From the NCBI GenBank assembly GCA_016205965.1, contig JACQSM010000069.1, positions 1-55,876 of the forward strand: a DNA stretch of 55,876 bases. The letters run 5' to 3'. The notes under the pieces are model-generated. The model searched no databases, was not told where the DNA came from, and worked only from the letters and a program-made list of their open reading frames with translations. The translations under genes and the position numbers were made by a program. The stretch is from Candidatus Uhrbacteria bacterium (GTDB lineage: Bacteria; Patescibacteriota; Patescibacteriia; SG8-24). Shown here piece after piece: positions 1-55,876 of the stretch. Each line of letters opens with the position of its first letter. The stretch's first letter is position 1.

Positions 1-11
1 GAGCCATGTGG

Positions 12-47
12 AACCGACCGTTGCAAAATGGTCGGTTTTACTTTTAT
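12..47 (+). terminator. Terminator-like hairpin directly after GAGCCATG at the window edge
   Basis: Stem accgacc (13-19) pairs with ggtcggt (30-36), followed by tttacttttatt. The window opens with gagcca, the same 6-mer that ends tRNA-Gln at 48017-48022. An upstream tRNA outside the window is possible but unseen. Confidence 0.35.
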
Positions 48-132
48 TCATCCGTATTTCCAAAAGGTTCGGACGCAACTTTATATAGTTAACCCAGTTT
101 TGACTAACTTTATAAAGTTTGTTAAGTTGGGT

Positions 133-141
133 TGGTAAAAT
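133..141 (+). promoter_or_regulatory. Extended -10 element TGGTAAAAT, 7 nt upstream of the Fic ATG (leaderless-type layout)
   Basis: Matches TGnTAAAAT. No Shine-Dalgarno lies between it and the ATG at 149. The same layout recurs at 2380, 10086 and 29062. Confidence 0.4.
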
Positions 142-148
142 ACTTTGT

Positions 149-1087
149 ATGACGACCCGCCAAAAGCTCGAAATAATCAAGAACGCCCTAGGGATGACCC
201 AGACAAAGCTCGCCGAAAAATTCGGCGTTTCTTTTGCAGCCTTCAACAGTTGGTGGACGGGGAAATCCGTTCCTCGTCCAAAAATGCAGGCAGCCATCGA
301 CGATCTGTTTCTGGAAGTGAGAGGGGAGAAAATTATTCCAGCCGATCAACTTACCGCAAAAAAACAATCGTTAAAGAAGCGGTCGGACGCTTATAAACGT
401 GTTGTCGATGAAATCCTGAACCACCCGGACATTCACGATCAATTCATACTTAAGCTCACCTATCACAGCAATCGTATCGAGGGCAGCACGCTCACGGAGC
501 CGGATACGGCAGCAATTCTTTTTGATAACGTCGCGCTGCCCGACAAAACCATGTCCGAGCAGCTTGAGGCAAAAAATCACCAGTCGGCCTTGAATTATTT
601 GTTTGACTACGTTCGGAACGAGGAGAAGCTTGACGAGGTATTCGTCCTCAAACTCCATGGCATTCTCATGAACGGCGTGCGTCCGGATGCCGGATCGTAT
701 CGTCGACACGCGGTGAGGATCGTAGGCGCAAATGTCCCGACAGCCAACTATCTGCGCGTGCCTGACTTGATCCCGGAGGTCATGAAAGAGATCACGAAGA
801 AACAACATGAAGGAGACATCATTCATGTGTCAGCAATCACTCACGCACGATTTGAACAGATTCATCCGTTTTCCGACGGCAACGGCCGCGTCGGACGGCT
901 TCTGATGAACGCCATGATGCTCGCGGCCAACTACGCGCCAGCCGTTATCCGTCAGGAACAAAAGCGATTGTATTATACGTACCTGAATAAGGCCCAAACC
1001 AAGGGTGATCATAGCCAACTGGAGGATTACCTATGTGACGCTGTTCAGGATGGGTTCAATATTCTCGCGCGCACGGATATGAAGTAG
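149..1087 (+). CDS. Fic-family adenylyltransferase with N-terminal HTH domain
   Basis: ORF 119..1087 starts at TTG and is trimmed to the first ATG. It has an HTH-like segment MTQTKLAEKFGVSFAAFNSWWTG and the canonical Fic motif HPFSDGNGRVGR (nt 863-898). The intramolecular inhibitory motif SNRIEG, i.e. [ST]xxxE[GN], is at nt 467-484. Confidence 0.9.
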   Translation: MTTRQKLEIIKNALGMTQTKLAEKFGVSFAAFNSWWTGKSVPRPKMQAAIDDLFLEVRGEKIIPADQLTAKKQSLKKRSDAYKRVVDEILNHPDIHDQFILKLTYHSNRIEGSTLTEPDTAAILFDNVALPDKTMSEQLEAKNHQSALNYLFDYVRNEEKLDEVFVLKLHGILMNGVRPDAGSYRRHAVRIVGANVPTANYLRVPDLIPEVMKEITKKQHEGDIIHVSAITHARFEQIHPFSDGNGRVGRLLMNAMMLAANYAPAVIRQEQKRLYYTYLNKAQTKGDHSQLEDYLCDAVQDGFNILARTDMK

Positions 1088-1098
1088 GAATTTTAAGT

Positions 1099-1383
1099 AT
1101 GGAAATCCATTCAAATCAAGAAATTCTTGAGCGTCGGAAGGAAATCGAGCAGGAACTCGAGGATATGCTCAAGGAGACCGAGAGCGATTTTTCATTGCAG
1201 GATGTGAAAAACTCGATTTTTCGCGAAGAAGACAATGACGACATGATGAAAATCGTGATGATGTTCGATCGCGGCGGAGACAGCTCGGAATTGAGCAATG
1301 TTCTTGAGCTCGTGACGGACGCATGGAATTATTTTCCGCATGCGGCCATCGGCGGCAAGGCCCCGGTCGAGATGTTGCGGTAA
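1099..1383 (+). CDS. Small acidic hypothetical protein (94 aa)
   Basis: Starts 11 nt after the Fic stop and ends 3 nt before the next gene. It is Glu/Asp-rich and has no motif I recognise. Confidence 0.6.
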   Translation: MEIHSNQEILERRKEIEQELEDMLKETESDFSLQDVKNSIFREEDNDDMMKIVMMFDRGGDSSELSNVLELVTDAWNYFPHAAIGGKAPVEMLR

Positions 1384-1386
1384 AAT

Positions 1387-2130
1387 ATGAAACCGTCGTT
1401 TGATTTAGACAAAATCAAATTCGCTACGGATCAGCCGACTTATGAGAAAGCGGTTGATCTGTATGAGTCTGGAAAAGTGACACGATTTGAGGAAGGAATC
1501 GGCTCTTATTCGGCTGTAGTGCTCGGGTCTCGCCCTTATCGTGTTTCAATTGAGGCACGGCGGTTCGGTTTGGGAAATTGCGAATGTTATCTCGGCCAAC
1601 AAGATATGCTTTGCAAACACATGGTCGCCTTATCAATTTGTGCCATAATGGGCGACAAAAAATTGACCAAGGAAGAAAAGAATCGTGTCAGTAGCCCTGT
1701 TTGTAGCGGTAAACGGGGAGAATTAAGCAAAAATGATTTGGCTCAAACGAAAATGGCCATCACCTCGGCCGTGAAATACATCAAAGGCTATAACGGACCC
1801 TCTCGCCTCTGGTTTTCCTATCAAAATTCGCTTGATGAAGGTTGCGCCCGATTGGCTAAATTGGTTTCTGATTTGCCCGTAAGCGAGCAAACCGCCGCAC
1901 TGCCGGTTGATTTACTGTTACGTCTGGATAAAAAGTTGTGCGCGGGTGGCGTCGACGATTCCAACGGTACGGTTGGCGGCTTTATCCAAGAAGTCGTTTT
2001 AATGCTTCAAGAATATGCAAAACTCGATCAAAAATGCATTAAGACGTTTGAAAAGCTATGCGGTAAAGAGACCTGTTTCGGCTGGGAGGAGCCGTTGGTG
2101 AGGATAGTCGATGAGGGTTTGGGCGAATAG
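1387..2130 (+). CDS. SWIM zinc-finger domain protein
   Basis: CECYLGQQDMLCKH fits the SWIM signature CxCx(n)CxH. The C-terminal half looks helical and Cys-containing. The gene is tightly coupled to the two upstream genes. Confidence 0.8.
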   Translation: MKPSFDLDKIKFATDQPTYEKAVDLYESGKVTRFEEGIGSYSAVVLGSRPYRVSIEARRFGLGNCECYLGQQDMLCKHMVALSICAIMGDKKLTKEEKNRVSSPVCSGKRGELSKNDLAQTKMAITSAVKYIKGYNGPSRLWFSYQNSLDEGCARLAKLVSDLPVSEQTAALPVDLLLRLDKKLCAGGVDDSNGTVGGFIQEVVLMLQEYAKLDQKCIKTFEKLCGKETCFGWEEPLVRIVDEGLGE

Positions 2131-2143
2131 ACCGTTTTGGATT

Positions 2144-2165
2144 ATTGGATTAATAATCCAATTTT
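2144..2165 (+). terminator. Intrinsic terminator after the SWIM gene
   Basis: Stem attggatt / aatccaat with loop aat, followed by ttt. Confidence 0.5.
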
Positions 2166-2257
2166 ACGCCGCCAAACACGCCAACCCGCGTAGCTTCGCC
2201 GTGCTCACCCGGGCCGCGCGGTAGACCTCGGGCAATTCGGTAAACACGTATACGTCG

Positions 2258-2338
2258 GAGCCATGAGCGGACGTGTGTGGCGACCCACATGCGTCTGGTC
2301 AAAAGCCAGCCAAGAAATTGGCTGGCTTTTGTGTTTTT
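2258..2338 (+). repeat. Two-hairpin element, copy 1 (diverged)
   Basis: The first 46 nt (gagccatgagcggacGtGtgtggcgacccacatgcgtctggtcaaa) differ at 2 positions from copies at 48017 and 49620. They are followed by a different 10-bp stem agccagccaa/ttggctggct with a GAAA loop and a T-rich tail. Confidence 0.8.
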
Positions 2339-2379
2339 CAAGCACACGCATCAACGGTATGGGAGCAGCCGCCGGAATC

Positions 2380-2388
2380 TGCTAAAAT
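2380..2388 (+). promoter_or_regulatory. Extended -10 element TGCTAAAAT, 9 nt upstream of the ATG at 2398
   Basis: It sits within the 12-mer GAATCTGCTAAA (2375-2386), which is repeated identically at 10081-10092 with the same spacing to an ATG. Confidence 0.45.
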
Positions 2389-2397
2389 GCGGATACC

Positions 2398-2760
2398 ATG
2401 ACCGAGCAACTGAAAACCTACCTCATCTATTTTTTGACGGGAGGGACGGTGACCGCCCTTATCGTCGGATTCGAGCGGAGCGGCAATAGGATGCTTTCCG
2501 GACTCGCGACGCTCGTACCGGTCTTTACGGTCGTTGCCTATCTCTTCATCGGCGATACGAAAGGCGGCGGAGCGGTTTCACAGCATGCCTGGCTCGTGCT
2601 TTTCGGTTCGCTCGCCTCGTGGGTTCCTTACATGATCGCGGTGGCGATCCTGGCTCCCAAGGTCGGTCCGCACAAGGCTATTCCCATCGGCCTCGCCGTA
2701 TTCTTCGTCTGCGCGCTTGCGTATCTGGAAGTCATACGCCGATACAAGCTGTTTCAGTAG
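2398..2760 (+). CDS. GlpM/DUF3147-like small integral membrane protein
   Basis: 120 aa with about 4 hydrophobic helices. The pattern LSGLATLVPVFTVVAYLFIG resembles the AGLxPLFPxF region of the GlpM family. Confidence 0.7.
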   Translation: MTEQLKTYLIYFLTGGTVTALIVGFERSGNRMLSGLATLVPVFTVVAYLFIGDTKGGGAVSQHAWLVLFGSLASWVPYMIAVAILAPKVGPHKAIPIGLAVFFVCALAYLEVIRRYKLFQ

Positions 2761-2902
2761 TTCGAGAATCCCGTCTTCCGACGATCGCGCGTTGCCGATC
2801 GAGCGATGAGCCGCGGGAGTATTGATCGTCAGGTTTCCAGCCCTCGGTGAAAGTGCTACCATTGGTGCGTATGCCCGCGTTCATCATTTATTTTGATAAT
2901 CC

Positions 2903-2932
2903 AGCCAGCCGCTAAGCTGGCTTTTGATTTTT
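2903..2932 (+). terminator. Hairpin agccagc/gctggct plus T-tract, abutting the next start codon
   Basis: A 7-bp stem with loop cgctaa, then tttgattttt. The stem sequence resembles hairpin 2 of repeat copy 1 (2304-2327). It could be a terminator or a 5' leader structure. Confidence 0.4.
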
Positions 2933-4927
2933 ATGCGTAAAAAGCTGTTCGTGAGTGCGTTCGGCGGCGCGCTGCTGGTTTTTGCTCAAATAGCTTCGGC
3001 GCAGACCGGAGCGGCGGTTCCCGAGTGCCAATTCACCGCCGCGCCGACGCCGGAACAACTCGCCGCCTGCCAGCAGGCGCAAGCCGCCGCGGCGCAGGCG
3101 CAGCAACAGGGTCAGCAGCCGCCCGCCGGCGCCGAGAACGGAGAGTCGTCAGGCCTGCCGCAGCCGCCTTCGGAGATGGGCCCGCCGGAAGGCGTCCAAA
3201 TGGGACCATCACCGGAGCAGATGGCCAAAATCAATGAGGCCAAACTCAAAGGGATGAAGTCAGGATTGAAAGGCATGCAGGCTGGGTATGCCAAGATCAA
3301 GGCGCAATACGACAAGATCGAGAAGGCGGGCACATTGATTCCGCAGGCCGACAAGGATGGACTGGCCGAAGCGCGCGGGCTCATCGATACCGTCAAGAAT
3401 GCGACGACCGCGGCGGAGATCGAGGATATCGATACTGATCATTTCAGCGATCTGCTGGAGAAGCTGAGCGCGGACATCGGCGATCTGCGGCAGCAGGCGG
3501 AGATGCTGAAGGGGCTGAAGCAAGCCGCGAAGGGCATGAAGACCGGCATCAAGATGTTCGATACGCAGATCGCCAAGCTGACAAAGCAGAACATCGCGGT
3601 TCCCGCCGACATCGCGGACATCCTCGGCCAAGTCAAAGCGCTCATCGCCGGAATCGAGGGGAACAAGTCCTGGGACGACCTCCAAGCCCTCGGCATCGAG
3701 AACGTCGACGAGCTGTTCGACAAGCTCGATGACGGCCGGGAGCGGATCGTCATGCTGGGCCGATGGCCGCAGGCGATCAAGCAGGTCGATAAGCAGCTCG
3801 CCGCCATGGACAAGACCGCCGTCCGTCTGAAGGCGCTCGCGGACAAGCTCAAGGGCGGAGAGATCGACGTCGCGGAGCGGCAGGCGCAGTATGCGGCCGG
3901 CGTCGCGGACCTGCGCAAGGCGCGCAATGACGCCGACGCGCTTGTCAAGGCCGGCGGCGGCACCGAAGCCTTCGACCTTCTCGAGACCGGGTTCTTCGAC
4001 AAGCTGGACGGCATCATCGAAAACCAGCGCGTCATCGAGACCATGGCCAACATGGGCAGGTTCGTGTCGGAATACCGCAAGGCGAGCCTGTCGATTCAGC
4101 AGCAGCTCGCCGCCCTCGCCAAGAAGAAAGTTGACACGACCGAACTGAAATCCCTCTTCGCCCAGTTCAAGGCCAAGGGAGACTCGATCGCCGCGCTGCT
4201 CAAGGTCAAGCCCATCGATACCGACGCCGTCCTGGCGGCGGTCAACGAGTTCGAGGATCTGCGCCTCGCGGCGTTGGATAAGATCGATGCCGCCCGAGGC
4301 GGCGCGGTCATGCCGTGGGATACGGGCGCGGTGACCGTCAAGGAAATCAAGATCCCCAAGGCGATGGATACCTTCATCGAGAGCAATAAAGAAAAGGAGC
4401 TGAAGACCGAACAGGCGAAACCGCCGGTCGCGCCGCCGGCCCCCACGGTCTCCGGCGAGGGGCTGTTGATCGAAGCGGAGAACGAGAACGCGAGCCACAT
4501 CCTGCCGCTGGCGCAGCGTCCGGCGACCAACATGAAGGAGATCAATCCCGGCTGGCGTCCGCCGTACTCCGGCACGGGTGATTGGTATCTCGCGGCCAAG
4601 GGCGAATGGTTGTCGTATGACTTCACCGTGGCTCAGGATGGCGCTTACAACGTTTGGGTGCGCGATTACGTCGATAAGTTCCAGCCCAAAGGCGTGCGCC
4701 GCTTCGTCGTGAGCTTCGATGGCGCGGCCTACGGCACGTTCGCCGAAGTCGACAAGCCGACGTCGAGCGCGAAAGGCGATTTCGGGTGGCATAAGGTCGG
4801 CGCGGGCATCCCGCTGTCGGCGGGGACGCATACCATGAAGGTAATGAAGGAGGACACGACGAGCGGCGCGGCGGTGCTCGACGCCTTCTACCTTACTGTG
4901 GGCGGCGAGACTCCGGCGGAGAAATAA
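2933..4927 (+). CDS. Secreted coiled-coil protein with C-terminal carbohydrate-binding-module-like domain
   Basis: Signal peptide MRKKLFVSAFGGALLVFAQIASAQ, then a Q/A/P-rich linker and a long Lys/Asp/Ala-rich helical region. The C-terminus starts LLIEAENE...DWYLAAKGEWLSYDFTV...GTHTMKV...LDAFYLT, typical of CBM6/35-like beta sandwiches. Confidence 0.8.
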   Translation: MRKKLFVSAFGGALLVFAQIASAQTGAAVPECQFTAAPTPEQLAACQQAQAAAAQAQQQGQQPPAGAENGESSGLPQPPSEMGPPEGVQMGPSPEQMAKINEAKLKGMKSGLKGMQAGYAKIKAQYDKIEKAGTLIPQADKDGLAEARGLIDTVKNATTAAEIEDIDTDHFSDLLEKLSADIGDLRQQAEMLKGLKQAAKGMKTGIKMFDTQIAKLTKQNIAVPADIADILGQVKALIAGIEGNKSWDDLQALGIENVDELFDKLDDGRERIVMLGRWPQAIKQVDKQLAAMDKTAVRLKALADKLKGGEIDVAERQAQYAAGVADLRKARNDADALVKAGGGTEAFDLLETGFFDKLDGIIENQRVIETMANMGRFVSEYRKASLSIQQQLAALAKKKVDTTELKSLFAQFKAKGDSIAALLKVKPIDTDAVLAAVNEFEDLRLAALDKIDAARGGAVMPWDTGAVTVKEIKIPKAMDTFIESNKEKELKTEQAKPPVAPPAPTVSGEGLLIEAENENASHILPLAQRPATNMKEINPGWRPPYSGTGDWYLAAKGEWLSYDFTVAQDGAYNVWVRDYVDKFQPKGVRRFVVSFDGAAYGTFAEVDKPTSSAKGDFGWHKVGAGIPLSAGTHTMKVMKEDTTSGAAVLDAFYLTVGGETPAEK

Positions 4928-4948
4928 AGCAGTTTCTCGTTGGCGATC

Positions 4949-4977
4949 TTGCTACGCCGGCCGCTCGGTGCTAGACT
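4949..4977 (+). promoter_or_regulatory. Sigma70-type promoter of the copper operon (TTGCTA-17-TGcTAGACT)
   Basis: -35 TTGCTA at 4949-4954, a 17-nt spacer, TG at 4969-4970 and -10 TAGACT at 4972-4977. An inverted repeat TGCTA-N9-TAGCA (4969-4987) overlaps the -10 and could be an operator. Confidence 0.5.
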
Positions 4978-5005
4978 GTCGATAGCAATAATCAGGATAA
5001 GCTCC

Positions 5006-5386
5006 ATGAAGCGATTTATTGCCGTCATACTCCTATCGTTGTTCCTCGCTTTCGGCGCGCTGTTCGCGGCCATGAGCGCCGGTTTTGTGCATTCGGCGCA
5101 TGGTTCCATGGCGGCGGCGCCTTCCTGCATGACGGCGTTTTGCCCGGCATCGGAAAATGACGGTCCGACGGCGGCCATGGATTGCTTCAGTCATTGCCTC
5201 TCGGCCGCGGTGAAGGAATTTCCCGCGTCGCCGGTGTTGCCCGCCCTCTTCTTTATCGTGTTGCTGTTGATGGTGTCGGGCCGAAGTTTGTCCACTGTTT
5301 TTGAGGACAATGTCCGGCGCTTCTCCGATATCATAGGAAGATTGCTGCTTCGGCAGAGGCTTTCCACCGTCGTTTTACGGAATTAA
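5006..5386 (+). CDS. Small membrane protein with Cys/His/Met-rich exposed loop
   Basis: The ATG is preceded by AGGA. N-terminal helix MKRFIAVILLSLFLAFGALFAA, motifs CMTAFC and CFSHC plus several Met/His, and a second helix LPALFFIVLLLMV. It is the first gene downstream of the copper promoter. Confidence 0.6.
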   Translation: MKRFIAVILLSLFLAFGALFAAMSAGFVHSAHGSMAAAPSCMTAFCPASENDGPTAAMDCFSHCLSAAVKEFPASPVLPALFFIVLLLMVSGRSLSTVFEDNVRRFSDIIGRLLLRQRLSTVVLRN

Positions 5387-5464
5387 ACCAGGCGTCAGCG
5401 CATGGGGTACGAACGTGCTCCCATGCGTGAGGCGTCTGGTTTTTGTATTCCGTAATACGGTTCT

Positions 5465-7063
5465 ATGCAGGTAACGCTAAGAGTCACGAACTTAACGAAG
5501 GAGACCGCGAAAAACTTCGAAAATGTCGCGGCCTCCATCGAGAATGTAATGGCCGTCGACACGTGGCCGGGCAGGGCGGAGATCGACGTCCTGAAGGAGG
5601 AAGCGATTCCCGCGATTGTCGCCGCGCTCCGCGCGTCCGGCTTCGAGGTTCGCACGGAAAATGAAACGGCGGTTTCCGCCGGTCAGGCCGATGAGACGCA
5701 TCACGTCTACGTCGACGGCATGACCTGCCGGAGCTGCGAAATCACCATCGAACGGAAATTCAAGCGCGTCCGCGGCGTGCGCCGCGCCGACGCCGATGCC
5801 GCCCGCGGCGTCGTGAAACTCGTCTGCGAGGGCGGCTGCGTGCCGGACATCGGCGAACTTCGCGGGGCGCTCAAGGGGCATGAGTATTCGGTGCGGCGCG
5901 TCGGCGCGGGCGATGCCGAGCCGCAAGGAGAACGGCCGTCGTTCATGCGGCTGGTCGGCTTGTTCGCGTTCGTCATCCTGCTCGGTTCGCTGCTTTCGAA
6001 GCTCGGCCTCTTCCGGCAGCAATTCAACGTCGCGGGTTCGATGAGCCTCGCGGCGGCGCTCACGCTCGGCCTCGTCGCCGGTTCTTCGTCGTGCATCGCC
6101 GTTTCGGGCGGGCTGCTGCTTTCATCGGCGGCGAAATTCCGGGAACGCTATGGCGGCCTGTCGGCAACCGGGCGCATGCGGCCGGTCTTCATGTTCGTCG
6201 CCGGCCGCACCCTCTCCTACGGCCTTCTCGGCGGCGCCATCGCCGCGATCGGCAAGGCGTTCACGCCCTCGCCGCTCGTCACCGGCGCGCTCATCGTCGC
6301 CGCCGCCGTCTTCATGCTGGTCATGGGGCTGGACATGCTCAAGATCGCGCCCCGATGGCTCAAGTCGGTCCTGCCGCGCATGCCCAAGTCGCTCTCGCAC
6401 CGGATCTTGGACGCCGAAGGGAAAGAACATCCCGTCATGCCATTCCTGCTCGGCGCGAGCACGTTCTTCCTGCCCTGCGGCTTCACCCAGTCGCTGCAGC
6501 TCTATGCGCTGACGGCGGGAAGCTTCCTGAAAGGCGGGCTGATCCTCGGCGCCTTCGCCCTCGGGACCGCGCCGGCGCTTCTGGCGCTCGGCTGGGCTTC
6601 GAGTTCTTTGAAAGGCAAAGCGGGCCGGCTGTTCTTCCAGTTCTCGGGAGCGCTCGTCATCGTCCTGGGCCTGTGGAACGTCCAGAACGGATTCACCGTG
6701 GCCGGATACCCGCTCTCCTTGCCGGAGCTTGGCACGGGAGCCGTCGCGGCCGGCAACGGCGCGAACGTCGATGTGCCGGAGGTCGTCGATGGCGTACAGG
6801 TCATCAGGATGGCGGTCGGCGGCTCGGATGCGCCGTATTCTCCTGACACGCTCACGGTGAAGGCTGGTATTCCGGTGCGTTGGGAGATCGACGGCGTCAA
6901 CGTCGCCGGCTGCATCTCCTACCTGCAGTCGAGGAAGCTCGGTATCGGCATACAGCTGCGCCAAGGGCTCAACGTCGTCGAATTCACGCCGAAGACGCCA
7001 GGGACGTACGCTTTCAGCTGCTCCATGGGCATGTTCCGAGGCACGATCGAGGTCGTTTCTTAA
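5465..7063 (+). CDS. HMA domain / DsbD_2 (TauE-like) membrane protein / cupredoxin-like fusion
   Basis: An N-terminal Cys-less ferredoxin-like segment is followed by a canonical HMA domain (VDGMTCRSCE). The polytopic core carries conserved Cys (SSSCIAV, FFLPCGFTQ). The C-terminal cupredoxin-like part reads TLTVKAGIPVRWEI...GTYAFSCSMGMFRGTIEVV. Confidence 0.85.
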   Translation: MQVTLRVTNLTKETAKNFENVAASIENVMAVDTWPGRAEIDVLKEEAIPAIVAALRASGFEVRTENETAVSAGQADETHHVYVDGMTCRSCEITIERKFKRVRGVRRADADAARGVVKLVCEGGCVPDIGELRGALKGHEYSVRRVGAGDAEPQGERPSFMRLVGLFAFVILLGSLLSKLGLFRQQFNVAGSMSLAAALTLGLVAGSSSCIAVSGGLLLSSAAKFRERYGGLSATGRMRPVFMFVAGRTLSYGLLGGAIAAIGKAFTPSPLVTGALIVAAAVFMLVMGLDMLKIAPRWLKSVLPRMPKSLSHRILDAEGKEHPVMPFLLGASTFFLPCGFTQSLQLYALTAGSFLKGGLILGAFALGTAPALLALGWASSSLKGKAGRLFFQFSGALVIVLGLWNVQNGFTVAGYPLSLPELGTGAVAAGNGANVDVPEVVDGVQVIRMAVGGSDAPYSPDTLTVKAGIPVRWEIDGVNVAGCISYLQSRKLGIGIQLRQGLNVVEFTPKTPGTYAFSCSMGMFRGTIEVVS

Positions 7064-7076
7064 CCTCTCATTCAGT

Positions 7077-7283
7077 ATGACAACCACACTCATCATCACC
7101 GGCATGCACTGCGCTTCATGCAAAGCGCTCATCGAAGACGTCTGCTCGGAGATCGCCGGCGTGCGCTCTTGTTCGGTCGATGTCGCCAAAGGCGAAGCGG
7201 TCGTCGAACACGACGAGTCCGTCGCTCCGTCGCTCCTCGCGAAGGAAATCGAAGGGCTCGGTAAATACGGCGTCCGCGTATGA
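7077..7283 (+). CDS. copZ: CopZ-like copper chaperone (single HMA domain)
   Basis: 68 aa with [14 protein letters not shown], the GMxCxxC motif. Confidence 0.9.
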
Positions 7284-10012
7284 CCCCTCCAAACTTTCTC
7301 GATATCGGCGCCGCCGGCGAATCGGCGCCGCGGGAAGATGCCGCCGGCCAACCGCCGGCGATCCGACCGTCGGCGGATGCATCGTCGCTTGCCTTGCGAC
7401 TGACCACGGACATCGACGCCAAGGGGAGCCTGCAAGCCGGCCCCGACGGCAAGCCGCAGTTCACGGGGAGTCTCCATATCTCGAAGTCGAACATCATCGA
7501 ATTCCCGGAAGGCGTTCGAGAAGCGGAGGAGTTGGCCAAGCTCCTCCAAAAGACGCTGAACATGGGCGCGATTCTCGAGAAGGCGGGCGCTCTTGAGCCG
7601 GAAGTCCGGCCGATGGCGCTGCCGTCCGCACCGTCAGCTTCGGCCGCCGCCGTGCCGCCGGCCCGCGCGGAGGAGTGTCGCGTCACCTTCAACGTCTTCG
7701 GCATGCACTGCGCCAGCTGCGCCGGCCTCATCGAGCGCAAGGTGAGGAAGGTGCCCGGCGTGAAGGAGGTCAACGTGAATTTCGGCGCTGAGAAAGCGCG
7801 GGTCGTCTTCGCTGGCGGCATTGCCAGTGAAGAGAAGATCAAGGCGGCGGTGAAAGCCGCCGGCTATCGCGCCGAGGTCGCGGACCAGAAGGATCGCGAG
7901 TTCGAACGGAAGAAACGGGCCGAAGAGGTCGCATCCTATAAGAAACGGTTCCTGGTCGGCCTCGTCTTCAGCATCCCGCTCGCGTACTTCATGCTGCTCG
8001 ACTTCTTCGGGTGGATGCCGTTCCGCCAGGCGGTCCTGCCGCGCATGGGCTTCGTTTCGCTTCTGCTCGCGCTGCCGGTCCAATTCATCCTCGGCGCCGG
8101 CTTTTACAAGGGGATGTGGTCGAGCCTGAAGATGAAGACGTTCAACATGGACAGCCTCATCGCCATCGGCACGAGCACGGCCTTCGTCTACAGCCTGTAT
8201 GAGTTCGTCCGTTATGTGGCGAAAGCCGGCACCGTCTGGGCGCCGATGGGCGCGAAGATTCCCGATCTCTACTTCGAGATCGGCGCGTTCCTCATCACCT
8301 TCGTGCTCATGGGCAAATGGCTGGAATCGAAGGCGAAGGGCAGGACGAGCGCGGCCATCGAGAAGCTCATGGGCCTCCAGGCCAAGACCGCCCGGGTCAT
8401 CCGAGGCGCGGCCACGATCGACATCCCGGTCGATCAGGTGGTCGAGGGCGATACGATCGTCGTCCGTCCGGGCGAGAAGATCCCGGTCGATGGCGCCGTG
8501 ACCAAGGGATTTTCCTCGGTCGATGAGTCGATGCTGACGGGCGAAAGCATCCCGGTCGAAAAGAAAGAAGGGGACGCGGTGATCGGTTCGACCATCAACA
8601 AGAACGGCAGCTTCGAGTTCAAGGCGACCAAGGTCGGATCGGAGACCGCGCTCGCCCAGATCATCCGCCTCATCGAGGACGCGCAGGGATCGAAGGCTCC
8701 GATCCAGGCGGTCGCCGACCGCATCTCCGCCTGGTTCGTGCCGGCGGTCATCGGCATCGCCGCCCTGACGTTCGTCGTCTGGTACTTCGTCATCGGCGCG
8801 TCGCTCACTTATGCGCTCCTGGCCTTCGTGTCGGTCATCGTCATCGCCTGCCCCTGCGCGCTCGGTCTCGGAACGCCGACGGCGGTGATGGTCGGCACCG
8901 GCAAGGGCGCCGAGTACGGCATCCTCATCAAGGGCGGCGAACCGCTCGAGGCCGCGTCGAAGGTGAATGCGGTCGTCTTCGACAAGACCGGCACGCTCAC
9001 CAAGGGGAAACCGGAGGTGACCGACATCGTTTCCCTCTCCCAACTGGATGAGGACGACATCCTCGGCCTCGCCGGCAGCCTCGAAAAGTCGTCGGAGCAC
9101 CCGCTGGCGGAAAGCATCTACGAGTACGCCGTCCAGGAGAACGCGCCCTGCGCCGAAGTCACCGACTTCCACGCCGTTCCCGGACACGGCGTCGTCGGCA
9201 AGATCGGCGGCGAGGAATTCCATCTCGGCAACCGCAAACTGATGGCCCAGCTCGGCCTCGACGTGAGCAAGGTCGAACGGAAGCTGCAGCGGCTGGAAGA
9301 GGCCGGAAAAACGGCGATGCTGCTTGCCACCAAGGAGTGCATCATCGGCATCGTGGCGGCGGCCGACACGCTCAAGGATACGTCCCTCGAGGCCGTGCAG
9401 CGGCTCCAAAAGATGAACGTGGCCGTGTACATGATTACCGGCGACAATCAGCGGACGGCGGCCGCCATCGCCAAGCAGATCGGCATCGTCAACGTGCTGG
9501 CCGAGGTGCTGCCGCAAGACAAGGCGCACGAAGTCCGCAAGCTGCAGGAGCAGGGCTTCAAGGTCGCCATGGTCGGCGACGGCATCAACGACAGTCCGGC
9601 GCTGGCCCAGGCCGACGTCGGCATCGCCATGGGCAGCGGCACGGACGTCGCCATGGAAACCGGCGGCATCGTCATCATCAAGAACGACCTTCGCGACGTC
9701 ATCGGCGCGATCCGTTTGAGCAAGTCGACGATGCGAAAGGTGCGGCAGAACCTGTTCTTCGCTCTGTTCTACAACGTCATCGGCATCCCCGTCGCCGCCC
9801 GGCTCTTCGCCGTCTGGAACATCGTGCTCCGGCCGGAACTGGCGGGGCTTGCCATGGTGTTCAGTTCGGTGTCGGTGATCTCGAACTCGCTGCTGCTCAA
9901 GCGGTTCCATCCGCACAAGCGCGATTGGCTGTCGGATCTCGCGCCGGCGTTCATGACCGCCGTATTCACGCTGGTCTTCGCCGGATTCGCTAAATTGAGC
10001 GGGAAGGCCTGA
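7280..10012 (+). CDS. copA: Copper-translocating P1B-type ATPase (CPC type)
   Basis: HMA motif [18 protein letters not shown]6 motif [18 protein letters not shown] and [10 protein letters not shown]. The ATG overlaps the copZ stop as ATGA. A start at 7280 implies about 135 aa of non-canonical N-terminus. The internal Met at 7613 is an alternative start. Confidence 0.9.
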
Positions 10013-10031
10013 ACGCAGTCCATTACGGTGC

Positions 10032-10061
10032 GCGACGGCCGGACCTCACGCCGGCCGTCGC
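10032..10061 (+). other. 11-bp perfect GC-rich stem-loop after copA, without a U-tract
   Basis: gcgacggccgg / ccggccgtcgc with an 8-nt loop. No T-run follows, so terminator function is uncertain. Confidence 0.35.
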
Positions 10062-10085
10062 GTCGTATCTCCGAGGTGCTGAATC

Positions 10086-10094
10086 TGCTAAACT
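10086..10094 (+). promoter_or_regulatory. Extended -10 element TGCTAAACT, 9 nt upstream of the ATG at 10104
   Basis: Lies within GAATCTGCTAAA (10081-10092), identical to 2375-2386. The spacing to the ATG is also identical. Confidence 0.45.
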
Positions 10095-10103
10095 ATAGTG
10101 CGT

Positions 10104-12230
10104 ATGCCCAGTTATACCTGTCCGATGCATCCCGAGATACGACGCGACGCTCCCGGGCTCTGCCCGGAGTGCGGCATGCGGCTGCTGCCGGAGAAAGCCG
10201 AATCCGAACCTCATGGCGGACACGGCGGCATGAAGATGCCGGACGGAGTCGCGCCGCCGGGCAAGCATGAAGGTCATTCGCTCGCGATCTTCGCGCGGAA
10301 GTTTTGGGTGTCATTGTTTTTGACGCTGCCGGTGGTTCTTCAGTCGGGATTGTGGCAGAAGATTTCCGGGCGGCCGTTCCCGTCATTTCCGGGTTCGGCC
10401 TTTTTTCCGTTCGCCCTGGGCTCGATAATTTTTTTCTATGGCGGTTGGGTGTTCCTCCAAGGAGCGTTGCGCGAAGTTCGCGCCCGTCTGCCGGGCATGA
10501 TGACGCTCATCGCCATCGCCATTTCCGCGGCGTATGCCTATAGCGTCTACGCGACGTTCTCGGGCAAGAGCGGCGACCTCTACTGGGAGCTGACGACGCT
10601 CATCACCGTCATGCTGCTCGGCCATTGGCTGGAGATGCGGGCGGTGCAGAGCACGCAGGGCGCGCTCAAGGAACTTTCGAAGTTATTGCCGGACACGGTC
10701 GAGGTGGTGAGGAACGGCAAACCGGAGATCGTCGAACTTTCGGAATTGCGGGAGGGCGATCTTTTCATCGTGCGGCCGGGAGGCAAGGTGGCCGCCGACG
10801 GTGTCGTCGCCGAGGGCAAGACGGAATTGGACGAGTCCATGGTCACGGGCGAGTCGCGGCCGGTGCGCAAGGGAGTCGGGAGCGAAGTGATCGCCGGCAC
10901 GGTCAACGGAGACGGATCGCTCACTGTTCGAGTCACGAAGATCGGCGAAAAGACGTTTTTGGCCGGCGTCATGCGCCTCGTCGCCGAAGCGCAGGCCTCG
11001 AAATCGCGGCTGCAGATCCTTTCCGACCGCGCCGCCCAGGTCCTCACGGTGATCGCCGTCGGCGGCGGGTTTCTCACGCTGACCGCGTGGCTGTTCGTCG
11101 CCGAACCCGGCTACGCCGTCGAACGCATGGTCGCGGTGCTGGTCATCGCCTGTCCGCACGCCTTGGGCCTCGCCGTGCCGCTCGTCGCTTCGATCTCGAC
11201 CATGCTCGCCGCCAAGAACGGGTTTTTGGTCAAACAGCGGCTCGCCCTCGAGGCCGCCAAGGATGTCGACGTCGTTCTCTTCGATAAAACGGGCACCTTG
11301 ACCAAGGGGGCTTATGGAGTCGATCGCGTCTGGAATTTTTCCGGCGCGGATACGGCGGAAGTGTTGCGCCTCGCCGCCGCCGTCGACGGTCCTTCCGAAC
11401 ACGTCATCGCCAAAGCGATCGCGGCCAAGGCGCGGCAGGACGGCATCAGTGTCCAATCCGTTTCCGATTTTTCGCGAGTCCCCGGCAAGGGCGTGAAAGG
11501 CATCGTCGCCGGCGAGGAAATTTCCGCCGGCGGCCGGGCGCTGCTTGAACAGCGCGAAGGCGCCGTCCCGGGGCGCTACGGGACGGAGATCGACGCTGAA
11601 AATAAGAAAGGGAAGACCGTCGTCTACGTGCTGAAGGGTGGGCAACCGTTCGGCGCGATCGCCCTGGCGGACGTCATCCGCGAGGAGTCGCGACAGGCGG
11701 TCGCCGATCTCAAGAACATGGGCCTCAAGGTCGCCATGATCACCGGCGATTCCGAGGACGTGGCCGCCTGGGTGGCCGGGGAGCTCGGCATCGATGAGGT
11801 TTTCGCCAAAGTCCTGCCGGAAAAGAAGGCTGAAAAAGTGAAATTGCTGCAGCAAAAAGGGCAAAAGGTGGCGATGGTCGGCGACGGCATCAATGACGCG
11901 CCCGCGCTGACGCAGGCGGACCTCGGCATCGCCATCGGCGCCGGCACGAACGTCGCCATCGAATCCGCCGGCATCATTTTGGTGAGGAACGATCCGCGCG
12001 ATATCCCCAAGATCATCACGCTTTCGCGTCGCACCTACGCGAAGATGATCCAGAACATCCTCTGGGCGTCGGGCTACAACATCGTCGCCCTGCCGCTTGC
12101 TGCCGGCGCGCTCGCCTTCAAGGGCATCGTGCTGCAGCCGGCCTGGTCGGCGGTTTTCATGTCGCTCTCCACGGTCATCGTCGCGGTCAACGCCATGGCG
12201 CTGCGGAAAGCGAAATTGGGGCGGGAGTGA
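10104..12230 (+). CDS. copB: Heavy-metal P1B-type ATPase, CPH (CopB-like) subtype, with N-terminal CPMHPE metal-binding zinc-ribbon-like domain
   Basis: [24 protein letters not shown] at the N-terminus, then a His-rich stretch HGGHGG..HEGH. TGES, TM motif [18 protein letters not shown] and [10 protein letters not shown] are present. The track ORF starts at GTG 10098; the ATG at 10104 is preferred. Confidence 0.9.
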
Positions 12231-12330
12231 CGGCGGTTTTTTAAGCAGGCCTTTGTCTTTACATTCCGCCAAAACAGCAGTACCGTAGGCCGGCACCCTG
12301 AAAATTTACACGCGTGCAGAGGAGAGTGAG

Positions 12331-14952
12331 ATGGATACGACGCAGAAGCAACGAGAGATTTTGCCGACCGGCGTGAGGCCGTTGCGGTATACCCTGGACC
12401 TGACGCCGGACATCGAGAACGGCAAGTTCTCGGGAACGGTCGACATCGACCTCCGGGTTCGCGAGACGACGACGCAGATCGTCCTCAATGCGGCCGATCT
12501 GGTCATCACCGGGCTCATCCGCCAGAACGGTCAGGTCCAACCGGTCACGGCGACGTATGACGCGGCAGCTGGTCGGGCGACGCTCGCCTTCGGACGCCCG
12601 CTCGACCCAGGATTGCCGACCTTGTTGCACCTCGCCTTCGAGGGCAGCTTGAACGACACCCTCTCGGGCTTCTACAAGAGCGAGTACGTGTTGCCCGACG
12701 GCACCAAGCGCGCCATGGCCACGACCCAGTTCGAGCCGGCGCATGCGCGTCGGGCGTTCCCGTGCTGGGACGAACCGGCCGTCAAAGCCGTGTTCCGTGT
12801 CAGCATGACGGTGCCCGACCGCCTCGTCGCCGTCTCCAACGGCCGCGTCTTGAGAGAGACGCCGCTCCGCGACGGCAGCGGCAGGAAGCTCGTTGAATTC
12901 GAGGACACGCCGGTCATGTCGACCTATCTGCTGGCGTTCATCGCCGGCGATCTGGAGTGCGTCAGCGCCAGGACGCCGGACGGCGTCGATGTCGGCGTCT
13001 GGGCGACGCCTGGCAAAAAAGACCAGTGCGAATTCGCGCTCGGCGTCGCCACCCGATGTCTGGAGTACTACGCCGATTATTTCGGCGCCTCCTATCAGCT
13101 GCCGAAGATGGATCTCCTGGCCATTCCGGATTTTTCCGCCGGCGCCATGGAGAACTGGGGCGCGATCACCTTTCGCGAAACCTCGCTGCTCGTCGACCCG
13201 GTGAATTCGTCGCAGGCCGCGCGGCAGCGGGTCGCCGAGGTCGTGGCCCATGAGATCGCGCATCAGTGGTTCGGCAATCTCGTCACCATGGAGTGGTGGA
13301 ACGACCTCTGGCTCAACGAAAGTTTCGCCACCTGGATCGCCGCCAAGGCCGTGGACGAGATGTTTCCAGAGTGGGAAGTCTGGCCGCAGTTCGTCGCCGA
13401 CGACATGTCGAGCGGGCTTCGGCTCGACGGCCTCCGCAGCTCGCATCCGATCGACGTCGAGGTCGCCAAGGCGGAAGAGATCGATGAGATCTTCGATGTC
13501 ATCAGCTACAGCAAGGGCGGCGCGGTGCTGCGTATGCTCGAGAACTTCCTTTCCGAAGAGAAGTTCCGGGACGGTCTGCGCCTCTACATGAGCCGCCATG
13601 CCTACGGCAACACGCGCGCTCAAGATCTCTGGCAGGCGCTGGCCGAAGCCGCGGCCGATCCGCATCTGGCGGAGATGATGCGGTCCTGGACTCGGCAGAC
13701 GGGCTATCCGACGATCGATGTCGCCTCTGATCCGGCAGCGCCCGAGGCCGGGCTGTGTCTCCGGCAGTCCCGCTTCTGTTACGCTGCCGGACACGCCGAC
13801 GACCAACAGTTCTGGCTGGTCCCTGTCGGACTTGCCGAAGGGGGCGCGGCCGGCCGGCATGGTCCGGCCATCCTCCATCGCCTCGGGGATAAGAGCCTCA
13901 AGGTGCCCAAGCCGGGCGGTGCATCCGGTGCCGGAGCGTGGCTGCATGCCAACGCCGGCCGAACCGGATTTTATCGCGTCAATTACGACGCCGACGGCTG
14001 GCGCAGGCTCATCGATGCCGTCCGGGCCGGTCACGGCCTGACGACCGAGGAGCGCTTCGGTCTCCAGGACGACGCCTTCGCCCTCTCGCTTGCCGGCATC
14101 ACGCCGGCGACGACGTTCCTCGACCTGGCCGCCGCCTACGAAAACGAACAGGCCTACGCGGTCTGGTCCGGACTCGCCGACGGTCTCCGGGAGATGCGCC
14201 TGCTCATCGGCCGCGAGGCCGGCGTCAGCGACGGATACGGCAATCTGGCGCGCGAGCTTTTCGCACCGCTCGCCGTCCGGATCGGCTGGAATCGCCGGCC
14301 CGACGACAAACCGTCCGACATCCTGCTCCGCAGCCTGGCGCTGCATGAGGCCGGCCGTTACGGCGATCAGGCCGTGGCCGAGGAAGCGCTGCGGCGTTTC
14401 ACGAAGGTCGCGGACGGCGACGCCGGCGATCCCGACGTCCGCTCGGCGATCTATCGGCTGGCGGTGAAAGCCGGCGGCCTCCAGGGCTATGAAAAGCTTC
14501 TCGGGCTGTACCGTTCGTCGACGCTCCAGGAGGAAAAGATGCGCCTGTTCTCGGCGCTCGCCTGGTGCGAAACCGAGGATCTGCTCCAACGGACGCTGGA
14601 GTTCTCGCTGACGCCGGAGGTCAGAAGGCAGGACGCCTTCTACGGCTTCAGCGGAGTCGCGGCCAACCCGCGCGGCAAGGTCATGGCCTGGCAGTACCTC
14701 AAGCTGCGCTGGGATGATCTCCGCGATATCTACCGGACCAATATCGGCATGCTCGGCTACTTCGTCGATGCGGTGACCGGCGGTCTGTCGACGCCGGAAG
14801 ACCAGGCCGACGTCAAGGCGTTCTTCACCCGGCATCAGGCGTCGGCCCTCTCCCGGACCATCGATCAGGCGCTCGAACAGATCGGCATCAACGTCGCCTG
14901 GCGAGAGAAGAATCTCGCCCAGCTCGCGCGGCGATTCGACATCCGCAGCTGA
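12331..14952 (+). CDS. pepN: M1-family aminopeptidase (aminopeptidase N-like)
   Basis: GAMENWG exopeptidase motif and HEIAHQWFGNLVTMEWWNDLWLNESFA (HExxH-18-E). A long helical C-terminal domain follows. GAGGAG sits upstream of the ATG. Confidence 0.92.
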   Translation: MDTTQKQREILPTGVRPLRYTLDLTPDIENGKFSGTVDIDLRVRETTTQIVLNAADLVITGLIRQNGQVQPVTATYDAAAGRATLAFGRPLDPGLPTLLHLAFEGSLNDTLSGFYKSEYVLPDGTKRAMATTQFEPAHARRAFPCWDEPAVKAVFRVSMTVPDRLVAVSNGRVLRETPLRDGSGRKLVEFEDTPVMSTYLLAFIAGDLECVSARTPDGVDVGVWATPGKKDQCEFALGVATRCLEYYADYFGASYQLPKMDLLAIPDFSAGAMENWGAITFRETSLLVDPVNSSQAARQRVAEVVAHEIAHQWFGNLVTMEWWNDLWLNESFATWIAAKAVDEMFPEWEVWPQFVADDMSSGLRLDGLRSSHPIDVEVAKAEEIDEIFDVISYSKGGAVLRMLENFLSEEKFRDGLRLYMSRHAYGNTRAQDLWQALAEAAADPHLAEMMRSWTRQTGYPTIDVASDPAAPEAGLCLRQSRFCYAAGHADDQQFWLVPVGLAEGGAAGRHGPAILHRLGDKSLKVPKPGGASGAGAWLHANAGRTGFYRVNYDADGWRRLIDAVRAGHGLTTEERFGLQDDAFALSLAGITPATTFLDLAAAYENEQAYAVWSGLADGLREMRLLIGREAGVSDGYGNLARELFAPLAVRIGWNRRPDDKPSDILLRSLALHEAGRYGDQAVAEEALRRFTKVADGDAGDPDVRSAIYRLAVKAGGLQGYEKLLGLYRSSTLQEEKMRLFSALAWCETEDLLQRTLEFSLTPEVRRQDAFYGFSGVAANPRGKVMAWQYLKLRWDDLRDIYRTNIGMLGYFVDAVTGGLSTPEDQADVKAFFTRHQASALSRTIDQALEQIGINVAWREKNLAQLARRFDIRS

Positions 14953-14974
14953 CCGCTAATAGCGGTCTTTTTTT
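14951..14974 (+). terminator. Intrinsic terminator after pepN
   Basis: Short stem accgct / agcggt, followed by ctttttttat. Confidence 0.6.
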
Positions 14975-15107
14975 ATCCGGTCACGGGATGCTGGCGCCGC
15001 ATGGCCTGGCGGCGAAACGGATGCTACCATGACAACGCTTCCGCAGTTGACGCCGAAGCATGCCGGGTGATAAGCCACCCACGCCGCTATTATTCCGACG
15101 CCATATT

Positions 15108-16643
15108 ATGACCCAAGACCAGGCCCTGGCCATCATGAAATCCGGTGCCAACGTCTTCCTGACCGGAGAGCCGGGCGCCGGGAAAACGCACACCGTTAAC
15201 CGCTACGTCGACTATCTGCGGCAGCACGGCATCGAGCCGGCCCTGACCGCCTCGACCGGCATCGCCGCGACCCATATTTCGGGCATGACCGTCCATTCCT
15301 GGTCCGGCATCGGCATCGCCGCCGAACTGTCGCCCTACGATCTCGATCGCATTTCGGGCAATGAGCGCATCTACAAGCGCCTGTCCAAAGCCAAGGTGCT
15401 GATCGTCGACGAGATCTCGATGCTCGACGCCCGGACGCTCGGCATGGTCGACCAAGTTTGCCGCGCCGTCCGGCGGAACCACCTGGCCTTCGGCGGCCTG
15501 CAGACCGTTTTCGTCGGCGATTTTTTTCAGCTGCCGCCGGTCGCCCGCGAAGGGCGCGGCGCCCAATTCGCTTTTCGTTCATCGGCCTGGGCCAAGCTCC
15601 AGCCGACCGTATGCTACCTGTCCGAGCAGTACCGCCAGGACGACCCGGCGTATCTGTCGGTGCTCACGGCGATCCGTTCGAACGACGTCCGTCAGGAACA
15701 CGTCGGCGCGCTCGAGTCGCGGGCCGCCTCGCGCGCCGGCGCCGGCCAGGACGTCGTCAAACTTTTTTCGCACAACATCGACGTCGACCGGATCAACGAC
15801 AGGGAGCTGGCCAAGCTCGAGGCCAAGGAACGGTCGTTCTCGATGTCTGCCAAGGGTCCGGCGCATCTCATCGACACGCTCAAGCGGAGCTGCTTGTCGC
15901 CCGAGGCACTCCGGCTCAAACCGGGAGCGGCGGTGATGTTCACCAGGAACAACCAGCCGGCCGGCTTCGTCAACGGGACGCTCGGCACGGTCGTCGGCTT
16001 CGACCACGACACCGGGTTCCCGAAAGTCAGGACTCGGCACGGCAGCGTCATCACCGCCGAGCCGATGGACTGGAAGATCGAGGACCAGGGCCAAGCCTTG
16101 GCCGCCGTCCAGCAGGTACCGCTGCGTTTGGCTTGGGCCATGACCATCCACAAGAGCCAGGGCATGAGCCTCGACGCCGCCGTCATGGATCTCGGATCGG
16201 CCTTCGAGTACGGCCAAGGGTACGTGGCGCTCTCGCGCGTCCGGCGTTTGTCGGGACTATTCCTGCTGGGCTGCAATCGGCGGGCGCTGGAGGTGCATCC
16301 GGAAATTTTGGAGGAAGATCGCGAGCTGCGGCTGATGTCGCAAGCCGCCGAATCGGAGTTCGGGACGATGGCCGGCGACGAGCGCGACGACATCGAACGC
16401 CGCTTCATCGAGGCCTGCGGCGGCAGGATCGCGGCCGAGGCCGAAAAGAAGAAAAGTTTTTCGGTCGAAGACGTGCGCAAATCCCATCCCAAGGCCTACT
16501 CGCGCTGGTCGCCCGAAGAAGAACAGAAATTGGTCGCGATGTTCAAGGACGGCCGGGCCGTCAAAGAGATCGCCCGGCAGCTCGATCGAAAACGCGGCGG
16601 CATCACCGCCCGCCTCAAAAAGCTCGGACTCATCGAATCGTAG
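15108..16643 (+). CDS. Pif1/RecD-family ATP-dependent DNA helicase with C-terminal HTH
   Basis: Walker A GEPGAGKTH, Walker B LIVDEISM, FVGDFFQLPPV and MTIHKSQGMS. The C-terminus reads WSPEEEQKLVAMFKDGRAVKEIARQLDRKRGGITARLKKLGL. Start trimmed to MTQDQ. Confidence 0.85.
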   Translation: MTQDQALAIMKSGANVFLTGEPGAGKTHTVNRYVDYLRQHGIEPALTASTGIAATHISGMTVHSWSGIGIAAELSPYDLDRISGNERIYKRLSKAKVLIVDEISMLDARTLGMVDQVCRAVRRNHLAFGGLQTVFVGDFFQLPPVAREGRGAQFAFRSSAWAKLQPTVCYLSEQYRQDDPAYLSVLTAIRSNDVRQEHVGALESRAASRAGAGQDVVKLFSHNIDVDRINDRELAKLEAKERSFSMSAKGPAHLIDTLKRSCLSPEALRLKPGAAVMFTRNNQPAGFVNGTLGTVVGFDHDTGFPKVRTRHGSVITAEPMDWKIEDQGQALAAVQQVPLRLAWAMTIHKSQGMSLDAAVMDLGSAFEYGQGYVALSRVRRLSGLFLLGCNRRALEVHPEILEEDRELRLMSQAAESEFGTMAGDERDDIERRFIEACGGRIAAEAEKKKSFSVEDVRKSHPKAYSRWSPEEEQKLVAMFKDGRAVKEIARQLDRKRGGITARLKKLGLIES

Positions 16644-16647
16644 CGGC

Positions 16648-17889
16648 TCATGCCGCGGCGATGCTGGCGCCGGCCAGGCGTCCGGTCGCCCAGGACGCCT
16701 GCAGGTTGAAACCGCCGGTGAAACCGTCGATGTCGAGAATTTCACCGGCGAAAAACAGGCCCGGGCGGATTTTCGATTCCATGGTCGAGGGATTGACTTC
16801 CTTGAGCGTCACGCCGCCGGCGGTCACGAATTCGTCGCCGGCCCCGCGCTGGATGACGGTGAGCGGGATCGCCTTGAGCCAGGCGGCGCCGCGGGCGATC
16901 TCTTTTTTGGAAACTTCGGCGCCGCGTTTTTTGCCCGGCAGCGCCGCTTCGGCGACGCAGATTTCGGCCAGCGATTTCGGGACCAGCGCCGCGATGACGT
17001 TTTGAAAAATTTTACCGGCGCCGGCGGAGATCTGTTTTTGGATTTCGGCGGCCAAGGCATCTTGATGCAGATCGGGGAAGAGGTCGATGGAAATTTCGAG
17101 AGGTACCGAAGCATCGTATCGCTCGAAGGCGACCAACGACGACAGTGCGAAAACCGCCGGACCGCTGACGCCGCGATGGGTGAAGAGGAACGGGCCGGTG
17201 AAAGAAATGCCTTTGCCGCGCTTGGCGGTTATCTTGGACCGCTCGAACGACAAGCCGGACACGTCGGCCGGCCAGCGTTCGCGGGTGAAGAAGGCGTTGA
17301 GGCTCGGCGCCAGGGGAGTAAGCGTGTGGCCCAGCGACAAAGCGAAGGCATAGCCGTCGCCGGTCGAGCCGGTGTGGCGGTAGGCCTGGCCACCGGTCGT
17401 CAAAACCGCCTTGTCGACCAGGAGCGGCTCCAGCATGCTCTTCATGCGGATTGCGAAGCCGCCTTCGGGCCGCCGCTCGATGCCGGTGACGTCGGCGCGC
17501 AGCATTACCCGAACCGAAGAGTCCGTAAAGAGGTTTTCAAAAACCCGAACCACGTCGCGGCCGTCGTCGGAACGCGGAAAAACGCGCAGGTCTTCCTCGG
17601 TTTTGAGCGGCACGCCGCGGGCCTCGAACCAGTCGTACGCCGCCTCGGGCGGAAATGCGTACATCGCCGACGATAAAAACTTCGATCCGCGCGGATACTT
17701 CGTCAGCACCGTCCGGATGTCGCGGATGCCGGTCGTCACGTTGCAGCGGCCGCCGCCCGAGATGATCACCTTCTTGCCCAAACCGTCGTTCCGTTCGAGC
17801 AAAAAGACCTCCGCCGAGGGATCGGCGGCGTGGATGGTCGCGGCAGTCATGAGTCCGGCGGCCCCGCCGCCGATGATCGCTGTGCGCAT
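16648..17889 (-). CDS. HI0933/BaiN-like NAD(P)/FAD-dependent oxidoreductase
   Basis: MRTAIIGGGAAGLM dinucleotide fold, ISGGGRCNVT motif and C-terminal FAGEILDIDGFTGGFNLQ. Confidence 0.85.
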   Translation of the reverse strand: MRTAIIGGGAAGLMTAATIHAADPSAEVFLLERNDGLGKKVIISGGGRCNVTTGIRDIRTVLTKYPRGSKFLSSAMYAFPPEAAYDWFEARGVPLKTEEDLRVFPRSDDGRDVVRVFENLFTDSSVRVMLRADVTGIERRPEGGFAIRMKSMLEPLLVDKAVLTTGGQAYRHTGSTGDGYAFALSLGHTLTPLAPSLNAFFTRERWPADVSGLSFERSKITAKRGKGISFTGPFLFTHRGVSGPAVFALSSLVAFERYDASVPLEISIDLFPDLHQDALAAEIQKQISAGAGKIFQNVIAALVPKSLAEICVAEAALPGKKRGAEVSKKEIARGAAWLKAIPLTVIQRGAGDEFVTAGGVTLKEVNPSTMESKIRPGLFFAGEILDIDGFTGGFNLQASWATGRLAGASIAAA

Positions 17890-17999
17890 AGCCGATAGGT
17901 ATAGCACGGCCGGGCCGTTTTTTCAAGCTTGCGCGCCGGCTTCGAGCGGCGTCTGTCGATCTTCCCGCAATCGGCCGTTTCGGGTATCGTTTGGTCGTT

Positions 18000-19322
18000 A
18001 TGTCCGCTCAAGACTGCGACGTTGCCGTCATCGGCGCCGGCGTCACCGGCACGGCCTTGTTGTACGATTTGGCCAAGTACACCGACGTCGGCCGGATCGC
18101 GATTTTCGACAAATATCCGCAAGTCGCCCAGGTGAGTTCGCGCTCGACCAACAACAGCCAAACTTTGCATTTCGGCGACATCGAAACGAACTATTCGGTC
18201 GAGAAGGCCGCCCAGGTCAAAGTGGCCGCCGGCATGGTCGTCCGCTATCTCGAAAAAACGCCGGGCGCCGAGGATGCCTTTTTGAAGCGCCAGAAGATGG
18301 TTCTGGCCGTCGGCGAAAAAGAAGTCGGCGAGCTCGAAGCGCGACATGCCTCGTTCCGCCGATTGTTTCCCGGACTCCGGAAAGTCGACCGGGCCGGACT
18401 TGCCGAGTGCGAACCGGCGGTGGTCGAAGGCCGGCCTTCGTCGGTGCCGATTCTGGCCCTCATGAGCGATGACGGCTACATCGTCAATTTTGAAAAATTG
18501 TCCCAGTCGTTTCTCGACGAGGCCCTGAAGGCCAAGCCGGGCGGAATCGACGTGTGGCTTGGCACGGCGGTCGACCGCGTCGAAAAATCGGAAGGCGGGT
18601 ACCTGGTGCGAACGAGCGGCGGCGACGTTCGAGCCGCCGCCGTGGTCGTCGCCGCCGGCGCCTACAGCCTGCTCATGGCCCAAAGCCTGGGCTGCGGCCT
18701 CGAGTATTCGATGATCCCGGTGGTCGGCAACTTTTATCTGGCGCCCAACCGGCTGCGGGGCAAGGTCTACACCGTCCAGGAAAAAAGACTGCCCTTCGCC
18801 GCGCTCCATGCCGATCCCGACATCAATGACGCCGCGGTGATGCGTTTCGGACCGGTCTCCAAGGCCATGCCGATCCTCGAGCCGCGCAACTGGAAAACCG
18901 CGTTCGATTTCATGAAGCTGCTCCGGCCCGACTTCGACCTGCTCCGCAGCGTCATCGCCATCAACACCGATCCGGTCCTCGGCTGTTTCATCCTTGAGAG
19001 CCTCCTGCACGAGGTGCCGTTCGTCGGTCGGCGCCGTTTCGTGGCCGCCGCCCGCAAGATCATCCCGACGATCAAGGCCGAGGAGCTGCGTTTCGGCCGC
19101 GGCATCGGCGGCATCCGGCCCCAGGTCGTCAACAAAAAGGAACGCAAGCTCCAGATGGGCGAGGCCAAGATCGTCGCCGACGGCATCATCTTCAATATCA
19201 CCCCTTCGCCCGGCGCCACCGTCTGCCTCAAGAACGCCGAAGAGGACATGCGGACGCTCATGCGATTTTTCGGCGGACGCTTTCGCGTCGACGAGGCGGC
19301 GTTCGCGGCCGACTTCGGATGA
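18000..19322 (+). CDS. mqo: FAD-dependent oxidoreductase, Helicobacter-type malate:quinone oxidoreductase-like
   Basis: VAVIGAGVTGTA fold. Segments NSQTLHFGDIETNYS, LRGKVYTVQEKRLPFAALHADPD and FNITPSPGATVCL resemble my recollection of epsilonproteobacterial Mqo. The family assignment is from memory, not a search. Confidence 0.7.
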   Translation: MSAQDCDVAVIGAGVTGTALLYDLAKYTDVGRIAIFDKYPQVAQVSSRSTNNSQTLHFGDIETNYSVEKAAQVKVAAGMVVRYLEKTPGAEDAFLKRQKMVLAVGEKEVGELEARHASFRRLFPGLRKVDRAGLAECEPAVVEGRPSSVPILALMSDDGYIVNFEKLSQSFLDEALKAKPGGIDVWLGTAVDRVEKSEGGYLVRTSGGDVRAAAVVVAAGAYSLLMAQSLGCGLEYSMIPVVGNFYLAPNRLRGKVYTVQEKRLPFAALHADPDINDAAVMRFGPVSKAMPILEPRNWKTAFDFMKLLRPDFDLLRSVIAINTDPVLGCFILESLLHEVPFVGRRRFVAAARKIIPTIKAEELRFGRGIGGIRPQVVNKKERKLQMGEAKIVADGIIFNITPSPGATVCLKNAEEDMRTLMRFFGGRFRVDEAAFAADFG

Positions 19323-19403
19323 TCCGGACGCGATGCACCAAAATCTGATTGCGAATCGTAGTATACTGCATGCGGCCGCATTCGCCGCCGTTTTATCACG
19401 ATT

Positions 19404-20093
19404 ATGACCAAAAAATATCTCGGTTTCGCCGCTCTCGCCATCGCCGCCGTCGGACTCCTCCTGATGCAAGGGTCGGCCGCGCCCTCGACCGCGGTCAACA
19501 ACGCCGAGGCGAGCCAAAAGGAAATCGGCGCCGAACCGCTCCAGGACGGATCGTATGAAATCGTTTCTGGCAGTTCGATAAACTGGGAAGGCCGCAAGAC
19601 GATGATCGCCGGCTATAAGGACGTCGGCACGGTCCCGATTCTCCAAGGCAAGATCGCCGTTTCCGGCGGAAAAATCACCGGCGGCAACATGATCTTCGAC
19701 ATGAGCGCGCTCAAGGTCGGCGCCACCGGCAAGCAGAAAGGCGAAAGCATGCTCGAACGCCACCTCAAGTCGGACAGCTTTTTCAACGCCGAAAAATTTC
19801 CGACCGCCGAATTCGTCATCAAGGAGGCGGCGCCCGAAAAAGATGCGGCCGATTCGTTCCGCCACGCCGTCAGTGGCGAACTGACCATGAAGGGCATTAC
19901 CCGCGAGGTCGCTTTTTCGGCTTTGGCGTTCATGAAAGAAGGCAAAGCGGTCGTCGCCGCGACTTTCGATCTCGACCGGACGCTCTGGGACATCCGTTTC
20001 GGTTCGGCCAAGTTTTTCGACGATCTCGCCGACAACGTCATCGACGACAAGTTCACGGTTTCTTTCAGCGTCGTCGCCAACCCGGCGCGGTAA
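19404..20093 (+). CDS. YceI-like polyisoprenoid-binding protein, exported
   Basis: Signal-like N-terminus, then LKSDSFFNAEKFPTAEFVI and VSGELTMKGITREV, typical of the YceI family. Confidence 0.85.
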   Translation: MTKKYLGFAALAIAAVGLLLMQGSAAPSTAVNNAEASQKEIGAEPLQDGSYEIVSGSSINWEGRKTMIAGYKDVGTVPILQGKIAVSGGKITGGNMIFDMSALKVGATGKQKGESMLERHLKSDSFFNAEKFPTAEFVIKEAAPEKDAADSFRHAVSGELTMKGITREVAFSALAFMKEGKAVVAATFDLDRTLWDIRFGSAKFFDDLADNVIDDKFTVSFSVVANPAR

Positions 20094-20145
20094 GCCGCCG
20101 GGCGCGCCGTTGCCGGTGCGCCGAAAACATGCCACGATGGCTTGC

Positions 20146-20727
20146 ATGAAGACCGACGAACAACTCGTCGCCGACTACCTGGCGGGGGAGCGCTCGGCTT
20201 TCGATGAACTCGTCCGGCGTCATCTTGGCGCCGCGTACGGCTTTGCCAGGAAAATCCTGGGCAACGATCATGATGCCGAGGATGCGGCTCAAGAAGCTTT
20301 CGTCAAAGCCTGGCGCGGCCTTCGAAGCTTCGACCTCGAGCAAAATTTCAGGGCCTGGCTTTTTCGCATCGCCCGGAACGCCGCCTACGATCTCCGCAAG
20401 AAGAAGCGGCCATCGGCCTTTGCCGAGATGGACGCCGGCGCGCCGGGAATGACTTTCGCCGAAACGATCGCGGATCGCGGCCCGTCGCTCGCCGAAGCCG
20501 TCGATCGAGCCGGAACGGCCGAGACCGTCCATGCCGCCCTGATAAGACTTCCCGAATGTTATCGCCGGGTGCTGCACTTGCGCTTCGTCGAAGACCTCAC
20601 GTTCCGCGAGATCGGCGAAGTGCTCGGCGCGCCGCTCGACACCGTCAAATGCCGCTGCCGGCGCGGCCTCATCCGCCTGAAAAAACTGTTGGCCGGCGCC
20701 GCACCAATGTCGAGCCCTGAATCGTAG
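20146..20727 (+). CDS. ECF-type RNA polymerase sigma-70 factor
   Basis: Region 2 reads DAEDAAQEAFVKAWRGLRSFD..FRAWLFRIARNAAYD. Region 4 reads YRRVLHLRFVEDLTFREIGEVLGAPLDTVKCRCRRGL. Confidence 0.9.
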   Translation: MKTDEQLVADYLAGERSAFDELVRRHLGAAYGFARKILGNDHDAEDAAQEAFVKAWRGLRSFDLEQNFRAWLFRIARNAAYDLRKKKRPSAFAEMDAGAPGMTFAETIADRGPSLAEAVDRAGTAETVHAALIRLPECYRRVLHLRFVEDLTFREIGEVLGAPLDTVKCRCRRGLIRLKKLLAGAAPMSSPES

Positions 20728-20740
20728 TAAGGGTGAGGAT

Positions 20741-21142
20741 ATGTCTCGTCATGCCGAACCATGCCTCGAAGCGCCGCCGGCCGCGGCCGCGCCCGCCAGC
20801 CTGTTCGAGCGCGTCGTCGACCGTATTCGCCTCGAAGAACGGCGCCTGTTTTTCCGTCGACGGGCCTTGCCGGGCGCGATCGGCGCGATCGCGTCGGCGG
20901 TCATGGCCGCGTGGGCCGTGTCCGGCACGCTTGATCAGCTGTCGAGCGGCGGCGCGGCCGCCTTCCTTTCGTTGGCCTATACCGACACCGACATGGTTTT
21001 GGCGTACGGCCGCGATTTTCTGGAGACCGCGCTCGAGGCGCTGCCCGTCACCGGCCTGATCGGCGTGTTCTCCGCCTGCTTCATCGGCCTGCTTTCCTAC
21101 GCCGCCCTGTCTTCTTATGAACCCCGTTTTCAAGAACGCTAA
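20741..21142 (+). CDS. Putative membrane anti-sigma factor
   Basis: Starts 14 nt after the sigma gene. Cytoplasmic N-terminus, two hydrophobic helices. No zinc-binding motif was recognised. Confidence 0.5.
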   Translation: MSRHAEPCLEAPPAAAAPASLFERVVDRIRLEERRLFFRRRALPGAIGAIASAVMAAWAVSGTLDQLSSGGAAAFLSLAYTDTDMVLAYGRDFLETALEALPVTGLIGVFSACFIGLLSYAALSSYEPRFQER

Positions 21143-21602
21143 AATCCGCGCCGCCCTGGCCGTCTTCGGCGGAGTGATCCTGCTCCTGGCCGCATTCCAG
21201 GCCGGCATCCACGTCGGTTATCGCAAGGCCGGTTTCGCCTATCAGTGGGGCGAAAATTATCACCGCGTATTCGGCGGACCCGGAGACGGCTTCATGCGCG
21301 AGGCCCGCGGCCGCGGCCCCGATTTCATGGCCGCCCACGGCATCTTCGGCACGATTCTGAAAGTCGACGGCGACGAGATCGTCATCGCCGGGCAGGATGG
21401 CGTCGAGCGGACCGTCGTCGTCGATGCGGCGACGGAAATCCGCGGCGGACGCGAGCGCTTCGCCGCCGCCGCCCTGGTTGCCGATGAGCGCGTCGTCGTC
21501 ATCGGCGAGCCCGATGGTAGCGGCCGGCTGCTCGCCAAGTTCATGCGCGTCTTTCCCAAGGATGAGCCGCTGCCGAGCCCGCGCCAGAAATTTCGACGCT
21601 AA
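21117..21602 (+). CDS. Membrane-anchored hypothetical protein
   Basis: N-terminal helix AALAVFGGVILLLAAF and a beta-rich C-terminus. It overlaps the upstream gene by 26 nt. Confidence 0.6.
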   Translation: MNPVFKNAKIRAALAVFGGVILLLAAFQAGIHVGYRKAGFAYQWGENYHRVFGGPGDGFMREARGRGPDFMAAHGIFGTILKVDGDEIVIAGQDGVERTVVVDAATEIRGGRERFAAAALVADERVVVIGEPDGSGRLLAKFMRVFPKDEPLPSPRQKFRR

Positions 21603-23378
21603 ATGGAAACGCCAATGTCCATCGCCGCCCTCGTCAAAAGAAAGTGGCTGCTCGCCCTCGTCTTGTCGGTCATGGCCGGCGGTTATTTTGCATACAGATC
21701 GTATGCCACCCCGCCGGAGCAGATCCGTTACGTCACCGTTCCGGTCGAACGCGGGACCTTGATCGTTTCGGTTTCTGGCAGCGGCCAGGTCGCCAGCTCC
21801 AACCAGGTCGATGTCAAGCCGAAGGCCTCCGGCGACGCGGTCAGCGTGCCGGCGGTCGAAGGACGTGAGGTCAAAGCCGGCGCCTTGCTCGTCCAGCTCG
21901 ACGCTCGCGACGCCCAGAAGTCGGTCCGCGACGCCGAGGTAAGTCTCGAGACGGCGCGGCTCTCATTGGCAAAACTCAAGGAGCCGGCCAGCGACCTCGA
22001 TATTCTGCAGTCGGAAAATTCGCTGCTCCAGGCCCGGGAATCGAAACAAAAGGCCGAGGATGATCTGCAAAAGACCTTCGAGGACATCTACAACGACGTC
22101 GCCGACGCGTTTCTTGACCTGCCGGCGATCATGACCGGCCTCAAGGACATTCTCTATTCGAACACCGCCGTTCCGACCCAGTCGAACATCGACTACTACG
22201 CCGATACGACTTTCAAGTACGACGCTCGGGCGACGACGTTCTCAACCGATGCCGACAGCCGTTATCTGACCGCTCGGGCGGCCTACGATGCCAACTTCAC
22301 GACCTACAAAAATACCGGCCGCATGGCGTCGGAAGCCGAGCTTGAAACATTGCTCGGCCAAACATACGAAACCGCCAAAGCGGTCTCCGAGGCGGTCAAA
22401 AGCGCCAGCAATTTGATCCAGTTCTATAAAGATACCCTGACCAATTACGGTTCCAAACCGTTGCCGCTTGCCGACACCCACCTGGCCGGCCTCAACGGCT
22501 CCACCGGGAAGGTCAACGGACACCTCTCCGGCCTGCTGGCGACCAAGAACGCGCTCAAGACCGATCGCGACACCATCCGCGGCGCCGAACGATCGATCGT
22601 CGAGAGGACGGCGTCGCTGGCCGACCTCAAGGCCGGTCCCAGTGCGCTCGATCTGCGTTCGCAGGAGCTGACCGTCAAGCAGCGTGAATACGCCCTCCTC
22701 GACGCCCGCGAAAAGCTCGCCGATTACTACGTCCGCGCGCCCTTCGATGGCATCCTGGCCGAGGTCAATATCAAGAAAGGGGAGTCGGCATCGAGCGGCG
22801 CCGCCGTCGCCGTCCTGCTGGCCAAGCAGAAACTGGCCGAGATATCGCTCAACGAACTCGATGCCGCCAAGGTCAAAGTCGGACAGAAATCCACGCTGAC
22901 GTTCGATGCGATCGAAGGCTTGAGCATCAGCGGCGAAGTCGCCCAGATCGACGCCATCGGCGCCGTTTCGCAGGGCGTCGTCAATTACGGCCTGATGATC
23001 GCGTTCGACACCCAGGATGCGCGGGTGAAACCGGGCATGAGCGTCACCGCCTCGATCGTTACCGAGATGCGGCCGGACGTGCTCATGGTCCCCAGTACCG
23101 CCGTCAAATATCAGGCCGAACAGGCCGCGGTGGAGGTGATGCCCGCCGGCGCGGCGGCGCCGACGGCGAAACGGGTCCAGACCGGACTCTCGAACGACAC
23201 CATGACCGAGATCGCCGGCGGACTCGAAGAGGGCGAACTCGTGGTGACCCAGACCGTCCGTCAGTCGGCGGCGCCGGCGACGACCCAGCAGAACAACCGT
23301 TCGATCTTTCCGACGCCGACGCCCTCGCGCGGCGCCGGAGGAGGCGGCAACCGCGGCACCTTCCAGATTCAGCGTTGA
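21603..23378 (+). CDS. Efflux periplasmic adaptor (HlyD/MacA-type membrane fusion protein)
   Basis: N-terminal TM, a lipoyl-like VKAGALLVQLD, a long coiled-coil hairpin, beta-barrel motifs and a Gly/Pro-rich tail. Confidence 0.85.
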   Translation: METPMSIAALVKRKWLLALVLSVMAGGYFAYRSYATPPEQIRYVTVPVERGTLIVSVSGSGQVASSNQVDVKPKASGDAVSVPAVEGREVKAGALLVQLDARDAQKSVRDAEVSLETARLSLAKLKEPASDLDILQSENSLLQARESKQKAEDDLQKTFEDIYNDVADAFLDLPAIMTGLKDILYSNTAVPTQSNIDYYADTTFKYDARATTFSTDADSRYLTARAAYDANFTTYKNTGRMASEAELETLLGQTYETAKAVSEAVKSASNLIQFYKDTLTNYGSKPLPLADTHLAGLNGSTGKVNGHLSGLLATKNALKTDRDTIRGAERSIVERTASLADLKAGPSALDLRSQELTVKQREYALLDAREKLADYYVRAPFDGILAEVNIKKGESASSGAAVAVLLAKQKLAEISLNELDAAKVKVGQKSTLTFDAIEGLSISGEVAQIDAIGAVSQGVVNYGLMIAFDTQDARVKPGMSVTASIVTEMRPDVLMVPSTAVKYQAEQAAVEVMPAGAAAPTAKRVQTGLSNDTMTEIAGGLEEGELVVTQTVRQSAAPATTQQNNRSIFPTPTPSRGAGGGGNRGTFQIQR

Positions 23379-23383
23379 TCGCT

Positions 23384-24103
23384 ATGATCGAGTGCCGCGA
23401 CATCACCAAGACCTACGTCAACGGCGACGTCGAGACGAAGGTGCTCAAAGGCGTGTCGTTCAGCATCAAGGACGGCGAGTTCGTCGCCATCATGGGGCCG
23501 TCGGGTTCGGGCAAATCGACGCTGATGCACATCCTGGGCGCTCTCGACACGGCCACCTCCGGCCGGTACCTGCTCGACGGCAATGACGTTTCGAAGCTCT
23601 CCGACGACGAGCTGGCCGACATTCGAAGGCGCAAGATCGGTTTCGTTTTTCAGTCGTTCAATCTGCTGCCCCGGGCGACCGTGCTCCGCAACGTGTCGCT
23701 GCCCTTGGTCTACGCCGAGATGCCCGCGCCCGAACGCGACGCGAAAGCTCGCCGGGCGCTCCTAAGCGCCGGGCTCGACGAATCGCGGTTCTTTCACCGT
23801 TCGAATCAGCTCTCCGGCGGTCAGATGCAGCGCGTCGCCATCGCCCGGGCCCTGGTCAACGACCCTTCATTGATCCTGGCCGATGAGCCCACCGGCAATC
23901 TCGACACCAAGACCGGCGAAGTCGTCCTCGGCACGTTTCAGGAGCTCAATCTCAAAGAAAAGCGCACGATAATTCTCATCACGCACGAGCGCTACGTCGC
24001 CGAGCATGCCGACCGCATCATCCAGATCCGCGACGGACTGATCGTCGAGGACGGCAACCATTTCAAGCGCCGCGTCATCGATCACCGCCATGAGGGCATC
24101 TGA
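23384..24103 (+). CDS. MacB/LolD-type ABC transporter ATP-binding protein
   Basis: Walker [10 protein letters not shown], signature [15 protein letters not shown] and Walker [13 protein letters not shown]. The track ORF starts at TTG 23375; the ATG at 23384 is preferred. Confidence 0.92.
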
Positions 24104-25313
24104 CATCATCCAGGAAACCTACGGCGCCCTGACCGTCAACAAGGCCAGGTCCGGTTTGACGATCCTCGGCATCGTCATCGGCATCGGTTCGGTCATCGCC
24201 CTGGTCTCGCTCGGCCAAGGCGCCCAAGATTCGATCGCTTCCAATATCCAGGCGCTCGGCTCGAATCTGCTCATGGTCCGGCCCGGCGCCCAGACCGGGC
24301 CGGGCGCGCAAGTCAGCGCCGGCCGCGGCTCGGCCTCGACCTTGACGATCGACGATGCCGAGGCGATCAAAAAGGAACTGCCGCTGGCCAAGGCGGTCGC
24401 GCCTGAGACTTCCTCGCGCCTTCAGGTCACGGCCCGCGGCACCAACACCAACACTACCATCGTGGGCACGACCCCCGATTATCTGACCGCCCGCAACGTC
24501 AAGATCGACCAGGGGAGCTTCGTCAGCGATCAGCACCTGCGCAGCCTCTCCAAGGTGGCGGTGCTGGGACCGACGACGCGCGACGATCTCTTCGGCGAAG
24601 GCGCGAACGCCATCGGCCAGAAGGTCCGCATCAATCGGGTCGAGTTCACGGTCATCGGCATCACCGCGGTCAAAGGCGGCAGCGGCTTTGCCAACCCCGA
24701 CGATGCCGTCTACGTGCCGCTGACCACGGCCCAGCGGTTTCTGACCGGCGGCACCAAAGTCGGCGGCATCAGCGTCGAGGCGGCGGATCAGGCCTCGATG
24801 GATCCGCTCAAAGAGCAGATCACCGACCTGCTGCTGCGCCGCCACAACATTCCCAACGCCGAGCTGGCCGACTTCAGCATCTTGAGCCAGGCCGACATCA
24901 TCGCCACCATCTCGCAGGTGACGCAGGCGCTGACCTCGCTCCTCGCGGCCGTCGCCGCCATCTCGCTGGTCGTCGGCGGCATCGGCATCATGAACATGAT
25001 GCTCACGACCGTGACCGAACGGACGCGCGAGATCGGGCTGCGTAAGGCGATCGGAGCCAAGAACCGCGACATCCGCACCCAGTTCCTTATTGAGGCCGTC
25101 GCGCTGACGTTTCTCGGCGGCGCCATCGGCATCGTGTTGGGCGCGGCGGTATCGGTGGCGATCGGATCGGTCGCCGGCTACGCCAGCCGCGTCTCGGTAT
25201 CGTCGATCATGCTCTCGGTCGGCGTTTCCGGCGCCATCGGCATAGTTTTCGGCTACTATCCGGCGCTGCGGGCCTCGCGTCTCAATCCGATAGAAGCGTT
25301 GCGGTATGAATGA
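24090..25313 (+). CDS. MacB/FtsX-family ABC transporter permease
   Basis: MacB periplasmic core domain between TM1 and TM2, then the C-terminal FtsX domain REIGLRKAIGAKNRDI. It overlaps the ATPase gene by 14 nt. Confidence 0.9.
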   Translation: MRASDIIQETYGALTVNKARSGLTILGIVIGIGSVIALVSLGQGAQDSIASNIQALGSNLLMVRPGAQTGPGAQVSAGRGSASTLTIDDAEAIKKELPLAKAVAPETSSRLQVTARGTNTNTTIVGTTPDYLTARNVKIDQGSFVSDQHLRSLSKVAVLGPTTRDDLFGEGANAIGQKVRINRVEFTVIGITAVKGGSGFANPDDAVYVPLTTAQRFLTGGTKVGGISVEAADQASMDPLKEQITDLLLRRHNIPNAELADFSILSQADIIATISQVTQALTSLLAAVAAISLVVGGIGIMNMMLTTVTERTREIGLRKAIGAKNRDIRTQFLIEAVALTFLGGAIGIVLGAAVSVAIGSVAGYASRVSVSSIMLSVGVSGAIGIVFGYYPALRASRLNPIEALRYE

Positions 25314-25331
25314 ATTTTTTAACCCCATGTT

Positions 25332-25781
25332 ATGATCGACCTCAAGAAAGCGTTGCCCTTCGTCGTTGTCGCGGCCGTCGTTTTCGGCGCCGGCGGATTT
25401 TTCGGCGGCCAGGCGTATGCGAAGAGCAAGGCGCCCGGCCGCGCCGCGGCCGGCGAGTTTCGAGCGGCCGGCCAAGGCGGCAGGGGAGCCCAGGGCCCGG
25501 TCGGCGCCAGCGGAGCGCGCCGCGGAGGTCTGACCGGCCCGGGCGGCTTCGTCATCGGTGAAATTCTTAAAAAAGACGACGCGAGCGTAACCGTTACGCT
25601 GCCCGACGGCGGTTCCAAGATAATTTTCTTGTCGGAAAAGACCCAGGTGCAGAAGACAACCGAAGCCGCCCTCGCCGACCTCGCGGTCGGTACCCGCGTT
25701 CGCGTCACCGGATCACAAAACGACGACGGCAGCGTCAGCGCCCAAACCGTCCAGATCGTCCCGGCCGGCATGGTACGATGA
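25332..25781 (+). CDS. Exported DUF5666-like small protein
   Basis: N-terminal helix, a Gly/Ala/Arg-rich low-complexity linker and a C-terminal OB-like part: VTVTLPDGGSKIIF...VGTRVRVTG..DGSVSAQTVQI. Confidence 0.6.
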   Translation: MIDLKKALPFVVVAAVVFGAGGFFGGQAYAKSKAPGRAAAGEFRAAGQGGRGAQGPVGASGARRGGLTGPGGFVIGEILKKDDASVTVTLPDGGSKIIFLSEKTQVQKTTEAALADLAVGTRVRVTGSQNDDGSVSAQTVQIVPAGMVR

Positions 25782-25785
25782 ATTC

Positions 25786-26370
25786 ATGCCCTTCTTGGAC
25801 GGTTTTCTCAAAGCCTTTTTTGCGGTTTTCGGCGTCATGGATCCGGTCGGCAACGTACCGCCGTTTTTGTCGCTGACCGGCAAACTCGATTCCAAGGCGC
25901 GCCGCCGGCTCGGCGATAAGGCGGTGGTGCGGGCGGCAGTCATCCTGACCGTCTTCGTTTTCCTCGGCAACGGCATCCTCGATGCCTTCCATATCTCGAT
26001 CGAGAGCTTCCGGATCGCCGGCGGCATAATTCTGGTGCTGCTCGGCCTTGAAATCATCTTCGGCTTCAGCCTGCGCGGCGAATCCGTCGAGGCTCACGAC
26101 GACGTCAGCGTCGTGCCGCTGGCCACGCCGCTGATCGCCGGTCCGGGCACCATCACCTCGGCCGTGATTCTGGCCAAGCAATACGGCTATGCCGTGACCC
26201 TGGCCGGCATCGCCGCCAACCTCGCGCTCTCGATGATTCTGTTTCGCAAGGCCGATACGATTCTGCGATTGCTCGGTACCAAGGGGACGCTGATGTTCGC
26301 CAAGGTGATGGGATTGATTTTGGTCGCCATCGGCGTCGAGTTTATTCGAAGCGGTTTAGGGTCGGTATGA
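25786..26370 (+). CDS. MarC-family (UPF0056) integral membrane protein
   Basis: FFAVFGVMDPVGNVPPFLSL and LATPLIAGPGTITS are hallmarks of the family. Confidence 0.85.
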   Translation: MPFLDGFLKAFFAVFGVMDPVGNVPPFLSLTGKLDSKARRRLGDKAVVRAAVILTVFVFLGNGILDAFHISIESFRIAGGIILVLLGLEIIFGFSLRGESVEAHDDVSVVPLATPLIAGPGTITSAVILAKQYGYAVTLAGIAANLALSMILFRKADTILRLLGTKGTLMFAKVMGLILVAIGVEFIRSGLGSV

Positions 26371-26376
26371 TATACT
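26368..26376 (+). promoter_or_regulatory. Extended -10 element TGATATACT overlapping the MarC stop codon
   Basis: Matches TGnTATACT and lies 21 nt upstream of the ATG at 26398. Confidence 0.4.
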
Positions 26377-26397
26377 GACGTTTGTAATTTCACTCCT

Positions 26398-26565
26398 ATG
26401 GCCGAAGAGCAGCTGTTCAAATGCCATCGTTGCGGCAAAGAAAAGACCAAGGACCAGGGCTATCTCAAGCTCGGCGAGCTCCTTTTTTGTTGCAAGGAAT
26501 GCTGTACTAAGGAAGAAGAGAAGAAAGACGGGGATAAAGCACCCAATGTGTGCGAGTTTTGCTAA
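26398..26565 (+). CDS. 55-aa Cys-rich (TRASH/zinc-ribbon-like) small protein, absent from the ORF track
   Basis: My own translation: MAEEQLFKCHRCGKEKTKDQGYLKLGELLFCCKECCTKEEEKKDGDKAPNVCEFC. It has 8 Cys, arranged CxxC-x18-CCxxCC plus a C-terminal CxxC. Confidence 0.5.
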   Translation: MAEEQLFKCHRCGKEKTKDQGYLKLGELLFCCKECCTKEEEKKDGDKAPNVCEFC

Positions 26566-26576
26566 CCGATCGGACG

Positions 26577-27371
26577 ATGCCCAACGCCATCGCCATTCTC
26601 GCCGGCCTCGGCGCCGTCCTCATGGCCTATCTGACGCAGCTCAATGTCGGCGGCGTCTCTTTGGTGGCCTGTGATTTCGGCAAGGAAATATCCTGCAGCG
26701 CCGTCGGTCAGAGCGATTTCGCGACCCTGGCCGGCGTTCCGGTATCCATTCTCGGCCTAGCCTACTTTTTGACCGTCATGGTCCTGGTTCTGCGCAAGCG
26801 CCAGGCGCACCGTTTTGGCATCATCGCCTCCTTCACGGTTTTCTCCCTGGTTTTTTCGGCCTACCTCTTGATGATCGAAATCGCGATCATCGGCGCCATC
26901 TGCATCTTTTGCGAAACTTCGAAGCTGCTCATGGTCGCGATCCTGGCCCTGGCTCTGATTGCGGCCAAGAAGGGCGGCGAAAAAATCCGGCACCAATGGA
27001 TTATCGGCGCCGCCGCCGTCGGACTTGTGTTCAGCCTCGCCGCCTACGGGTTGCAGCGCGAACCCGCACCGACGCGCGACTATTCCATCCTGGCGCAATG
27101 TCTGACCGGCCAAGGCGCCTCGATGTACGGCTCGTATATCTGCCCGGCTTGCGCCAAGCAGAAGCGACTCTTCGGCGCTGCTTTCAATTTCATTGACGAG
27201 GTCGAATGTCATCCGCGCGGTCCGGAGCCGCAGGTTGAACGCTGCGTCGCCAAGCGCATCGCCAAGACCCCGACCTGGATCCAGGAACGCGGCGGCGTCG
27301 AAGCGCGGCGCATCGAAGGGGTGTGGACGCCGGAAGAACTGGCGGAAATGTTCGGCTGCCCGGCTGAATAA
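26577..27371 (+). CDS. Vitamin K epoxide reductase (VKOR) homolog fused to a thioredoxin-like domain
   Basis: Loop cysteines (VACDFGKEISCS) and the membrane CxxC (CIFCE). The C-terminal domain carries YICPACAKQKRLFG. Start trimmed to MPNAIAIL. Confidence 0.85.
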   Translation: MPNAIAILAGLGAVLMAYLTQLNVGGVSLVACDFGKEISCSAVGQSDFATLAGVPVSILGLAYFLTVMVLVLRKRQAHRFGIIASFTVFSLVFSAYLLMIEIAIIGAICIFCETSKLLMVAILALALIAAKKGGEKIRHQWIIGAAAVGLVFSLAAYGLQREPAPTRDYSILAQCLTGQGASMYGSYICPACAKQKRLFGAAFNFIDEVECHPRGPEPQVERCVAKRIAKTPTWIQERGGVEARRIEGVWTPEELAEMFGCPAE

Positions 27372-27376
27372 AAAAT

Positions 27377-28093
27377 ATGTTCGAGGATCAGCTGACCATT
27401 CCGATCATCGTCGCTGCGGCCGCGCTCGACAGCATCAATCCGTGCGTTTTCGGCGTGCTGATATTCCTGCTGACTTTCCTGATGGCCGTCTTCAAGAGTC
27501 CGCGCCGCATGCTTTTGGGCGGTTTGGTTTACGCCAGCGCCGTCTATATAACGTACTTCCTGCTCGGCCTGGGCATTCTTTACCTTACGGTCGGCGTCGG
27601 CCTGGCCCGCTTCGTCTATTGGACCGCCGCCATCATCGCCATCCTCGCCGGCCTGCTCGAAATCAAAGATTACTTTTGGTACGGCCGTTGGTTCACGCTC
27701 GAAATGATTCCGGGCGCGTCCGTTCGCATCAAGCGGTATACGGAGATGATCCGCTCGCTCGACCGGCGAAGCCCATGGTTGAGCTATGCCATGGCAGCTT
27801 TTCTCGGGTTCTTCGTGCCCATGGTCGAGCTGCCCTGTACCGGCGCTCCGTATTTCGCCATTCTGGCCCTGATCGCCAGGGGCGCCTACGACAAGGCGGT
27901 GCCGTATCTTCTTCTCTATAATTTCGTCTTCGTGGTGCCGTTGTTTTTCATCATCGGCCTCGTCTACGTCGGCAAGTCAGGCGAATCACTCGAGGCCTGG
28001 CGTAAAGATCATCGCCGCCTGATGCGGCTGCTGACCGGGATATTCCTGATCGTTCTCGGCGGCTACATGATTTCCGTCATTTCGGCGGTCTGA
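27377..28093 (+). CDS. DsbD/CcdA-superfamily thiol:disulfide electron-transfer membrane protein
   Basis: Two membrane-embedded PC motifs: LDSINPCVFGVL and VELPCTGAPYF. Confidence 0.8.
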   Translation: MFEDQLTIPIIVAAAALDSINPCVFGVLIFLLTFLMAVFKSPRRMLLGGLVYASAVYITYFLLGLGILYLTVGVGLARFVYWTAAIIAILAGLLEIKDYFWYGRWFTLEMIPGASVRIKRYTEMIRSLDRRSPWLSYAMAAFLGFFVPMVELPCTGAPYFAILALIARGAYDKAVPYLLLYNFVFVVPLFFIIGLVYVGKSGESLEAWRKDHRRLMRLLTGIFLIVLGGYMISVISAV

Positions 28094-28108
28094 CGGAAAT
28101 CGCCGACT

Positions 28109-29056
28109 ATGTCCGTACTCAATAGCATTATCATCCTCGGCCTGCTGTTTTACGGCTTGAGCCGGTCGGCCGATATCGTCGTGGTACGGGTCCGCGGTCT
28201 CGGCGAGCGGCTCGGATTTTCTCCCATGCTCCTGGGCGTGCCTCTGGGCATCCTCACGAGCATGCCGGAGATCGCCATCGCCATCAACGCGGCCAAGGAG
28301 AACATCATCGGCGTCTCTCTCGGCAATCTGCTCGGCGGCATCCCCGTGCTCATGGGTTTCATTCTGGGGGCCAGCGCCATCGCCAATCGCCGGATCAGCA
28401 CTTCCGACGGCCGCGCCGAGGCGCCGTACCTGGCGGCCTATCTCTTTCTGCCGGTGCTGCTCGGCCTAGACGGCGTCATCGGCGCCATCGACGGACTCCT
28501 GTTGATCGCCCTATACCTGGTCTATCTCGGTTGGCTCTACGTTCGCAACGGCTCCGCGCACGCCCAGCATCGGACGGTCCTGCAGCGTGGCCGGGCCAAG
28601 CGCCAGATGCTGATCGCAATCGCCTCGGTCATCGCCGTCGTCCTCTTCTCGAACATGATCGTCGACGTGACCCGCAACCTGCTGCGCGACTTGGCCGTGC
28701 CGGCGTTTTTCGTCGGCTTGTTGCTGTTCTCGGTCGGCACCAATCTGCCCGAGATTTCGGTCGCCTTCCGATCCTGGCGGCGCGGTACCGCCGAACTTTC
28801 GCTCGGTCATCTTTTCGGTTCGACAGCCGCCAATCCTTTGATCATCGGCATCATCGGATTTCTGCGGCCGAGCCCGATGCCGACCGGTCCGGCCTACTTC
28901 GCGTTCACCATTCTGCTGGCCGGCTTGCTCGCGACCATGGTCGTCTTCGTCAGGTCCGGACGGCGTCTGACCGCCCGCGAGGGAGTCTTTCTGCTGGCCT
29001 GGTTCGCCGCCATCGGCGTCAGCCAGGTGATGCTGCTGCCGCTCGACATGGAGTAA
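28109..29056 (+). CDS. Na+/Ca2+ exchanger (CaCA, YrbG-like) membrane protein
   Basis: Two alpha-repeat-like segments: GILTSMPEIAIAI..GNLLGG and SVGTNLPEISVAF..GHLFGS. Confidence 0.8.
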   Translation: MSVLNSIIILGLLFYGLSRSADIVVVRVRGLGERLGFSPMLLGVPLGILTSMPEIAIAINAAKENIIGVSLGNLLGGIPVLMGFILGASAIANRRISTSDGRAEAPYLAAYLFLPVLLGLDGVIGAIDGLLLIALYLVYLGWLYVRNGSAHAQHRTVLQRGRAKRQMLIAIASVIAVVLFSNMIVDVTRNLLRDLAVPAFFVGLLLFSVGTNLPEISVAFRSWRRGTAELSLGHLFGSTAANPLIIGIIGFLRPSPMPTGPAYFAFTILLAGLLATMVVFVRSGRRLTAREGVFLLAWFAAIGVSQVMLLPLDME

Positions 29057-29061
29057 TCCGG

Positions 29062-29070
29062 TGGTATCAT
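29062..29070 (+). promoter_or_regulatory. Extended -10 element TGGTATCAT, 6 nt upstream of the ATG at 29077
   Basis: Matches TGnTATCAT with a leaderless-type spacing. Confidence 0.35.
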
Positions 29071-29076
29071 GCAGCC

Positions 29077-30387
29077 ATGAAGAAGCGCTTCTCCCTAGGC
29101 ATCGCCGCGGTCGTTCTCATCGGCGCTCTCGGCACCGTTGTTTTTAGCTGGTTGCAGCAAAAAAAAGCGGATCAATCCGAACGGCAATTCCTGCCGCTGC
29201 CGGTCGCCGAAGTGCCGGTGATCGAGCCCCCGGCCGAGTCGCCGGCCGACGTTCCGGCCGAACCTCCCCAGACGGCGACGGAGCGCGTCGTCGAGGAAAC
29301 GCCGACCTATTTTCCGCCGCCGAGCGTCGATCTGACCGGCGGCAAGATCGGCAATCAGCGCGTGCCGGGCACCGATGCCATCGGCGACGTCTATCAGGTG
29401 TACTTCCACAATCCGACGCAGTCGCTCTACATGGCCGTGATCGAGCCTGACGATATGCGTTCCATCTGGCGCTTGCCGGAGAACGGCAAGCCGGTGCGCG
29501 TCTTCGCCGCCAATCAGCAGCGCGGCGAAATCCGGATCATGGGCGACGGCAAGGGCGTCATGTACGTGCAGTTCAACAACCCGTCGCGGATGTATCGTAC
29601 CGGCGACGCCTTCAAGACCTGGCATCTGGTCAGGGAGGGCGCCGACATGTTCTGGCAGATCGCCGACGACGGCAAGGGCAACGTTTACGGCACGCTGCAC
29701 AGTTTCAATCAGCCGATACTCTACCGCAGTCCCGATGACGGCTTCAGCTGGGAGCCATGGATCGATTTTCAGAAAATTTTTCCCGAATACGCCGTCCAAT
29801 ACGCTCCCGACGATCAGCGATTCAAACTCCGCCATCTCCACGGCGTGCTCTATAACGACAAGAACGACCAGTTGATCGTAGGCACCGGAGACATCGCCCG
29901 ATTTACCTTCGCGTCGTCCGACGGCGGCAACAGCTGGCGCAAGGTCTGGGACGAAGGCTTTACCGCGGCGACCGCCATGTCCGGCGGCAACCGTTATCTT
30001 CTGTGTCCGGATCGGCTCCGGGCCGCCGGCATCGCCATTTACGACCTTTGGGCTGACACTACGACCGACGTGTTCCGTCCGGCCAAGTACAATTTCGCCG
30101 GCTACTGCTACAGCATCATCAACGACAACGGCATCTACTATGCCGCCTTCCATACCGAGGCCAACGAGACCGTATCGGTGGTGCCGAAGTCGGGCATCGT
30201 CGTCTCGCCCGACGGCGTCAATTGGTATCCATTCCTGGAGTGGGAGCCGACCACCAATCATGCTCGGACCAACATCTGGCTGGCCTCGGCTCCGGCCCGC
30301 ATCTACGCTTCCTTGAATGCCGCGCTGTACGCCTTCAAGCCGCTCGACCGCGATTGGTTCGAGGACAAGACGCCGTTCGCCAAATGA
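29077..30387 (+). CDS. Membrane-anchored BNR/Asp-box repeat beta-propeller protein (sialidase-like fold)
   Basis: In-frame start inside track ORF 28531..30387. N-terminal helix LGIAAVVLIGALGTVVF and a Pro-rich linker. Asp-box motifs are SPDDGFSW, SSDGGNSW and SPDGVNW. Confidence 0.75.
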   Translation: MKKRFSLGIAAVVLIGALGTVVFSWLQQKKADQSERQFLPLPVAEVPVIEPPAESPADVPAEPPQTATERVVEETPTYFPPPSVDLTGGKIGNQRVPGTDAIGDVYQVYFHNPTQSLYMAVIEPDDMRSIWRLPENGKPVRVFAANQQRGEIRIMGDGKGVMYVQFNNPSRMYRTGDAFKTWHLVREGADMFWQIADDGKGNVYGTLHSFNQPILYRSPDDGFSWEPWIDFQKIFPEYAVQYAPDDQRFKLRHLHGVLYNDKNDQLIVGTGDIARFTFASSDGGNSWRKVWDEGFTAATAMSGGNRYLLCPDRLRAAGIAIYDLWADTTTDVFRPAKYNFAGYCYSIINDNGIYYAAFHTEANETVSVVPKSGIVVSPDGVNWYPFLEWEPTTNHARTNIWLASAPARIYASLNAALYAFKPLDRDWFEDKTPFAK

Positions 30388-30420
30388 TCGGCGCTATGAT
30401 CGCGCCGTGCCGTCTAGTTT

Positions 30421-31218
30421 ATGAAAATATCCAAACATTCTTTGCTGCTCATCGGTCTCGGCGCAGTCATCATCGGCGCCTTGGCGCTTTCGGATCGCCG
30501 TTCCGCCGCGCCGCCCGCGGCCACGAACGCCTCGGCCCTCAAGAATGCCGAAGCGGTCGCGGTGCGCGGTGAAAACGTCGCCTATTTCGGCGATCGTAAA
30601 GGGTATTTCGTCGGGCCTGACGACGCCAAGGCCTACCCCGGCGTGGTCATGATCCACGAATGGTGGGGGTTGAATGACAACATCAGGGCCATGGCGCGCG
30701 AACTCGCCGGCCGAGGCTACCTGGTGTTGGCCGTCGATCTGTACGGCAAGGTGGCGGCAGACCAGGCCGAAGCCAGGGCCGCCGTCGGCGCGCTCGACCA
30801 GAAAGACGCCATCGACAACATGCGCGCCGCCATGGAATTTTTGCGGCGGCAAGGAGCGACCAAGATGGCTTCGCTCGGCTGGTGTTTCGGCGGCGGCCAG
30901 TCGCTGCAACTCGCTCTCAATGAGCGTCTCGATGCCACCGTCATCTACTACGGCAACCTGGTTACCGACGAAAAGGCGCTGGCGAACATCACCTGGCCGG
31001 TGCTGGGGGTCTTCGGCGACCAGGATCAGGCGATTCCGGTCAGCGGCGTCCGGACCTTCGAGGCTTCGCTCAAGAAACTCGGCGTTCCCGGGGAGATCCA
31101 TGTGTATCCCGGCGTCGGCCACGCCTTCGCCAATCCTTCGGGTGCCAACTATGCACCCAAGGAAACGGCCGACGCCTGGGCCAAAACCCTCGATTTCCTG
31201 GCCCGCAACCTCCGTTAG
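30421..31218 (+). CDS. Dienelactone hydrolase family protein, exported or anchored
   Basis: VVMIHEWWGLNDNIRAMARELAGRGYLVLAVDLY, nucleophile region LGWCFGG and C-terminal GVGHAF. Confidence 0.85.
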   Translation: MKISKHSLLLIGLGAVIIGALALSDRRSAAPPAATNASALKNAEAVAVRGENVAYFGDRKGYFVGPDDAKAYPGVVMIHEWWGLNDNIRAMARELAGRGYLVLAVDLYGKVAADQAEARAAVGALDQKDAIDNMRAAMEFLRRQGATKMASLGWCFGGGQSLQLALNERLDATVIYYGNLVTDEKALANITWPVLGVFGDQDQAIPVSGVRTFEASLKKLGVPGEIHVYPGVGHAFANPSGANYAPKETADAWAKTLDFLARNLR

Positions 31219-31250
31219 ATGCATGCGATAATCGGAACTGATGAGTTGGA

Positions 31251-31279
31251 TTGACGTTGATGTTTCCGAATGCTATGGT
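31251..31279 (+). promoter_or_regulatory. Sigma70-type promoter TTGACG-17-TGcTATGGT
   Basis: -35 TTGACG at 31251-31256, a 17-nt spacer, TG at 31271-31272 and -10 TATGGT at 31274-31279. It lies upstream of the ATG at 31312, which has a GAGGAGGA Shine-Dalgarno. Confidence 0.5.
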
Positions 31280-31311
31280 CGCACCTCGGCCCTTTCACCG
31301 AGGAGGATACG

Positions 31312-32232
31312 ATGAAAAATCCCGATCCGAAGCTGCTGGTCCGTATCGCCATCGCCGACGCCTACGCGGCGGCCGTTGAGTACGTCAAACTGCCGCGCGA
31401 CCGCGACACGCTCGACGAGTGCCTGCATTTCAAGCGCTACGTCAAGCATCCGACGCTCGATCATCGCGCCGGGTGCTACACCGACGACACCGAGATGTCG
31501 GCCGCCAACGTCCATGTACTCCTCGAGCATCCGGCGCCGTATATGCGGCTGATGTTCGCCGACGCCTATGTCCGCCAGTTCAGACACGGCGGCCGGCGCA
31601 AAGGATACTCGCGCCTGTTTCAGTCGTTTCTGGAGCTGACGCATGATGGCTGGCAGTTTTTGAAAGAGATCCGGCCGGACTCGGTCAAGAACGGCGCTGC
31701 CATGCGAGCCGTGCCCTTCGGCGTCCTGCCGACCATCGAAGAGGTGCTTGAAGCCGCCACTGTCCAGGCGAGCGTCACCCATGACACGCCCGAAGGACGC
31801 TTCAGCGCCCGGGCGATCGCCCTAATGAGCCACTTCTCGCTCTATGAAGTTCGGCCGCTCTACAACGCCGCTGCCTACTGCCTGACCTATCTGCCCAAAG
31901 AAGACCGCCGGTTCCAGCAGATCTTCATGGAGGATTGGCCCGGCGGGCCCGTCACCGGAACGCCGGCCGCTTCGGTCGCCATCACGACCGTGCATGCCGT
32001 CACTACTTTGGTTCGGCGCGAACCGTCGCTCATGGCCATGCTTGAGCGGACCATCCGCTGGGGCGGCGATACCGATTCGGTCGCTGCGATCGCCTGGGGC
32101 ATCGCCTCGCCGCGCTTTCAGGGCGAGGTTCTGCCCGACTTCATGGAGCGGCATCTTGAGCGGCGCGACTCCCGGACCGGAACGTCTTATCTGCTTGATC
32201 TCGGTACCCGCCTCATGGCCAAGTTTTCCTAG
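31312..32232 (+). CDS. ADP-ribosylglycohydrolase family protein
   Basis: C-terminal hallmark GGDTDSVAAIAWGIA and N-terminal IADAYAAAVEYV. Start trimmed to MKNPD behind a strong Shine-Dalgarno. Confidence 0.8.
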   Translation: MKNPDPKLLVRIAIADAYAAAVEYVKLPRDRDTLDECLHFKRYVKHPTLDHRAGCYTDDTEMSAANVHVLLEHPAPYMRLMFADAYVRQFRHGGRRKGYSRLFQSFLELTHDGWQFLKEIRPDSVKNGAAMRAVPFGVLPTIEEVLEAATVQASVTHDTPEGRFSARAIALMSHFSLYEVRPLYNAAAYCLTYLPKEDRRFQQIFMEDWPGGPVTGTPAASVAITTVHAVTTLVRREPSLMAMLERTIRWGGDTDSVAAIAWGIASPRFQGEVLPDFMERHLERRDSRTGTSYLLDLGTRLMAKFS

Positions 32233-32256
32233 CCCCGCGGCCAGCGGGGTTCTTTT
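32233..32256 (+). terminator. Intrinsic terminator after the ADP-ribosylglycohydrolase gene
   Basis: Stem ccccgc / gcgggg with loop ggcca, followed by ttctttt. Confidence 0.6.
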
Positions 32257-32266
32257 CATTGGCACA

Positions 32267-32275
32267 TGCTATACT
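32267..32275 (+). promoter_or_regulatory. Extended -10 element TGCTATACT upstream of the pterin dehydratase gene
   Basis: Matches TGnTATACT and lies 42 nt upstream of the ATG at 32318. Confidence 0.4.
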
Positions 32276-32317
32276 GGCGACGGAAAAATAACCCGATTTT
32301 TGGTAAAAGAAACGACT

Positions 32318-32647
32318 ATGGACCTCCCGCTTACCAAACAGAAATGCGTGCCCTGTGAAGGCGGCGTACCGCCGATTTCGCGCCCGAGAGCCGAGGAATT
32401 GCTGGCGCAAACACCCGGCTGGTCCCTCGATGCCGAGGCGAAGAAAATCAGCCGGAAGTTCAAGTTCAAGGATTTTGCCGCCGCCATGGTCTTCGTCAAC
32501 AAGGTCGGCGATATCGCCGAAGCCGAAGGGCATCACCCCGACTTCTCCATCCATTGGAACCGCGTCGATCTCGATATCTGGACGCATGCCATCGGCGGCC
32601 TGTTCATCAACGATTTTATTCTGGCGGCCAAGATCAACGAAATCTGA
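32318..32647 (+). CDS. phhB: 4a-hydroxytetrahydrobiopterin dehydratase (PCD/DCoH)
   Basis: In-frame start within track ORF 31994..32647. FKDFAAAMVFVNKVGDIAEAEGHHPDFSIHWNRVDLDIWTH is the classical PCD core. Confidence 0.9.
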   Translation: MDLPLTKQKCVPCEGGVPPISRPRAEELLAQTPGWSLDAEAKKISRKFKFKDFAAAMVFVNKVGDIAEAEGHHPDFSIHWNRVDLDIWTHAIGGLFINDFILAAKINEI

Positions 32648-32669
32648 CCGGCGCCCCAAGCGCGGTTTT

Positions 32670-33560
32670 TTATGCCATCGCCTCGGCCAGCCGGGGGGCG
32701 GCGTCGACGACGGTGAAGCCGCGCAGGCGCTTGGCCTCGGACGAGATCGGCATGGTGTTTCCGACCACGACCGAGCTGAAACCGAGCTTGCGCAGCAGCG
32801 GCACCGCTCCTTTCGAAAAAATCGGATGCGTTATCGCCAGATGGAATTCTTTAAAACCTTCTTTTTTGAGCATGCGGACCGCCGCCTCGATCGTTCCGCC
32901 GGTGTCGAGCATGTCGTCGATGAGCACTGCAGTGGTTCCGGCCAGTTCGCCGGAGCGGCCACGGGCCGTCACGCCCTTGAAGCGCGTCCGTTCTTTTTCG
33001 ATCCAGGCGATCGGTACGCCGCCCAGGAGCGCCGTCAGCCCCTCGGCCCGGATCCTGCTGGCATGATCCGGCGCGACGACGGTGAACGGCGCCGGCCGGA
33101 GCTTGGGGCGCAGTACGGCGGCGAAATCGGGCAACATGCTCACGCTTTCGATCGGAATCGGCGAGGCCTCGAGCGCCAGCGTGCTGTGAATGTCGGCGGT
33201 GACGATGCGCTTGACGCCAACCGCGGCCAAGAGGGTCGGAATGGCGCCGGCGGAAAGCGGATCGCCGGCGAGCTGCTGGCGGTCTTGGCGCGAATAGGCG
33301 AAATAGGGGAGCGCCAGGGTGATCTCTTGGGCGCCGTTGCGGCGCAGCGTGTCGCACAGCAGCGCGGTCATCAGTAAGTTGTCGCCCGGCGGAAAGGATC
33401 GGCCGGCCACGCAGGCATGCGTCGACGACAGGCTGACGTGCACGAAATGTTCGCCGCTCGGGAATCGGCTCCATTCGGCCTGGCCGGGACGGCCCCGGGA
33501 CAGCATGGCGGCGAGATTTTTTTCGACTGGCAGCGGCTCGGGGAGAGTGAAGGCTTGCAT
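32670..33560 (-). CDS. prs: Ribose-phosphate pyrophosphokinase
   Basis: C-terminal 296 aa of track ORF 32670..34217, from MQAFTLPEP. Motifs are LPYFAYSRQDRQ and VLIDDMLDTGGT. Confidence 0.85.
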   Translation of the reverse strand: MQAFTLPEPLPVEKNLAAMLSRGRPGQAEWSRFPSGEHFVHVSLSSTHACVAGRSFPPGDNLLMTALLCDTLRRNGAQEITLALPYFAYSRQDRQQLAGDPLSAGAIPTLLAAVGVKRIVTADIHSTLALEASPIPIESVSMLPDFAAVLRPKLRPAPFTVVAPDHASRIRAEGLTALLGGVPIAWIEKERTRFKGVTARGRSGELAGTTAVLIDDMLDTGGTIEAAVRMLKKEGFKEFHLAITHPIFSKGAVPLLRKLGFSSVVVGNTMPISSEAKRLRGFTVVDAAPRLAEAMA

Positions 33561-33562
33561 AG

Positions 33563-34183
33563 TCAATTCATGAGGCGAACTACGACATCGTCGTCGACCT
33601 GGGAAAAATGCTCGTAGAAAGCGCCGATGGAACCGAACAGGGCCGGCGTCGCCAAGACGATGACTTCGTCGGCTTCGGCCCGCAGTTCCTCCGGCGCGTC
33701 CGACGGCGAAACCGGCGCGGCGACGACGATTTTTTTCGGCCGTTCTTTTTTTATCGACTTGATGGCGGCGCGCATGGTGAAGCCGGTGGCGATGCCGTCG
33801 TCGACGATGATCACCGTCCTGGCGCGCAGATTCCGCGCCGGCCGGTTTTTTCGGTAAAGGCGCAGCCGCCGCTCGGCCTCGGTCCGCTCCTTTTTCATCG
33901 CCGCCGCGGCATAGGCATCGCTGACCCGCGCCCGTTCCGCGGAGTTCCAGACCGCCTCGCCGGTTTCGGTGATGGCGCCGATGGCGTACTCTTCGTTTTC
34001 CGGCGCGCCGATTTTGCGCGGCACGACCAGATCGAGCGGAGCCTCGAGCGCGTCGGCAACGATCCGTCCCAGGACGACGCCGCCTCGCGGCAAGGCGACG
34101 ACCGTGACGTCTGGTTTGCCGCGGTACTTGGCGAGTTTCTCGGCCAGTTTGACGGCCGCATCCTGACGATCGCGGAACAGCAT
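33563..34183 (-). CDS. Type I phosphoribosyltransferase family protein
   Basis: FRDRQDAAVKLAEKL..VVALPRGGVVLG and the PRPP loop VIIVDDGIATGFTM. Confidence 0.85.
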   Translation of the reverse strand: MLFRDRQDAAVKLAEKLAKYRGKPDVTVVALPRGGVVLGRIVADALEAPLDLVVPRKIGAPENEEYAIGAITETGEAVWNSAERARVSDAYAAAAMKKERTEAERRLRLYRKNRPARNLRARTVIIVDDGIATGFTMRAAIKSIKKERPKKIVVAAPVSPSDAPEELRAEADEVIVLATPALFGSIGAFYEHFSQVDDDVVVRLMN

Positions 34184-34213
34184 ACGTCTTCATCTTACAC
34201 TCCTCGCCGACAA

Positions 34214-34239
34214 ACAAAAAATCCCGCGATTGCGGGATT
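34214..34239 (-). terminator. Intrinsic terminator after iscU (minus strand)
   Basis: On the minus strand, aatcccgc aatc gcgggatt is followed by ttttgtttg. Confidence 0.6.
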
Positions 34240-34258
34240 GGAGAAGATGGGCGGCGCC

Positions 34259-34783
34259 CTAGCAGTCTTTTTCGGCCATCGGCGGCGGCGCCGGGCTCTC
34301 GGACGGGAGCGGCGTCAGAGTTCCATGTGATGGCGGCATGGCTGCCGGAGCAATGGCCTCAGTCGGCGCTTTCTGTGCCTGCGCCGCCTGCAGCTCGGCC
34401 CGTTTCTTGCGCAGGTCCTGCACGGCTGCCTTGACCGCGTCCTCGGCCAGCACCGAACAATGAATTTTGACCGGCGGCAGCGAAAGCTCGGTCGCGATCT
34501 GCTGGTTGGTGATCTTCTCCGCCTCCGCCATCGGCTTGCCCTTGAGCAGCTCGGTGACATAGGAGGAGGAAGCGATCGCCGAGCCGCAGCCGAAGGTCTT
34601 GAATCTGGCGTCGGTAATGATCAGTTCGCCGTCGCGCTCCTCGACCTGGATCTGCAGCTTCATGACGTCGCCGCAGGCCGGGGCGCCGACCAGGCCGGTG
34701 CCGACGTTGGGGTCGTTCTTGTCGAGCGATCCGACGTTCCGGGGATTCTCGTAGTGGTCAATGACCTTGGATGAATACGCCAT
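34259..34783 (-). CDS. iscU: IscU/NifU-type Fe-S cluster scaffold with Pro-rich C-terminal tail
   Basis: YENPRNVGSL, GAPACGDVMKL, FKTFGCGSAIASS and LPPVKIHCSVLAEDA. An extra tail of about 50 aa reads APTEAIAPAAMPPSHGTLTPLPSESPAPPPMAEKDC. Start trimmed to MAYSSK. Confidence 0.9.
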   Translation of the reverse strand: MAYSSKVIDHYENPRNVGSLDKNDPNVGTGLVGAPACGDVMKLQIQVEERDGELIITDARFKTFGCGSAIASSSYVTELLKGKPMAEAEKITNQQIATELSLPPVKIHCSVLAEDAVKAAVQDLRKKRAELQAAQAQKAPTEAIAPAAMPPSHGTLTPLPSESPAPPPMAEKDC

Positions 34784-34882
34784 CAGAGCCTCCTGGGCCG
34801 GTGCATCCGGACTGGTCGGATGGTTGCGGACCGGAAGAAGGTTAGCACGCCGCAGCCCGAAGATCAATATGAAAAGAACCGC

Positions 34883-35539
34883 TCATCGCGGTTCGCGGTC
34901 GAGGAGAGGCTGGATCTGGCTCAAGAACGAGTTGGCGGCGAAGATCGGCATGATCATGAGCAGCAGGAAACCGCCGCCGAGCAGCCAGTCGCCGCCGGAC
35001 CAGCCGCCGGCAACCAGGAGCGCCAGCATCAGCAGCTCGAGCACCATTTTGAGACCGCCGGCCTCGCTGGCGGCGACGTTCAGTCCCTTGGCGATCTTGA
35101 CCAGGCGGAGCGCGGTCAGGGCGGCGGCGAAGCCGACGTTGATCCAGACGAACACCGGCGCGACTTCGCCGATATTGATCGTCATGAAGAAAAATATCGT
35201 TGAAGGAAGCTGGTCGACGAGCGAGAACAGGATGCAGGCGACGAAGACCTTGTCGACCAGCGGGTCCAGGAATTCGCCGAATGCGGTCACGAGGTTGCGG
35301 GCCCGGGCCAAGGCGCCGTCGAAGAGGTCGAGGCCGGCGCCGATCAGGAAGCATGACGTTCCGGCGGCGTACTCGCCGTTGTGAAAGGAGAGATAGGCGA
35401 GTGGGGCCAGGAACAGCCGGAACCAGGTGAGGCCGTTGGGCGTGACCCAGAGCGGGAAGAGAAGCGCCAGCGCCTCGGTAGCCGCCCGGTAACGTCGCTT
35501 GATGCCGCCGAAAGAAAGGCCGGAAAGAGCGTTTTCCAT
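34883..35539 (-). CDS. CDP-alcohol phosphatidyltransferase family protein
   Basis: DLFDGALARARNLVTAFGEFLDPLVDK fits DGx2ARx8Gx3Dx3D. This is the C-terminal 218 aa of track ORF 34883..37384. A hairpin gaaccgc/gcggttc overlaps the stop codon. Confidence 0.85.
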   Translation of the reverse strand: MENALSGLSFGGIKRRYRAATEALALLFPLWVTPNGLTWFRLFLAPLAYLSFHNGEYAAGTSCFLIGAGLDLFDGALARARNLVTAFGEFLDPLVDKVFVACILFSLVDQLPSTIFFFMTINIGEVAPVFVWINVGFAAALTALRLVKIAKGLNVAASEAGGLKMVLELLMLALLVAGGWSGGDWLLGGGFLLLMIMPIFAANSFLSQIQPLLDREPR

Positions 35540-35605
35540 GAAAGCCTCCCGCACGATCCTAGCACCGGAGCGGCCGCACTGCAACTGTACATCCGGCGTC
35601 GGGAG

Positions 35606-35614
35606 TGCTATAAA
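35606..35614 (+). promoter_or_regulatory. Extended -10 element TGCTATAAA upstream of the TPR gene
   Basis: Matches TGnTATAAA and lies 60 nt upstream of the ATG at 35675. Confidence 0.35.
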
Positions 35615-35674
35615 AGATGGCTCCGCGGAAGCGCGGAGTGTTCCTTCCAAGCAAAAAAACGAAAGGGGTCTGTC

Positions 35675-38101
35675 ATGCCCATTCGACCATGCCCTTCGAT
35701 GATCGTCGTCGCCTTCCTTCTGTTGACTTCCGGCGCGGCGCGCGGCGCCGATACTTACGTCGTGGCGTCGTTCGAGCGTGCCGACGCCTCCAGCCGCCGC
35801 GACTACGCGCCGGCCCTCTCCGCGCTCTTGGCCGAGTCGCTGCAATGCAGCAAGCATCTGGCGCCGGCTCACGGTCCGGGTTTGGTTTTCGATGCCGGAC
35901 GCGTCGGCGTATCCGCGCCGATCCAGGCGGAAGACGTGCCGATCATCGCTTCGGCGGCCGGAGCCCGCTGGATCTTTGTCGGATCCTACGGCGGAACCGA
36001 TGAGCATATGTACATGGCTTTGCGCCTGTACGATGCCGTCGAGGACCGGCTCGCCTTCGAAGCGACCAGAATCATGGCTCGCGAGAAAATGTACGACGTC
36101 CTCCAGGCGCTTCGAGACGAAGTCATGGCCGGAGCCGGGCTTTCGCCCGGCGTCGACTGCTTCGTTCATGAAGACCTCGATCCCTATGCCGTCATCCTGT
36201 TCGGCCGCGGCGTCCGCGATGCCGTCGGCTACGACGGCCGCCGGATCGACCATGAATCCGCCATTGCCTGGCTCGAGAAAGCCCTCAAGGTCGATCGGGA
36301 GTTCGACAGCGCCCGCCGATACCTCGGTTACGTCAACGAGATCTCCGGACGGCCGAAGACCGCCCGGGAACTGTATCTGTTGACCATCGAGGCGCGACCC
36401 CGCGACCTCTGGGCTCGTTACGGTTTGGCTTCGGTCGACTACATTTTGGGCCGTTACGCCTCCGCCGCCGATAACGCCGCCGCCGCCCTGCAGATTTTGC
36501 CGAACGGCGTCGACCTGCGGTATCTCAACGGCCGGGCGCTGGCGCGCCTCGGCCGCGATCGCGAAGCCGAAGCCGAACTCGTCGCCGTCGTCGCGGCCCG
36601 CCCCGAGCATCTTGACGCTCGACGGGCCCTGGCCGATATCTATGCCGCCCGAAACGCCACCGCGCAACTGGTCTCGGTCCTGGAGACCATCACCGGCCTG
36701 GATTCGCGCGATATCGCCGCCCGGTTTCAACTCGGCGCGGCCTACGTCAGCGCGGGCGAGCATGCCAAGGCCATGGCGGTCTACCAAGCCATCGCCGCCG
36801 AGCGTCCCGACCGGGTCAGCGCCTACAAGTTTTTGGGCGACCTGCGGCGGACGCGCGGCGACTACGATCAGGCGATCGCGGCCTACGCCGCCGGCCAGAA
36901 TCGAGCGCCGTCGGATCCGCGCTTCATGGCCGGCATCGCCGGCGTCCTGCACCTGAAGGGTGATCATGCCGGCGCCGCCAGGATGTTCGCCGCCATGGCC
37001 GAAAAGCATCCCGTCTACCGCAAACTTGCGGCGCGGAACGCGGCCGTTTTGGCCTGGTATCAAGGCAAGCGCGAAATCGCGGCCGCTATGATCGAAGAGT
37101 CGGCCGCAAACAAACCGGAACCGGCCGACCTGTATCTGCGGGCCGTCATGCGCTATCGGCCGGGAGAAAACATGTCGGCTCGGCAAACACTCCTGGAAGC
37201 CCTCGCCCTCGATCCGGAGAACCCGAATGTGCGGCAGGCGTTGGACGCCATCGATCGGGATCAGAATCTGGCGCTGCCGGCGCCCGCGCTCGACGAGCCC
37301 TTTTGGGACGTTGAACGCTATCGCCGTTCGATCGCGCGATTCGACGCCGCCGCGCGGGAATTCGCCGCGGCTCGGGACGATCACGATCGCGCCTACGCGG
37401 CCATCATGACGTCATTGAGCGTTCGCCGCGGCGCCGGAAAACGCGGTTGTCCGGCCGCCGAAATCGCGATGCCCTACGTCAACCAGGCGCAAGCGCTCGA
37501 AACCATGCGCCGCTTGGATCGCGAGATGGCCTGGCGCCATGACGACATTCTTGAGCGGCATCGCTGGGGGGAGACCGACGGTCTGCCGGCCGAGTACGCC
37601 GTCAATGTCCGCGGCATCCGAGCGATGTTCGACCGAAGCCGCAGGGATCTTCGCGAGACGATCTCGGCCTTCGATGCCGGCCTGGCGCGCGAGCTGGATG
37701 CCGTCGGCTGCAAGATATCGAGCCTCACGGCCGCGCATGCCGCCGGAGACGTCGTCCCGCCGAGCGAAGAGGTTGCTCAAGGCCGGGTTCGTACCTATCC
37801 GCCGCGTCCCGTCCCGCCGGTCGAAAATCACGATGAGACCGTCATCGGCGACGATCTGGCCTCGGTCACCGTGCTGTTCGTCATCGACAACCGCAATTGC
37901 GGACGTCCGCAGCGCGTCTCGGTCGACGGCCGCGACATCGGCGCCGTCGCCAAAGGAGCCAGCGCCGCCTTCGAGGTCCGCGGCGGCCGGCACGCGGTCT
38001 GCGTCACCGCCTCGTCCGACGCGCATGCCTGCGACGCGCCCTCGGTCATCCGTCGAAGCTTCATCTACGAAGGCTGGACGCTGACCGTGCACTGCGACTG
38101 A
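35675..38101 (+). CDS. Exported TPR-repeat protein
   Basis: Signal peptide MPIRPCPSMIVVAFLLLTSGAARGA. Multiple TPR-like A/L/Y-rich 34-mers follow (for example AMAVYQAIAAERPDRVSAYKFLGDLRRTRGDYDQAIAAY). The C-terminus is a Cys-containing beta-rich domain. Confidence 0.8.
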   Translation: MPIRPCPSMIVVAFLLLTSGAARGADTYVVASFERADASSRRDYAPALSALLAESLQCSKHLAPAHGPGLVFDAGRVGVSAPIQAEDVPIIASAAGARWIFVGSYGGTDEHMYMALRLYDAVEDRLAFEATRIMAREKMYDVLQALRDEVMAGAGLSPGVDCFVHEDLDPYAVILFGRGVRDAVGYDGRRIDHESAIAWLEKALKVDREFDSARRYLGYVNEISGRPKTARELYLLTIEARPRDLWARYGLASVDYILGRYASAADNAAAALQILPNGVDLRYLNGRALARLGRDREAEAELVAVVAARPEHLDARRALADIYAARNATAQLVSVLETITGLDSRDIAARFQLGAAYVSAGEHAKAMAVYQAIAAERPDRVSAYKFLGDLRRTRGDYDQAIAAYAAGQNRAPSDPRFMAGIAGVLHLKGDHAGAARMFAAMAEKHPVYRKLAARNAAVLAWYQGKREIAAAMIEESAANKPEPADLYLRAVMRYRPGENMSARQTLLEALALDPENPNVRQALDAIDRDQNLALPAPALDEPFWDVERYRRSIARFDAAAREFAAARDDHDRAYAAIMTSLSVRRGAGKRGCPAAEIAMPYVNQAQALETMRRLDREMAWRHDDILERHRWGETDGLPAEYAVNVRGIRAMFDRSRRDLRETISAFDAGLARELDAVGCKISSLTAAHAAGDVVPPSEEVAQGRVRTYPPRPVPPVENHDETVIGDDLASVTVLFVIDNRNCGRPQRVSVDGRDIGAVAKGASAAFEVRGGRHAVCVTASSDAHACDAPSVIRRSFIYEGWTLTVHCD

Positions 38102-38102
38102 T

Positions 38103-38129
38103 CCTCCCTCTTTTCGAGGGAGGTTTTTT
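38103..38129 (+). terminator. Intrinsic terminator after the TPR gene
   Basis: Stem cctccctc / gagggagg with loop ttttc, followed by ttttttg. Confidence 0.65.
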
Positions 38130-38245
38130 GTACTCGCGATCATCGCGGTTATTTGTTTCCATGATTGACGCTCGGTCTCATGCGTGGTAGTTTTTGCCAT
38201 CCGCCCGCAGGGCGGAATCGCCCCTTTACAACCAGGAGTTCCCCC

Positions 38246-40780
38246 ATGGAAAACGCCCGAGCCAAGCATCGGCTGCTGTTCATCTTCAGAGCCGCCTGGG
38301 CCATCGTCATGGCCCTGATCGTCGCCGTCATCGCCGCCGTCGCCCACGAGGCCGTCGGCGATATCGCCGTCACGATTTCGGCCGCCGTCATGGCTAGTCT
38401 CTCGGCCTGCGGCGTCGGTTGGCCGCGACTCGTCATGCCGGCGCGGCAACCGCCGCCGCGCTGGTGGAGCCTCAAGCGCCACCTCTCGTCGATTCGCATT
38501 CTCGCCTGCCTACTTTTTGTAGGCGGCGTCGGCGCGACCGCCGAAGCGGTGTTCCTGTACCGGTTGTTCGAACCGCAGCTGCCCAAGAACCTTCTGAAGC
38601 TCACCGAGTACGAGCCGATGAAGGTTACTCGCGTGCTGTCGGCCGAAGGCGAGGTCATCGGCGAGTTCTTCCTGGAGAAGCGCATCGTCGTCGGTCTCGA
38701 CGCCATCCCGGTGCACGTCCGGCAGGCCTTCGTCGCCGCCGAAGACAAGCGTTTCTACCGTCATCACGGCATCGACAAGTGGCGCATCCTCAAGGCTGCC
38801 GAGACCAATCTCCAGGAGGGCAAAACCGTCCAGGGCGGCTCGACGATCACCCAGCAGGTGGTCAAACAGCTCTTGGTCGGCAAAGAGAGTTCCTTCGAAC
38901 GCAAGTTCAAGGAGGCGATCATGGCCCGCCGCGTCGAGCGCACGATGACCAAGGATGAAATCCTGGACATCTATCTGAATCACTGCTACTTCGGTGATGA
39001 GGCCCATGGTTTGGCGGCGGCGGCCGAGAACTACTTCGCCAAGAAGCCGGATCAATTGACGCTGGCCGAGGCTGCCATGCTTGCCGGCCTGCTGCCGGCG
39101 CCGGCCAGGTATGCGCCGTCCAAGAAGTATGATGAGGCCCGCAAGCGTCAGCTCTACGTCCTGAATCGGATGCTTGAGAACGGCTTCATCACCAAGGGCG
39201 AGTACGAAACCGCCAAGGCCGAACCGATCGGATTGGTCGCGAATTCAGTTTCGATCAATGCCACGGCCGCGCCATATTTCGTCGAATTCGTACGCAAGTA
39301 CGTGAGCGCGAAGTACGGGAAAGACGGGCTCTATCGCCACGGCTTGACCGTGCATACGACCATCTCGACCGCGACCCAGCAATACGCCGAATTGGCGGTG
39401 CGCCGGGGCCTCAACGATCTCGATCTACGCCTCGGCTTTCGCGGACCGGTGGATCACTTCGAAGGCGTCCGGGCGCAGAGCTTCCGGACGGGGCCGCCCA
39501 GCGCCTACGAAGAAACCGGCCCGGCCAAAATAGTTTCGCTGGCGGCGCAGCCCGGCCGCGCTTACCAAGCCATGGTCACCGGACGGACGCCGGCCGAAGT
39601 CCATCTCGCCATCGGCAAGGAGGAATTCCTCCTGGCCGCCGTCGACCTTCCGCGCGTCGCCGATTGGGAGCGCCGTTTCCAGCGCCAGATCCGTCCCGGC
39701 GACATCATCAACGTGCGCCTCAAGGCGGTGCGGCGGCGAAAGGCTAAGGATGGGATAACCGAGTTGCGCGCCTTCCTGACCCAGCAGCCGACCATCGAAG
39801 CGGCCATGATCGTCCTGGAACCGGCGACCGGCAAACTGCGGGCCATGGTCGGCGGTTATGACTTCGGTCTGTCGCAATTCAACCGCGCCTACCAAGGCAA
39901 GGGCCGGCTGGTCGGATCGGCCATCAAGCCCTTCGTCTATGCCGCCGCCATCGAGAAGGGCAAACGCGAGACCGACAAGATTTTCGACGGCCGTTTTTCC
40001 AAGCCCTCGGGCGACGGAACCACTTGGACGCCCAGGAACTTCGGCGACAAGTACTACGGTACGGTCACGCTGCGACAAGCACTGGCGCTTTCACTCAACA
40101 CTGCCGCCTGCCGGCTGGTCGATGAGGTCGTCGGCATCAATCGGACCATCGAGACGATGCACCGGCTGGGCATCTCCTCCGATATCCCGCGCTACGACAG
40201 CATCGCCATCGGCGGCGTCGACGTCCATCTCATGGAGCTGGCCTACGCCTACGCGACTTTTCCGGCCCAGGGCCGGGAGGTGAAGCCGGTCTTCATCGAG
40301 AAGATCGTCGACGCCAAGGGCGACGTTTTGTTCGACCTCTCGTCGCCGGAGCAGCAGCGTCCGCCGCGCCAGCGCATGGATCCGGCCGACGCTTACATAG
40401 TCCTGGACATGATGAGGGGCGTGGTCGAGAACGGCACCGCCGTTCGGGCGCGGAAGCTCGGCCGGCCGGCCGCCGGCAAGACCGGCACCACCAACGGTTC
40501 CAAGGACGCCTGGTTCATCGGCTTCACCGCCGATCTCCTGGCCGGCGTCTGGGTCGGTCGCGACAAGCCGGGCACCATCGGCGAGGACATCACCGGCGGC
40601 AGCGCCGCCTTGCCGATCTGGCTCGAATTCATGTCTCACGCCCATTCGCAGACGCCGCCTCGGGACTTTGCGGTCCCGCCGGGCATCGTCTTCCGCCGGG
40701 GCGATCCGCGTTCCGGCCTGCCTGCGTCCGGCAACGACTATGCGCTGGTGCCGTATCGGCGCGGCCTCTTGCCCGAATAG
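38246..40780 (+). CDS. ponA: Class A penicillin-binding protein (PBP1A: transglycosylase + transpeptidase)
   Basis: GT51 motifs AAEDKRFYRHHGID and GGSTITQQ. Transpeptidase motifs are SAIKPF (SxxK), SLN and KTGTTN. Start trimmed to MENARAK behind AGGAG. Confidence 0.92.
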   Translation: MENARAKHRLLFIFRAAWAIVMALIVAVIAAVAHEAVGDIAVTISAAVMASLSACGVGWPRLVMPARQPPPRWWSLKRHLSSIRILACLLFVGGVGATAEAVFLYRLFEPQLPKNLLKLTEYEPMKVTRVLSAEGEVIGEFFLEKRIVVGLDAIPVHVRQAFVAAEDKRFYRHHGIDKWRILKAAETNLQEGKTVQGGSTITQQVVKQLLVGKESSFERKFKEAIMARRVERTMTKDEILDIYLNHCYFGDEAHGLAAAAENYFAKKPDQLTLAEAAMLAGLLPAPARYAPSKKYDEARKRQLYVLNRMLENGFITKGEYETAKAEPIGLVANSVSINATAAPYFVEFVRKYVSAKYGKDGLYRHGLTVHTTISTATQQYAELAVRRGLNDLDLRLGFRGPVDHFEGVRAQSFRTGPPSAYEETGPAKIVSLAAQPGRAYQAMVTGRTPAEVHLAIGKEEFLLAAVDLPRVADWERRFQRQIRPGDIINVRLKAVRRRKAKDGITELRAFLTQQPTIEAAMIVLEPATGKLRAMVGGYDFGLSQFNRAYQGKGRLVGSAIKPFVYAAAIEKGKRETDKIFDGRFSKPSGDGTTWTPRNFGDKYYGTVTLRQALALSLNTAACRLVDEVVGINRTIETMHRLGISSDIPRYDSIAIGGVDVHLMELAYAYATFPAQGREVKPVFIEKIVDAKGDVLFDLSSPEQQRPPRQRMDPADAYIVLDMMRGVVENGTAVRARKLGRPAAGKTGTTNGSKDAWFIGFTADLLAGVWVGRDKPGTIGEDITGGSAALPIWLEFMSHAHSQTPPRDFAVPPGIVFRRGDPRSGLPASGNDYALVPYRRGLLPE

Positions 40781-40781
40781 T

Positions 40782-40811
40782 AAAAGCCCTGTCAATGACA
40801 GGGCGTTTTTT
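40782..40811. terminator. Bidirectional terminator between ponA and the protease gene
   Basis: Stem gccctgtca / tgacagggc is flanked by aaaa on the left and gtttttt on the right. Confidence 0.7.
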
Positions 40812-41646
40812 ATCGGCCGGCCTCTTCCTCGATGCCGACATCTTCGAGCACCGCGCGGATGGTCTTCGCCGGCACCATGAAGGTGCGGCCGTGCGTGCCT
40901 TGGTAGATGACCGCCATGCCGACCACCGTGCCGTCCAAGGTAAAGATCGGCGATCCCGAGTTGCCGGGGTGAACCATCGGCGCCAACGCCCGCAGCCGCG
41001 GGATCTTGTAGTGGCGGCGGAGCTCGTCCTCGAGCGCGATCAGGCTGGTGCTCATCGGAGAGACGGCGCCGGTCATATGGCCGTCCGGAATCGCCGAGGC
41101 GCCGCGCACGTAGCGCATGATGTAGCCGACGCCGTCCTTGATGGCGAAGTCGAAGCCGGCGATGCGCAGCTGGTCGTCGGCCTTCAGGCGGCGCTCATCG
41201 AGCGTCAGAGCCTTGTCAGCCTTGCACTTGACCAAGATGATCGCCGTATCGTGCAGGATCGGGCTCCTGACGATCAGTCCGGGACGTTCATCATCATCGG
41301 AGAAGTTGACCAGCGCCGGTCCGCCCTCGTTGTAGTCGACGACGTGGGCGGCGGTGATGACGACGTCGTCCTGCAGGACGAATCCGGTTCCGCGCTTGTT
41401 GATGACCACGGTCTGGGCCGCGCCGGCTTTGATCGGCGCGGGCAGGTCTTCCAGAAATTTGCCGGCCAGTCCGATCTCGACGCGCGGCTTGGCTGGTTCG
41501 GGCGCGGCTACCTGGAGCGGTCCCAGGTCGGCGACCAGGAAACCGAGGCCGATGACGGCGGAAATCATCAGGAACATCGCGATACCGTAAGTCCGGCGCC
41601 CCACGCTCCTGCGGGGCTCGGAATCAGCGGCCACAGGGTCGTCCAT
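40810..41646 (-). CDS. Membrane-anchored trypsin-like (S1) serine protease
   Basis: N-terminal helix IAMFLMISAVIGLGFLV, then VVITAAHVV (His), an Asp region and HPGNSGSPIF (Ser). Confidence 0.8.
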   Translation of the reverse strand: MDDPVAADSEPRRSVGRRTYGIAMFLMISAVIGLGFLVADLGPLQVAAPEPAKPRVEIGLAGKFLEDLPAPIKAGAAQTVVINKRGTGFVLQDDVVITAAHVVDYNEGGPALVNFSDDDERPGLIVRSPILHDTAIILVKCKADKALTLDERRLKADDQLRIAGFDFAIKDGVGYIMRYVRGASAIPDGHMTGAVSPMSTSLIALEDELRRHYKIPRLRALAPMVHPGNSGSPIFTLDGTVVGMAVIYQGTHGRTFMVPAKTIRAVLEDVGIEEEAGR

Positions 41647-41763
41647 GACTCACCTCTCTGCTGATGCTCGAAGGAGCGTCTGTTTTGACCCTAACACGCG
41701 CCCGGCAAACAGGCTAGGCCGCTCGCTTGTCGGACTCGAAGCCGGCGTGATAGCCTCATTTTC

Positions 41764-43122
41764 ATGAAAAGCCTGCTCAAGAAAATCCTGCCGGCGAAAG
41801 TTTTTGATTACTATCATCGCGCTTTGGCGCATCTCGCCGCGATCGTCTACCGCCGCCCCTCCGAAAAGATGATCGTCATCGGCGTCACCGGCACCAACGG
41901 CAAATCGACGACCTGCAACTTCATCGCCGCCGTGCTGGAAGAAGCCGGGTTCAAGGTCGGCCTGGCCACGACCGTCAATTTTCGCATCGCCGGCAAAGAC
42001 CGGCTCAACGATACCAAGATGACCATGCTCGGCCGTTTCGCCCTGCAGCGAATGCTCGCCGAGATGGTTCGCGCCGGCTGCCGGTACGCCATCGTCGAAA
42101 CCTCTTCCGAGGGGATCAGACAGCATCGCCATCTCGGCATCCATTATGACGCCGCCGTTTTCACCAATCTCACGCCCGAACATGTCGAATCGCACGGCGG
42201 ATTCGAGAACTATAAAAAAGCCAAGGGCGAACTCTTCGCCAAACTGGCCGACGATCCGATCAAGCGCTTGCCCGGATCCGACGGCCGCGGCCGCCGCGAC
42301 GTCAAAAAGGCGATCGTCGCCAATCTGGCCTCGCCGCACGCCGGATATTTCCTCGATTTCCGCGTCAACAAAAAATACGGCTTTTACCTGGAGCCGGCCG
42401 ACAAGCGCGGCGAGCCGCAGCTGGCCGTCTGGCCGCTCGCCATCGTCAAAGCGCTCGATGCCGACATGAGGCCGGCCGGTTCGACGTTCGCCGTCCGCGA
42501 CACCCGCTTCAGCCTGGCCATGCCCGGCGCTTTCAACGTTGAAAACGCGCTGGCCGCCATTGCCATCGGTTTGTCGCAGGGGATCGCGCTCCCGGTGATG
42601 GCCAACGCCTTGGCGAAAATTACCGGCGTGCCCGGCCGCCTTGAACGCATCGACGAAGGCCAGCCGTTTACGGTCATCGTCGATTACGCTCCCGAGCCGG
42701 AATCATTCCGAAAACTCTACGAGGTCGTCGCCCTGCTGCCGAAAAAACGCGTCATCCACGTATTGGGTTCGACCGGCGGCGGCCGCGACGTCTCCAGGCG
42801 GCCGATCCTGGGCCGACTGGCGGCGCAGAACGCCGATGTCGTCATCGTCACCAACGAAGATCCTTATGACGACGACCCGGCGCGCATCATCGCCGACGTT
42901 GCCCGCGGAGCCGCCGAACATGGTAAAATCGAGGGGCAGGACCTGTTTTTGATCCTCGACCGCGGCCAAGCCATCGATAAGGCGGTCGCTTTGGCGCAAC
43001 CGGGCGATCTCGTCCTGATCACCGGCAAAGGCTCCGAACAGGCGATGGTCGTCGCCGGCGGACGAAAAATCCCCTGGGACGACCGCGTAAAAGCGCGCGA
43101 AGCCCTCAAGAAACGGCCATGA
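41764..43122 (+). CDS. murE: Mur ligase, MurE-like (UDP-MurNAc-tripeptide synthetase)
   Basis: P-loop IGVTGTNGKSTT, then VVETSSEG.., HYDAAVFTNLTPEH and VIVDYAPEP. At the position of the DAP-specifying DNPR motif the sequence reads NEDPY. Confidence 0.85.
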   Translation: MKSLLKKILPAKVFDYYHRALAHLAAIVYRRPSEKMIVIGVTGTNGKSTTCNFIAAVLEEAGFKVGLATTVNFRIAGKDRLNDTKMTMLGRFALQRMLAEMVRAGCRYAIVETSSEGIRQHRHLGIHYDAAVFTNLTPEHVESHGGFENYKKAKGELFAKLADDPIKRLPGSDGRGRRDVKKAIVANLASPHAGYFLDFRVNKKYGFYLEPADKRGEPQLAVWPLAIVKALDADMRPAGSTFAVRDTRFSLAMPGAFNVENALAAIAIGLSQGIALPVMANALAKITGVPGRLERIDEGQPFTVIVDYAPEPESFRKLYEVVALLPKKRVIHVLGSTGGGRDVSRRPILGRLAAQNADVVIVTNEDPYDDDPARIIADVARGAAEHGKIEGQDLFLILDRGQAIDKAVALAQPGDLVLITGKGSEQAMVVAGGRKIPWDDRVKAREALKKRP

Positions 43123-43796
43123 ACATCTCTACGGCCATCCATCTCAAAGACGGCGAAAGGGTCATCCGCGTGGTGCGCCACTATTTTTTGGTTTACGTGC
43201 CCAAGTTCGCCCTGGCCTTCGCCTTGGTGGCGGCGCCGATCTTCTTTTTGGTGCCGTTGATGCGGCTGCGGTACGCCGGCCCGGCCATCGCCGCCGCTTC
43301 GATCGGCATCGGCGCGATCTATGCCCTGCGCCTCATGGTCATGTGGTATTGGAACGCCTTCGTCATCACCAACCAGCGCATCATGGATATCGACCAGCAG
43401 GGATTTTTCGAGCGGGTCGTTTCGGTGGCGCCGCTCGAGCGGATTCAGGACGTGTCGTACGCCATTCGCGGCTTCTGGGGCACGGTCTTCCGTTACGGCA
43501 TGCTCGGCATCCAGACCGCCGGCACGGCCACCAACCTTGAACTTCAGCACGTCTACGACCCCAAAGAAGCGCATCATCTGATCACCGAACTCATGGCCGG
43601 ACGCGCCGCCGAAGTCGGCGACGGACGCGCCAGCCACGGCGCCCAGCTCATCGAAGCGGCGGCCTCCATGAACGATGCCGAAGCCCGCGCCTTCCTGGTC
43701 ACGCTGCAGGACGCCGTCCGCAAGAAAGGCAGCGACCCTCGAATGAACTTAGATGCGGGAGTGCCGCCATCGGCGGCCGAGCCACGAATGGACTGA
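43119..43796 (+). CDS. Bacterial PH-domain (bPH_2/YdbT-like) membrane protein
   Basis: Two N-terminal helices, then NAFVITNQRIMDIDQQGFFERVVSVAPLERIQDV. Confidence 0.75.
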   Translation: MNISTAIHLKDGERVIRVVRHYFLVYVPKFALAFALVAAPIFFLVPLMRLRYAGPAIAAASIGIGAIYALRLMVMWYWNAFVITNQRIMDIDQQGFFERVVSVAPLERIQDVSYAIRGFWGTVFRYGMLGIQTAGTATNLELQHVYDPKEAHHLITELMAGRAAEVGDGRASHGAQLIEAAASMNDAEARAFLVTLQDAVRKKGSDPRMNLDAGVPPSAAEPRMD

Positions 43797-43797
43797 A

Positions 43798-44196
43798 ATG
43801 TCCCATGCACCGACCGGCCTCATCCGCTACCTCAAGTTGAAACGCGTTCTGATCCTGAACGCGCTGCTGTTCGCGTTCGTGGCCTGGGGCGTCTCGGGCG
43901 AATACGCCCGCAACCGCGCCCTCGCCATCGAGATCGATCGGCTCGAACGGCAATCCGGCGATCTGCGATCCAAGAACGCCGAGATCGGCGAGATCGGACA
44001 GCGTTTCACCCGGCCGGAGATGATCGAGCGCGAAGCCCGGCTCAAGCTCGGTTTGCAGCGACCCGGCGAATCGGTTATCATCGTCAAGGAACCGTCGGCT
44101 TCGGCCGCCTCGGTGGCGACCGGCGAAACCAAAGGGAAACTTCCCGGCGGCGGCTCGTCGAATATTCGCAAATGGCTGGCATATTTTTTTCATTGA
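43798..44196 (+). CDS. ftsB: Septum formation initiator (FtsB/DivIC family)
   Basis: A single TM followed by a coiled coil EIDRLERQSGDLRSKNAEIGEI and RPEMIEREARLKLGL. Start trimmed to MSHAP, 2 nt after the upstream stop. Confidence 0.75.
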   Translation: MSHAPTGLIRYLKLKRVLILNALLFAFVAWGVSGEYARNRALAIEIDRLERQSGDLRSKNAEIGEIGQRFTRPEMIEREARLKLGLQRPGESVIIVKEPSASAASVATGETKGKLPGGGSSNIRKWLAYFFH

Positions 44197-44205
44197 TCCA
44201 TCTGT

Positions 44206-45180
44206 ATGACCACACGCATGGACGGCGTTGAAGTTAAAGAGACATCGGGGGAACCCGCGCGATCGCCGGGCACGACGGTCGCCAAGAGCATGCTCATGGG
44301 CGCCGGCATCGGTATCGGCGTGATGGCTGTCATGGTAGCCGGCGTCGTCGGCGTCGGCGTATACACCAACGGCTGGCACGGCGCGGTCAGCCGCGCAGTC
44401 TTGAGCGTCGTGCCGTATCCCGCGGCCACGGTCGACGGCAAAGTCGTTCGGCTCTCGACCTACATCGAGGATCTCGAGGCGATCAGGAATTTTTTTGAGA
44501 AAGAACAGGGGCAGGCCGGCGCCTTGGGCCAGATTCCGACCGAAGACGAACTCAAGACCCAGGTCATGGAGCGGCTGGTCAGCGTCGAAGTGCTCGATGC
44601 CGAGGCCGCCAAGAGGGGAGTGTCGGTGAGCGGCGAAGATATCGACGCCGAATTCGCCAAGTTGTCCGCGGCCGGCGGCGGCGGGATCGAGCAGCAGATC
44701 AAAGACCTCTACGGTTGGACCACGGCCCAATTCAAAGACAAGGTCGTCCGACCGTATCTGCTGACCCAGAAGCTGGCCGAGGCGCTGGCCAAGGATCCGG
44801 AACTGGCCAAAGAGCGTTTCGCCAAGGCGAATGAAGTACTCGATAAACTGAAAGCCGGAGAAAAATTCGAGGATCTGGCCGCGAAATACAGCGGTGATCC
44901 TTCCCATGCCCAGAACGGCGGCGACCTCGGCTGGTTCGGCAAGGGTGTAATGGTGCCGGAGTTCGAGAACGGCGTTTTCAGCCTCAAGAAAGGCGAAACC
45001 AGCGGCCTGATCGAGACGAAGTTCGGCACGCACATCGTTTTGCTCGAGGATATCAAAAAGGCCAAGGACGGTTCCGTCGAGCAGGTCAAAGCTCGCCACA
45101 TCCTGATTTCGGCGCCGAACATCGACGAGTTCATCAAGCAGGCGGTCGAGAACGCCAAGGTCAGGAAATTCGTGAAATAA
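44206..45180 (+). CDS. Membrane-anchored parvulin-type peptidyl-prolyl isomerase (PrsA/SurA-like)
   Basis: TM helix, a SurA_N-like helical region and the PpiC domain FEDLAAKYSGDPSHAQNGGDLGWFGKGVMVPEFE..FGTHIVL. Confidence 0.85.
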   Translation: MTTRMDGVEVKETSGEPARSPGTTVAKSMLMGAGIGIGVMAVMVAGVVGVGVYTNGWHGAVSRAVLSVVPYPAATVDGKVVRLSTYIEDLEAIRNFFEKEQGQAGALGQIPTEDELKTQVMERLVSVEVLDAEAAKRGVSVSGEDIDAEFAKLSAAGGGGIEQQIKDLYGWTTAQFKDKVVRPYLLTQKLAEALAKDPELAKERFAKANEVLDKLKAGEKFEDLAAKYSGDPSHAQNGGDLGWFGKGVMVPEFENGVFSLKKGETSGLIETKFGTHIVLLEDIKKAKDGSVEQVKARHILISAPNIDEFIKQAVENAKVRKFVK

Positions 45181-45186
45181 CCGCCA

Positions 45187-45224
45187 TGCAAAACACCCCC
45201 GCCGATCGGCGAGGGTGTTTTGCA
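45187..45224. terminator. Bidirectional terminator (12-bp stem) between the PPIase gene and tRNA-Thr
   Basis: tgcaaaacaccc / gggtgttttgca flank the loop ccgccgatcggcga. Confidence 0.7.
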
Positions 45225-45300
45225 TGGAGCCACCTCCGGGGTTCGAACCCGGGACCTCTGCTTTACGAAAGCATTGCTCTGCCAGCTGAGCTAAGGTGGC
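45225..45300 (-). tRNA. tRNA-Thr (anticodon CGU), CCA encoded
   Basis: The reverse complement folds as GCCACCT-TA-GCTC-AGCTGGCA-GAGC-A-ATGCT-TTCGTAA-AGCAG-AGGTC-CCGGG-TTCGAAC-CCCGG-AGGTGGC-T-CCA. Confidence 0.9.
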
Positions 45301-45311
45301 GTTATTCGGTT

Positions 45312-45385
45312 TGGAGCGGGGTACGAGAATCGAACTCGCGTCCTCTGCTTGGGAAGCAGATGTACTGCCATTGTACTAACCCCGC
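45312..45385 (-). tRNA. tRNA-Gly (anticodon CCC), CCA encoded
   Basis: The reverse complement folds as GCGGGGT-TA-GTAC-AATGGCA-GTAC-A-TCTGC-TTCCCAA-GCAGA-GGAC-GCGAG-TTCGATT-CTCGT-ACCCCGC-T-CCA. Confidence 0.9.
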
Positions 45386-45483
45386 GCGGGGGACAAAAGC
45401 GGTTATTTTCTCGGTACTCTTTTACACTTATTTGGTGGCGCAACGGAGCTAGTATATACTGTAGTCATAGTTTTGCAACCGTC

Positions 45484-46164
45484 ATGATCCGCCTGAAAAA
45501 CGTTTCGAAAACTTATCCCCCGGACATCGTCGGTTTGCAGAATATCAATCTGCATATCCGGCCGGGCGAGTTCGTCTCGATCGTCGGCCAGAGCGGCACC
45601 GGCAAGACCACCCTGGCGAAGATGCTTATCGCCGAGGAGCATCCGAGCCACGGCCAGATCATCATCGGCGGCTGGGATATTTCCGAGATCAAACCGTCCG
45701 ACATCCCGCTCTTGCGCCGGCAGATCGGCGTCGTCTTCCAGGATTTCAAGTTGCTGCCCAAGAAAACAGTGGCCGAAAACGTCTCCTTCGCCCTCGAGGT
45801 CTGCGGCGCCAGCCCGACACAGGTGCGCCACATCGTGCCCCAGGCACTCAATATCGTCGGCCTGCTCGACAAGCGCGACCGCTATCCGCGCCAGCTCTCC
45901 GGCGGCGAACAGCAGCGCGTGGTCATCGCCCGGGCGCTGGTGCACCGGCCCAAGATCATCGTCGCCGACGAACCGACCGGCAATCTCGACACCCTCAACA
46001 CCCGCGAGATCATCACCTTGCTCGAGAAGATCAATTCGTTCGGCACAACCATCGTCCTGGTGACCCATAACCGCGAGGTCGTCAACGAATTGCGCCGCCG
46101 CGTCATCACCCTCGATCGCGGCCTCATCGTTTCGGACCAGGAAGAAGGAAAGTACCTGCTATGA
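45484..46164 (+). CDS. ftsE: Cell-division ABC ATPase FtsE
   Basis: Walker A GQSGTGKTT, signature LSGGEQQRVVIARAL and Walker [13 protein letters not shown]. It is followed by ftsX with a 4-nt overlap. Start trimmed to MIRLKN. Confidence 0.9.
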   Translation: MIRLKNVSKTYPPDIVGLQNINLHIRPGEFVSIVGQSGTGKTTLAKMLIAEEHPSHGQIIIGGWDISEIKPSDIPLLRRQIGVVFQDFKLLPKKTVAENVSFALEVCGASPTQVRHIVPQALNIVGLLDKRDRYPRQLSGGEQQRVVIARALVHRPKIIVADEPTGNLDTLNTREIITLLEKINSFGTTIVLVTHNREVVNELRRRVITLDRGLIVSDQEEGKYLL

Positions 46165-47078
46165 TCCTCGTCACCGCCGCCCGAGTCATCGGCACCGCCG
46201 CCAGGAGCCTCAAACGAAACATTTGGCTGACCTTGGCGACCGTCAGCGTGCTGATTCTGACGCTGGTTTCGGCCAACATGCTGCTGGCGCTCAACGTCCT
46301 GGGCAAGGTCGCGCTTTCGGCCGTGCGGGCCAAGGTCGACGTCAGCGTCTATTTCACGCCCGAGACCGAAGAGAATCGCGTCCAGACGGTCAAAATATTC
46401 CTGTTGAGCCTGCCCGAGGTCAAGGACGTCGAGTACGTTTCGGCCGCCCGGGCGCTCGAACGGTTTTCCGACCTGCATAAGAACGATGACGACGTCCTGG
46501 CGTCGCTCGGCGAACTCGAAGGCAATCCGCTCGGCGCGACCCTGATCGTCAAAGCCCGTTCGCTCGACGCCTATCCCAGGATCATGTCGGCCCTCGAGCA
46601 GCCGTCGTACGCGTCGGTCATCGAAGCCAAGAATTTCGACGACCGCCGCTCGGTCATCGAGCGGATCGAAACCGTCTCGCATCGCATCGAGAACGGCGGC
46701 ATCGCGGTCAGCCTGCTGTTCCTGTTCATCGCCCTCCTGATCGTCCTCAACACCATCCGCATGTCGATCTACAGCCGCCGCGACGAGATCGCCATCATGC
46801 GGCTGGTCGGCGCCTCCGACGGTTTCATCAGGGCGCCGTTCTACGTCGAAGCGCTGCTCTGGAGCCTGCTCGCGGTCGTCGTCGCCGGCGCCATCGTCAT
46901 GCCGGCGGCCCATTTCGCCCAGCCGTTCCTGCAATCGTTCTTCGGCACTTCCGGCGCCGACCTGGCCGGATTTTATCGGGTCAATTTCCTGCGCGTCTTC
47001 GGCCTCCAGCTCGGCGCCACCGCCGGCCTGGGATTGCTGGCCACCAAAATCGCCACCTCGCGTTATCTGAAAGTGTAG
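46161..47078 (+). CDS. ftsX: Cell-division permease-like protein FtsX
   Basis: TM1, an extracytoplasmic domain of about 100 aa, then three C-terminal TMs with RDEIAIMRLVGASDGFIRAPF. Confidence 0.85.
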   Translation: MILVTAARVIGTAARSLKRNIWLTLATVSVLILTLVSANMLLALNVLGKVALSAVRAKVDVSVYFTPETEENRVQTVKIFLLSLPEVKDVEYVSAARALERFSDLHKNDDDVLASLGELEGNPLGATLIVKARSLDAYPRIMSALEQPSYASVIEAKNFDDRRSVIERIETVSHRIENGGIAVSLLFLFIALLIVLNTIRMSIYSRRDEIAIMRLVGASDGFIRAPFYVEALLWSLLAVVVAGAIVMPAAHFAQPFLQSFFGTSGADLAGFYRVNFLRVFGLQLGATAGLGLLATKIATSRYLKV

Positions 47079-47082
47079 GCGT

Positions 47083-47820
47083 ATGCCCAAGGCAATCGTC
47101 CATCGCAAGCCCAAGTCCAGGAAGCTTCGGGCCGGCCGCCGCGTCGCGTATGCGCTCGTCGGATTCGCGGTCGCCGGTCTCTTGGGCGGCTATGGTCTTT
47201 GGCTGATGTTTCCCGGGGCCGGCGGCCTGGGCTCCAAGCTCGGCCCGGCCACGCCGCCGGCGCCGGACTTCGAGGCAATGATTCCGGAGGCCAGGTTCGG
47301 AAGCCGGGCGTTTGTCTACGACGATGACCCGGTTTCGCCGGCCTTCTTGGTCGGTTATGCCCTCAACGGCCGGCTCGAACTCGCCGTCGTGGCTTGGGAC
47401 TCGCGCCAGAATCGTTATCGGTTGCAGGAGACCGTCGCGCTGACGAATGGATCCGACGTGCTCGGCGGCCCGCCGGCCGTGATGCTCGAAAAAATGGGAC
47501 CGGCCGGTCCGACGCTAGTCGTCGCGAGCGGTCCGGACGCCGGCACTGGTTGGACGATGATCTTCGTGCGCGGCTCGTCCGGACTTGCGCCCGCCGCGGT
47601 CGTCGAACAGGACGGCACCGTCAGGCCGGGCGTCTTCGCCATCGACATGAAGGCGACGCTCGAGGATATCAGCGGCGACGGCGTTAAAGAGCTGCTCATC
47701 GAGCAGGTCGATGGCGGCGGCGTCCATCTTTGGGATGGCCGGCAGTTCGTCTGGGACGCCCGGCTCACCTGGGCGCTCGAGACCCGCAGCCGCCTTTTCC
47801 CGGAGCCCGAAAATCCTTGA
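47083..47820 (+). CDS. Membrane-anchored hypothetical protein
   Basis: Basic N-terminus followed by the helix VAYALVGFAVAGLLGGYGLWL. An FG-GAP/VCBS-like segment reads DISGDGVKELLIE. Confidence 0.6.
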   Translation: MPKAIVHRKPKSRKLRAGRRVAYALVGFAVAGLLGGYGLWLMFPGAGGLGSKLGPATPPAPDFEAMIPEARFGSRAFVYDDDPVSPAFLVGYALNGRLELAVVAWDSRQNRYRLQETVALTNGSDVLGGPPAVMLEKMGPAGPTLVVASGPDAGTGWTMIFVRGSSGLAPAAVVEQDGTVRPGVFAIDMKATLEDISGDGVKELLIEQVDGGGVHLWDGRQFVWDARLTWALETRSRLFPEPENP

Positions 47821-47948
47821 CGCGGCGGACGGCGCTGCGTACCTTACGGGGGTGTATTCGGGGGTCGGTCGCCTGCGGCGACACACACGCCTCTAAATAT
47901 ATTAGGGTGTTGGCCGCCGCTGGCGGCACTCCCAAGTCAAATTTTCAT

Positions 47949-48022
47949 TCGGGGGTCGTCTAATGGTAGGACAGCAGCCTTTGAAGCTGCGTGTCATGGT
48001 TCGAATCCATGCCCCCGAGCCA
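47949..48022 (+). tRNA. tRNA-Gln (anticodon UUG), CCA encoded
   Basis: Folds as TCGGGGG-TC-GTCT-AATGGTA-GGAC-A-GCAGC-CTTTGAA-GCTGC-GTGT-CATGG-TTCGAAT-CCATG-CCCCCGA-G-CCA. The U1-A72 pair and G73 discriminator fit bacterial tRNA-Gln. Confidence 0.9.
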
Positions 48023-48092
48023 TGAGCGGACATATGTGGCGACCCACATGCGTCTGGTCAAAGACCCATCACGAAAGTGGTGGGTTTTTGAT
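48017..48092 (+). repeat. Two-hairpin element, copy 2 (overlaps the last 6 nt of tRNA-Gln)
   Basis: Sequence: gagccatgagcggacatatgtggcgacccacatgcgtctggtcaaagacccatcacgaaagtggtgggtttttgat. Hairpin 1 is at 48027-48056. Hairpin 2 (GAAA loop, then TTTTT) is at 48064-48089 and probably acts as the tRNA terminator. Confidence 0.9.
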
Positions 48093-48215
48093 CCCGCGTG
48101 ATACTTTTAGCGCTATTTTTACGCATTCATGCCTGGCCGCCGCTGAGCGCAAGCGATGGGAAGAAGTTCGTCTGCATGGTATCCTCCCAAAAGGAACATA
48201 TTGATAACTAACGAT

Positions 48216-49424
48216 ATGTATAGTTACATCATTCTCCAGGTTCTTGCGGCCGGCGTCGGCATCTTTGCGGCGATACTGGTCATCAAGGGATTGCTCCTCA
48301 TCAGGAGAAAGTCGGATCGCGGCACGAGGATGACGATCGGTGTGGGGGTTTCCGCCCTGCTATTGGCGGCAATTGTCTTTGTCGTTTCAGGAATCTCCTA
48401 TCCGCTGCACTTCGCGATGCCGCCGACAATGCAAGCGATGACGCACGACAAGAAACCCCCGTCCCTGCCGATACTCGCGATGTTCGAGTTCCTTTCCAAG
48501 AGGGACGGGTTCGAGAATGTCGCCGATATCGGCCGGGACCCGAACGAGGTTCCGCTGCCGGCTGGCAGGCGGGCGCCGGAGACCGTGAAGTTTTCCGTCA
48601 AAGCAAAGGAGGTCGTCTCCGAGGTGGCCCCGGGCATCTTCTTCAACTATTGGACGTACGATGGCCAGGTGCCCGGGCCGATGTACCGTGTGCGGGTCGG
48701 TGACTTGGTGGAGCTCACGCTCACGAATGACTCCACGAGCATACATCCGCACAACATCGATCTCCATTCGGTCACGGGCCCTGGTGGCGGTGCCGCGGTC
48801 ACGCTGGTACAGCCCGGTGAGACGAAATCGTTCCGGTGGCTCGCCAAGAATCCCGGACTTTATGAGTACCACTGCGCCACGCCCAACGTCAGCACGCACA
48901 ACTCTCACGGTCAGTACGGACTGATCCTAGTCGAGCCTGAAGGCGGATTACCCGAGGTCGATAGGGAGTTCTATCTGATGCAGGGCGAACTCTACACGAT
49001 GGGCGATATCGGCAAGAAAGGCCTTATGGCGTTCGATACGCAAGGCCTCATCGACGGCACGCCGACCTACATCACCTTCAATGGCAAGATCGAGCAGGCG
49101 CCTCGCATGAAGGCGAAGGTCGGCGACCGCATCCGCATGTACGTGGGCGGTGGCGGGGTCAATCTCATTTCATCATTCCATGTCATCGGGGAGATTTTCG
49201 ATGTCGTATATCCGGAAGGCGCGATTGGCGACGGTTCGGCGGTACTCAAGAACGTGCAGACGACGGCGGTGCTCCCCGGCGGTTCGACGATCGTCGAGTT
49301 CACTGTCGACGTTCCGGGGAAGTACGTGCTCGTGGATCACGCGCTCGCGAGAATGAACAAAGGCGCTTGGGCGGTCCTCGAGGTGACGGGAGATCCGCAG
49401 CCGGATGTCTACACAGCGCTATAG
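48216..49424 (+). CDS. nirK: Copper-containing nitrite reductase (NirK-like two-domain cupredoxin) with N-terminal two-helix membrane anchor
   Basis: HPHNIDLH gives the T1 His, catalytic Asp and T2 His. YEYHCATPNVSTHNSHGQYGLILVEP gives the T2 His and T1 Cys/His. SFHVIGEIFD and LVDHALARM are also present. The track ORF starts at 48156; the ATG at 48216 begins the first TM helix. Confidence 0.85.
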   Translation: MYSYIILQVLAAGVGIFAAILVIKGLLLIRRKSDRGTRMTIGVGVSALLLAAIVFVVSGISYPLHFAMPPTMQAMTHDKKPPSLPILAMFEFLSKRDGFENVADIGRDPNEVPLPAGRRAPETVKFSVKAKEVVSEVAPGIFFNYWTYDGQVPGPMYRVRVGDLVELTLTNDSTSIHPHNIDLHSVTGPGGGAAVTLVQPGETKSFRWLAKNPGLYEYHCATPNVSTHNSHGQYGLILVEPEGGLPEVDREFYLMQGELYTMGDIGKKGLMAFDTQGLIDGTPTYITFNGKIEQAPRMKAKVGDRIRMYVGGGGVNLISSFHVIGEIFDVVYPEGAIGDGSAVLKNVQTTAVLPGGSTIVEFTVDVPGKYVLVDHALARMNKGAWAVLEVTGDPQPDVYTAL

Positions 49425-49537
49425 TTTGGCGCCGTTAGAGGTCTCGACGAGGTAGTCGTTGAACGAGGAAAAACGGAACAGTCCAAAATTAGATAATTGT
49501 GTCCTGTTGATCCGTTTTTGGTTGTGATATAGCTTGA

Positions 49538-49553
49538 GACCCACGTGCGTCTG
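49538..49553 (+). repeat. 16-nt partial copy of the hairpin-1 3' arm
   Basis: gacccacgtgcgtctg is identical to 49645-49660 of copy 3, including the G variant. Confidence 0.6.
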
Positions 49554-49619
49554 CGTGCCGGAAAAGGTCTTGAGAAAGCTCTCAACGGCCTTGCGGGTGG
49601 GGTACCAGACCCGCCTGCG

Positions 49620-49695
49620 GAGCCATGAGCGGACATATGTGGCGACCCACGTGCGTCTGGTCAAAGACCCATCACGAAAGTGGTGGGTTTTTGAT
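49620..49695 (+). repeat. Two-hairpin element, copy 3
   Basis: Identical to 48017-48092 at 75 of 76 positions (cacGtgc versus cacAtgc). Confidence 0.9.
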
Positions 49696-49765
49696 TGCTC
49701 CGGAAACCCCTCAAAAAATGTGGTATAATAACCGCCTGTCTAGTATATCCATGCAAGTTATTTAT

Positions 49766-50785
49766 ATGCTGAAAAAAATATTTTTTTTCTTGATTGCGGG
49801 AGCGGCTCTGGCGGCGATCGCGTGGTTCGGTTATCAGAAATTTACTACTACTACTACTACTACTAAATTTCCTGGGAAAATTACCATTGGTCACACGCCT
49901 TGGCCCGGCTATATCGGATTGTATATTGCAGCTGACAAGGGCTTTTTTAAAGACAACGGTCTTGACGTTGATCTTAAGGCTTATCCTGGACTTGCGGAGC
50001 TCTCTAAGGATTACGTCGCGGGAAACCTCCAGGGGAGAAGCAATTTGACTCTTGATGCCATTAACGAGGCCCATGACGGTTTAGATCAGAAGGTGGTAAT
50101 TGTAATCGATTACAGTAAAGGTTCAGACGGCATCATCGCTTCTAAAAATATCGAGAAATTTTACGATATCAAGGGTAAGAAGGTCGCTTTTGAAGCCGAG
50201 GGCCTCGAGGAGTTTTTTCTTCGTTACGCGTTGAACAATAACCAGATTAGCCTGAATGATATTATCCCCCTCAATCTTGATCCGCAAAAATCCGCTGAAG
50301 CCCTGGTAAAGGGTGAAGCCGATGTCGCGGTGACGTATGAACCGTTCATGGGGAATGCGCTGCTTGAGAGCGGAGGTCATAAAATCTTTACGTCGGCCGA
50401 TGCCCCCGGCTTGATCACCGACGTGCTGACATTCCGTTCCGATTTCGTCAAGGATTATCCGGGAACGATCGAAGCGATCGTCAATGCCTATTTTAGGGCG
50501 ATTCAATTCTGGAAAGAAAATCCCGCAGAGGCCAATAGTATTTTAGCCGAGTATCTTGACACGCCACTGGAACAAGTACCAAGCCAACTTGATGGTGTAT
50601 ACGTTCTTAATAAAGAGGATAACCGGACCGCCTTCACGTTCGCGGCCGGTGTGCAATCCCTTTACGGTAACATGCGGCAAATCGGCGAATTTGTTCATGG
50701 AATTCGTGAGAAACGTGGTGAGATACGCAGGGTTGATACCGATGCCATGATCGACCCAAGTTTTATCCGGAAGATTTCTAAGTGA
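49766..50785 (+). CDS. NMT1/SsuA-like periplasmic substrate-binding protein, with no cognate permease or ATPase nearby
   Basis: Signal/anchor MLKKIFFFLIAGAALAAIAWFG, a Thr7 linker, then ITIGHTPWPGYIGLYIAADKGFFKDNGLDVDLKAY, typical of the NitT/TauT-type binding fold. An alternative ATG is at 49751. Confidence 0.8.
   Translation: MLKKIFFFLIAGAALAAIAWFGYQKFTTTTTTTKFPGKITIGHTPWPGYIGLYIAADKGFFKDNGLDVDLKAYPGLAELSKDYVAGNLQGRSNLTLDAINEAHDGLDQKVVIVIDYSKGSDGIIASKNIEKFYDIKGKKVAFEAEGLEEFFLRYALNNNQISLNDIIPLNLDPQKSAEALVKGEADVAVTYEPFMGNALLESGGHKIFTSADAPGLITDVLTFRSDFVKDYPGTIEAIVNAYFRAIQFWKENPAEANSILAEYLDTPLEQVPSQLDGVYVLNKEDNRTAFTFAAGVQSLYGNMRQIGEFVHGIREKRGEIRRVDTDAMIDPSFIRKISK
49844..49864 (+). repeat. (ACT)7 trinucleotide microsatellite inside the binding-protein gene
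   Basis: Seven perfect ACT units encode a TTTTTTT linker. Confidence 0.9.
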
Positions 50786-50817
50786 GCCGCGCGGCTGATA
50801 TAAACAGACCCCTCTCC

Positions 50818-53019
50818 ATGAAAGTATTGACGAAAGTGACGCTCATAATCTCGACAGGCGCTTTTTTTATGCTGGCGACCGCAGGTTATTTCGTCTTTAC
50901 TGAAACCAAGAACGCGCTGCAGCAAACCATTCGAGACAGACAAAGCGAGCTCGGACATCAAACTATCGACAAGATCGATCGAACGCTATTTGGCTATTAT
51001 GTCGGCATTCAAAACATTGCCGATGAAGAGAGCATTCAGCGAACGTTGAGCGGTGCGGTGCAGGATCGCCGGGAAATCGAACGCCGCATCAAAGAACTTC
51101 CGTTCTTGACCGGCCCGTGGGATGTTCTGAAGATCATTAATTCGCAGGGAGCCATCATAGCTTCCAACTCCCGTCAAGACGCTGAGAAAAATGCGGAGAT
51201 AGAAAAAAATATCGAAAATTTGGCAGCCTTAAAGGAGGCGATCAAGGGCAACGTTTACTACTCTGATTTCCTCTTTACTAAGGACACCGGAAGGCCGACC
51301 ATGATCTTTGCGGCCCCGATTCGTGACCAGGAAACGGCGGATCAACCCATTATCGGCGTCGTGATCGGACATGTCGCCTGGCCAGTGATAAAGGAGATCA
51401 TCGAGGCATCCGATCCGGCCAGCGAATTTGACCTCTATACGCGTGGCGGCGTTCTTATCGCCACGAATCAAGAATCTGCCAAACATCTCTTTCTCAAAAA
51501 TACCGAGATTGAAAGATCCTTGTCTGCTCCGCCCCACGTCGCGAATCTAATTAAAACTGAGGCTGATGAGGGATTTGAAGCATTGGTGACGCGTGCCGAC
51601 TCGCACGGGCATCTGGCCTATAAAGGAAATCAGTGGGCTTTATTCATAGAAACGCCTACGAGCATCGCGTTTGCGCCTGCAATCAGCACCGCACGACGCA
51701 TTGTTCTGGTTCTTTTACCGATTATTTTGTTTATATTGTTCGTTATATTGCTTCTCTTGAGCTCATTAGTGGTTAGACCCATCGTCGATATCACCAAAGT
51801 TTCGAAGGTTATTGCGGTGGGCGACTTTTCAGCTAGAGTGCGGGTGCGGACGAAAGATGAGATTGGCGAACTTGCGATTTCCTTCAACGCCATGACCGAG
51901 AAAATGAGGGAATCGCTAAATATCATCAACATAGAAAGAGATAAGCTGGCGAAGCTTATTGAGAGCATGGGCGATAGCGTTATGGTAATCGACACGGAGG
52001 GAAAGATTACTCTTTGGAACTATGCTGCTGCGTTGCTGACCGGCTGGGAACAGAAGGAGGTAATAGGCAGGCCATTTAAGGATATTTTAAAACTGGTTCG
52101 CGAAGCGGATCGCGCCAGCAATAGTGACTTTATCGTTCGTGCGATCACAGAGAAGGTTAAAAAATCAATGGAAAACCACACCCTTTTGATCCGAAAAGAC
52201 GGGACGGAGATCCCTGTTGCCGATAGTGCCGCCCCGATCATAGATGCGGACGGCGATGTTTGGGGCGCTATCGTGGTATTTCGCGATGTTGCGAAAGAAA
52301 GAGAGTTAGAACGGCTCAAGACCGACTTTGTCGCCATAGCATCGCATGAAATGCGCACCCCCCTCACCCTTATTAAGGGAAACTCGGAACGCCTGTTAAA
52401 GGGTGAATCGATATTGAAAGACGCCAAGTTAACTGAAATGGTATCGAGCATATACCGGAATAGCGATCGTCTTTTCGGTATTGTAAACGATTTTCTCGAT
52501 GTCTTGACGCTTGAGGAGAAACGAATACCATTGAATTTGGAGCATTTCGATCTCGTACCTCTTGTTCATGAGTGCGTTGCGGAGTTCAGAACATTTGCAG
52601 AAGCAAAAAAGATATATTTGAAGATCGATGATCTCTCCGCCTCTCATCAAATGGTGGTAGCGGATAGGGCGCGCGTCAGGCAGGTTATGATCAATCTGTT
52701 GGGAAATGCCATGCGCCACACGGAAAAAGGCGGCGTACGTCTGACCTTTGAAAAGCAGAAAAACTTCATAGAAGTTTCCGTCAATGATACGGGCCCAGGC
52801 ATCTCGAAAGAGAATCAACTCAGGCTATTCAGAAAATTTGGTTCGATTCGGGAGACATTCATCCGTTCAAAGGAGTACGGCAGCGGTCTCGGTCTCTACA
52901 TCAGTAAACTATTGATTGAGGCCATGGGCGGAGAGATCTGGCTGAAAAAAAGTTCTCCTGGCGCCGGAAGTACGTTCAGTTTTACTTTGCGGACTTCCAC
53001 AGACAAGGAGGGCGTGTAA
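50818..53019 (+). CDS. Sensor histidine kinase (TM - Cache-like periplasmic domain - TM - HAMP - PAS - HisKA - HATPase)
   Basis: Two TM helices bracket about 270 aa. HAMP reads DEIGELAISFNAMTEKM and PAS reads VMVIDTEGKITLWNYAAALLTGW. The H-box is ASHEMRTPL, the N-box LLGNAMRHT and the G-boxes DTGPGI and GSGLGL. The track ORF starts at GTG 50782. Confidence 0.9.
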   Translation: MKVLTKVTLIISTGAFFMLATAGYFVFTETKNALQQTIRDRQSELGHQTIDKIDRTLFGYYVGIQNIADEESIQRTLSGAVQDRREIERRIKELPFLTGPWDVLKIINSQGAIIASNSRQDAEKNAEIEKNIENLAALKEAIKGNVYYSDFLFTKDTGRPTMIFAAPIRDQETADQPIIGVVIGHVAWPVIKEIIEASDPASEFDLYTRGGVLIATNQESAKHLFLKNTEIERSLSAPPHVANLIKTEADEGFEALVTRADSHGHLAYKGNQWALFIETPTSIAFAPAISTARRIVLVLLPIILFILFVILLLLSSLVVRPIVDITKVSKVIAVGDFSARVRVRTKDEIGELAISFNAMTEKMRESLNIINIERDKLAKLIESMGDSVMVIDTEGKITLWNYAAALLTGWEQKEVIGRPFKDILKLVREADRASNSDFIVRAITEKVKKSMENHTLLIRKDGTEIPVADSAAPIIDADGDVWGAIVVFRDVAKERELERLKTDFVAIASHEMRTPLTLIKGNSERLLKGESILKDAKLTEMVSSIYRNSDRLFGIVNDFLDVLTLEEKRIPLNLEHFDLVPLVHECVAEFRTFAEAKKIYLKIDDLSASHQMVVADRARVRQVMINLLGNAMRHTEKGGVRLTFEKQKNFIEVSVNDTGPGISKENQLRLFRKFGSIRETFIRSKEYGSGLGLYISKLLIEAMGGEIWLKKSSPGAGSTFSFTLRTSTDKEGV

Positions 53020-53043
53020 TAATCATAGGTACGCAATCACATT

Positions 53044-53427
53044 ATGACCATGAAAAAACGCATTTTGTTAGTTGACGACGAGGATGAAATTCTTTCACTC
53101 TATGGCGAGGTGCTCGCCGAAGAGGGCTTTGAGGTATTGATCGCACATGATGGAGCGGAGGGGGTCAAAGTCGCCAAGCAGGAGAAACCCGACCTCGTCC
53201 TAATGGATCTTAAAATGCCGGTCATGGACGGTATGGACGCATTCATGCAGATTCATGATGACCCTGCCACGCGAGCCATAAAAGTTGTTTTCCTGACCGC
53301 TTTCGGTGATCCTGAAGTGGTGGGGGCTGACATCAAGATATCCGAAGAGATCGGTGCCGCGGGTTATATCAGAAAGGGAATTACACTTGATGAATTAGTA
53401 AAAAAGGTCAGGGAGTATATACGGTAG
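53044..53427 (+). CDS. Stand-alone response-regulator receiver domain (CheY-like)
   Basis: ILLVDDEDE, phospho-acceptor LVLMDLKMPVMDG, FLTAFGD and YIRKG. No output domain (127 aa). Confidence 0.9.
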   Translation: MTMKKRILLVDDEDEILSLYGEVLAEEGFEVLIAHDGAEGVKVAKQEKPDLVLMDLKMPVMDGMDAFMQIHDDPATRAIKVVFLTAFGDPEVVGADIKISEEIGAAGYIRKGITLDELVKKVREYIR

Positions 53428-53465
53428 ATTTCTAGGTGTTCCGAGAGTGAGTTGGTGAGCCACGT

Positions 53466-53493
53466 AAAAGCCGCGCCGTTCGGAGCGGTTTTT
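53466..53493 (+). terminator. Terminator-like hairpin after the receiver gene, preceded by GAGCCACG
   Basis: Stem ccgc-g-cc / gg-a-gcgg with loop gttc, flanked by aaaag on the left and ttttt on the right. gagcca lies at 53457-53462. Confidence 0.45.
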
Positions 53494-53549
53494 ACGTACC
53501 GCGCAATTTCTGATAAGATATGTCGCATAAACGTCTGTTTTTTCGCCAT

Positions 53550-54335
53550 ATGCGCACCAAGCGTTTCGTTTCCGCATTACCGTTACTCACTTCGCTCGTG
53601 TTCATCGGCGCGGGCTGCGGCCAGAAGGCTGCCGTGTCCACGGGAGCGGAGACCGCCACGCCGGCCGCAAGCGGGAAGCCCGTGAGTTCCGACAAATGCG
53701 GCAACCCGTACTATCCGTTCAAGCCCGGATTGGCCATCACCTATGGCACCACGCCGTCGGTCAATGCCGACTATACGATTCGCGTCATCAGCGCGTCGGG
53801 TTCCACTGCCGCGATTCGCGCCGAGATGGCCGGCGGTGTTGCCGTTGAAATGCAGGCCGACTGCGCGAACGGCACGGTCTCGATGAAAGGAACATTGGAC
53901 CTCGGCGCGGCGGCCCAGGGCATGAAGATCAAAACGACCGTCGTCGAATCCAGCGGCACGTTCATGCCGGCAAGCGTCGCGGTCGGATCCGCCTGGAGCA
54001 ATTCTCAGACGGTGAAGGTGGAAGCGGCCGGCGGCCCGGGCGCGATCGCCGGCGTGGGACCGATCACGACCGTCACGACTGAAAAGAGCAAAGTGCTCGG
54101 CGAGGAGTCGGTCACCGTTCCGGCCGGCACATACAGGGCGCTCAAGGTCGAGGTAACGCGAACCACGACCTCCAAGTTTTCCGGCCTGCCGGCGGGCTTG
54201 AAGTTGCCCGAGATGCCGCCATCGACGGCGACGGTCACCGAATGGTGGGTGAAGGGCGTCGGCATGGTGAAATCCGTGACGACGGGCCAAGGCGAGACCT
54301 CGACCGTCGAGGCGAAGTCGGTCACCGGGCTGTAA
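53550..54335 (+). CDS. Hypothetical lipoprotein
   Basis: MRTKRFVSALPLLTSLVFIGAGCGQ has a lipobox (GAGC). The mature part is beta-rich. An extended -10-like TGATAAGAT at 53511-53519 favours this start over 53520. Confidence 0.7.
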   Translation: MRTKRFVSALPLLTSLVFIGAGCGQKAAVSTGAETATPAASGKPVSSDKCGNPYYPFKPGLAITYGTTPSVNADYTIRVISASGSTAAIRAEMAGGVAVEMQADCANGTVSMKGTLDLGAAAQGMKIKTTVVESSGTFMPASVAVGSAWSNSQTVKVEAAGGPGAIAGVGPITTVTTEKSKVLGEESVTVPAGTYRALKVEVTRTTTSKFSGLPAGLKLPEMPPSTATVTEWWVKGVGMVKSVTTGQGETSTVEAKSVTGL

Positions 54336-54440
54336 CGCCAGACGCCATAGGCCTGCATCGGAAACAACGTTTTCTATCACTGCCAAAGTTCGTAAGAAAG
54401 GAAAAACCACTCAAGGAGACGGGTACCGGGCGCTGGTCCG

Positions 54441-54470
54441 AAAAAACACCCCGCGTTTGCGGGGTGGTTA
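54441..54470. terminator. Bidirectional terminator (caccccgc/gcggggtg)
   Basis: An A-run on the left and a T-rich right flank. It lies between the lipoprotein gene (+) and the 92-aa gene (-). Confidence 0.65.
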
Positions 54471-54746
54471 TTGTGGTTTGAGGGTGATCAGCGCCATGTC
54501 GTTCTCGACGGTCATGACGCCGAAAAAATCGATCCAGGCGGTCAGTCCGAGGGGATTCGAGGCTGCGGGATCGGTTCCGGGGATCACGTTGCCGCCCGTC
54601 GCGACGCCGTCGACTCGAAATGAGCGCAAGGCGACCTCGGGTCCTTCTCGCCGCACGAAGCAACGCCAATGGTACGGGTCGCCCTCGGTGCGGATCCGCT
54701 TGACGTTTCCGGCCACTCGTATCCAGACAGGCTGCGACATCGTCAT
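54468..54746 (-). CDS. Hypothetical 92-aa protein
   Basis: AAGGAG lies 7 nt upstream of the ATG on the minus strand, and the gene ends at the terminator. No recognisable motif. Confidence 0.65.
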   Translation of the reverse strand: MTMSQPVWIRVAGNVKRIRTEGDPYHWRCFVRREGPEVALRSFRVDGVATGGNVIPGTDPAASNPLGLTAWIDFFGVMTVENDMALITLKPQ

Positions 54747-54823
54747 TGTTTTCTCCTTAGTTTGGGCAGGTGACCACCTTACTGGCCGCCTGGTCGCGCG
54801 TCAATCGCTGGGCACGACCTGCG

Positions 54824-55333
54824 TCATTTGACCTCGACGATCGTATAAACGATGTCGCGGCCGTTGGCGGCGACGGTGACCGTTTCGCCGGCGCGGCGGT
54901 CGATGAGGGCTTTGCCGAGCGGGGACAGGTGCGAGATCCTGCCGGCCGCCGGGTTGGTTTCTTGCGAGCCGAGTATTTGATAGGTCCGCCGGTTGCCGTT
55001 GATCATCAGCACCACGGTCGAGCCGATGCGGATTTTGCCGGAAGGATCGGCGCCGGTTTCGATGATGATGGCGTTCTTGAGCCGATCCTTGATCGACAAG
55101 ACGCGGCCGTCGATGCGGCCGAGCCGGGCTTTGGCTTCGGTATAGGCGGCGTTCTCGGAAAGATCGCCCATTTCGCGCGCCTTGGTCAGGTCTTCGACCG
55201 CCTTTGGGCGCTGGACGCGCTCCAGGTCTTCGAGGTCGGCCTTAAGACGGCGGACTTTTTCGGCCGTCATATAATGATCCTCTTGGCGGCCGGCCAGACG
55301 ATCCATCTCTGATTTGCGTTTGGGTACCTGCAT
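54824..55333 (-). CDS. greA: Transcription elongation factor GreA
   Basis: Coiled-coil part LKADLEDLERVQRPKAVEDLTKAREMGDLSENAAYTEAKARL, then the C-terminal domain IRIGSTVVL...ISHLSPLGKALIDRRAGE. The start may instead be MTAEKV at 55270. The upstream part of track ORF 54824..55792 is antisense to the ABC-F gene. Confidence 0.88.
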   Translation of the reverse strand: MQVPKRKSEMDRLAGRQEDHYMTAEKVRRLKADLEDLERVQRPKAVEDLTKAREMGDLSENAAYTEAKARLGRIDGRVLSIKDRLKNAIIIETGADPSGKIRIGSTVVLMINGNRRTYQILGSQETNPAAGRISHLSPLGKALIDRRAGETVTVAANGRDIVYTIVEVK

Positions 55334-55405
55334 AAGGATGGGTCCATGGTAGCCGGACTCGCCCCAGTTGCCAAACCCGTCAGAAACGTGTATCCTGTCG
55401 TGGAT

Positions 55406-55876
55406 ATGGCCAACGATGCGGTCGTGCTTCGCTTCAGCGAAGTGACATTCGGCTACGGCGAGACCAAGCCCATCCTCGATGAGGCCTCTTTTTCGGTGCG
55501 CAACGGCTCCAAGGTCGCGCTCATGGGCCAGAACGGCGCCGGCAAGACCTCGCTCTTCAAATTGATCCTGGGCGAGAACAAACCGCAGGCCGGCGGCATC
55601 TTCACCACGCCCAAAGACGCCGTCGTCGGCCACGCCCGCCAGGTCATTCCGACCGATCAATCTGGTCTGACCGTTCGCGAATGGTTCTCCGGCACATTCG
55701 TCGAAGTGCCGTACAACGTCGACCGGCGCATCGCCGAGGTTCTCGACGCCGTCAATCTCAAAACCGATCTCGATAAAAAACTGGTCGCCCATTCGGGCGG
55801 CCAGCAGGCGCGTTTGCTCCTGGCGTACTCGCTGATCCAGGACCCCGACATCCTGCTGCTCGACGAGCCGACCAAC
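55406..55876 (+). CDS. ABC-F-type ATP-binding protein, 5' part (runs off the window); not in the ORF track
   Basis: My own translation begins MANDAVVLRFSEVTFGYGETKPILDEASFSVRNGSKVALMGQNGAGKTSLFKLILGE. It continues to HSGGQQARLLLAYSLIQDPDILLLDEPTN, giving Walker A, signature and Walker B. Confidence 0.8.
   Translation, partial: MANDAVVLRFSEVTFGYGETKPILDEASFSVRNGSKVALMGQNGAGKTSLFKLILGENKPQAGGIFTTPKDAVVGHARQVIPTDQSGLTVREWFSGTFVEVPYNVDRRIAEVLDAVNLKTDLDKKLVAHSGGQQARLLLAYSLIQDPDILLLDEPTN

Follow-up and report, generated by a model that had tools for sequence, protein, structure and literature searches.

The window analysed here is a complete contig of 55,876 nucleotides from Candidatus Uhrbacteria bacterium, which starts exactly at the hexamer GAGCCA; the features described below all lie on its forward strand. 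At the contig edge (1-46), GAGCCATG is followed by a plain terminator hairpin, AACCGACC...GGTCGGTTTT, recognised from the sequence and as a weak covariance-model match (E 0.29). This piece probably represents the last bases of a presumed tRNA (perhaps tRNA-Asn) situated just off the contig, together with a replacement trailer carried in by the adjoining low-GC islet. The islet (47-2257; cargo unit 1-2257) holds three genes, namely a Fic/DOC protein (119/149-1087; Pfam Fic, E 9.5e-19), a 94-aa ORF (1099-1383) and a 247-aa SWIM-like ORF (1387-2130). Its GC content is 45-52% against ~63% in the host, and its GC3 is 0.48-0.63 against ~0.8. It terminates in CG immediately 5' of the GAGCCA that opens copy 1 of a structured repeat (2258-2336; covariance model 104 bits, repeat search and fold). 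In 500-nt windows, GC stays at 45-52% up to position 2500, reaches 56% in 2501-3000 and is ~61-64% from 3001 onward, in agreement with the first-pass annotation, which had placed copy 1 at the border between AT-rich and GC-rich DNA; the GC-rich turn of the sequence itself lies near 2170, and copy 1 lies at the edge of the low-GC islet. Among searches for the DNA to the left of the contig, the Fic protein was not on record (two start choices), and the sole match to the SWIM-like ORF was a Logan contig of 1.8 kb. Window positions 1197-2959, spanning the SWIM-like ORF, copy 1 and a GlpM-like gene, are reproduced at 100% identity by an independent Logan contig (L008). A copper-resistance cluster lies downstream of copy 1.

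The second region of interest begins with tRNA-Gln(TTG), whose CCA is encoded (47949-48022; ARAGORN; Rfam tRNA, 63.8 bits). It is followed by copy 2 (48017-48095), now the trailer of this tRNA, and then by a gene for a copper nitrite reductase of the NirK type (48216-49424; Pfam Cu-oxidase_3 and Cu-oxidase_2), which is the cargo between copies 2 and 3 (unit 48.1-49.6 kb). Homologues of this protein are annotated as nitrite reductase in Patescibacteria, and the same flanks occur in two related loci, L009 and L011. Downstream of nirK lies a conserved right flank (49533-49619), 74% identical to L009 positions 7268-7356, which opens with TTGAGACCCACGTGCGTCTG, containing a partial copy of one hairpin arm of the repeat, and closes in a stretch resembling a tRNA T-arm and acceptor, GGGGTACCAGACCCGCCTGCG, immediately 5' of GAGCCA. 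Copy 3 (49620-49698) comes next, directly preceded by a tRNA-Asn-type end, CGGAGCCA. It is succeeded by a further low-GC islet (49699-53457; GC 47-51%; Pfam) encoding an NMT1-type substrate-binding protein, a Cache/HAMP/PAS histidine kinase and a response regulator (unit 49.7-53.4 kb). The series ends with a displaced ancestral trailer of tRNA-Gln (53458-53502), composed of GAGCCACGTAAAA, a terminator hairpin and TTTTTACGTACCG and matching L002, so that the complete order is tRNA-Gln, copy 2, nirK, right flank, copy 3, the sensor operon and the ancestral trailer. At 53458, GAGCCA, CG and a terminator form the right edge of the 49.7-53.5 kb low-GC block. The right ends of the three islets in the window are mutually dissimilar.

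Repeat search defines a single family in the window, with three copies of 76 nt (2258-2333, 48017-48092 and 49620-49695) that share one orientation and all lie at tRNA-end junctions; a covariance-model search with filters off returned no additional window copies beyond these three. Copy 1 is 82% and copy 3 is 99% identical to copy 2 (75/76 nt for the latter). Two hairpins are predicted in all three copies: a first hairpin (hp1) of 13 bp, located at 2268-2297, 48027-48056 and 49630-49659, and a second one shaped like a terminator, with GAAA in its loop and a U tail behind it, located at 2300-2331, 48059-48090 and 49662-49693. In copy 1 the layout runs GAGCCA, UGA, hp1, the linker GGUCAAAA and the terminator. 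Fold z-scores range from -5.3 to -6.7 relative to dinucleotide shuffles, none of 200 shuffles equals them, and covariance-model E-values of the window copies are ~1e-21 to 1e-25. A 16-mer from hp1 is seen four times in the window against 0.08 expected, and a fourth, partial piece, GACCCACGTGCGTCTG, at 49538-49553 is identical to 16 nt of the hp1 3' arm.

Over unit nucleotides 1-46, alignment finds just two differences between copies 1 and 2 (A>G at 16 and 18) and one between copies 3 and 2 (A>G at 32). In the predicted fold, position 16 faces C35, and an A.C mismatch becomes G-C; position 18 faces U33, and A-U becomes G.U; position 32 faces U19, and U-A becomes U.G. The first-pass annotation had described three two-hairpin copies with exactly these base changes, and alignment and folding bear out each of them, as they do the preserved position, GAAA loop and U-tail of the terminator hairpin. 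From these copies it had argued that structure rather than sequence is conserved. That conclusion stands on a wider basis of 13 members with many compensatory changes in both hairpins, whereas the three window copies were not sufficient for it: because about half of random stem transitions keep a standard or wobble pair, three pair-preserving transitions correspond to a p of roughly 0.1.

The character of the unit becomes apparent from its left end, since the first 6 nt of copy 2 (GAGCCA) are the last 6 nt of tRNA-Gln(TTG). The 76-nt unit is a 3' trailer module of a tRNA gene, consisting in order of GAGCCA, UGA, hp1 (12-13 bp), the single-stranded linker GRUCAAWA and an intrinsic terminator with a GAAA loop. 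The earlier description overlooked that the unit begins inside a tRNA gene and equals the tRNA-Asn trailer of this clade. Hairpin 2 is a predicted intrinsic terminator, with a 13-16 bp stem, the GAAA loop and a UUUU(U)G tail. A possible small ORF starting at the conserved ATG of CCATGA was rejected, as hairpin lengths of 29-31 nt break the frame and the substitutions are non-synonymous. In Rfam 15, no family matches hp1 at the gathering threshold, and the window yields just three tRNAs; the strongest matches below threshold over the repeat (E values up to 10 considered) belong to unrelated families with E 2-5.

Members of the family in relatives were found through the nearest NirK relatives and through pattern scans of GTDB genomes, followed by folding and the covariance model. 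There are 13 solid copies in nine genomes: five beside tRNA-Asn, one beside tRNA-Gln (copy 2) and seven displaced, window copies 1 and 3 among them. The module lies directly 3' of tRNA-Asn(GTT) in five Patescibacteria MAGs (L009, L092, L132, L137 and L146), and all six tRNA-adjacent copies occupy the place between a tRNA 3' end and the terminator of the same unit. A homologous large secreted protein is encoded upstream of the tRNA in L092, L132 and L146, and these tRNA loci are therefore orthologous. The module is the native tRNA-Asn(GTT) trailer in a Patescibacteria clade that is probably Uhrbacteria-like, an assignment taken solely from what the closest NirK and FtsX homologues are called.

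The nearest NirK relatives, at 77-87% identity, bear homologous modules; four nirK-bearing loci carry the module, and five further loci came from two DNA-pattern scans. L009 is arranged as tRNA-Asn(GTT), module, nirK, a right flank of ~90 nt, a second module, a multicopper oxidase and a copper ATPase. In L011 the module is upstream of nirK and the start of the right flank is downstream. In L013 an intact tRNA-Asn is followed by a short insertion bearing a terminator of its own, and then by a 19-nt direct repeat of that tRNA's 3' end, the module and nirK. The GTDB scans added native tRNA-Asn trailers in L092, L132, L137 and L146, as well as displaced copies in L146 and L204. The L146 locus is an array with three junctions: tRNA-Asn and module; two genes and module; one gene, right flank, GAGCCA and terminator; and then a type I restriction-modification methylase. 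In L204, a 6-kb low-GC glycosyltransferase islet precedes the displaced copy. Five of the seven displaced copies carry the tRNA-Asn-type end CGGAGCCA, the two exceptions being L009_B with TTGAGCCA and L146_2 with TGGGAGCCA; the end of the tRNA-Gln in the window is CCGAGCCA.

Several searches returned chance matches or none. The exact hp1 words of the window had no match in GTDB representative genomes, and their two matches in JGI metagenomes (L006 and L007) lie inside a coding region by chance. Plasmid and phage collections gave no match. Looser structured patterns gave a chance match at the end of an ABC-transporter gene (L093) and, in another scan, 119 loci, about 110 of which were chance occurrences; the real members were sorted out by folding and the covariance model. 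Seven pattern matches in viral contigs failed the covariance model, a second hp1 pattern had no match in viral contigs, and three viral matches to the right-flank motif lie inside a phage ORF by chance.

Comparison among relatives also changes the standing of copy 1. Window copies 2 and 3 have a type A terminator, ACCCATCAC-GAAA-GTGGTGGGT, which recurs unchanged in L132 and L137 as part of the native trailer behind tRNA-Asn, while the type B terminator, GCCAGCCAA-GAAA-TTGGCTGGC, is identical between L204 and copy 1 and differs by 1 nt in L146_1. Both types occur natively behind tRNA-Asn. The terminators of L009_A, L013, L092 and L009_B are intermediates joined by compensatory changes, and stem 2 is consequently homologous between the two types. 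The earlier description had called the two terminator stems unrelated and stem 2 replaced; an ungapped alignment instead has 9/18 stem bases identical and 4/9 pairs doubly, that is compensatorily, changed, which with the intermediates in other genomes amounts to compensatory evolution of one stem. Nor is copy 1 a diverged third copy, as it had been labelled. It is a second trailer allele (type B), near-identical to the copies in L146 and L204, and not a decayed duplicate. It corresponds to L009_B, which has a B-type terminator and, like copy 1, a copper ATPase downstream, the two ATPase proteins being 76% identical. Copies 2 and 3, in turn, are a recent duplication (75/76 identical) produced by the nirK insertion; the view that a fresh duplication is unlikely holds for copy 1.

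Covariation was counted in a model-guided alignment of 14 matches, which is structure-fitted and includes copies partly related by recent duplication. In that structure-fitted alignment, standard pairs fill 96.8% of cells, and double changes affect 8/13 hp1 pairs and 7/14 terminator pairs, counts to be read with the partial relatedness of the copies in mind. None of 500 shuffles reaches the observed pairing and covariation values, and sliding the partners by 1-3 columns lowers pairing to 34-48%. An independent run of MAFFT and RNAalifold recovers both helices. Length changes are compensated as well, with arms shorter on both sides in L011, L132 and L146. On the tRNA-sense strand, wobble pairs are distributed as 30 G.U versus 4 A.C in hp1 and 19 G.U versus 2 A.C in the terminator; because G.U greatly exceeds A.C in both, hp1 bears the same wobble signature as the terminator, which acts as RNA. 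In 10 of the 13 copies the tRNA-sense (+) strand gives a more stable fold than its complement. As far as can be judged from base pairing, this G.U excess on the tRNA-sense strand points to selection on RNA. As RNA, hp1 could take part in tRNA 3' processing, block exonucleases or form a stable trailer RNA, or it could be a mere requirement of the recombination site.

The history of the tRNA-Gln locus can be followed by means of L002, the closest syntenic relative found through FtsX (62% protein identity). There, tRNA-Gln(TTG) is followed by GAGCCACGTAAAA, a hairpin and TTTTTACGTACCG, the same trailer as at window 53458-53502; L002 and L003 both have tRNA-Gln with a plain terminator, lacking hp1 and lacking the insertion. 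Since the L002 trailer reappears at window 53458, 5.4 kb past the tRNA, the segment 48023-53457 is an insertion that separates tRNA-Gln from its original trailer. The MAG containing L002 has nirK on another contig (L014). As read from the sequences, insertions have taken place at the very 3' terminus of tRNA genes that end in GAGCCA, with the old trailer displaced and a working trailer left beside the tRNA. The displaced copies sit at the far side of the foreign DNA, the flanking islets are foreign in composition (45-52% GC versus ~63% in the host), and GAGCCA(YG) recurs at 2258, 49620 and 53458, the displaced tRNA fragment in the window amounting to just 6-8 nt.

The ends of the inserted units are conserved while the cargo behind them differs. 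A three-way alignment of the window, L009 and L146 shows the right flank, opening with TTGAGACCCAMGTRCG, to be conserved along with hp1 and the terminator; the flank adjoins nirK in the window and L009, and an unrelated 198-aa ORF in L146. The right flank is non-coding, its reading frame not being kept; it was also considered as a remnant of a minus-strand gene, which was discarded on account of frame shifts and of a shared stretch of no more than 5 residues. Similarly, hp1 was examined as a possible part of the low-GC sensor operon, but in other CPR contigs the counterparts of this operon lie near neither hp1 nor a tRNA, from which it follows that the module belongs to the junction and not to the cargo. 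No recombinase, integrase or transposase domain was detected by Pfam in the window genes or within a few kb around the copies in eight other genomes.

The sequences establish the tRNA linkage, the occurrence of the family elsewhere and its covariation, as well as the displacement of the ancestral trailer and the conservation of the cassette ends. The module is likely to be a structured tRNA 3' trailer that doubles as an att-like docking site and junction repeat for small gene sets devoid of an integrase. Two of the candidates put forward in the first-pass annotation, a structured trailer and a recombination site, are thus both apt. Under this dual-function model, the module would be transcribed along with the tRNA, its pairings being held by selection on the RNA, and hp1 may act in trailer processing, in stability or as a small trailer RNA. 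A foreign gene set would enter at the extreme tRNA 3' end, between the tRNA and the old trailer, pushing the latter downstream with a few bases of the tRNA end, and the incoming DNA would furnish a fresh trailer beside the tRNA. The copies would then be att-like junction repeats delimiting stacked small islets, and the left end of the window may be arranged in the same way as a presumed off-contig tRNA, the Fic/SWIM islet, copy 1 and the copper-resistance genes.

With regard to the agent, it is about an even call that a site-specific recombinase, supplied in trans and acting at a GAGCCA(YG) core, made the insertions. It is suggested by the fact that several junctions share just 6-8 nt (GAGCCATG at positions 1 and 2258; GAGCCAcG at 53458), too short for homologous recombination, by the clean 19-nt tRNA-end repeat in L013, and by the resemblance of tRNA-Gln to a secondary site that shares its core with tRNA-Asn. 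For the nirK step, homologous recombination of the Campbell type within the 76-nt module would do equally well, copies 2 and 3 being 75/76 identical.

One competing explanation retains recombination and assigns it to hp1 itself, which would be recognised as a folded single strand, in the manner of attC, the attP of CTX phage or the ends of IS200/IS605, by a recombinase encoded elsewhere; the arrays that follow tRNA-Asn and tRNA-Gln would on this view form a cassette platform. It would account for the stacking of small units of 1-3 genes without an integrase in arrays (the window and L146), each bounded by the same hairpin with a strand-specific structure, for the half-hairpin formed by the hp1 3' arm at the start of the right flank in three genomes, and for the cargo ORFs of L009 and L146 that stop exactly at the TTGA of the right flank. 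However, similarity between copies begins at GAGCCA, 10 nt ahead of hp1 and not within it; one L146 junction consists of GAGCCA and a terminator, with no hp1; and the junctions of the Fic islet and of T0 have only GAGCCA(YG) in common. There is neither a core of the GTTRRRY type nor an IntI, the orientation of cargo is mixed in L146 and L204, and the G.U bias is the same as in the terminator, which acts as RNA. That hp1 is itself the recombination site is accordingly considered improbable.

A similarly improbable account has the module control the copper and nitrogen genes downstream of it (nirK, multicopper oxidase, copper ATPases and the sensor operon), either in cis as a leader or attenuator or as a small RNA in free form, with the tRNA neighbourhood incidental. 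Four copies do lie 60-230 nt upstream of nirK (window, L009, L011 and L013), L009_B precedes the multicopper oxidase and copper ATPase, copy 1 precedes the copper-resistance cluster, and a hairpin followed by a terminator is the usual attenuator shape. Yet the module stands between tRNA-Asn and unrelated genes in L092, L132, L137 and L146, and a tRNA 3' end stands at the start of every copy. The folds contain no evident alternative antiterminator pairing, and more distant NirK loci lack hp1, including those of the Uhrbacteria L017 and L018 that have tRNA-Asn nearby.

The family is most unlikely to be a selfish, self-spreading repeat of the REP or MITE kind placed near tRNA genes by chance: it is a short palindrome-bearing intergenic repeat present in several genomes, but the 56 kb contain no more than three copies, which share one orientation and without exception mark tRNA-end junctions, only four nirK-bearing loci and five more from two DNA-pattern scans contain it, it has no terminal inverted repeats and no target duplication besides the tRNA end, and in five cases the copy is native, as the trailer of an orthologous tRNA-Asn gene. 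Just as little weight is given to ordinary segmental duplication or an assembly artefact joining unrelated loci through the repeat, which the 75/76 identity of copies 2 and 3 and the start of the contig exactly at GAGCCA would fit, although the order module, nirK, right flank, module recurs in the independent MAG L009, the junction from the SWIM-like ORF through copy 1 to the GlpM-like gene is reproduced at 100% in a Logan contig, a single mismatch caps the exact repeat at 45 nt, presumably below the usual final k-mer sizes, and the 6-nt overlap at tRNA-Gln is too short to misjoin.

The dual role of trailer and junction repeat invites comparison with several established systems, the closest known kind being the tRNA-anchored genomic island. 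tRNA-Asn is a classic island target, as exemplified by the Yersinia HPI and others inserted at asn tRNA genes with P4-like tyrosine integrases. The Islander principle, as outlined in PMC4383910, is that the target tRNA is restored, while a displaced piece of its 3' end is left at the distal border of the island. The present loci have in common with such islands foreign DNA directly behind the tRNA, a regenerated target, a displaced 3' fragment and tandem islets, and three of the four defining features are found: an intact tRNA at one end, the displaced 3' fragment, and foreign composition or absence in relatives. The fourth, an integrase, was not found in or beside any islet, with no recombinase Pfam domain in the window or in the flanks of L009, L013, L092, L137, L146 and L204. 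They differ further in that the repeat is mostly trailer (70 nt) plus 6-8 nt of tRNA (19 nt in L013), the 6-8-nt tRNA fragment in the window being much shorter than the usual tRNA-derived att repeat, in that the islets are very small (0.7-3.8 kb), and in that the trailer has a conserved covarying RNA hairpin.

Cis-mobilizable elements (CIMEs) are att-flanked and integrase-less, and are known from the ICESt1/ICESt3 family of Streptococcus thermophilus. They likewise consist of integrase-less cargo in att-like direct repeats, stacked at one site and presumably mobilised in trans; here, however, no partner ICE or integrase was found, the ends include a mimic of a tRNA trailer, and the elements are known as sequences only. 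Integrons carry arrays of short cassettes separated by attC sites, imperfect palindromes whose structure is conserved on one strand. The short cassettes in arrays and the palindromic sites conserved in structure rather than sequence are similar, whereas IntI, attI, R/L boxes and a GTTRRRY core are missing (no integrase domain in the window or related loci, and no GTTRRRY motif in the unit), the junction lies outside the hairpin, and the cassettes have their own promoter-like sequences, mixed orientation and an array anchored at a tRNA. REP, BIME and MITE families, with many dispersed copies and terminal inverted repeats or target duplications, are dissimilar, the window having three copies, at tRNA-end junctions. 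At the RNA level, the 3'ETS-leuZ of E. coli is an RNA derived from the trailer of a tRNA operon that sponges small RNAs. The module resembles such 3'ETS RNAs as a structured RNA that tRNA processing would release as a by-product from the stretch between a tRNA 3' end and the terminator of its operon, and in its conserved single-stranded stretch between two hairpins; it has no sequence relation to them, its host is a member of the Patescibacteria, and its trailer RNA is a prediction.

A bolder proposal, for the present rather speculative, is that the tRNA-Asn trailer is the attachment site of an undescribed cassette-exchange system of Patescibacteria, a tRNA-anchored analogue of the integron. 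Integrase-less sets with conserved ends (nirK, sensor operons, Fic toxins, restriction-modification genes and glycosyltransferases), bounded by the right flank on one side and by hp1 and the terminator on the other, would be shuttled between genomes by a recombinase encoded elsewhere and stacked behind tRNA genes ending in GAGCCA. If so, one site must serve both as RNA, in its capacity as trailer and terminator, and as a DNA recombination target. More generally, insertion at the trailer accounts for the way in which a Patescibacteria genome of small, reduced size acquires and reshuffles accessory genes at one or two hotspots behind tRNAs, among them nirK, a Fic toxin, copper-resistance genes and a two-component sensor, and it indicates that nirK in this clade travels as a cassette with recognisable ends. 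The covarying hairpin in the tRNA-Asn trailer is an RNA motif absent from Rfam that may be used as a marker of island borders in MAGs. Should a dedicated recombinase exist, the system would constitute a compact cassette platform in a phylum whose mobile-element biology is almost unknown; should there be none, the locus would be a common kind of insertion hotspot at a tRNA, distinguished by the unusual conservation of its trailer.

The conserved right flank (RF, window 49533-49619), which directly precedes the GAGCCA of copy 3, is followed by a different arrangement at one junction in the related locus L146, where RF and GAGCCA lead directly into an A-type terminator and the hairpin hp1 is missing (5908-5962). 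A displaced junction can thus lose hp1. In the module-carrying locus L013 (3766-3903), only approximately 110 nt lie between an intact tRNA-Asn and a 19-nt repeat of the tRNA-Asn 3' end. A hairpin resembling a T-arm, but with a larger loop (GTGGG-TACCGAAAGGAAT-CCCAC), lies in front of this repeat, and the arrangement resembles a scar left by the almost complete deletion of an element. The first 20 nt of RF are also present, inside an ORF (…TQTYVGLK…), in three IMG/VR phage contigs (L222-L224), which are mutually identical over the stretch examined; this match was judged to be due to chance.

With respect to FtsEX, the segment of the window extending from tRNA-Gln to the lipoprotein gene (47949-54335) has the opposite orientation to that in the two syntenic relatives, L002 (11778-12606) and L003 (12079-12152). 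Within this segment, the N-terminal linker of the NMT1-type substrate-binding protein contains seven threonines encoded by an (ACT)7 run (49844-49864), an in-frame microsatellite whose length could be variable. The MAGs containing L002, L003, L009, L013, and L019 are titled Gammaproteobacteria, Methylomirabilis, or Binatia, yet include contigs for which the nearest NirK and FtsX relatives are from Uhrbacteria/Patescibacteria. Probable explanations are incorrect taxonomic labels in the titles or misbinning of the contigs.

At the left edge of the window, the contig starts exactly at GAGCCATG and a terminator hairpin (1-46), which suggests that the assembly stopped where a tRNA gene ends (3' side), possibly because only part of the population carries the Fic islet. 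In the adjacent gene set (119-2130), the N-terminal region of the Fic/DOC protein is HTH-like, and the two small ORFs that follow its gene have no Pfam match; the set could be an islet of the toxin or defence type.

Downstream of copy 1, a copper-handling cluster (5465-12230) encodes a fusion protein of the DsbD_2-cupredoxin-HMA type as well as two P-type ATPases; the ATPases share a 240-nt repeat with 71% identity (9457-9696 and 11762-12001). The second of these ATPases is 76% identical to the ATPase located behind the second module in the related locus L009. Furthermore, a PIF1-like helicase gene (15060-16643) is located in the high-GC block that separates copy 1 from the core genes, which may hint that part of the 2.3-41 kb region is also acquired DNA.

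Follow-up and report, generated by a model that had tools for sequence, protein, structure and literature searches.

Junction modules of a hairpin and a terminator flank nirK and other variable genes at tRNA loci in Patescibacteria: candidate integrase-less cassette arrays

Islands at tRNA genes are classically recognised by a junction at the 3' end of an intact tRNA gene, a distal repeat of the tRNA 3' segment, an integrase gene inside the island and an atypical GC content. For the tycheposons of Prochlorococcus, serial integration at tRNA genes, with partial tRNAs as separators, is established; like P4-type islands, they occupy tRNA 3' ends, have partial tRNAs between successive elements, are pushed outward by newer arrivals and bring adaptive cargo (nitrogen metabolism, defence) to streamlined hosts with few classical mobile elements, all of which are traits that the arrays described here seem to share. 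CIMEs of Firmicutes are att-flanked, lack recombination genes, lie in tandem at one tRNA/att site and are thought to be moved by a cognate integrase. Integron cassettes and CALINs are small, mostly single-function and enzyme-less, with one-way, structured sites (imperfect palindromes) that fold strand-specifically, and with a circular intermediate; IS200/IS605 ends and REP/BIME elements have subterminal imperfect hairpins on one strand, and insert 3' of a short fixed sequence with no classical target duplication. In Dehalococcoides, respiratory genes (vcrABC and other reductive dehalogenases) lie on islands integrated in tandem at the 3' end of ssrA, which encodes a small stable RNA, with short direct repeats (PMC3146451).

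Patescibacteria are uncultivated, have genomes of less than 1 Mb with few recognised mobile elements, and are patchy for nirK and defence genes even between sister genomes. The patchy occurrence of nirK in sister Parcubacteria has been ascribed to horizontal gene transfer (HGT), and the published account stops at 'likely HGT' (PMC11188291). By what route might such genes be exchanged? The module arrays that we describe from a groundwater clade of Patescibacteria suggest how these tiny genomes swap respiratory and defence genes; like the Dehalococcoides islands, they combine respiratory-enzyme cargo with a groundwater host of an uncultivated type, but those islands have a site-specific (serine) integrase, measure 10–30 kb and are bounded by a repeat of about 20 bp of ssrA itself.

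The window (the whole stretch analysed, a complete contig of 55,876 nt from a Candidatus Uhrbacteria bacterium) had been predicted to contain near-identical direct repeats of 76 nt, with a single A/G difference, around nirK. A repeat search of the window found exactly these: 48017–48092 and 49620–49695 match at 75 of 76 positions (99%) at a spacing of 1603 nt, the sole mismatch being A48048 versus G49651, and none of 100 shuffled controls had any match to either repeat half. The predicted anchoring on a tRNA was borne out by ARAGORN and Rfam (63.8 bits), both of which place an intact tRNA-Gln(UUG) at 47949–48022 on the + strand (U1-A72, G73); its positions 71–76, GAGCCA, are the first six nucleotides of the left repeat. 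As in a classical tRNA island, the junction is at the 3' end of an intact tRNA gene, and the tRNA 3' segment recurs distally, as 6 nt at 49620 and possibly again at 53457.

The repeats are a pair of junction modules, each about 78 nt long and made up of GAGCCA, TGA, a conserved hairpin and an intrinsic terminator. The covariance model scores the left copy (W_L, 48017–48096, + strand) at 85.9 bits and the right copy (W_R, 49620–49699, + strand) at 87.5 bits; in W_L, hairpin 1 spans 48023–48060 and the terminator 48064–48089. RNAfold (−40.9 kcal/mol, z = −4.6) supports both of the hairpins claimed for each copy, and the fold of the + strand is more stable than that of the − strand by 9 kcal/mol. 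Hairpin 1 is an imperfect stem of about 14 bp closed by TGA/TCA. Hairpin 2, with a stem of 9–10 bp followed by T5, has the attributes of a rho-independent terminator; pairing of GGTCAAAG with TTTTTGAT lengthens its stem to 17 bp, which is probably why a simple terminator scan missed it. Across copies, both sides of hairpin 2 have changed at 7 of 10 pairs while 96% of cells still pair, so that the stem is kept under free covariation. The pairing of hairpin 1 survives G.U, A-U and G-C changes, and because it is kept with G.U commonest at two adjacent pairs, its structure is specific to the tRNA-sense strand. An Rfam search of the window returned only three tRNAs at gathering score, and a search with the module of relatives gave no report at E ≤ 0.1. 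Two coding interpretations were set aside: indels between copies shift the frame of the small ORF that starts at the ATG of GCCATGA, and the peptide similarity of minus-strand ORFs over the repeat merely follows the DNA repeat.

ORF and Pfam analysis agree that nirK (48216–49424, + strand; Cu-oxidase_3 and Cu-oxidase_2) is the lone gene between the copies, as had been proposed, and it is the cargo of a first cassette. It encodes a copper nitrite reductase that has two hydrophobic segments near its N terminus (there is an alternative start at 48156) and whose homologues at 60–87% identity carry the name NO-forming nitrite reductase in Patescibacteria. Downstream, the right end of the cassette (49532–49619, + strand) consists of TTGA, a box GACCCACGTGCGTCTG (49537–49553), a spacer, a T-arm-like GGGGTACCAGACCC and GCCTGCG; the 16-nt partial extra copy noted earlier was located here, at 49538–49553. 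The box corresponds to the 3' half of hairpin 1, and the right end has no equivalent of the full hairpin. This right end is conserved in three related loci with quite different contents: L002 (9270–9356), where the cargo is again nirK; L015 (3390–3475), where it is an unrelated protein of 198 aa; and L023 (about 7460–7537), where it is a defence island. Right ends of cassettes with unrelated cargo thus have a common stretch of 85 nt, with the box ACCCAyGTGCGTC about 80 nt 5' of GAGCCA. A consensus fold of three right-end sequences showed little structure and was not backed by covariation. Inspection by eye of the two ends of the 1527-nt insert (48093, 49619) revealed no terminal inverted repeat, which argues against an insert of the casposon or IS type. 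A sigma-70 scan, which requires a −35 box, found no promoter; extended −10-like TGnTAnAAT motifs can be seen by eye in the cassettes. At 57.6% GC, the nirK unit is intermediate between the low-GC blocks of the window and its backbone of 62.9%.

Those low-GC blocks (47–48%) both abut module copies, and in them the window has the atypical GC content of a classical island. Immediately beyond W_R, a putative second cassette (49696–53456, + strand, 47.4% GC) contains, by Pfam, genes for an NMT1/NrtA-like binding protein (SBP, 49751–50785), a Cache-HAMP-PAS histidine kinase (50782–53019) and a response regulator (53044–53427), with an extended −10-like TGTGGTATAAT at 49719–49729. Its end may be marked by a tentative distal junction (53457–53493, + strand), where on our reading of the sequence GAGCCA is followed directly by a terminator hairpin, without hairpin 1; the GC content steps from 47% to 61% at this point, and there are hairpin-less analogues at L015 (3476) and L023 (7538). 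The evidence for this junction is the 6-mer and the GC shift, and the 6-mer alone could be due to chance; it may be the original trailer of tRNA-Gln. The variable interval ends at greA (54824–55300, − strand, Pfam GreA_GreB). The other block, island A (1–2257, + strand, 47.9% GC), runs off the contig start and encodes a Fic protein (119–1087) and two unknown ORFs; it is a separate Fic island at the other contig end, apart from the nirK array. It has a degenerate box about 77 nt 5' of GGAGCCA, and it is followed by a third module copy (W_3, 2258–2337, + strand, 95.1 bits with the covariance model). W_3 has GAGCCATGA and hairpin 1 like the other copies; its terminator differs, GCCAGCCAAGAAATTGGCTGGC being of a type seen after tRNA-Asn in L015 and also in L014. 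It lies 5' of a copper cluster, and in L002 and L005 the copper cluster comes after nirK. The original prediction had described repeats around nirK alone; these are real, but they are part of an array, and W_3 exists besides.

With the covariance model, 16 full module copies were found in 10 related Patescibacteria loci, six of which had been retrieved via a pattern requiring GAGCCATGA, so that the invariance of GAGCCATGA in them is partly by construction. All 16 are oriented as the tRNA, and each lies directly 3' of a tRNA-Asn or tRNA-Gln gene, or of a 6–24 nt tRNA 3' fragment between blocks of cargo. The cassettes, of 0.2–5.7 kb and devoid of recombinases, are stacked downstream of tRNA-Asn(GUU) or tRNA-Gln(UUG), and their cargos include nirK, Hachimoji, a ThsB/SLATT/methylase island, Fic and unknowns. 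Thus, L002 has tRNA-Asn, module, nirK and module in succession; L011 has tRNA-Asn with 1 kb of AT-rich unknown cargo; L015 has tRNA-Asn with two cassettes and a hairpin-less end; L019 together with L018 has tRNA-Asn with PAS and Fic genes on the opposite strand; L012 has tRNA-Asn and a module, then Hachimoji; and L023 has tRNA-Asn, a 5.6-kb ThsB/SLATT/MTase/ResIII island, GAGCCA and a decayed 17-nt fragment of tRNA-Asn (at 7726). Copies outside the window have unlike terminators (79% identity in L002). The modules point the way of the tRNA whatever the strand of the cargo genes, which in L018 and L015 is the opposite one. Copies away from tRNAs also begin with GAGCCA, and 5' of them there is either a tRNA 3' end of 19–24 nt (L005, L018_2, L015_2) or a T-arm-like mimic; in L018_2 and L015_2 this fragment differs from the resident tRNA. 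Together with the 17-nt fragment of L023, these are the 17–24 nt distal tRNA remnants to be expected of classical islands. Hairpin-less junctions likewise end exactly at GAGCCA. The module is a junction element found across the lineage, upstream of nirK in four genomes, and was not created by the nirK insertion. In the nirK relatives L003, L024 and L026, and in L025, the locus of the closest SBP homologue, the module is absent; L025 therefore does not bear on where the second cassette of the window begins or ends.

Upstream of tRNA-Gln lie ftsE, ftsX and a gene for an unknown protein of 245 aa that is conserved in synteny, and tblastx collinearity with L022 is lost exactly at 48022, the last base of the tRNA, to be regained at greA. 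L022 has tRNA-Gln with neither module nor nirK; it is a weak 'empty site', because it is distant (57% protein identity for a flanking gene). Even so, the case imagined against the original prediction, that all relatives would have nirK here without repeats, did not materialise, as this syntenic locus lacks nirK. Among seven close homologues, nirK is in at least five different neighbourhoods: the same nirK unit, right end included, is found behind tRNA-Asn in L002, and in L023 and L026, which tells against the cassette reading, nirK is near greA without any module. The three-gene module of the second cassette is native in other CPR genomes.

Could the module be a generic, lineage-specific REP-like terminator that is near tRNAs and nirK by chance and has nothing to do with mobility? 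It does contain a good intrinsic terminator, and the lineage is poorly sampled for copy number per genome, but we consider this very improbable: the window has just three copies in 56 kb, each by a tRNA or bordering foreign DNA, about 200 kb of related loci scanned with the covariance model had none behind ordinary genes, GAGCCA and the tRNA fragments are kept, and synteny breaks at the very end of the tRNA. The scattering at unrelated loci that would have characterised such an element was not seen, all 16 copies found being in tRNA-anchored arrays by variable genes.

Further evidence comes from an independently assembled Logan contig (L020), which is a closed cycle of 1603 nt with an end overlap of 30 nt and equals one repeat plus nirK. 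The same sample holds the strain of the window, since another of its contigs, L021, matches the window at 100% identity; that contig ends within the tRNA, and a look-up of the window's SBP in the sample gave no record. In a fragmented assembly, such a cycle could also arise as a de Bruijn graph artefact. The near-identity of W_L and W_R implies that recombination between them can currently loop out or amplify the 1603-nt nirK unit.

What enzyme might move such units? The prediction that the window would lack an integrase, transposase or recombinase held for Pfam scans of its roughly 40 ORFs, and Phage_integrase, Resolvase and rve were absent both from these and from the cassette ORFs of relatives (scanned or precomputed Pfam), as were integrase, transposase or HUH enzyme domains from the fetched flanks of relatives. 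In this the window and the relatives' cassettes depart from classical islands, and from tycheposons, which carry a tyrosine or large serine recombinase and a replication module where the units described here have neither. They also differ from tycheposons and P4-type islands in size (0.2–5.7 kb versus 10–20 kb), in that the duplicated part of the tRNA is only 6–24 nt, most of the repeat being the downstream hairpin and terminator, and in having a conserved, boxed right end common to different cargos. In architecture the nirK segment fits a CIME, having no recombination and transfer genes of its own and lying between att-like sites that may be functional, for which the closed-cycle contig is only suggestive. 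CIMEs, however, have a cognate partner, and neither the fetched loci nor the viral, phage and plasmid collections yielded an integrase-bearing element or ICE that uses the same site; moreover, the cassettes look purpose-built and single-function, with their own promoter and insulator, rather than like deletion derivatives of ICEs. A blastn search with the 171-nt junction against phage and plasmid collections gave no match, and two patterns run against viral contigs gave three chance matches in coding DNA and then none.

Another idea is that the cassettes move as single-stranded DNA by means of a hairpin-recognising enzyme acting in trans, either an HUH transposase of the IS200/IS605 or RAYT type or an integron-like tyrosine recombinase working on folded sites. 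Hairpin 1 would then serve as the folded site that is recognised, and GAGCCA as the sequence that is targeted or cleaved. A strand-specific, sequence-conserved, imperfect hairpin that tolerates G.T pairs fits with this, as do a constant point of insertion directly behind a single short sequence, the direct orientation of the copies at the two ends, cassettes as small and enzyme-less as integron cassettes or REP/BIME elements, and a closed-cycle contig compatible with a circular intermediate. It is nevertheless doubtful, more so than any other reading considered here save the REP-like one. The window has no Y1_Tnp, OrfB, TnpB or IntI domains by Pfam and its region no TnpA/RAYT; hairpin 1 is missing from some junctions, and the right end, unlike the ends of IS200/IS605 elements, has no matching hairpin but only the box; and copy number is low and tied to tRNAs, unlike that of REP/BIME elements. 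As to integrons and CALINs, the attC R-boxes (RYYYAAC / GTTRRRY) are absent from both strands of the module and there is no attI; the array head here is a tRNA 3' end, and the cassettes have their own promoters and a terminator, with cargo that can be on either strand and can be multigene.

On balance we lean towards the view that the window holds an array of cassettes that entered by site-specific integration at the tRNA's GAGCCA end and were mobilised in trans. What the sequences show is the architecture, its return around different cargos, the loss of collinearity at the end of the tRNA and a closed-cycle contig. Because no recombinase was identified, we infer site-specific integration, as we do its enzyme, the place of crossover and the way in which cassettes moved. 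A cassette would comprise TGA-hairpin-terminator, its own promoter and cargo, and a right end (box, about 65 nt, a tRNA-3'-like stretch, GAGCCA); circular cassettes would enter via site-specific recombination at or next to GAGCCA(TGA), catalysed by a recombinase encoded elsewhere and thus acting in trans, and older cassettes would be displaced from the tRNA by newer arrivals. Proteins would probably recognise hairpin 1 and the box, which occurs to either side of the junction, and the terminator would shield each cassette from tRNA read-through. The most likely order of the array is then tRNA-Gln, nirK cassette, SBP-kinase-regulator cassette, (GAGCCA and the original terminator) and core genes to greA. 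Three readings had been offered at the outset (a decayed or integrase-less island, a cassette mobilised in trans, and a duplicated trailer that lets nirK be lost or amplified); the second fits best, given the nirK unit behind tRNA-Asn, the other cargos and the 1603-nt cycle, and the others fit less. The att-like interpretation of the repeats, which came through both of the refuting conditions set at the outset, gains from the recurrence at tRNAs and from the break in synteny, and loses from the failure to find a recombinase.

One feature sits awkwardly with this scheme, in that a simple crossover at GAGCCA between independent cassettes would not predict 75/76 identity extending through the terminator, the part in which copies elsewhere differ; an explanation would have to bring in gene conversion between copies, Campbell-type homologous integration that takes in all 76 nt, or a composite origin. 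There is a rival reading, to which we give a minor but real chance, in which the module is primarily an RNA-level hairpin and terminator of the tRNA 3' trailer (for processing, stability or insulation), and DNA taken up, for example by natural transformation, is joined by homologous recombination between copies with no dedicated recombinase; Campbell-type integration or unequal crossover would then put the module on both sides of the new DNA. The preserved, tRNA-sense-specific pairing of hairpin 1, the 9 kcal/mol advantage of the + strand, the terminator-like, freely covarying hairpin 2 and the missing recombinase all suit it, and homologous integration or gene conversion would yield the 75/76 identity over 76 nt. 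But it leaves several features of the related loci without a ready explanation: the tRNA-distant copies that keep GAGCCA after fragments of non-resident tRNAs (L018_2, L015_2), the unrelated cargos with a common 85-nt right end and a box at fixed distance, the hairpin-less junctions that end exactly at GAGCCA, and the orientation with the tRNA when L018 and L015 cargos are on the opposite strand. Moreover, 76 nt of diverged homology would be a poor substrate for RecA.

A stronger form of the favoured reading, mobilisation in trans, which we put forward as speculation and think rather unlikely as it stands, is that the junction module and right end together make up the site of recombination for a gene-capture platform of the CPR/Patescibacteria, integron-like but so far undescribed. 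Its dedicated trans-acting enzyme would insert enzyme-less, terminator-insulated, own-promoter cassettes at GAGCCA in a tRNA-anchored array. The enzyme of such a platform may recognise the hairpin in its folded form on one strand, or may copy the module as a whole through staggered cleavage of the Cas1 type. If true, the platform would rank among the main routes by which adaptive genes are exchanged in organisms thought to be poor in mobile elements. On the favoured reading, the integrase-less cassette arrays are a new form of tRNA-linked island formation, and extend the tycheposon-type model of island building to enzyme-less mini-cassettes of another streamlined lineage. The module is a searchable signature that brackets nirK, Hachimoji, Thoeris-like and Fic cargos at tRNA-Asn and tRNA-Gln (the cargos met so far also include a methylase/helicase island resembling restriction-modification, and sensor modules). 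It can serve to map the clade's flexible genome and to find the missing recombinase via phyletic co-occurrence, and it lets read data test the gain, loss or amplification of a respiratory gene in situ.

Finally, some matches that might be met in such searches deserve mention. A GTDB-wide scan with the 21-mer TGGCGACCCACRTGCGTCTGG gave a lone match, in GC-rich coding DNA of a Gemmatimonadota contig, which we attribute to chance, as we do four of 10 metagenome matches (L010/L017, L013/L016). In L012 and L019, the 'truncated tRNA-Asn' that precedes the module is no attR: it is an intact tRNA-Asn gene split by a group I intron.

The direct repeats predicted around nirK were confirmed: 48017–48092 and 49620–49695 are 76 nt long, identical at 75/76 positions (A48048 versus G49651) and spaced 1603 nt apart in the repeat search, and neither half occurred in any of 100 shuffles (0/100). 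By ARAGORN and Rfam, tRNA-Gln(UUG) spans 47949–48022, so the left repeat begins, as had been proposed, with tRNA positions 71–76 (GAGCCA). The sole gene between the repeats is indeed nirK (48216–49424; Cu-oxidase domains by Pfam), and the 16-nt partial extra copy also stood (49538–49553). The window is one complete contig (55,876 bp), and the nearest relatives of its NirK and of a syntenic flanking protein are in Patescibacteria/Parcubacteria MAGs.

Both repeats belong to a junction module of about 78 nt (48017–48096 and 49620–49699), in which the GAGCCA of the tRNA 3′ end is followed by TGA, hairpin 1 and an intrinsic terminator (hairpin 2). The two-hairpin fold has an energy of −40.9 kcal/mol (z = −4.6), with TGA/TCA closing hairpin 1 and the terminator stem reaching 17 bp through pairing of GGTCAAAG with the U-tract. 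When 16 copies were fitted to a covariance model built from 12 module copies, 96.8% of cells were paired and 11 pairs had changes on both sides; these pairing measures were reached in none of 500 shuffles (0/500), slid controls fell to 32–46% paired, and a MAFFT alignment gave the same picture. Hairpin 2 varies freely with compensation and behaves as a terminator; the sequence of hairpin 1 and GAGCCATGA is conserved, two adjacent hairpin 1 pairs being G.U in most copies. The minus-strand fold is 9 kcal/mol less stable than that of the plus strand, which assigns the structure to the strand in tRNA sense, either RNA or top-strand ssDNA. Two rival readings come in at this point, namely a tRNA trailer element that acts as RNA and spreads through homologous recombination, and hairpin-based transposition of ssDNA.

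A third copy (W_3, 2258–2337), overlooked in the original prediction, shares GAGCCATGA and hairpin 1 with the other window copies, its hairpin 1 differences preserving the pairing, but carries another terminator. Two low-GC blocks each adjoin a module copy: block A (1–2257, 47.9% GC; Fic and unknown ORFs by Pfam) and block B (49696–53456, 47.4%; NMT1/NrtA-like binding protein, Cache-HAMP-PAS kinase and response regulator by Pfam), against 62.9% for the backbone. At the end of block B comes a GAGCCA (53457), directly followed by a terminator, without hairpin 1.

A further rival, that the module is a generic REP-like terminator, has to be set beside its distribution: the 16 full copies, in 10 loci, are in tRNA orientation in every case, and the roughly 200 kb of searched loci yielded no copy behind an ordinary gene. 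Among contigs traced from nirK homologues with 76–87% identity, L002 has tRNA-Asn, module, nirK, a second module, and then a multicopper oxidase and Cu-ATPase; in L005 and L006 an intact tRNA-Asn that has its own terminator is separated by about 110 nt from a 19-nt copy of its 3′ end, after which come the module and nirK; and L004, with no tRNA in the contig, has a module (GAGTCA variant) upstream of nirK and a box motif after it. The segment of about 110 nt in L005 (7766–7878), which carries its own terminator, has the look of a mini-cassette that is empty or has decayed; L023 7544–7731 is comparable. A metagenome pattern scan retrieved six genuine loci; four further matches were due to chance. 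At L011, tRNA-Asn and a module precede 1 kb of AT-rich unknown cargo and another module. A search with the covariance model added further copies: L019 together with L018 forms tRNA-Asn, module, opposite-strand PAS and Fic genes, and module; and the L015 array runs from tRNA-Asn directly into a module, two ORFs, a module, a 198-aa ORF, and GGAGCCA with a terminator only. In L012 tRNA-Asn and the module are directly followed by a Hachimoji-type pair (HamA and a DEAD/ResIII helicase; 6066–9834, minus strand), with SufS- and SufC-like housekeeping genes upstream. A group I intron (Rfam RF00028; 41 bits in L012 and 35 in L019, under the gathering score of 50) interrupts the anticodon loop of the tRNA-Asn(GUU) preceding the module at L012 (10106–10394, minus strand) and L019 (147–374, minus strand, with the 5′ exon near 466–432), so that ARAGORN reports no tRNA at either site; both have intact exons, and the T-stem shows a compensatory change between the two loci. 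L023, from an 842-kb contig, holds a defence island (2110–7427; ThsB-TIR, SLATT/DUF4231 protein, N6/N4 methylase and ResIII helicase) flanked by tRNA-Asn and module on one side and two GAGCCA junctions on the other. The island ends with GAGCCA-TGA and a terminator, about 190 nt beyond which is a decayed 17-nt tRNA-Asn 3′ fragment; a small GIY-YIG protein is encoded just upstream of the tRNA.

Copies not adjoining a tRNA all begin with GAGCCA (one exception, GAGTCA), after sequence resembling a tRNA 3′ end. True tRNA 3′ fragments (19–24 nt) precede the module in L005 and at the second copies of L018 and L015, the latter two unlike the resident tRNA-Asn. Junctions of the second type have a conserved right end that spans about 85 nt, ordered TTGA, box GACCCAyGTGCGTC, about 65 nt, GGGyACCAGACCC and ..GCGGAGCCA; it is common to nirK (window, L002, L004), the unrelated 198-aa cargo of L015 and the L023 island, and is present in degenerate form at W_3. 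The box is identical in sequence to hairpin 1 from its loop through its 3′ arm, so that GAGCCA has it on either side, at about −80 and +25. Translation of the cargo in L002 and in L015 would stop at the TGA within TTGAGACCCA. The nirK stop codon in L002 falls inside the right end, whereas in the window an AT-rich insert of about 110 nt (49470–49523), missing from L002, separates the two; since it holds a terminator-like hairpin and TTTTT, nirK transcription may end there, ahead of the module. By eye, extended −10-like motifs are found 25–60 nt downstream of module terminators (TGTGGTATAAT at window 49719–49729, and TGTGGTACAAT and TGCTAAAAT, the other sites being near 9486–9500 in L002 and 2370–2385 in the window); a consensus scan requiring a −35 box found no promoter. 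The sequences suggest that every cassette may bring its own extended −10-like promoter after the module, which would drive it, and the terminator would insulate it.

The related locus L022 is collinear with window 42687–48022 (murein ligase, SurA, tRNA-Thr, tRNA-Gly, ftsE, ftsX, a 245-aa gene and tRNA-Gln) to the last base of tRNA-Gln, and collinearity returns at greA; L022 has an unrelated tRNA trailer, other small ORFs in the interval and no nirK. Seven close nirK homologues occupy at least five neighbourhoods, those of L023 and L026 being near greA without a module, and nirK sits at tRNA-Gln in the window versus tRNA-Asn in relatives. W_3 is followed by a copper cluster (5465–12230; a DsbD (DsbD_2)/HMA/cupredoxin fusion and two P1B-type Cu-ATPases, one with an HMBD domain). 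One of these ATPases is 80% identical to that downstream of nirK in L002, so the W_3 locus resembles the relatives' tRNA-Asn/nirK locus. In both L002 and L005 this cluster comes after nirK, so copper supply may be functionally tied to NirK, itself a copper enzyme.

Logan contig L020 (SRR12113385) equals window 48063–49695, and its ends overlap by 30 nt (k−1), giving a closed 1603-nt cycle with a single repeat copy (A variant). The same strain is present in that sample, since L021 matches the window at 100% identity; L021 stops within the tRNA, indicating a fragmented assembly, and the cycle therefore fits a circle, a tandem array or a graph artefact alike.

We favour an array of cassettes that lack an enzyme of their own, integrated site-specifically at the GAGCCA end of tRNA-Asn or tRNA-Gln and mobilised in trans. 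The claim that the window has no recombinase was upheld (no integrase, transposase, resolvase or HUH domain by Pfam in about 40 ORFs); none of these was found by Pfam in cassette ORFs of relatives, and searches of phage, plasmid and viral collections did not find the junction. The weak point of site-specific integration is that the 75/76 identity of the nirK-flanking copies extends through the terminator, which GAGCCA crossover between independent cassettes does not predict; it possibly arose by gene conversion, by homologous integration spanning the entire module, or by module duplication on insertion. The closest known systems are tycheposons (tRNA-targeting integrative elements that form islands through serial integration), CIMEs, the ssrA islands of Dehalococcoides, and arrays of integron cassettes. 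The window array would work likewise, but belongs to none of them; their defining enzymes were tested for and not found, and the attC boxes of integrons are absent here. It is a candidate mechanism for the nirK patchiness reported for groundwater Parcubacteria (PMC11188291).

Finally, a perfect (ACT)7 microsatellite in block B (49844–49864), which could be slippage-prone, encodes a seven-threonine run just past the signal/anchor segment of the NMT1-like binding protein. In block A, a 247-aa ORF (1387–2130) with no Pfam match contains GNCECYLGQQDMLCKH, a CxC...CxH pattern that recalls a SWIM zinc finger. The backbone gene at 15060–16643, for a PIF1-family helicase, is unrelated to the array.

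What the first reader, a model, noticed from the sequence alone, without database searches (positions are those of the whole stretch)
48216..49424. NirK-type nitrite reductase lacking the axial Met of the type-1 copper site (Gln candidate) and carrying a membrane anchor
The protein has these NirK signatures:
- HNIDLH: type-1 Cu His, catalytic Asp and type-2 Cu His;
- HC: type-2 His and type-1 Cys;
- SFHVIGE and LVDHAL.

In characterised NirK the type-1 Cu ligands follow Cys-x(7-8)-His-x4-Met. Here the loop reads HCATPNVSTHNSHGQYGLILVEPEGG. There is no Met in the 20 residues after the Cys. The residue at the His+5 position is Gln. A Gln axial ligand is known from stellacyanin-type blue copper sites and shifts redox potential.

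The enzyme also has an N-terminal extension of about 110 aa with two hydrophobic helices, rather than a cleavable signal peptide.
Basis: partly seen in the sequence, partly recalled or inferred. Interest (0 to 1): 0.65.

Follow-up and report, generated by a model that had tools for sequence, protein, structure and literature searches.

The report
Membrane-anchored nitrite reductase with glutamine copper ligand
This gene encodes a copper nitrite reductase, tethered to the membrane, whose electron-entry copper site carries glutamine instead of the usual methionine; the swap is fixed across a large group of enzymes from ultra-small (Patescibacteria/CPR) bacteria and has one solved precedent in Thermus, so it is a real but only moderately novel variant.

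Summary
ORF 48216-49424 (+) encodes a 402-aa class II (AniA/HdNiR-like) NirK. All type-2 Cu and catalytic residues are present: His184, His219, His375, Asp182, His322, Ile324. The type-1 Cu set is His179, Cys220, His228 and Gln233. Gln233 aligns with the axial Met of solved NirKs and, by coordinates, with the Cu-bound Gln130 of Thermus TsNirK (6HBE).

About 100 N-terminal residues form two transmembrane helices and a conserved linker (F-A-M-P-P-x-M-H ... P-S-L-P).

Gln is not a one-off. All 120 closest homologues (59-100% identity, Patescibacteria) carry HN[SA]HGQYG. Sister lineages, mostly Patescibacteria-labelled, share the anchor but keep Met, with one Leu and one further Gln.

NirK with a His2-Cys-Gln site is already known from the TsNirK crystal structure (2019). 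That enzyme belongs to a distant lineage with a catalytic Ser and an extra cupredoxin domain. The CPR nirK clade was described in 2017 with its Cu ligands reported as conserved. I found no paper noting the Gln.

Verdict: a new variant of a known kind, of moderate interest.

Side finding: nirK lies just after tRNA-Gln and is bracketed by a 78-nt double-hairpin repeat. The repeat recurs at 2258 and around nirK in related genomes.

The parts
48216..49424 (+). nirK ORF, 402 aa plus stop codon. Start taken at MYSY..., not at the upstream ATG at 48156.
48219..48311 (+). Transmembrane helix 1 (residues 2-32). It has no basic n-region. It is followed by the basic loop RRKSDRGTR, which is predicted to be cytoplasmic.
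48318..48392 (+). Transmembrane helix 2 (residues 35-59). It returns the chain to the outside of the membrane.
48399..48470 (+). Conserved juxtamembrane linker motif Y62-P-L-H-F66-A67-M68-P69-P-T-M72-Q73-A-M-T-H-D-K-K-P-P-S-L-P85. F66, A67, P69 and P85 are invariant in 117 of 117 clade members. The motif is specific to the Gln clade. It has low confidence (pLDDT below 50) in the monomer model.
48516..49421 (+). Two-cupredoxin-domain NirK catalytic core (residues 101-402).
48750..48767 (+). Sensing loop H179-N-I-D182-L-H184: type-1 Cu His, catalytic Asp and type-2 Cu His.
48870..48920 (+). Type-1 Cu ligand loop H219-C220-ATPNVST-H228-NSHG-Q233-YG. His219 is a type-2 Cu ligand (Cys-His bridge). 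Cys220 and His228 are type-1 Cu ligands.
48912..48914 (+). CAG codon of Gln233, at the axial-ligand position of the type-1 Cu site.
49179..49187 (+). His322-Val-Ile324: the catalytic His and the Ile that shapes the nitrite pocket.
49338..49340 (+). His375, the third type-2 Cu ligand. In known NirK trimers this residue is donated to the neighbouring subunit.
47949..48022 (+). tRNA-Gln(UUG) immediately upstream. Its last 6 nt (GAGCCA) are the first 6 nt of the repeat element.
48017..48094 (+). 78-nt double-hairpin repeat element, copy upstream of nirK.
49620..49697 (+). 78-nt double-hairpin repeat element, copy downstream of nirK. It is 99% identical to the upstream copy over 76 nt.
2258..2335 (+). 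Third copy of the element. It lies at the edge of a low-GC segment and upstream of the copper-handling gene cluster.

Best explanation
The gene encodes a functional, extracytoplasmic copper nitrite reductase (nitrite to NO) of a high-GC, probably Patescibacteria, lineage.

How it is held in place: an uncleaved N-terminal helical hairpin anchors the protein on the outer face of the cytoplasmic membrane. In a cell with no outer membrane this does the job that a lipid anchor does for AniA. I recall from memory that the Geobacillus NirK is also lipid-anchored.

How it works:
- An electron enters at the type-1 Cu, which is bound by His179, Cys220, His228 and the side-chain oxygen of Gln233. This is a stellacyanin/TsNirK-like His2-Cys-Gln site.
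- The electron crosses the Cys220-His219 bridge to the type-2 Cu, bound by His184, His219 and His375 of the neighbouring subunit.
- There nitrite is reduced, with protons supplied by Asp182 and His322.

The Met-to-Gln change was fixed at the base of a large Patescibacteria NirK clade. Other changes in the ligand loop came with it: Ile/Met229 to Asn, Ala226 to Ser and Phe208 to Trp.

The most likely effect is to lower the type-1 Cu potential by roughly 100 mV or more and to alter the donor-docking patch. This would match the enzyme to a lower-potential donor than the pseudoazurin or cytochrome c used by classical denitrifiers.

Shown here: the sequence features, the fold, conservation across the clade and the phylogenetic position. 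Inferred: Cu coordination by Gln, the potential shift, membrane topology, the identity of the donor, and enzyme activity.
For: Family and fold
- TIGR02376 (Cu nitrite reductase) scores 292.7 bits over residues 102-400.
- Sequence matches to solved structures: 6THE 311 bits, 2DV6 301 bits, AniA 299 bits.
- The AF2 core matches 6THE with TMt 0.97 and rmsd 1.2 A.
- All type-2 Cu and catalytic residues are present.

The Gln
- Gln233 falls in the axial-Met column.
- By coordinates it corresponds to Gln130 of TsNirK: query residue V225 pairs with chain residue 122, so H228 pairs with His125 and Q233 with Gln130.
- The crystal structure of TsNirK shows Gln130 OE1 bound to Cu, and that enzyme reduces nitrite (PMC6400189).
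- Gln is invariant in the 120 best homologues and in 117 of 117 full-length clade members.
- The Gln clade is monophyletic and nested among Met-bearing NirKs that have the same anchor.

The anchor
- The two-helix anchor is conserved across the clade.
- The closest Met-bearing representative, P0123, carries a cytochrome b5-like domain at the same N-terminal position. This suggests the N-terminal region is where redox modules sit.

Background
- An engineered M150Q AcNiR exists (Kataoka et al. 2003, cited). That it lowers the potential by about 130 mV and impairs electron transfer from pseudoazurin is my recollection, not checked here.
Against: - No coordinates of the model were available, so the Gln-Cu geometry was not measured.
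- TIGR02376 falls 3.6 bits below its curated cutoff.
- No electron donor is encoded next to nirK in the window or in the six contigs of close homologues examined.
- The cupredoxin-like domain at 5465-7063 lacks His ligands and looks like a Cu(I)-handling module, not an electron carrier.
- No activity, spectra or potential exist for any member of this clade.
- The physiological role of NirK in CPR bacteria is itself unsettled (PMC5581439).
Confidence: 0.78

Rival explanations
1. Gln233 does not bind copper. The type-1 site is then three-coordinate, as in the Leu/Phe sites of some laccases, or unoccupied. In that case the protein serves mainly another role, such as oxidase or superoxide-type chemistry, or copper handling, rather than dissimilatory nitrite reduction.
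For: - Natural Leu and Ala occur at this position in other class II NirK homologues (P0124, P0132, P0205, P0142, L037). The position therefore tolerates non-ligating residues.
- In L081 nirK sits next to a three-domain multicopper oxidase and a copper ATPase.
- The window carries a copper-handling cluster.
- CPR bacteria mostly lack respiratory chains (PMC5581439).
Against: - Gln is strictly invariant in 117 of 117 clade members. That argues for a specific ligand role, not mere tolerance.
- In both structurally known cases, stellacyanin and TsNirK, Gln at this position binds Cu through OE1.
- The whole nitrite-reducing type-2 site, including Asp182, His322 and Ile324, is intact.
Confidence: 0.12
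2. A methionine from elsewhere supplies the axial ligand, so the site is effectively a normal His2-Cys-Met site. Candidates are the conserved linker (Met68, Met72) and the clade-specific Met380.
For: - The Gln clade, and only it, has the Met/His-rich linker F-A-M-P-P-x-M-H.
- It also has a clade-specific Leu-to-Met change at position 380.
- These changes arose in the same clade as the Met-to-Gln change.
Against: - Gln233 occupies the canonical ligand position in an otherwise unchanged loop.
- Met68 and Met72 are replaced by Leu in 11 and 17 of 117 sequences respectively.
- The linker is predicted to be disordered (pLDDT 32-42) and not docked.
- Residue 380 follows the type-2 ligand His375 in domain II. 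From general knowledge of NirK structures this is not near the type-1 site, but I did not measure it.
Confidence: 0.04
3. The Gln is an assembly or sequencing artefact, or the gene is decaying.
For: None found.
Against: - The reading frame is intact.
- The same CAG/Gln position recurs in independent assemblies from NCBI, JGI, ENA and Logan.
- The core is strongly conserved.
Confidence: 0.01

Closest known systems
TsNirK of Thermus scotoductus SA-01 (PDB 6HBE; PMC6400189)
   Same: A natural NirK whose proximal type-1 Cu is His2-Cys-Gln. The His-x4-Gln spacing is the same. The enzyme is active in nitrite reduction.
   Different: - It belongs to a distant lineage: 110 bits to the query, against 311 bits for 6THE.
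- It has Ser instead of the catalytic Asp, Val instead of Ile, and an extra C-terminal cupredoxin domain that covers the type-1 site.
- Its Cys-to-His loop is two residues longer.
- It has no two-helix anchor.

Many Met-bearing NirKs are far closer to the query than TsNirK is, and Met-bearing lineages flank the Gln clade in the tree, which did not include TsNirK. The Gln therefore most likely arose independently.
Class II NirKs: AniA of Neisseria gonorrhoeae (1KBV/5TB7), HdNiR (2DV6) and the core of the Bradyrhizobium ORS375 four-domain NiR (6THE)
   Same: The same core fold (TMt 0.90-0.97), 46-50% identity, and identical type-2 Cu and catalytic residues and sensing loop.
   Different: They have an axial Met. 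AniA is a lipoprotein, and the others carry fused cupredoxin or haem domains. None has the helical-hairpin anchor or the F-A-M-P-P-x-M-H linker.
CPR/Parcubacteria nirK clade (Danczak et al. 2017, PMC5581439)
   Same: The query belongs to this clade. Its nearest named homologues are Patescibacteria, Parcubacteria, Uhrbacteria and Saccharibacteria.
   Different: [quoted passage not shown] The Met-to-Gln change, the anchor and the linker motif are not mentioned there or in the other papers I searched.
Stellacyanin-type (phytocyanin) blue copper sites, and the engineered M150Q AcNiR (Kataoka et al. 2003)
   Same: A His2-Cys-Gln ligand set. The expected consequences are a lower potential and a more tetrahedral site.
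   Different: Stellacyanins are single-domain plant electron carriers. M150Q is a laboratory mutant of a class I NirK. Neither is a relative in the sense of clade membership.

Membership tests
Copper-containing nitrite reductase (NirK, TIGR02376) | Two cupredoxin domains with the NirK fold | tested here: met
   Pfam Cu-oxidase_3 and Cu-oxidase_2 match. The AF2 core matches 6THE with TMt 0.97 and rmsd 1.2 A.
Copper-containing nitrite reductase (NirK, TIGR02376) | Score at or above the curated equivalog cutoff | tested here: not met
   292.7 bits against a cutoff of 296.3. The shortfall is 3.6 bits, with E = 3.8e-87 and coverage of profile positions 6-320 of 326.
Copper-containing nitrite reductase (NirK, TIGR02376) | Type-2 Cu bound by three His, plus the catalytic Asp, His and Ile | tested here: met
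   His184, His219, His375, Asp182, His322 and Ile324 align with the residues of solved NirKs.
Copper-containing nitrite reductase (NirK, TIGR02376) | Type-1 Cu ligand set His-Cys-His-Met | tested here: not met
   His179, Cys220 and His228 are present, but the axial position holds Gln233. The same exception occurs in the solved TsNirK.
Copper-containing nitrite reductase (NirK, TIGR02376) | Homotrimer with nitrite-to-NO activity | not testable with these tools
   Requires protein biochemistry or a multimer model.
TsNirK-type three-domain NirK (class III subgroup, 6HBE) | Gln as the axial ligand of the proximal type-1 Cu | tested here: met
   Q233 corresponds to Gln130 by coordinates (paper).
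TsNirK-type three-domain NirK (class III subgroup, 6HBE) | Ser in place of the catalytic Asp in the sensing loop | tested here: not met
   The query has H-N-I-D-L-H. TsNirK has H-G-L-S-I-H.
TsNirK-type three-domain NirK (class III subgroup, 6HBE) | A C-terminal cupredoxin domain carrying a second type-1 Cu | tested here: not met
   The protein ends at residue 402, right after the core.
TsNirK-type three-domain NirK (class III subgroup, 6HBE) | Close sequence relationship | tested here: not met
   6HBE scores 110 bits (E = 1.3e-30), against 299-311 bits for class II structures.
Patescibacteria (CPR) NirK clade | Groups with CPR NirK sequences to the exclusion of other NirKs | tested here: met
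   The closest 120 homologues are, where named, almost all Patescibacteria. The clade is monophyletic in a neighbour-joining tree. A housekeeping gene in the window (PBP1A) has a Patescibacteria protein as its nearest named relative, at 65% identity.
Patescibacteria (CPR) NirK clade | N-terminal two-helix anchor | tested here: met
   114 of 120 homologues show two or more hydrophobic segments before the core, counting split segments. The anchor is also present in Met-bearing sister lineages.

The most novel reading that the evidence does not exclude
The Met-to-Gln switch, the more polar ligand loop and the clade-specific Met/His-rich tether together re-wire NirK for organisms that lack a cytochrome c or cupredoxin chain.

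On this reading the tether acts either as a built-in Cu(I)-loading arm or as a docking or electron-entry element at the membrane surface. The low-potential Gln site accepts electrons from an unconventional low-potential donor, such as a membrane-bound, flavin-based or host-derived carrier. Nitrite would then be an electron sink for fermentative episymbionts.

Patescibacteria-type NirKs would also offer a natural Gln / Met / Leu axial-ligand series on one scaffold.
Probability: 0.2. Interest if true: 0.65.

Novelty: new variant of a known kind. Interest (0 to 1): 0.42.

Why it matters
NirK is often the only nitrogen-oxide-transforming gene reported in CPR bacteria. Its role and electron supply there are unresolved (PMC5581439).

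A clade-wide, invariant Gln at the electron-entry copper site predicts a type-1 Cu potential clearly below that of classical NirKs. That narrows the search for the physiological donor. It also argues against simply equating these genes with denitrifier nirK in metagenomic nitrogen-cycle budgets.

For bioinorganic chemistry, the family offers naturally evolved Gln, Met and Leu axial variants on one scaffold. It is also a second, independent natural example of a Gln-ligated NirK, this time with the canonical Asp active site.

The practical test is straightforward: express the soluble domain and a Q233M variant and compare them.

Tried and rejected
- **Upstream start at 48156.** Rejected, because many homologues begin at the MY.. 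start and are 402 aa long.
- **Internal start at Met39 giving a single signal-anchor.** Rejected, because that Met is not conserved.
- **Adjacent electron donor.** None was found in the window or in the six contigs of close homologues examined. The neighbourhoods differ from contig to contig.
- **Cupredoxin-like domain at 5465-7063 as donor.** Rejected. It has C...C-S-M-G-M and no His ligands.
- **Papers on Gln or the axial ligand in CPR NirK.** None found.
- **Docking of the linker.** The AF2 monomer leaves residues 58-90 at pLDDT below 50, so nothing can be said.
- **The 78-nt element.**
  - No Rfam family matched anywhere except tRNAs.
  - The consensus terminator scan did not call its second hairpin, because the T-run lies inside the stem.
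  - A 27-base pattern found nothing in JGI metagenomes.
  - A looser pattern found one 1.9-kb contig and nothing in viral contigs.
  - No integrase or copper regulator was found beside any copy.
- **First pattern search of the loci.** It was too strict and found nothing. It was replaced by a covariance model.

Full report
**1. The observation**

The ORF at 48216-49424 (+) is intact and encodes 402 aa. A longer reading from the ATG at 48156 exists. Many of the closest homologues start at MY.. and are 402 aa long, so 48216 is the likely start.

- H179-N-I-D182-L-H184
- H219-C220
- H228-N-S-H-G-Q233-Y-G
- S-F-H322-V-I324-G-E
- L-V-D-H375-A-L

The spacing is Cys-x7-His-x4-Gln. There is no Met within 20 residues after the Cys.

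**2. What the protein is**

- Pfam finds the two multicopper-oxidase-type cupredoxin domains.
- The NCBIfam equivalog for Cu nitrite reductase, TIGR02376, matches residues 102-400 at 292.7 bits. This is 3.6 bits under its curated cutoff of 296.3.
- Against solved structures, the best sequence matches are class II NirKs:
  - core of the Bradyrhizobium ORS375 four-domain enzyme, 6THE: 311 bits
  - HdNiR, 2DV6: 301 bits
  - AniA, 1KBV/5TB7: 299 bits
  - RpNiR: 287 bits
- Class I enzymes (AfNiR, AxNiR, AcNiR) score about 103-105 bits. TsNirK (6HBE) scores 110 bits.
- An AlphaFold2 model built on 22 sequences has mean pLDDT 79.7. Its core superposes on 6THE with TM-score 0.97 and rmsd 1.2 A.
- In the HMMER alignments Gln233 lies exactly on the axial Met. 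The structures read ...H-I-A-N-G-M-Y-G and the query reads H-N-S-H-G-Q-Y-G.
- The type-2 Cu histidines, the catalytic Asp and His, and the pocket Ile are all in place.

**3. The N-terminal extension**

- Residues 1 to about 100 have no counterpart in the solved structures.
- A hydropathy scan finds two hydrophobic segments. The model builds them as helices 2-32 and 35-59.
- They are separated by the basic loop RRKSDRGTR. By the positive-inside rule this puts the loop in the cytoplasm and the catalytic domain outside. This topology is an inference.
- Helix 1 starts at residue 2 without a basic n-region, so it is not a canonical Sec signal peptide.
- After helix 2 comes a linker that the monomer model leaves disordered (pLDDT 32-42). 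It is nevertheless strongly conserved across 117 full-length clade members:
  - F66, A67, P69, P85 and F92 are invariant.
  - M68 is Met in 106 and Leu in 11.
  - M72 is Met in 99 and Leu in 17.
  - Position 73 is His in 87 and Gln in 27.
- Met-bearing sister proteins have the same two helices but a different linker, Y-P-x-x-L-x-T-[YF]-G-P-S-x-G-P-x-L-P.
- The closest Met-bearing 50%-identity representative, P0123, has a cytochrome b5-like domain in this N-terminal region.

**4. How common the Gln is**

- All 120 best hits in the 5.8-billion-protein collection carry HN[SA]HGQYG. They span 59-100% identity. Where named, they are Patescibacteria, Parcubacteria, Uhrbacteria or Saccharibacteria, with one labelled Methylomirabilis.
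- Among the 150 best representatives at 50% identity, five have Gln: four of the same clade plus one separate sequence, P0159. A few have Leu (P0124, P0132, P0205) or Ala (P0142). The rest have Met.
- Among the 80 best loci from one genome per GTDB species:
  - 20 belong to the Gln clade.
  - A neighbouring set of sequences with the same anchor has Met. Most are labelled Saccharibacteria or Patescibacteria, three are labelled Anaerolinea(les), and two are unnamed uncultured-bacterium MAGs (L021, L023-L027, L029, L031, L036, L040).
  - One has Leu (L037) and one more has Gln (L028).
- A neighbour-joining tree of 129 cores shows the Gln clade as monophyletic and nested among these Met-bearing lineages.
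- Gln has therefore arisen several times in class II NirK: in the main clade, in L028 and in P0159. The TsNirK lineage is a further case.
- Substitutions specific to the clade accompany the change:
  - Ile/Met229 to Asn, next to the ligand His228
  - Ala226 to Ser
  - Phe208 to Trp
  - Val287 to Thr
  - Gly293 to Glu
  - a one-residue insertion at position 338
  - Leu380 to Met

**5. What is already known**

- TsNirK of Thermus scotoductus (PDB 6HBE) was published in 2019. It was described as the first NirK with a His2-Cys-Gln type-1 Cu, stellacyanin-like, with Gln130 OE1 bound to copper, and active in nitrite reduction (PMC6400189).
- By the coordinates of the local alignment, the query's His228 and Gln233 correspond to His125 and Gln130 of 6HBE.
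- TsNirK differs in several defining respects, so the query is not a member of that subgroup:
  - a catalytic Ser instead of Asp
  - Val instead of Ile
  - a C-terminal cupredoxin domain that buries the proximal site
  - a longer Cys-His loop
  - a distant sequence
- The CPR nirK clade was described by Danczak et al. in 2017. [quoted passage not shown] They discuss unresolved electron supply involving cupredoxin and NDH-like proteins (PMC5581439).
- Later CPR papers simply list nirK.
- Searches combining NirK with axial, Gln or type-1 copper terms found nothing on CPR enzymes. So did three nirK phylogeny papers.
- An engineered M150Q AcNiR exists (Kataoka et al. 2003, cited). My recollection, not verified here, is that it lowers the type-1 potential by about 130 mV and slows electron transfer from pseudoazurin.

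**6. Mechanism proposed**

- The enzyme is a membrane-tethered, outward-facing NirK trimer.
- Electrons enter at a Gln-ligated, lower-potential type-1 Cu.
- They pass over the Cys220-His219 bridge to the type-2 Cu.
- There Asp182 and His322 assist reduction of nitrite to NO.
- The more polar loop around His228 probably changes which donor can dock.
- The tether substitutes for a lipid anchor or a periplasm in a cell without an outer membrane.
- Whether its Met/His-rich motif binds copper or contacts a partner is open.
- No donor gene is linked to nirK in the window or in the six related contigs examined.

**7. Surroundings**

- The window has about 63% G+C, with lower-GC segments at 1-2250 and at 48000-53500.
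- nirK has GC3 of 0.75, against 0.77-0.87 for most neighbouring genes. The genes downstream of it have GC3 of 0.50-0.55. Those genes encode an NMT1-like binding protein, a Cache-HAMP-PAS histidine kinase and a response regulator.
- A tRNA-Gln ends at 48022. Its last six bases, GAGCCA, begin a 76-78-nt element. The element recurs, 99% identical, at 49620 just after nirK.
- A covariance model found a third strong copy at 2258-2335, at the edge of the other low-GC segment.
- The element folds into two hairpins (z-scores -6 to -9). The second hairpin is A-tract / stem / U-tract and terminator-like, and it shows compensatory changes between copies.
- The same element flanks nirK on both sides in L081, where the protein is 83% identical, there following tRNA-Asn.
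- It precedes nirK in L086 and L087. There it is itself preceded by a 20-nt duplicate of the tRNA-Asn 3' end.
- DNA homology between the window and L081 around nirK is limited to three blocks: the tRNA 3' end plus element, nirK itself, and a 160-nt tail plus element. Outside these blocks the neighbouring genes differ.
- In L081 the second copy precedes a multicopper oxidase and an HMBD-type P-type ATPase. The orthologue of that ATPase in the window (10098-12230) lies in the copper cluster downstream of the 2258 copy.
- This pattern fits either of two readings:
  - a recombination (att-like) site through which nirK and neighbouring modules have been shuffled next to tRNA genes
  - a lineage-specific terminator or regulatory repeat
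- No integrase or metal regulator was seen. I leave this unexplained (note 3).

**8. Verdict**

The observation and the structural interpretation are correct. The feature is real, under selection and typical of a large uncharacterised clade. It is not unprecedented in NirK. The Gln clade sits inside an already described group whose copper ligands were reported as conserved. I rate it a new variant of a known kind, with interest about 0.4.

Noticed in passing
window 48017-48094, 49620-49697, 2258-2335; L081 7889-7965 and 9357-9432; L086 7898-7975: A 78-nt double-hairpin element begins with GAGCCA, the 3' end of a tRNA. It brackets nirK in the window and in L081. It also precedes the copper gene clusters. 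Compensatory changes occur in its second, terminator-like hairpin. There is no Rfam match and no integrase nearby. It could be an att-like recombination site or a lineage-specific terminator or regulatory repeat.
   Followed up: partly
window 47949-48022: tRNA-Gln(UUG) lies directly upstream of nirK. In related contigs nirK lies next to tRNA-Asn (L081, L086, L087) or tRNA-Lys (L005). The neighbouring protein genes are not conserved, which suggests that nirK has been relocated repeatedly.
   Followed up: partly
window 49760-53427: A low-GC segment (GC3 0.50-0.55 against about 0.8 elsewhere) encodes an NMT1-like substrate-binding lipoprotein, a Cache-HAMP-PAS histidine kinase and a stand-alone receiver domain. 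It was probably acquired horizontally downstream of nirK.
   Followed up: partly
window 2398-12230: A copper-handling cluster. It contains an HMA-DsbD_2 membrane protein with a C-terminal cupredoxin-like domain that carries C...C-S-M-G-M and no His ligands (5465-7063). It also contains a CopA-type ATPase (7280-10012) and an HMBD-type P-type ATPase (10098-12230). The last has a 74%-identical DNA counterpart just downstream of nirK and a multicopper oxidase in L081.
   Followed up: partly
window 1-2250: A second low-GC segment at the left end of the contig carries a Fic/DOC-family gene (119-1087). It ends at the third copy of the repeat element.
   Followed up: no
P0123 (closest Met-bearing representative, 54% identity): This NirK has one N-terminal hydrophobic helix followed by a cytochrome b5-like domain (Pfam PF00173, E = 4e-10), at the position where the query has helix 2 and the linker. 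It is a tethered haem module at the N-terminus of a class II NirK.
   Followed up: partly
L037, L028, P0159, P0124, P0132, P0142, P0205: The axial position of class II NirK homologues varies naturally: Leu (L037, P0124, P0132, P0205), Ala (P0142), and further independent Gln (L028, P0159).
   Followed up: partly
window 54824-55792 (-): The GreA/GreB-family ORF is 322 aa as listed, with about 170 residues before the GreA domains. This could be a mis-called start or a real N-terminal extension.
   Followed up: no
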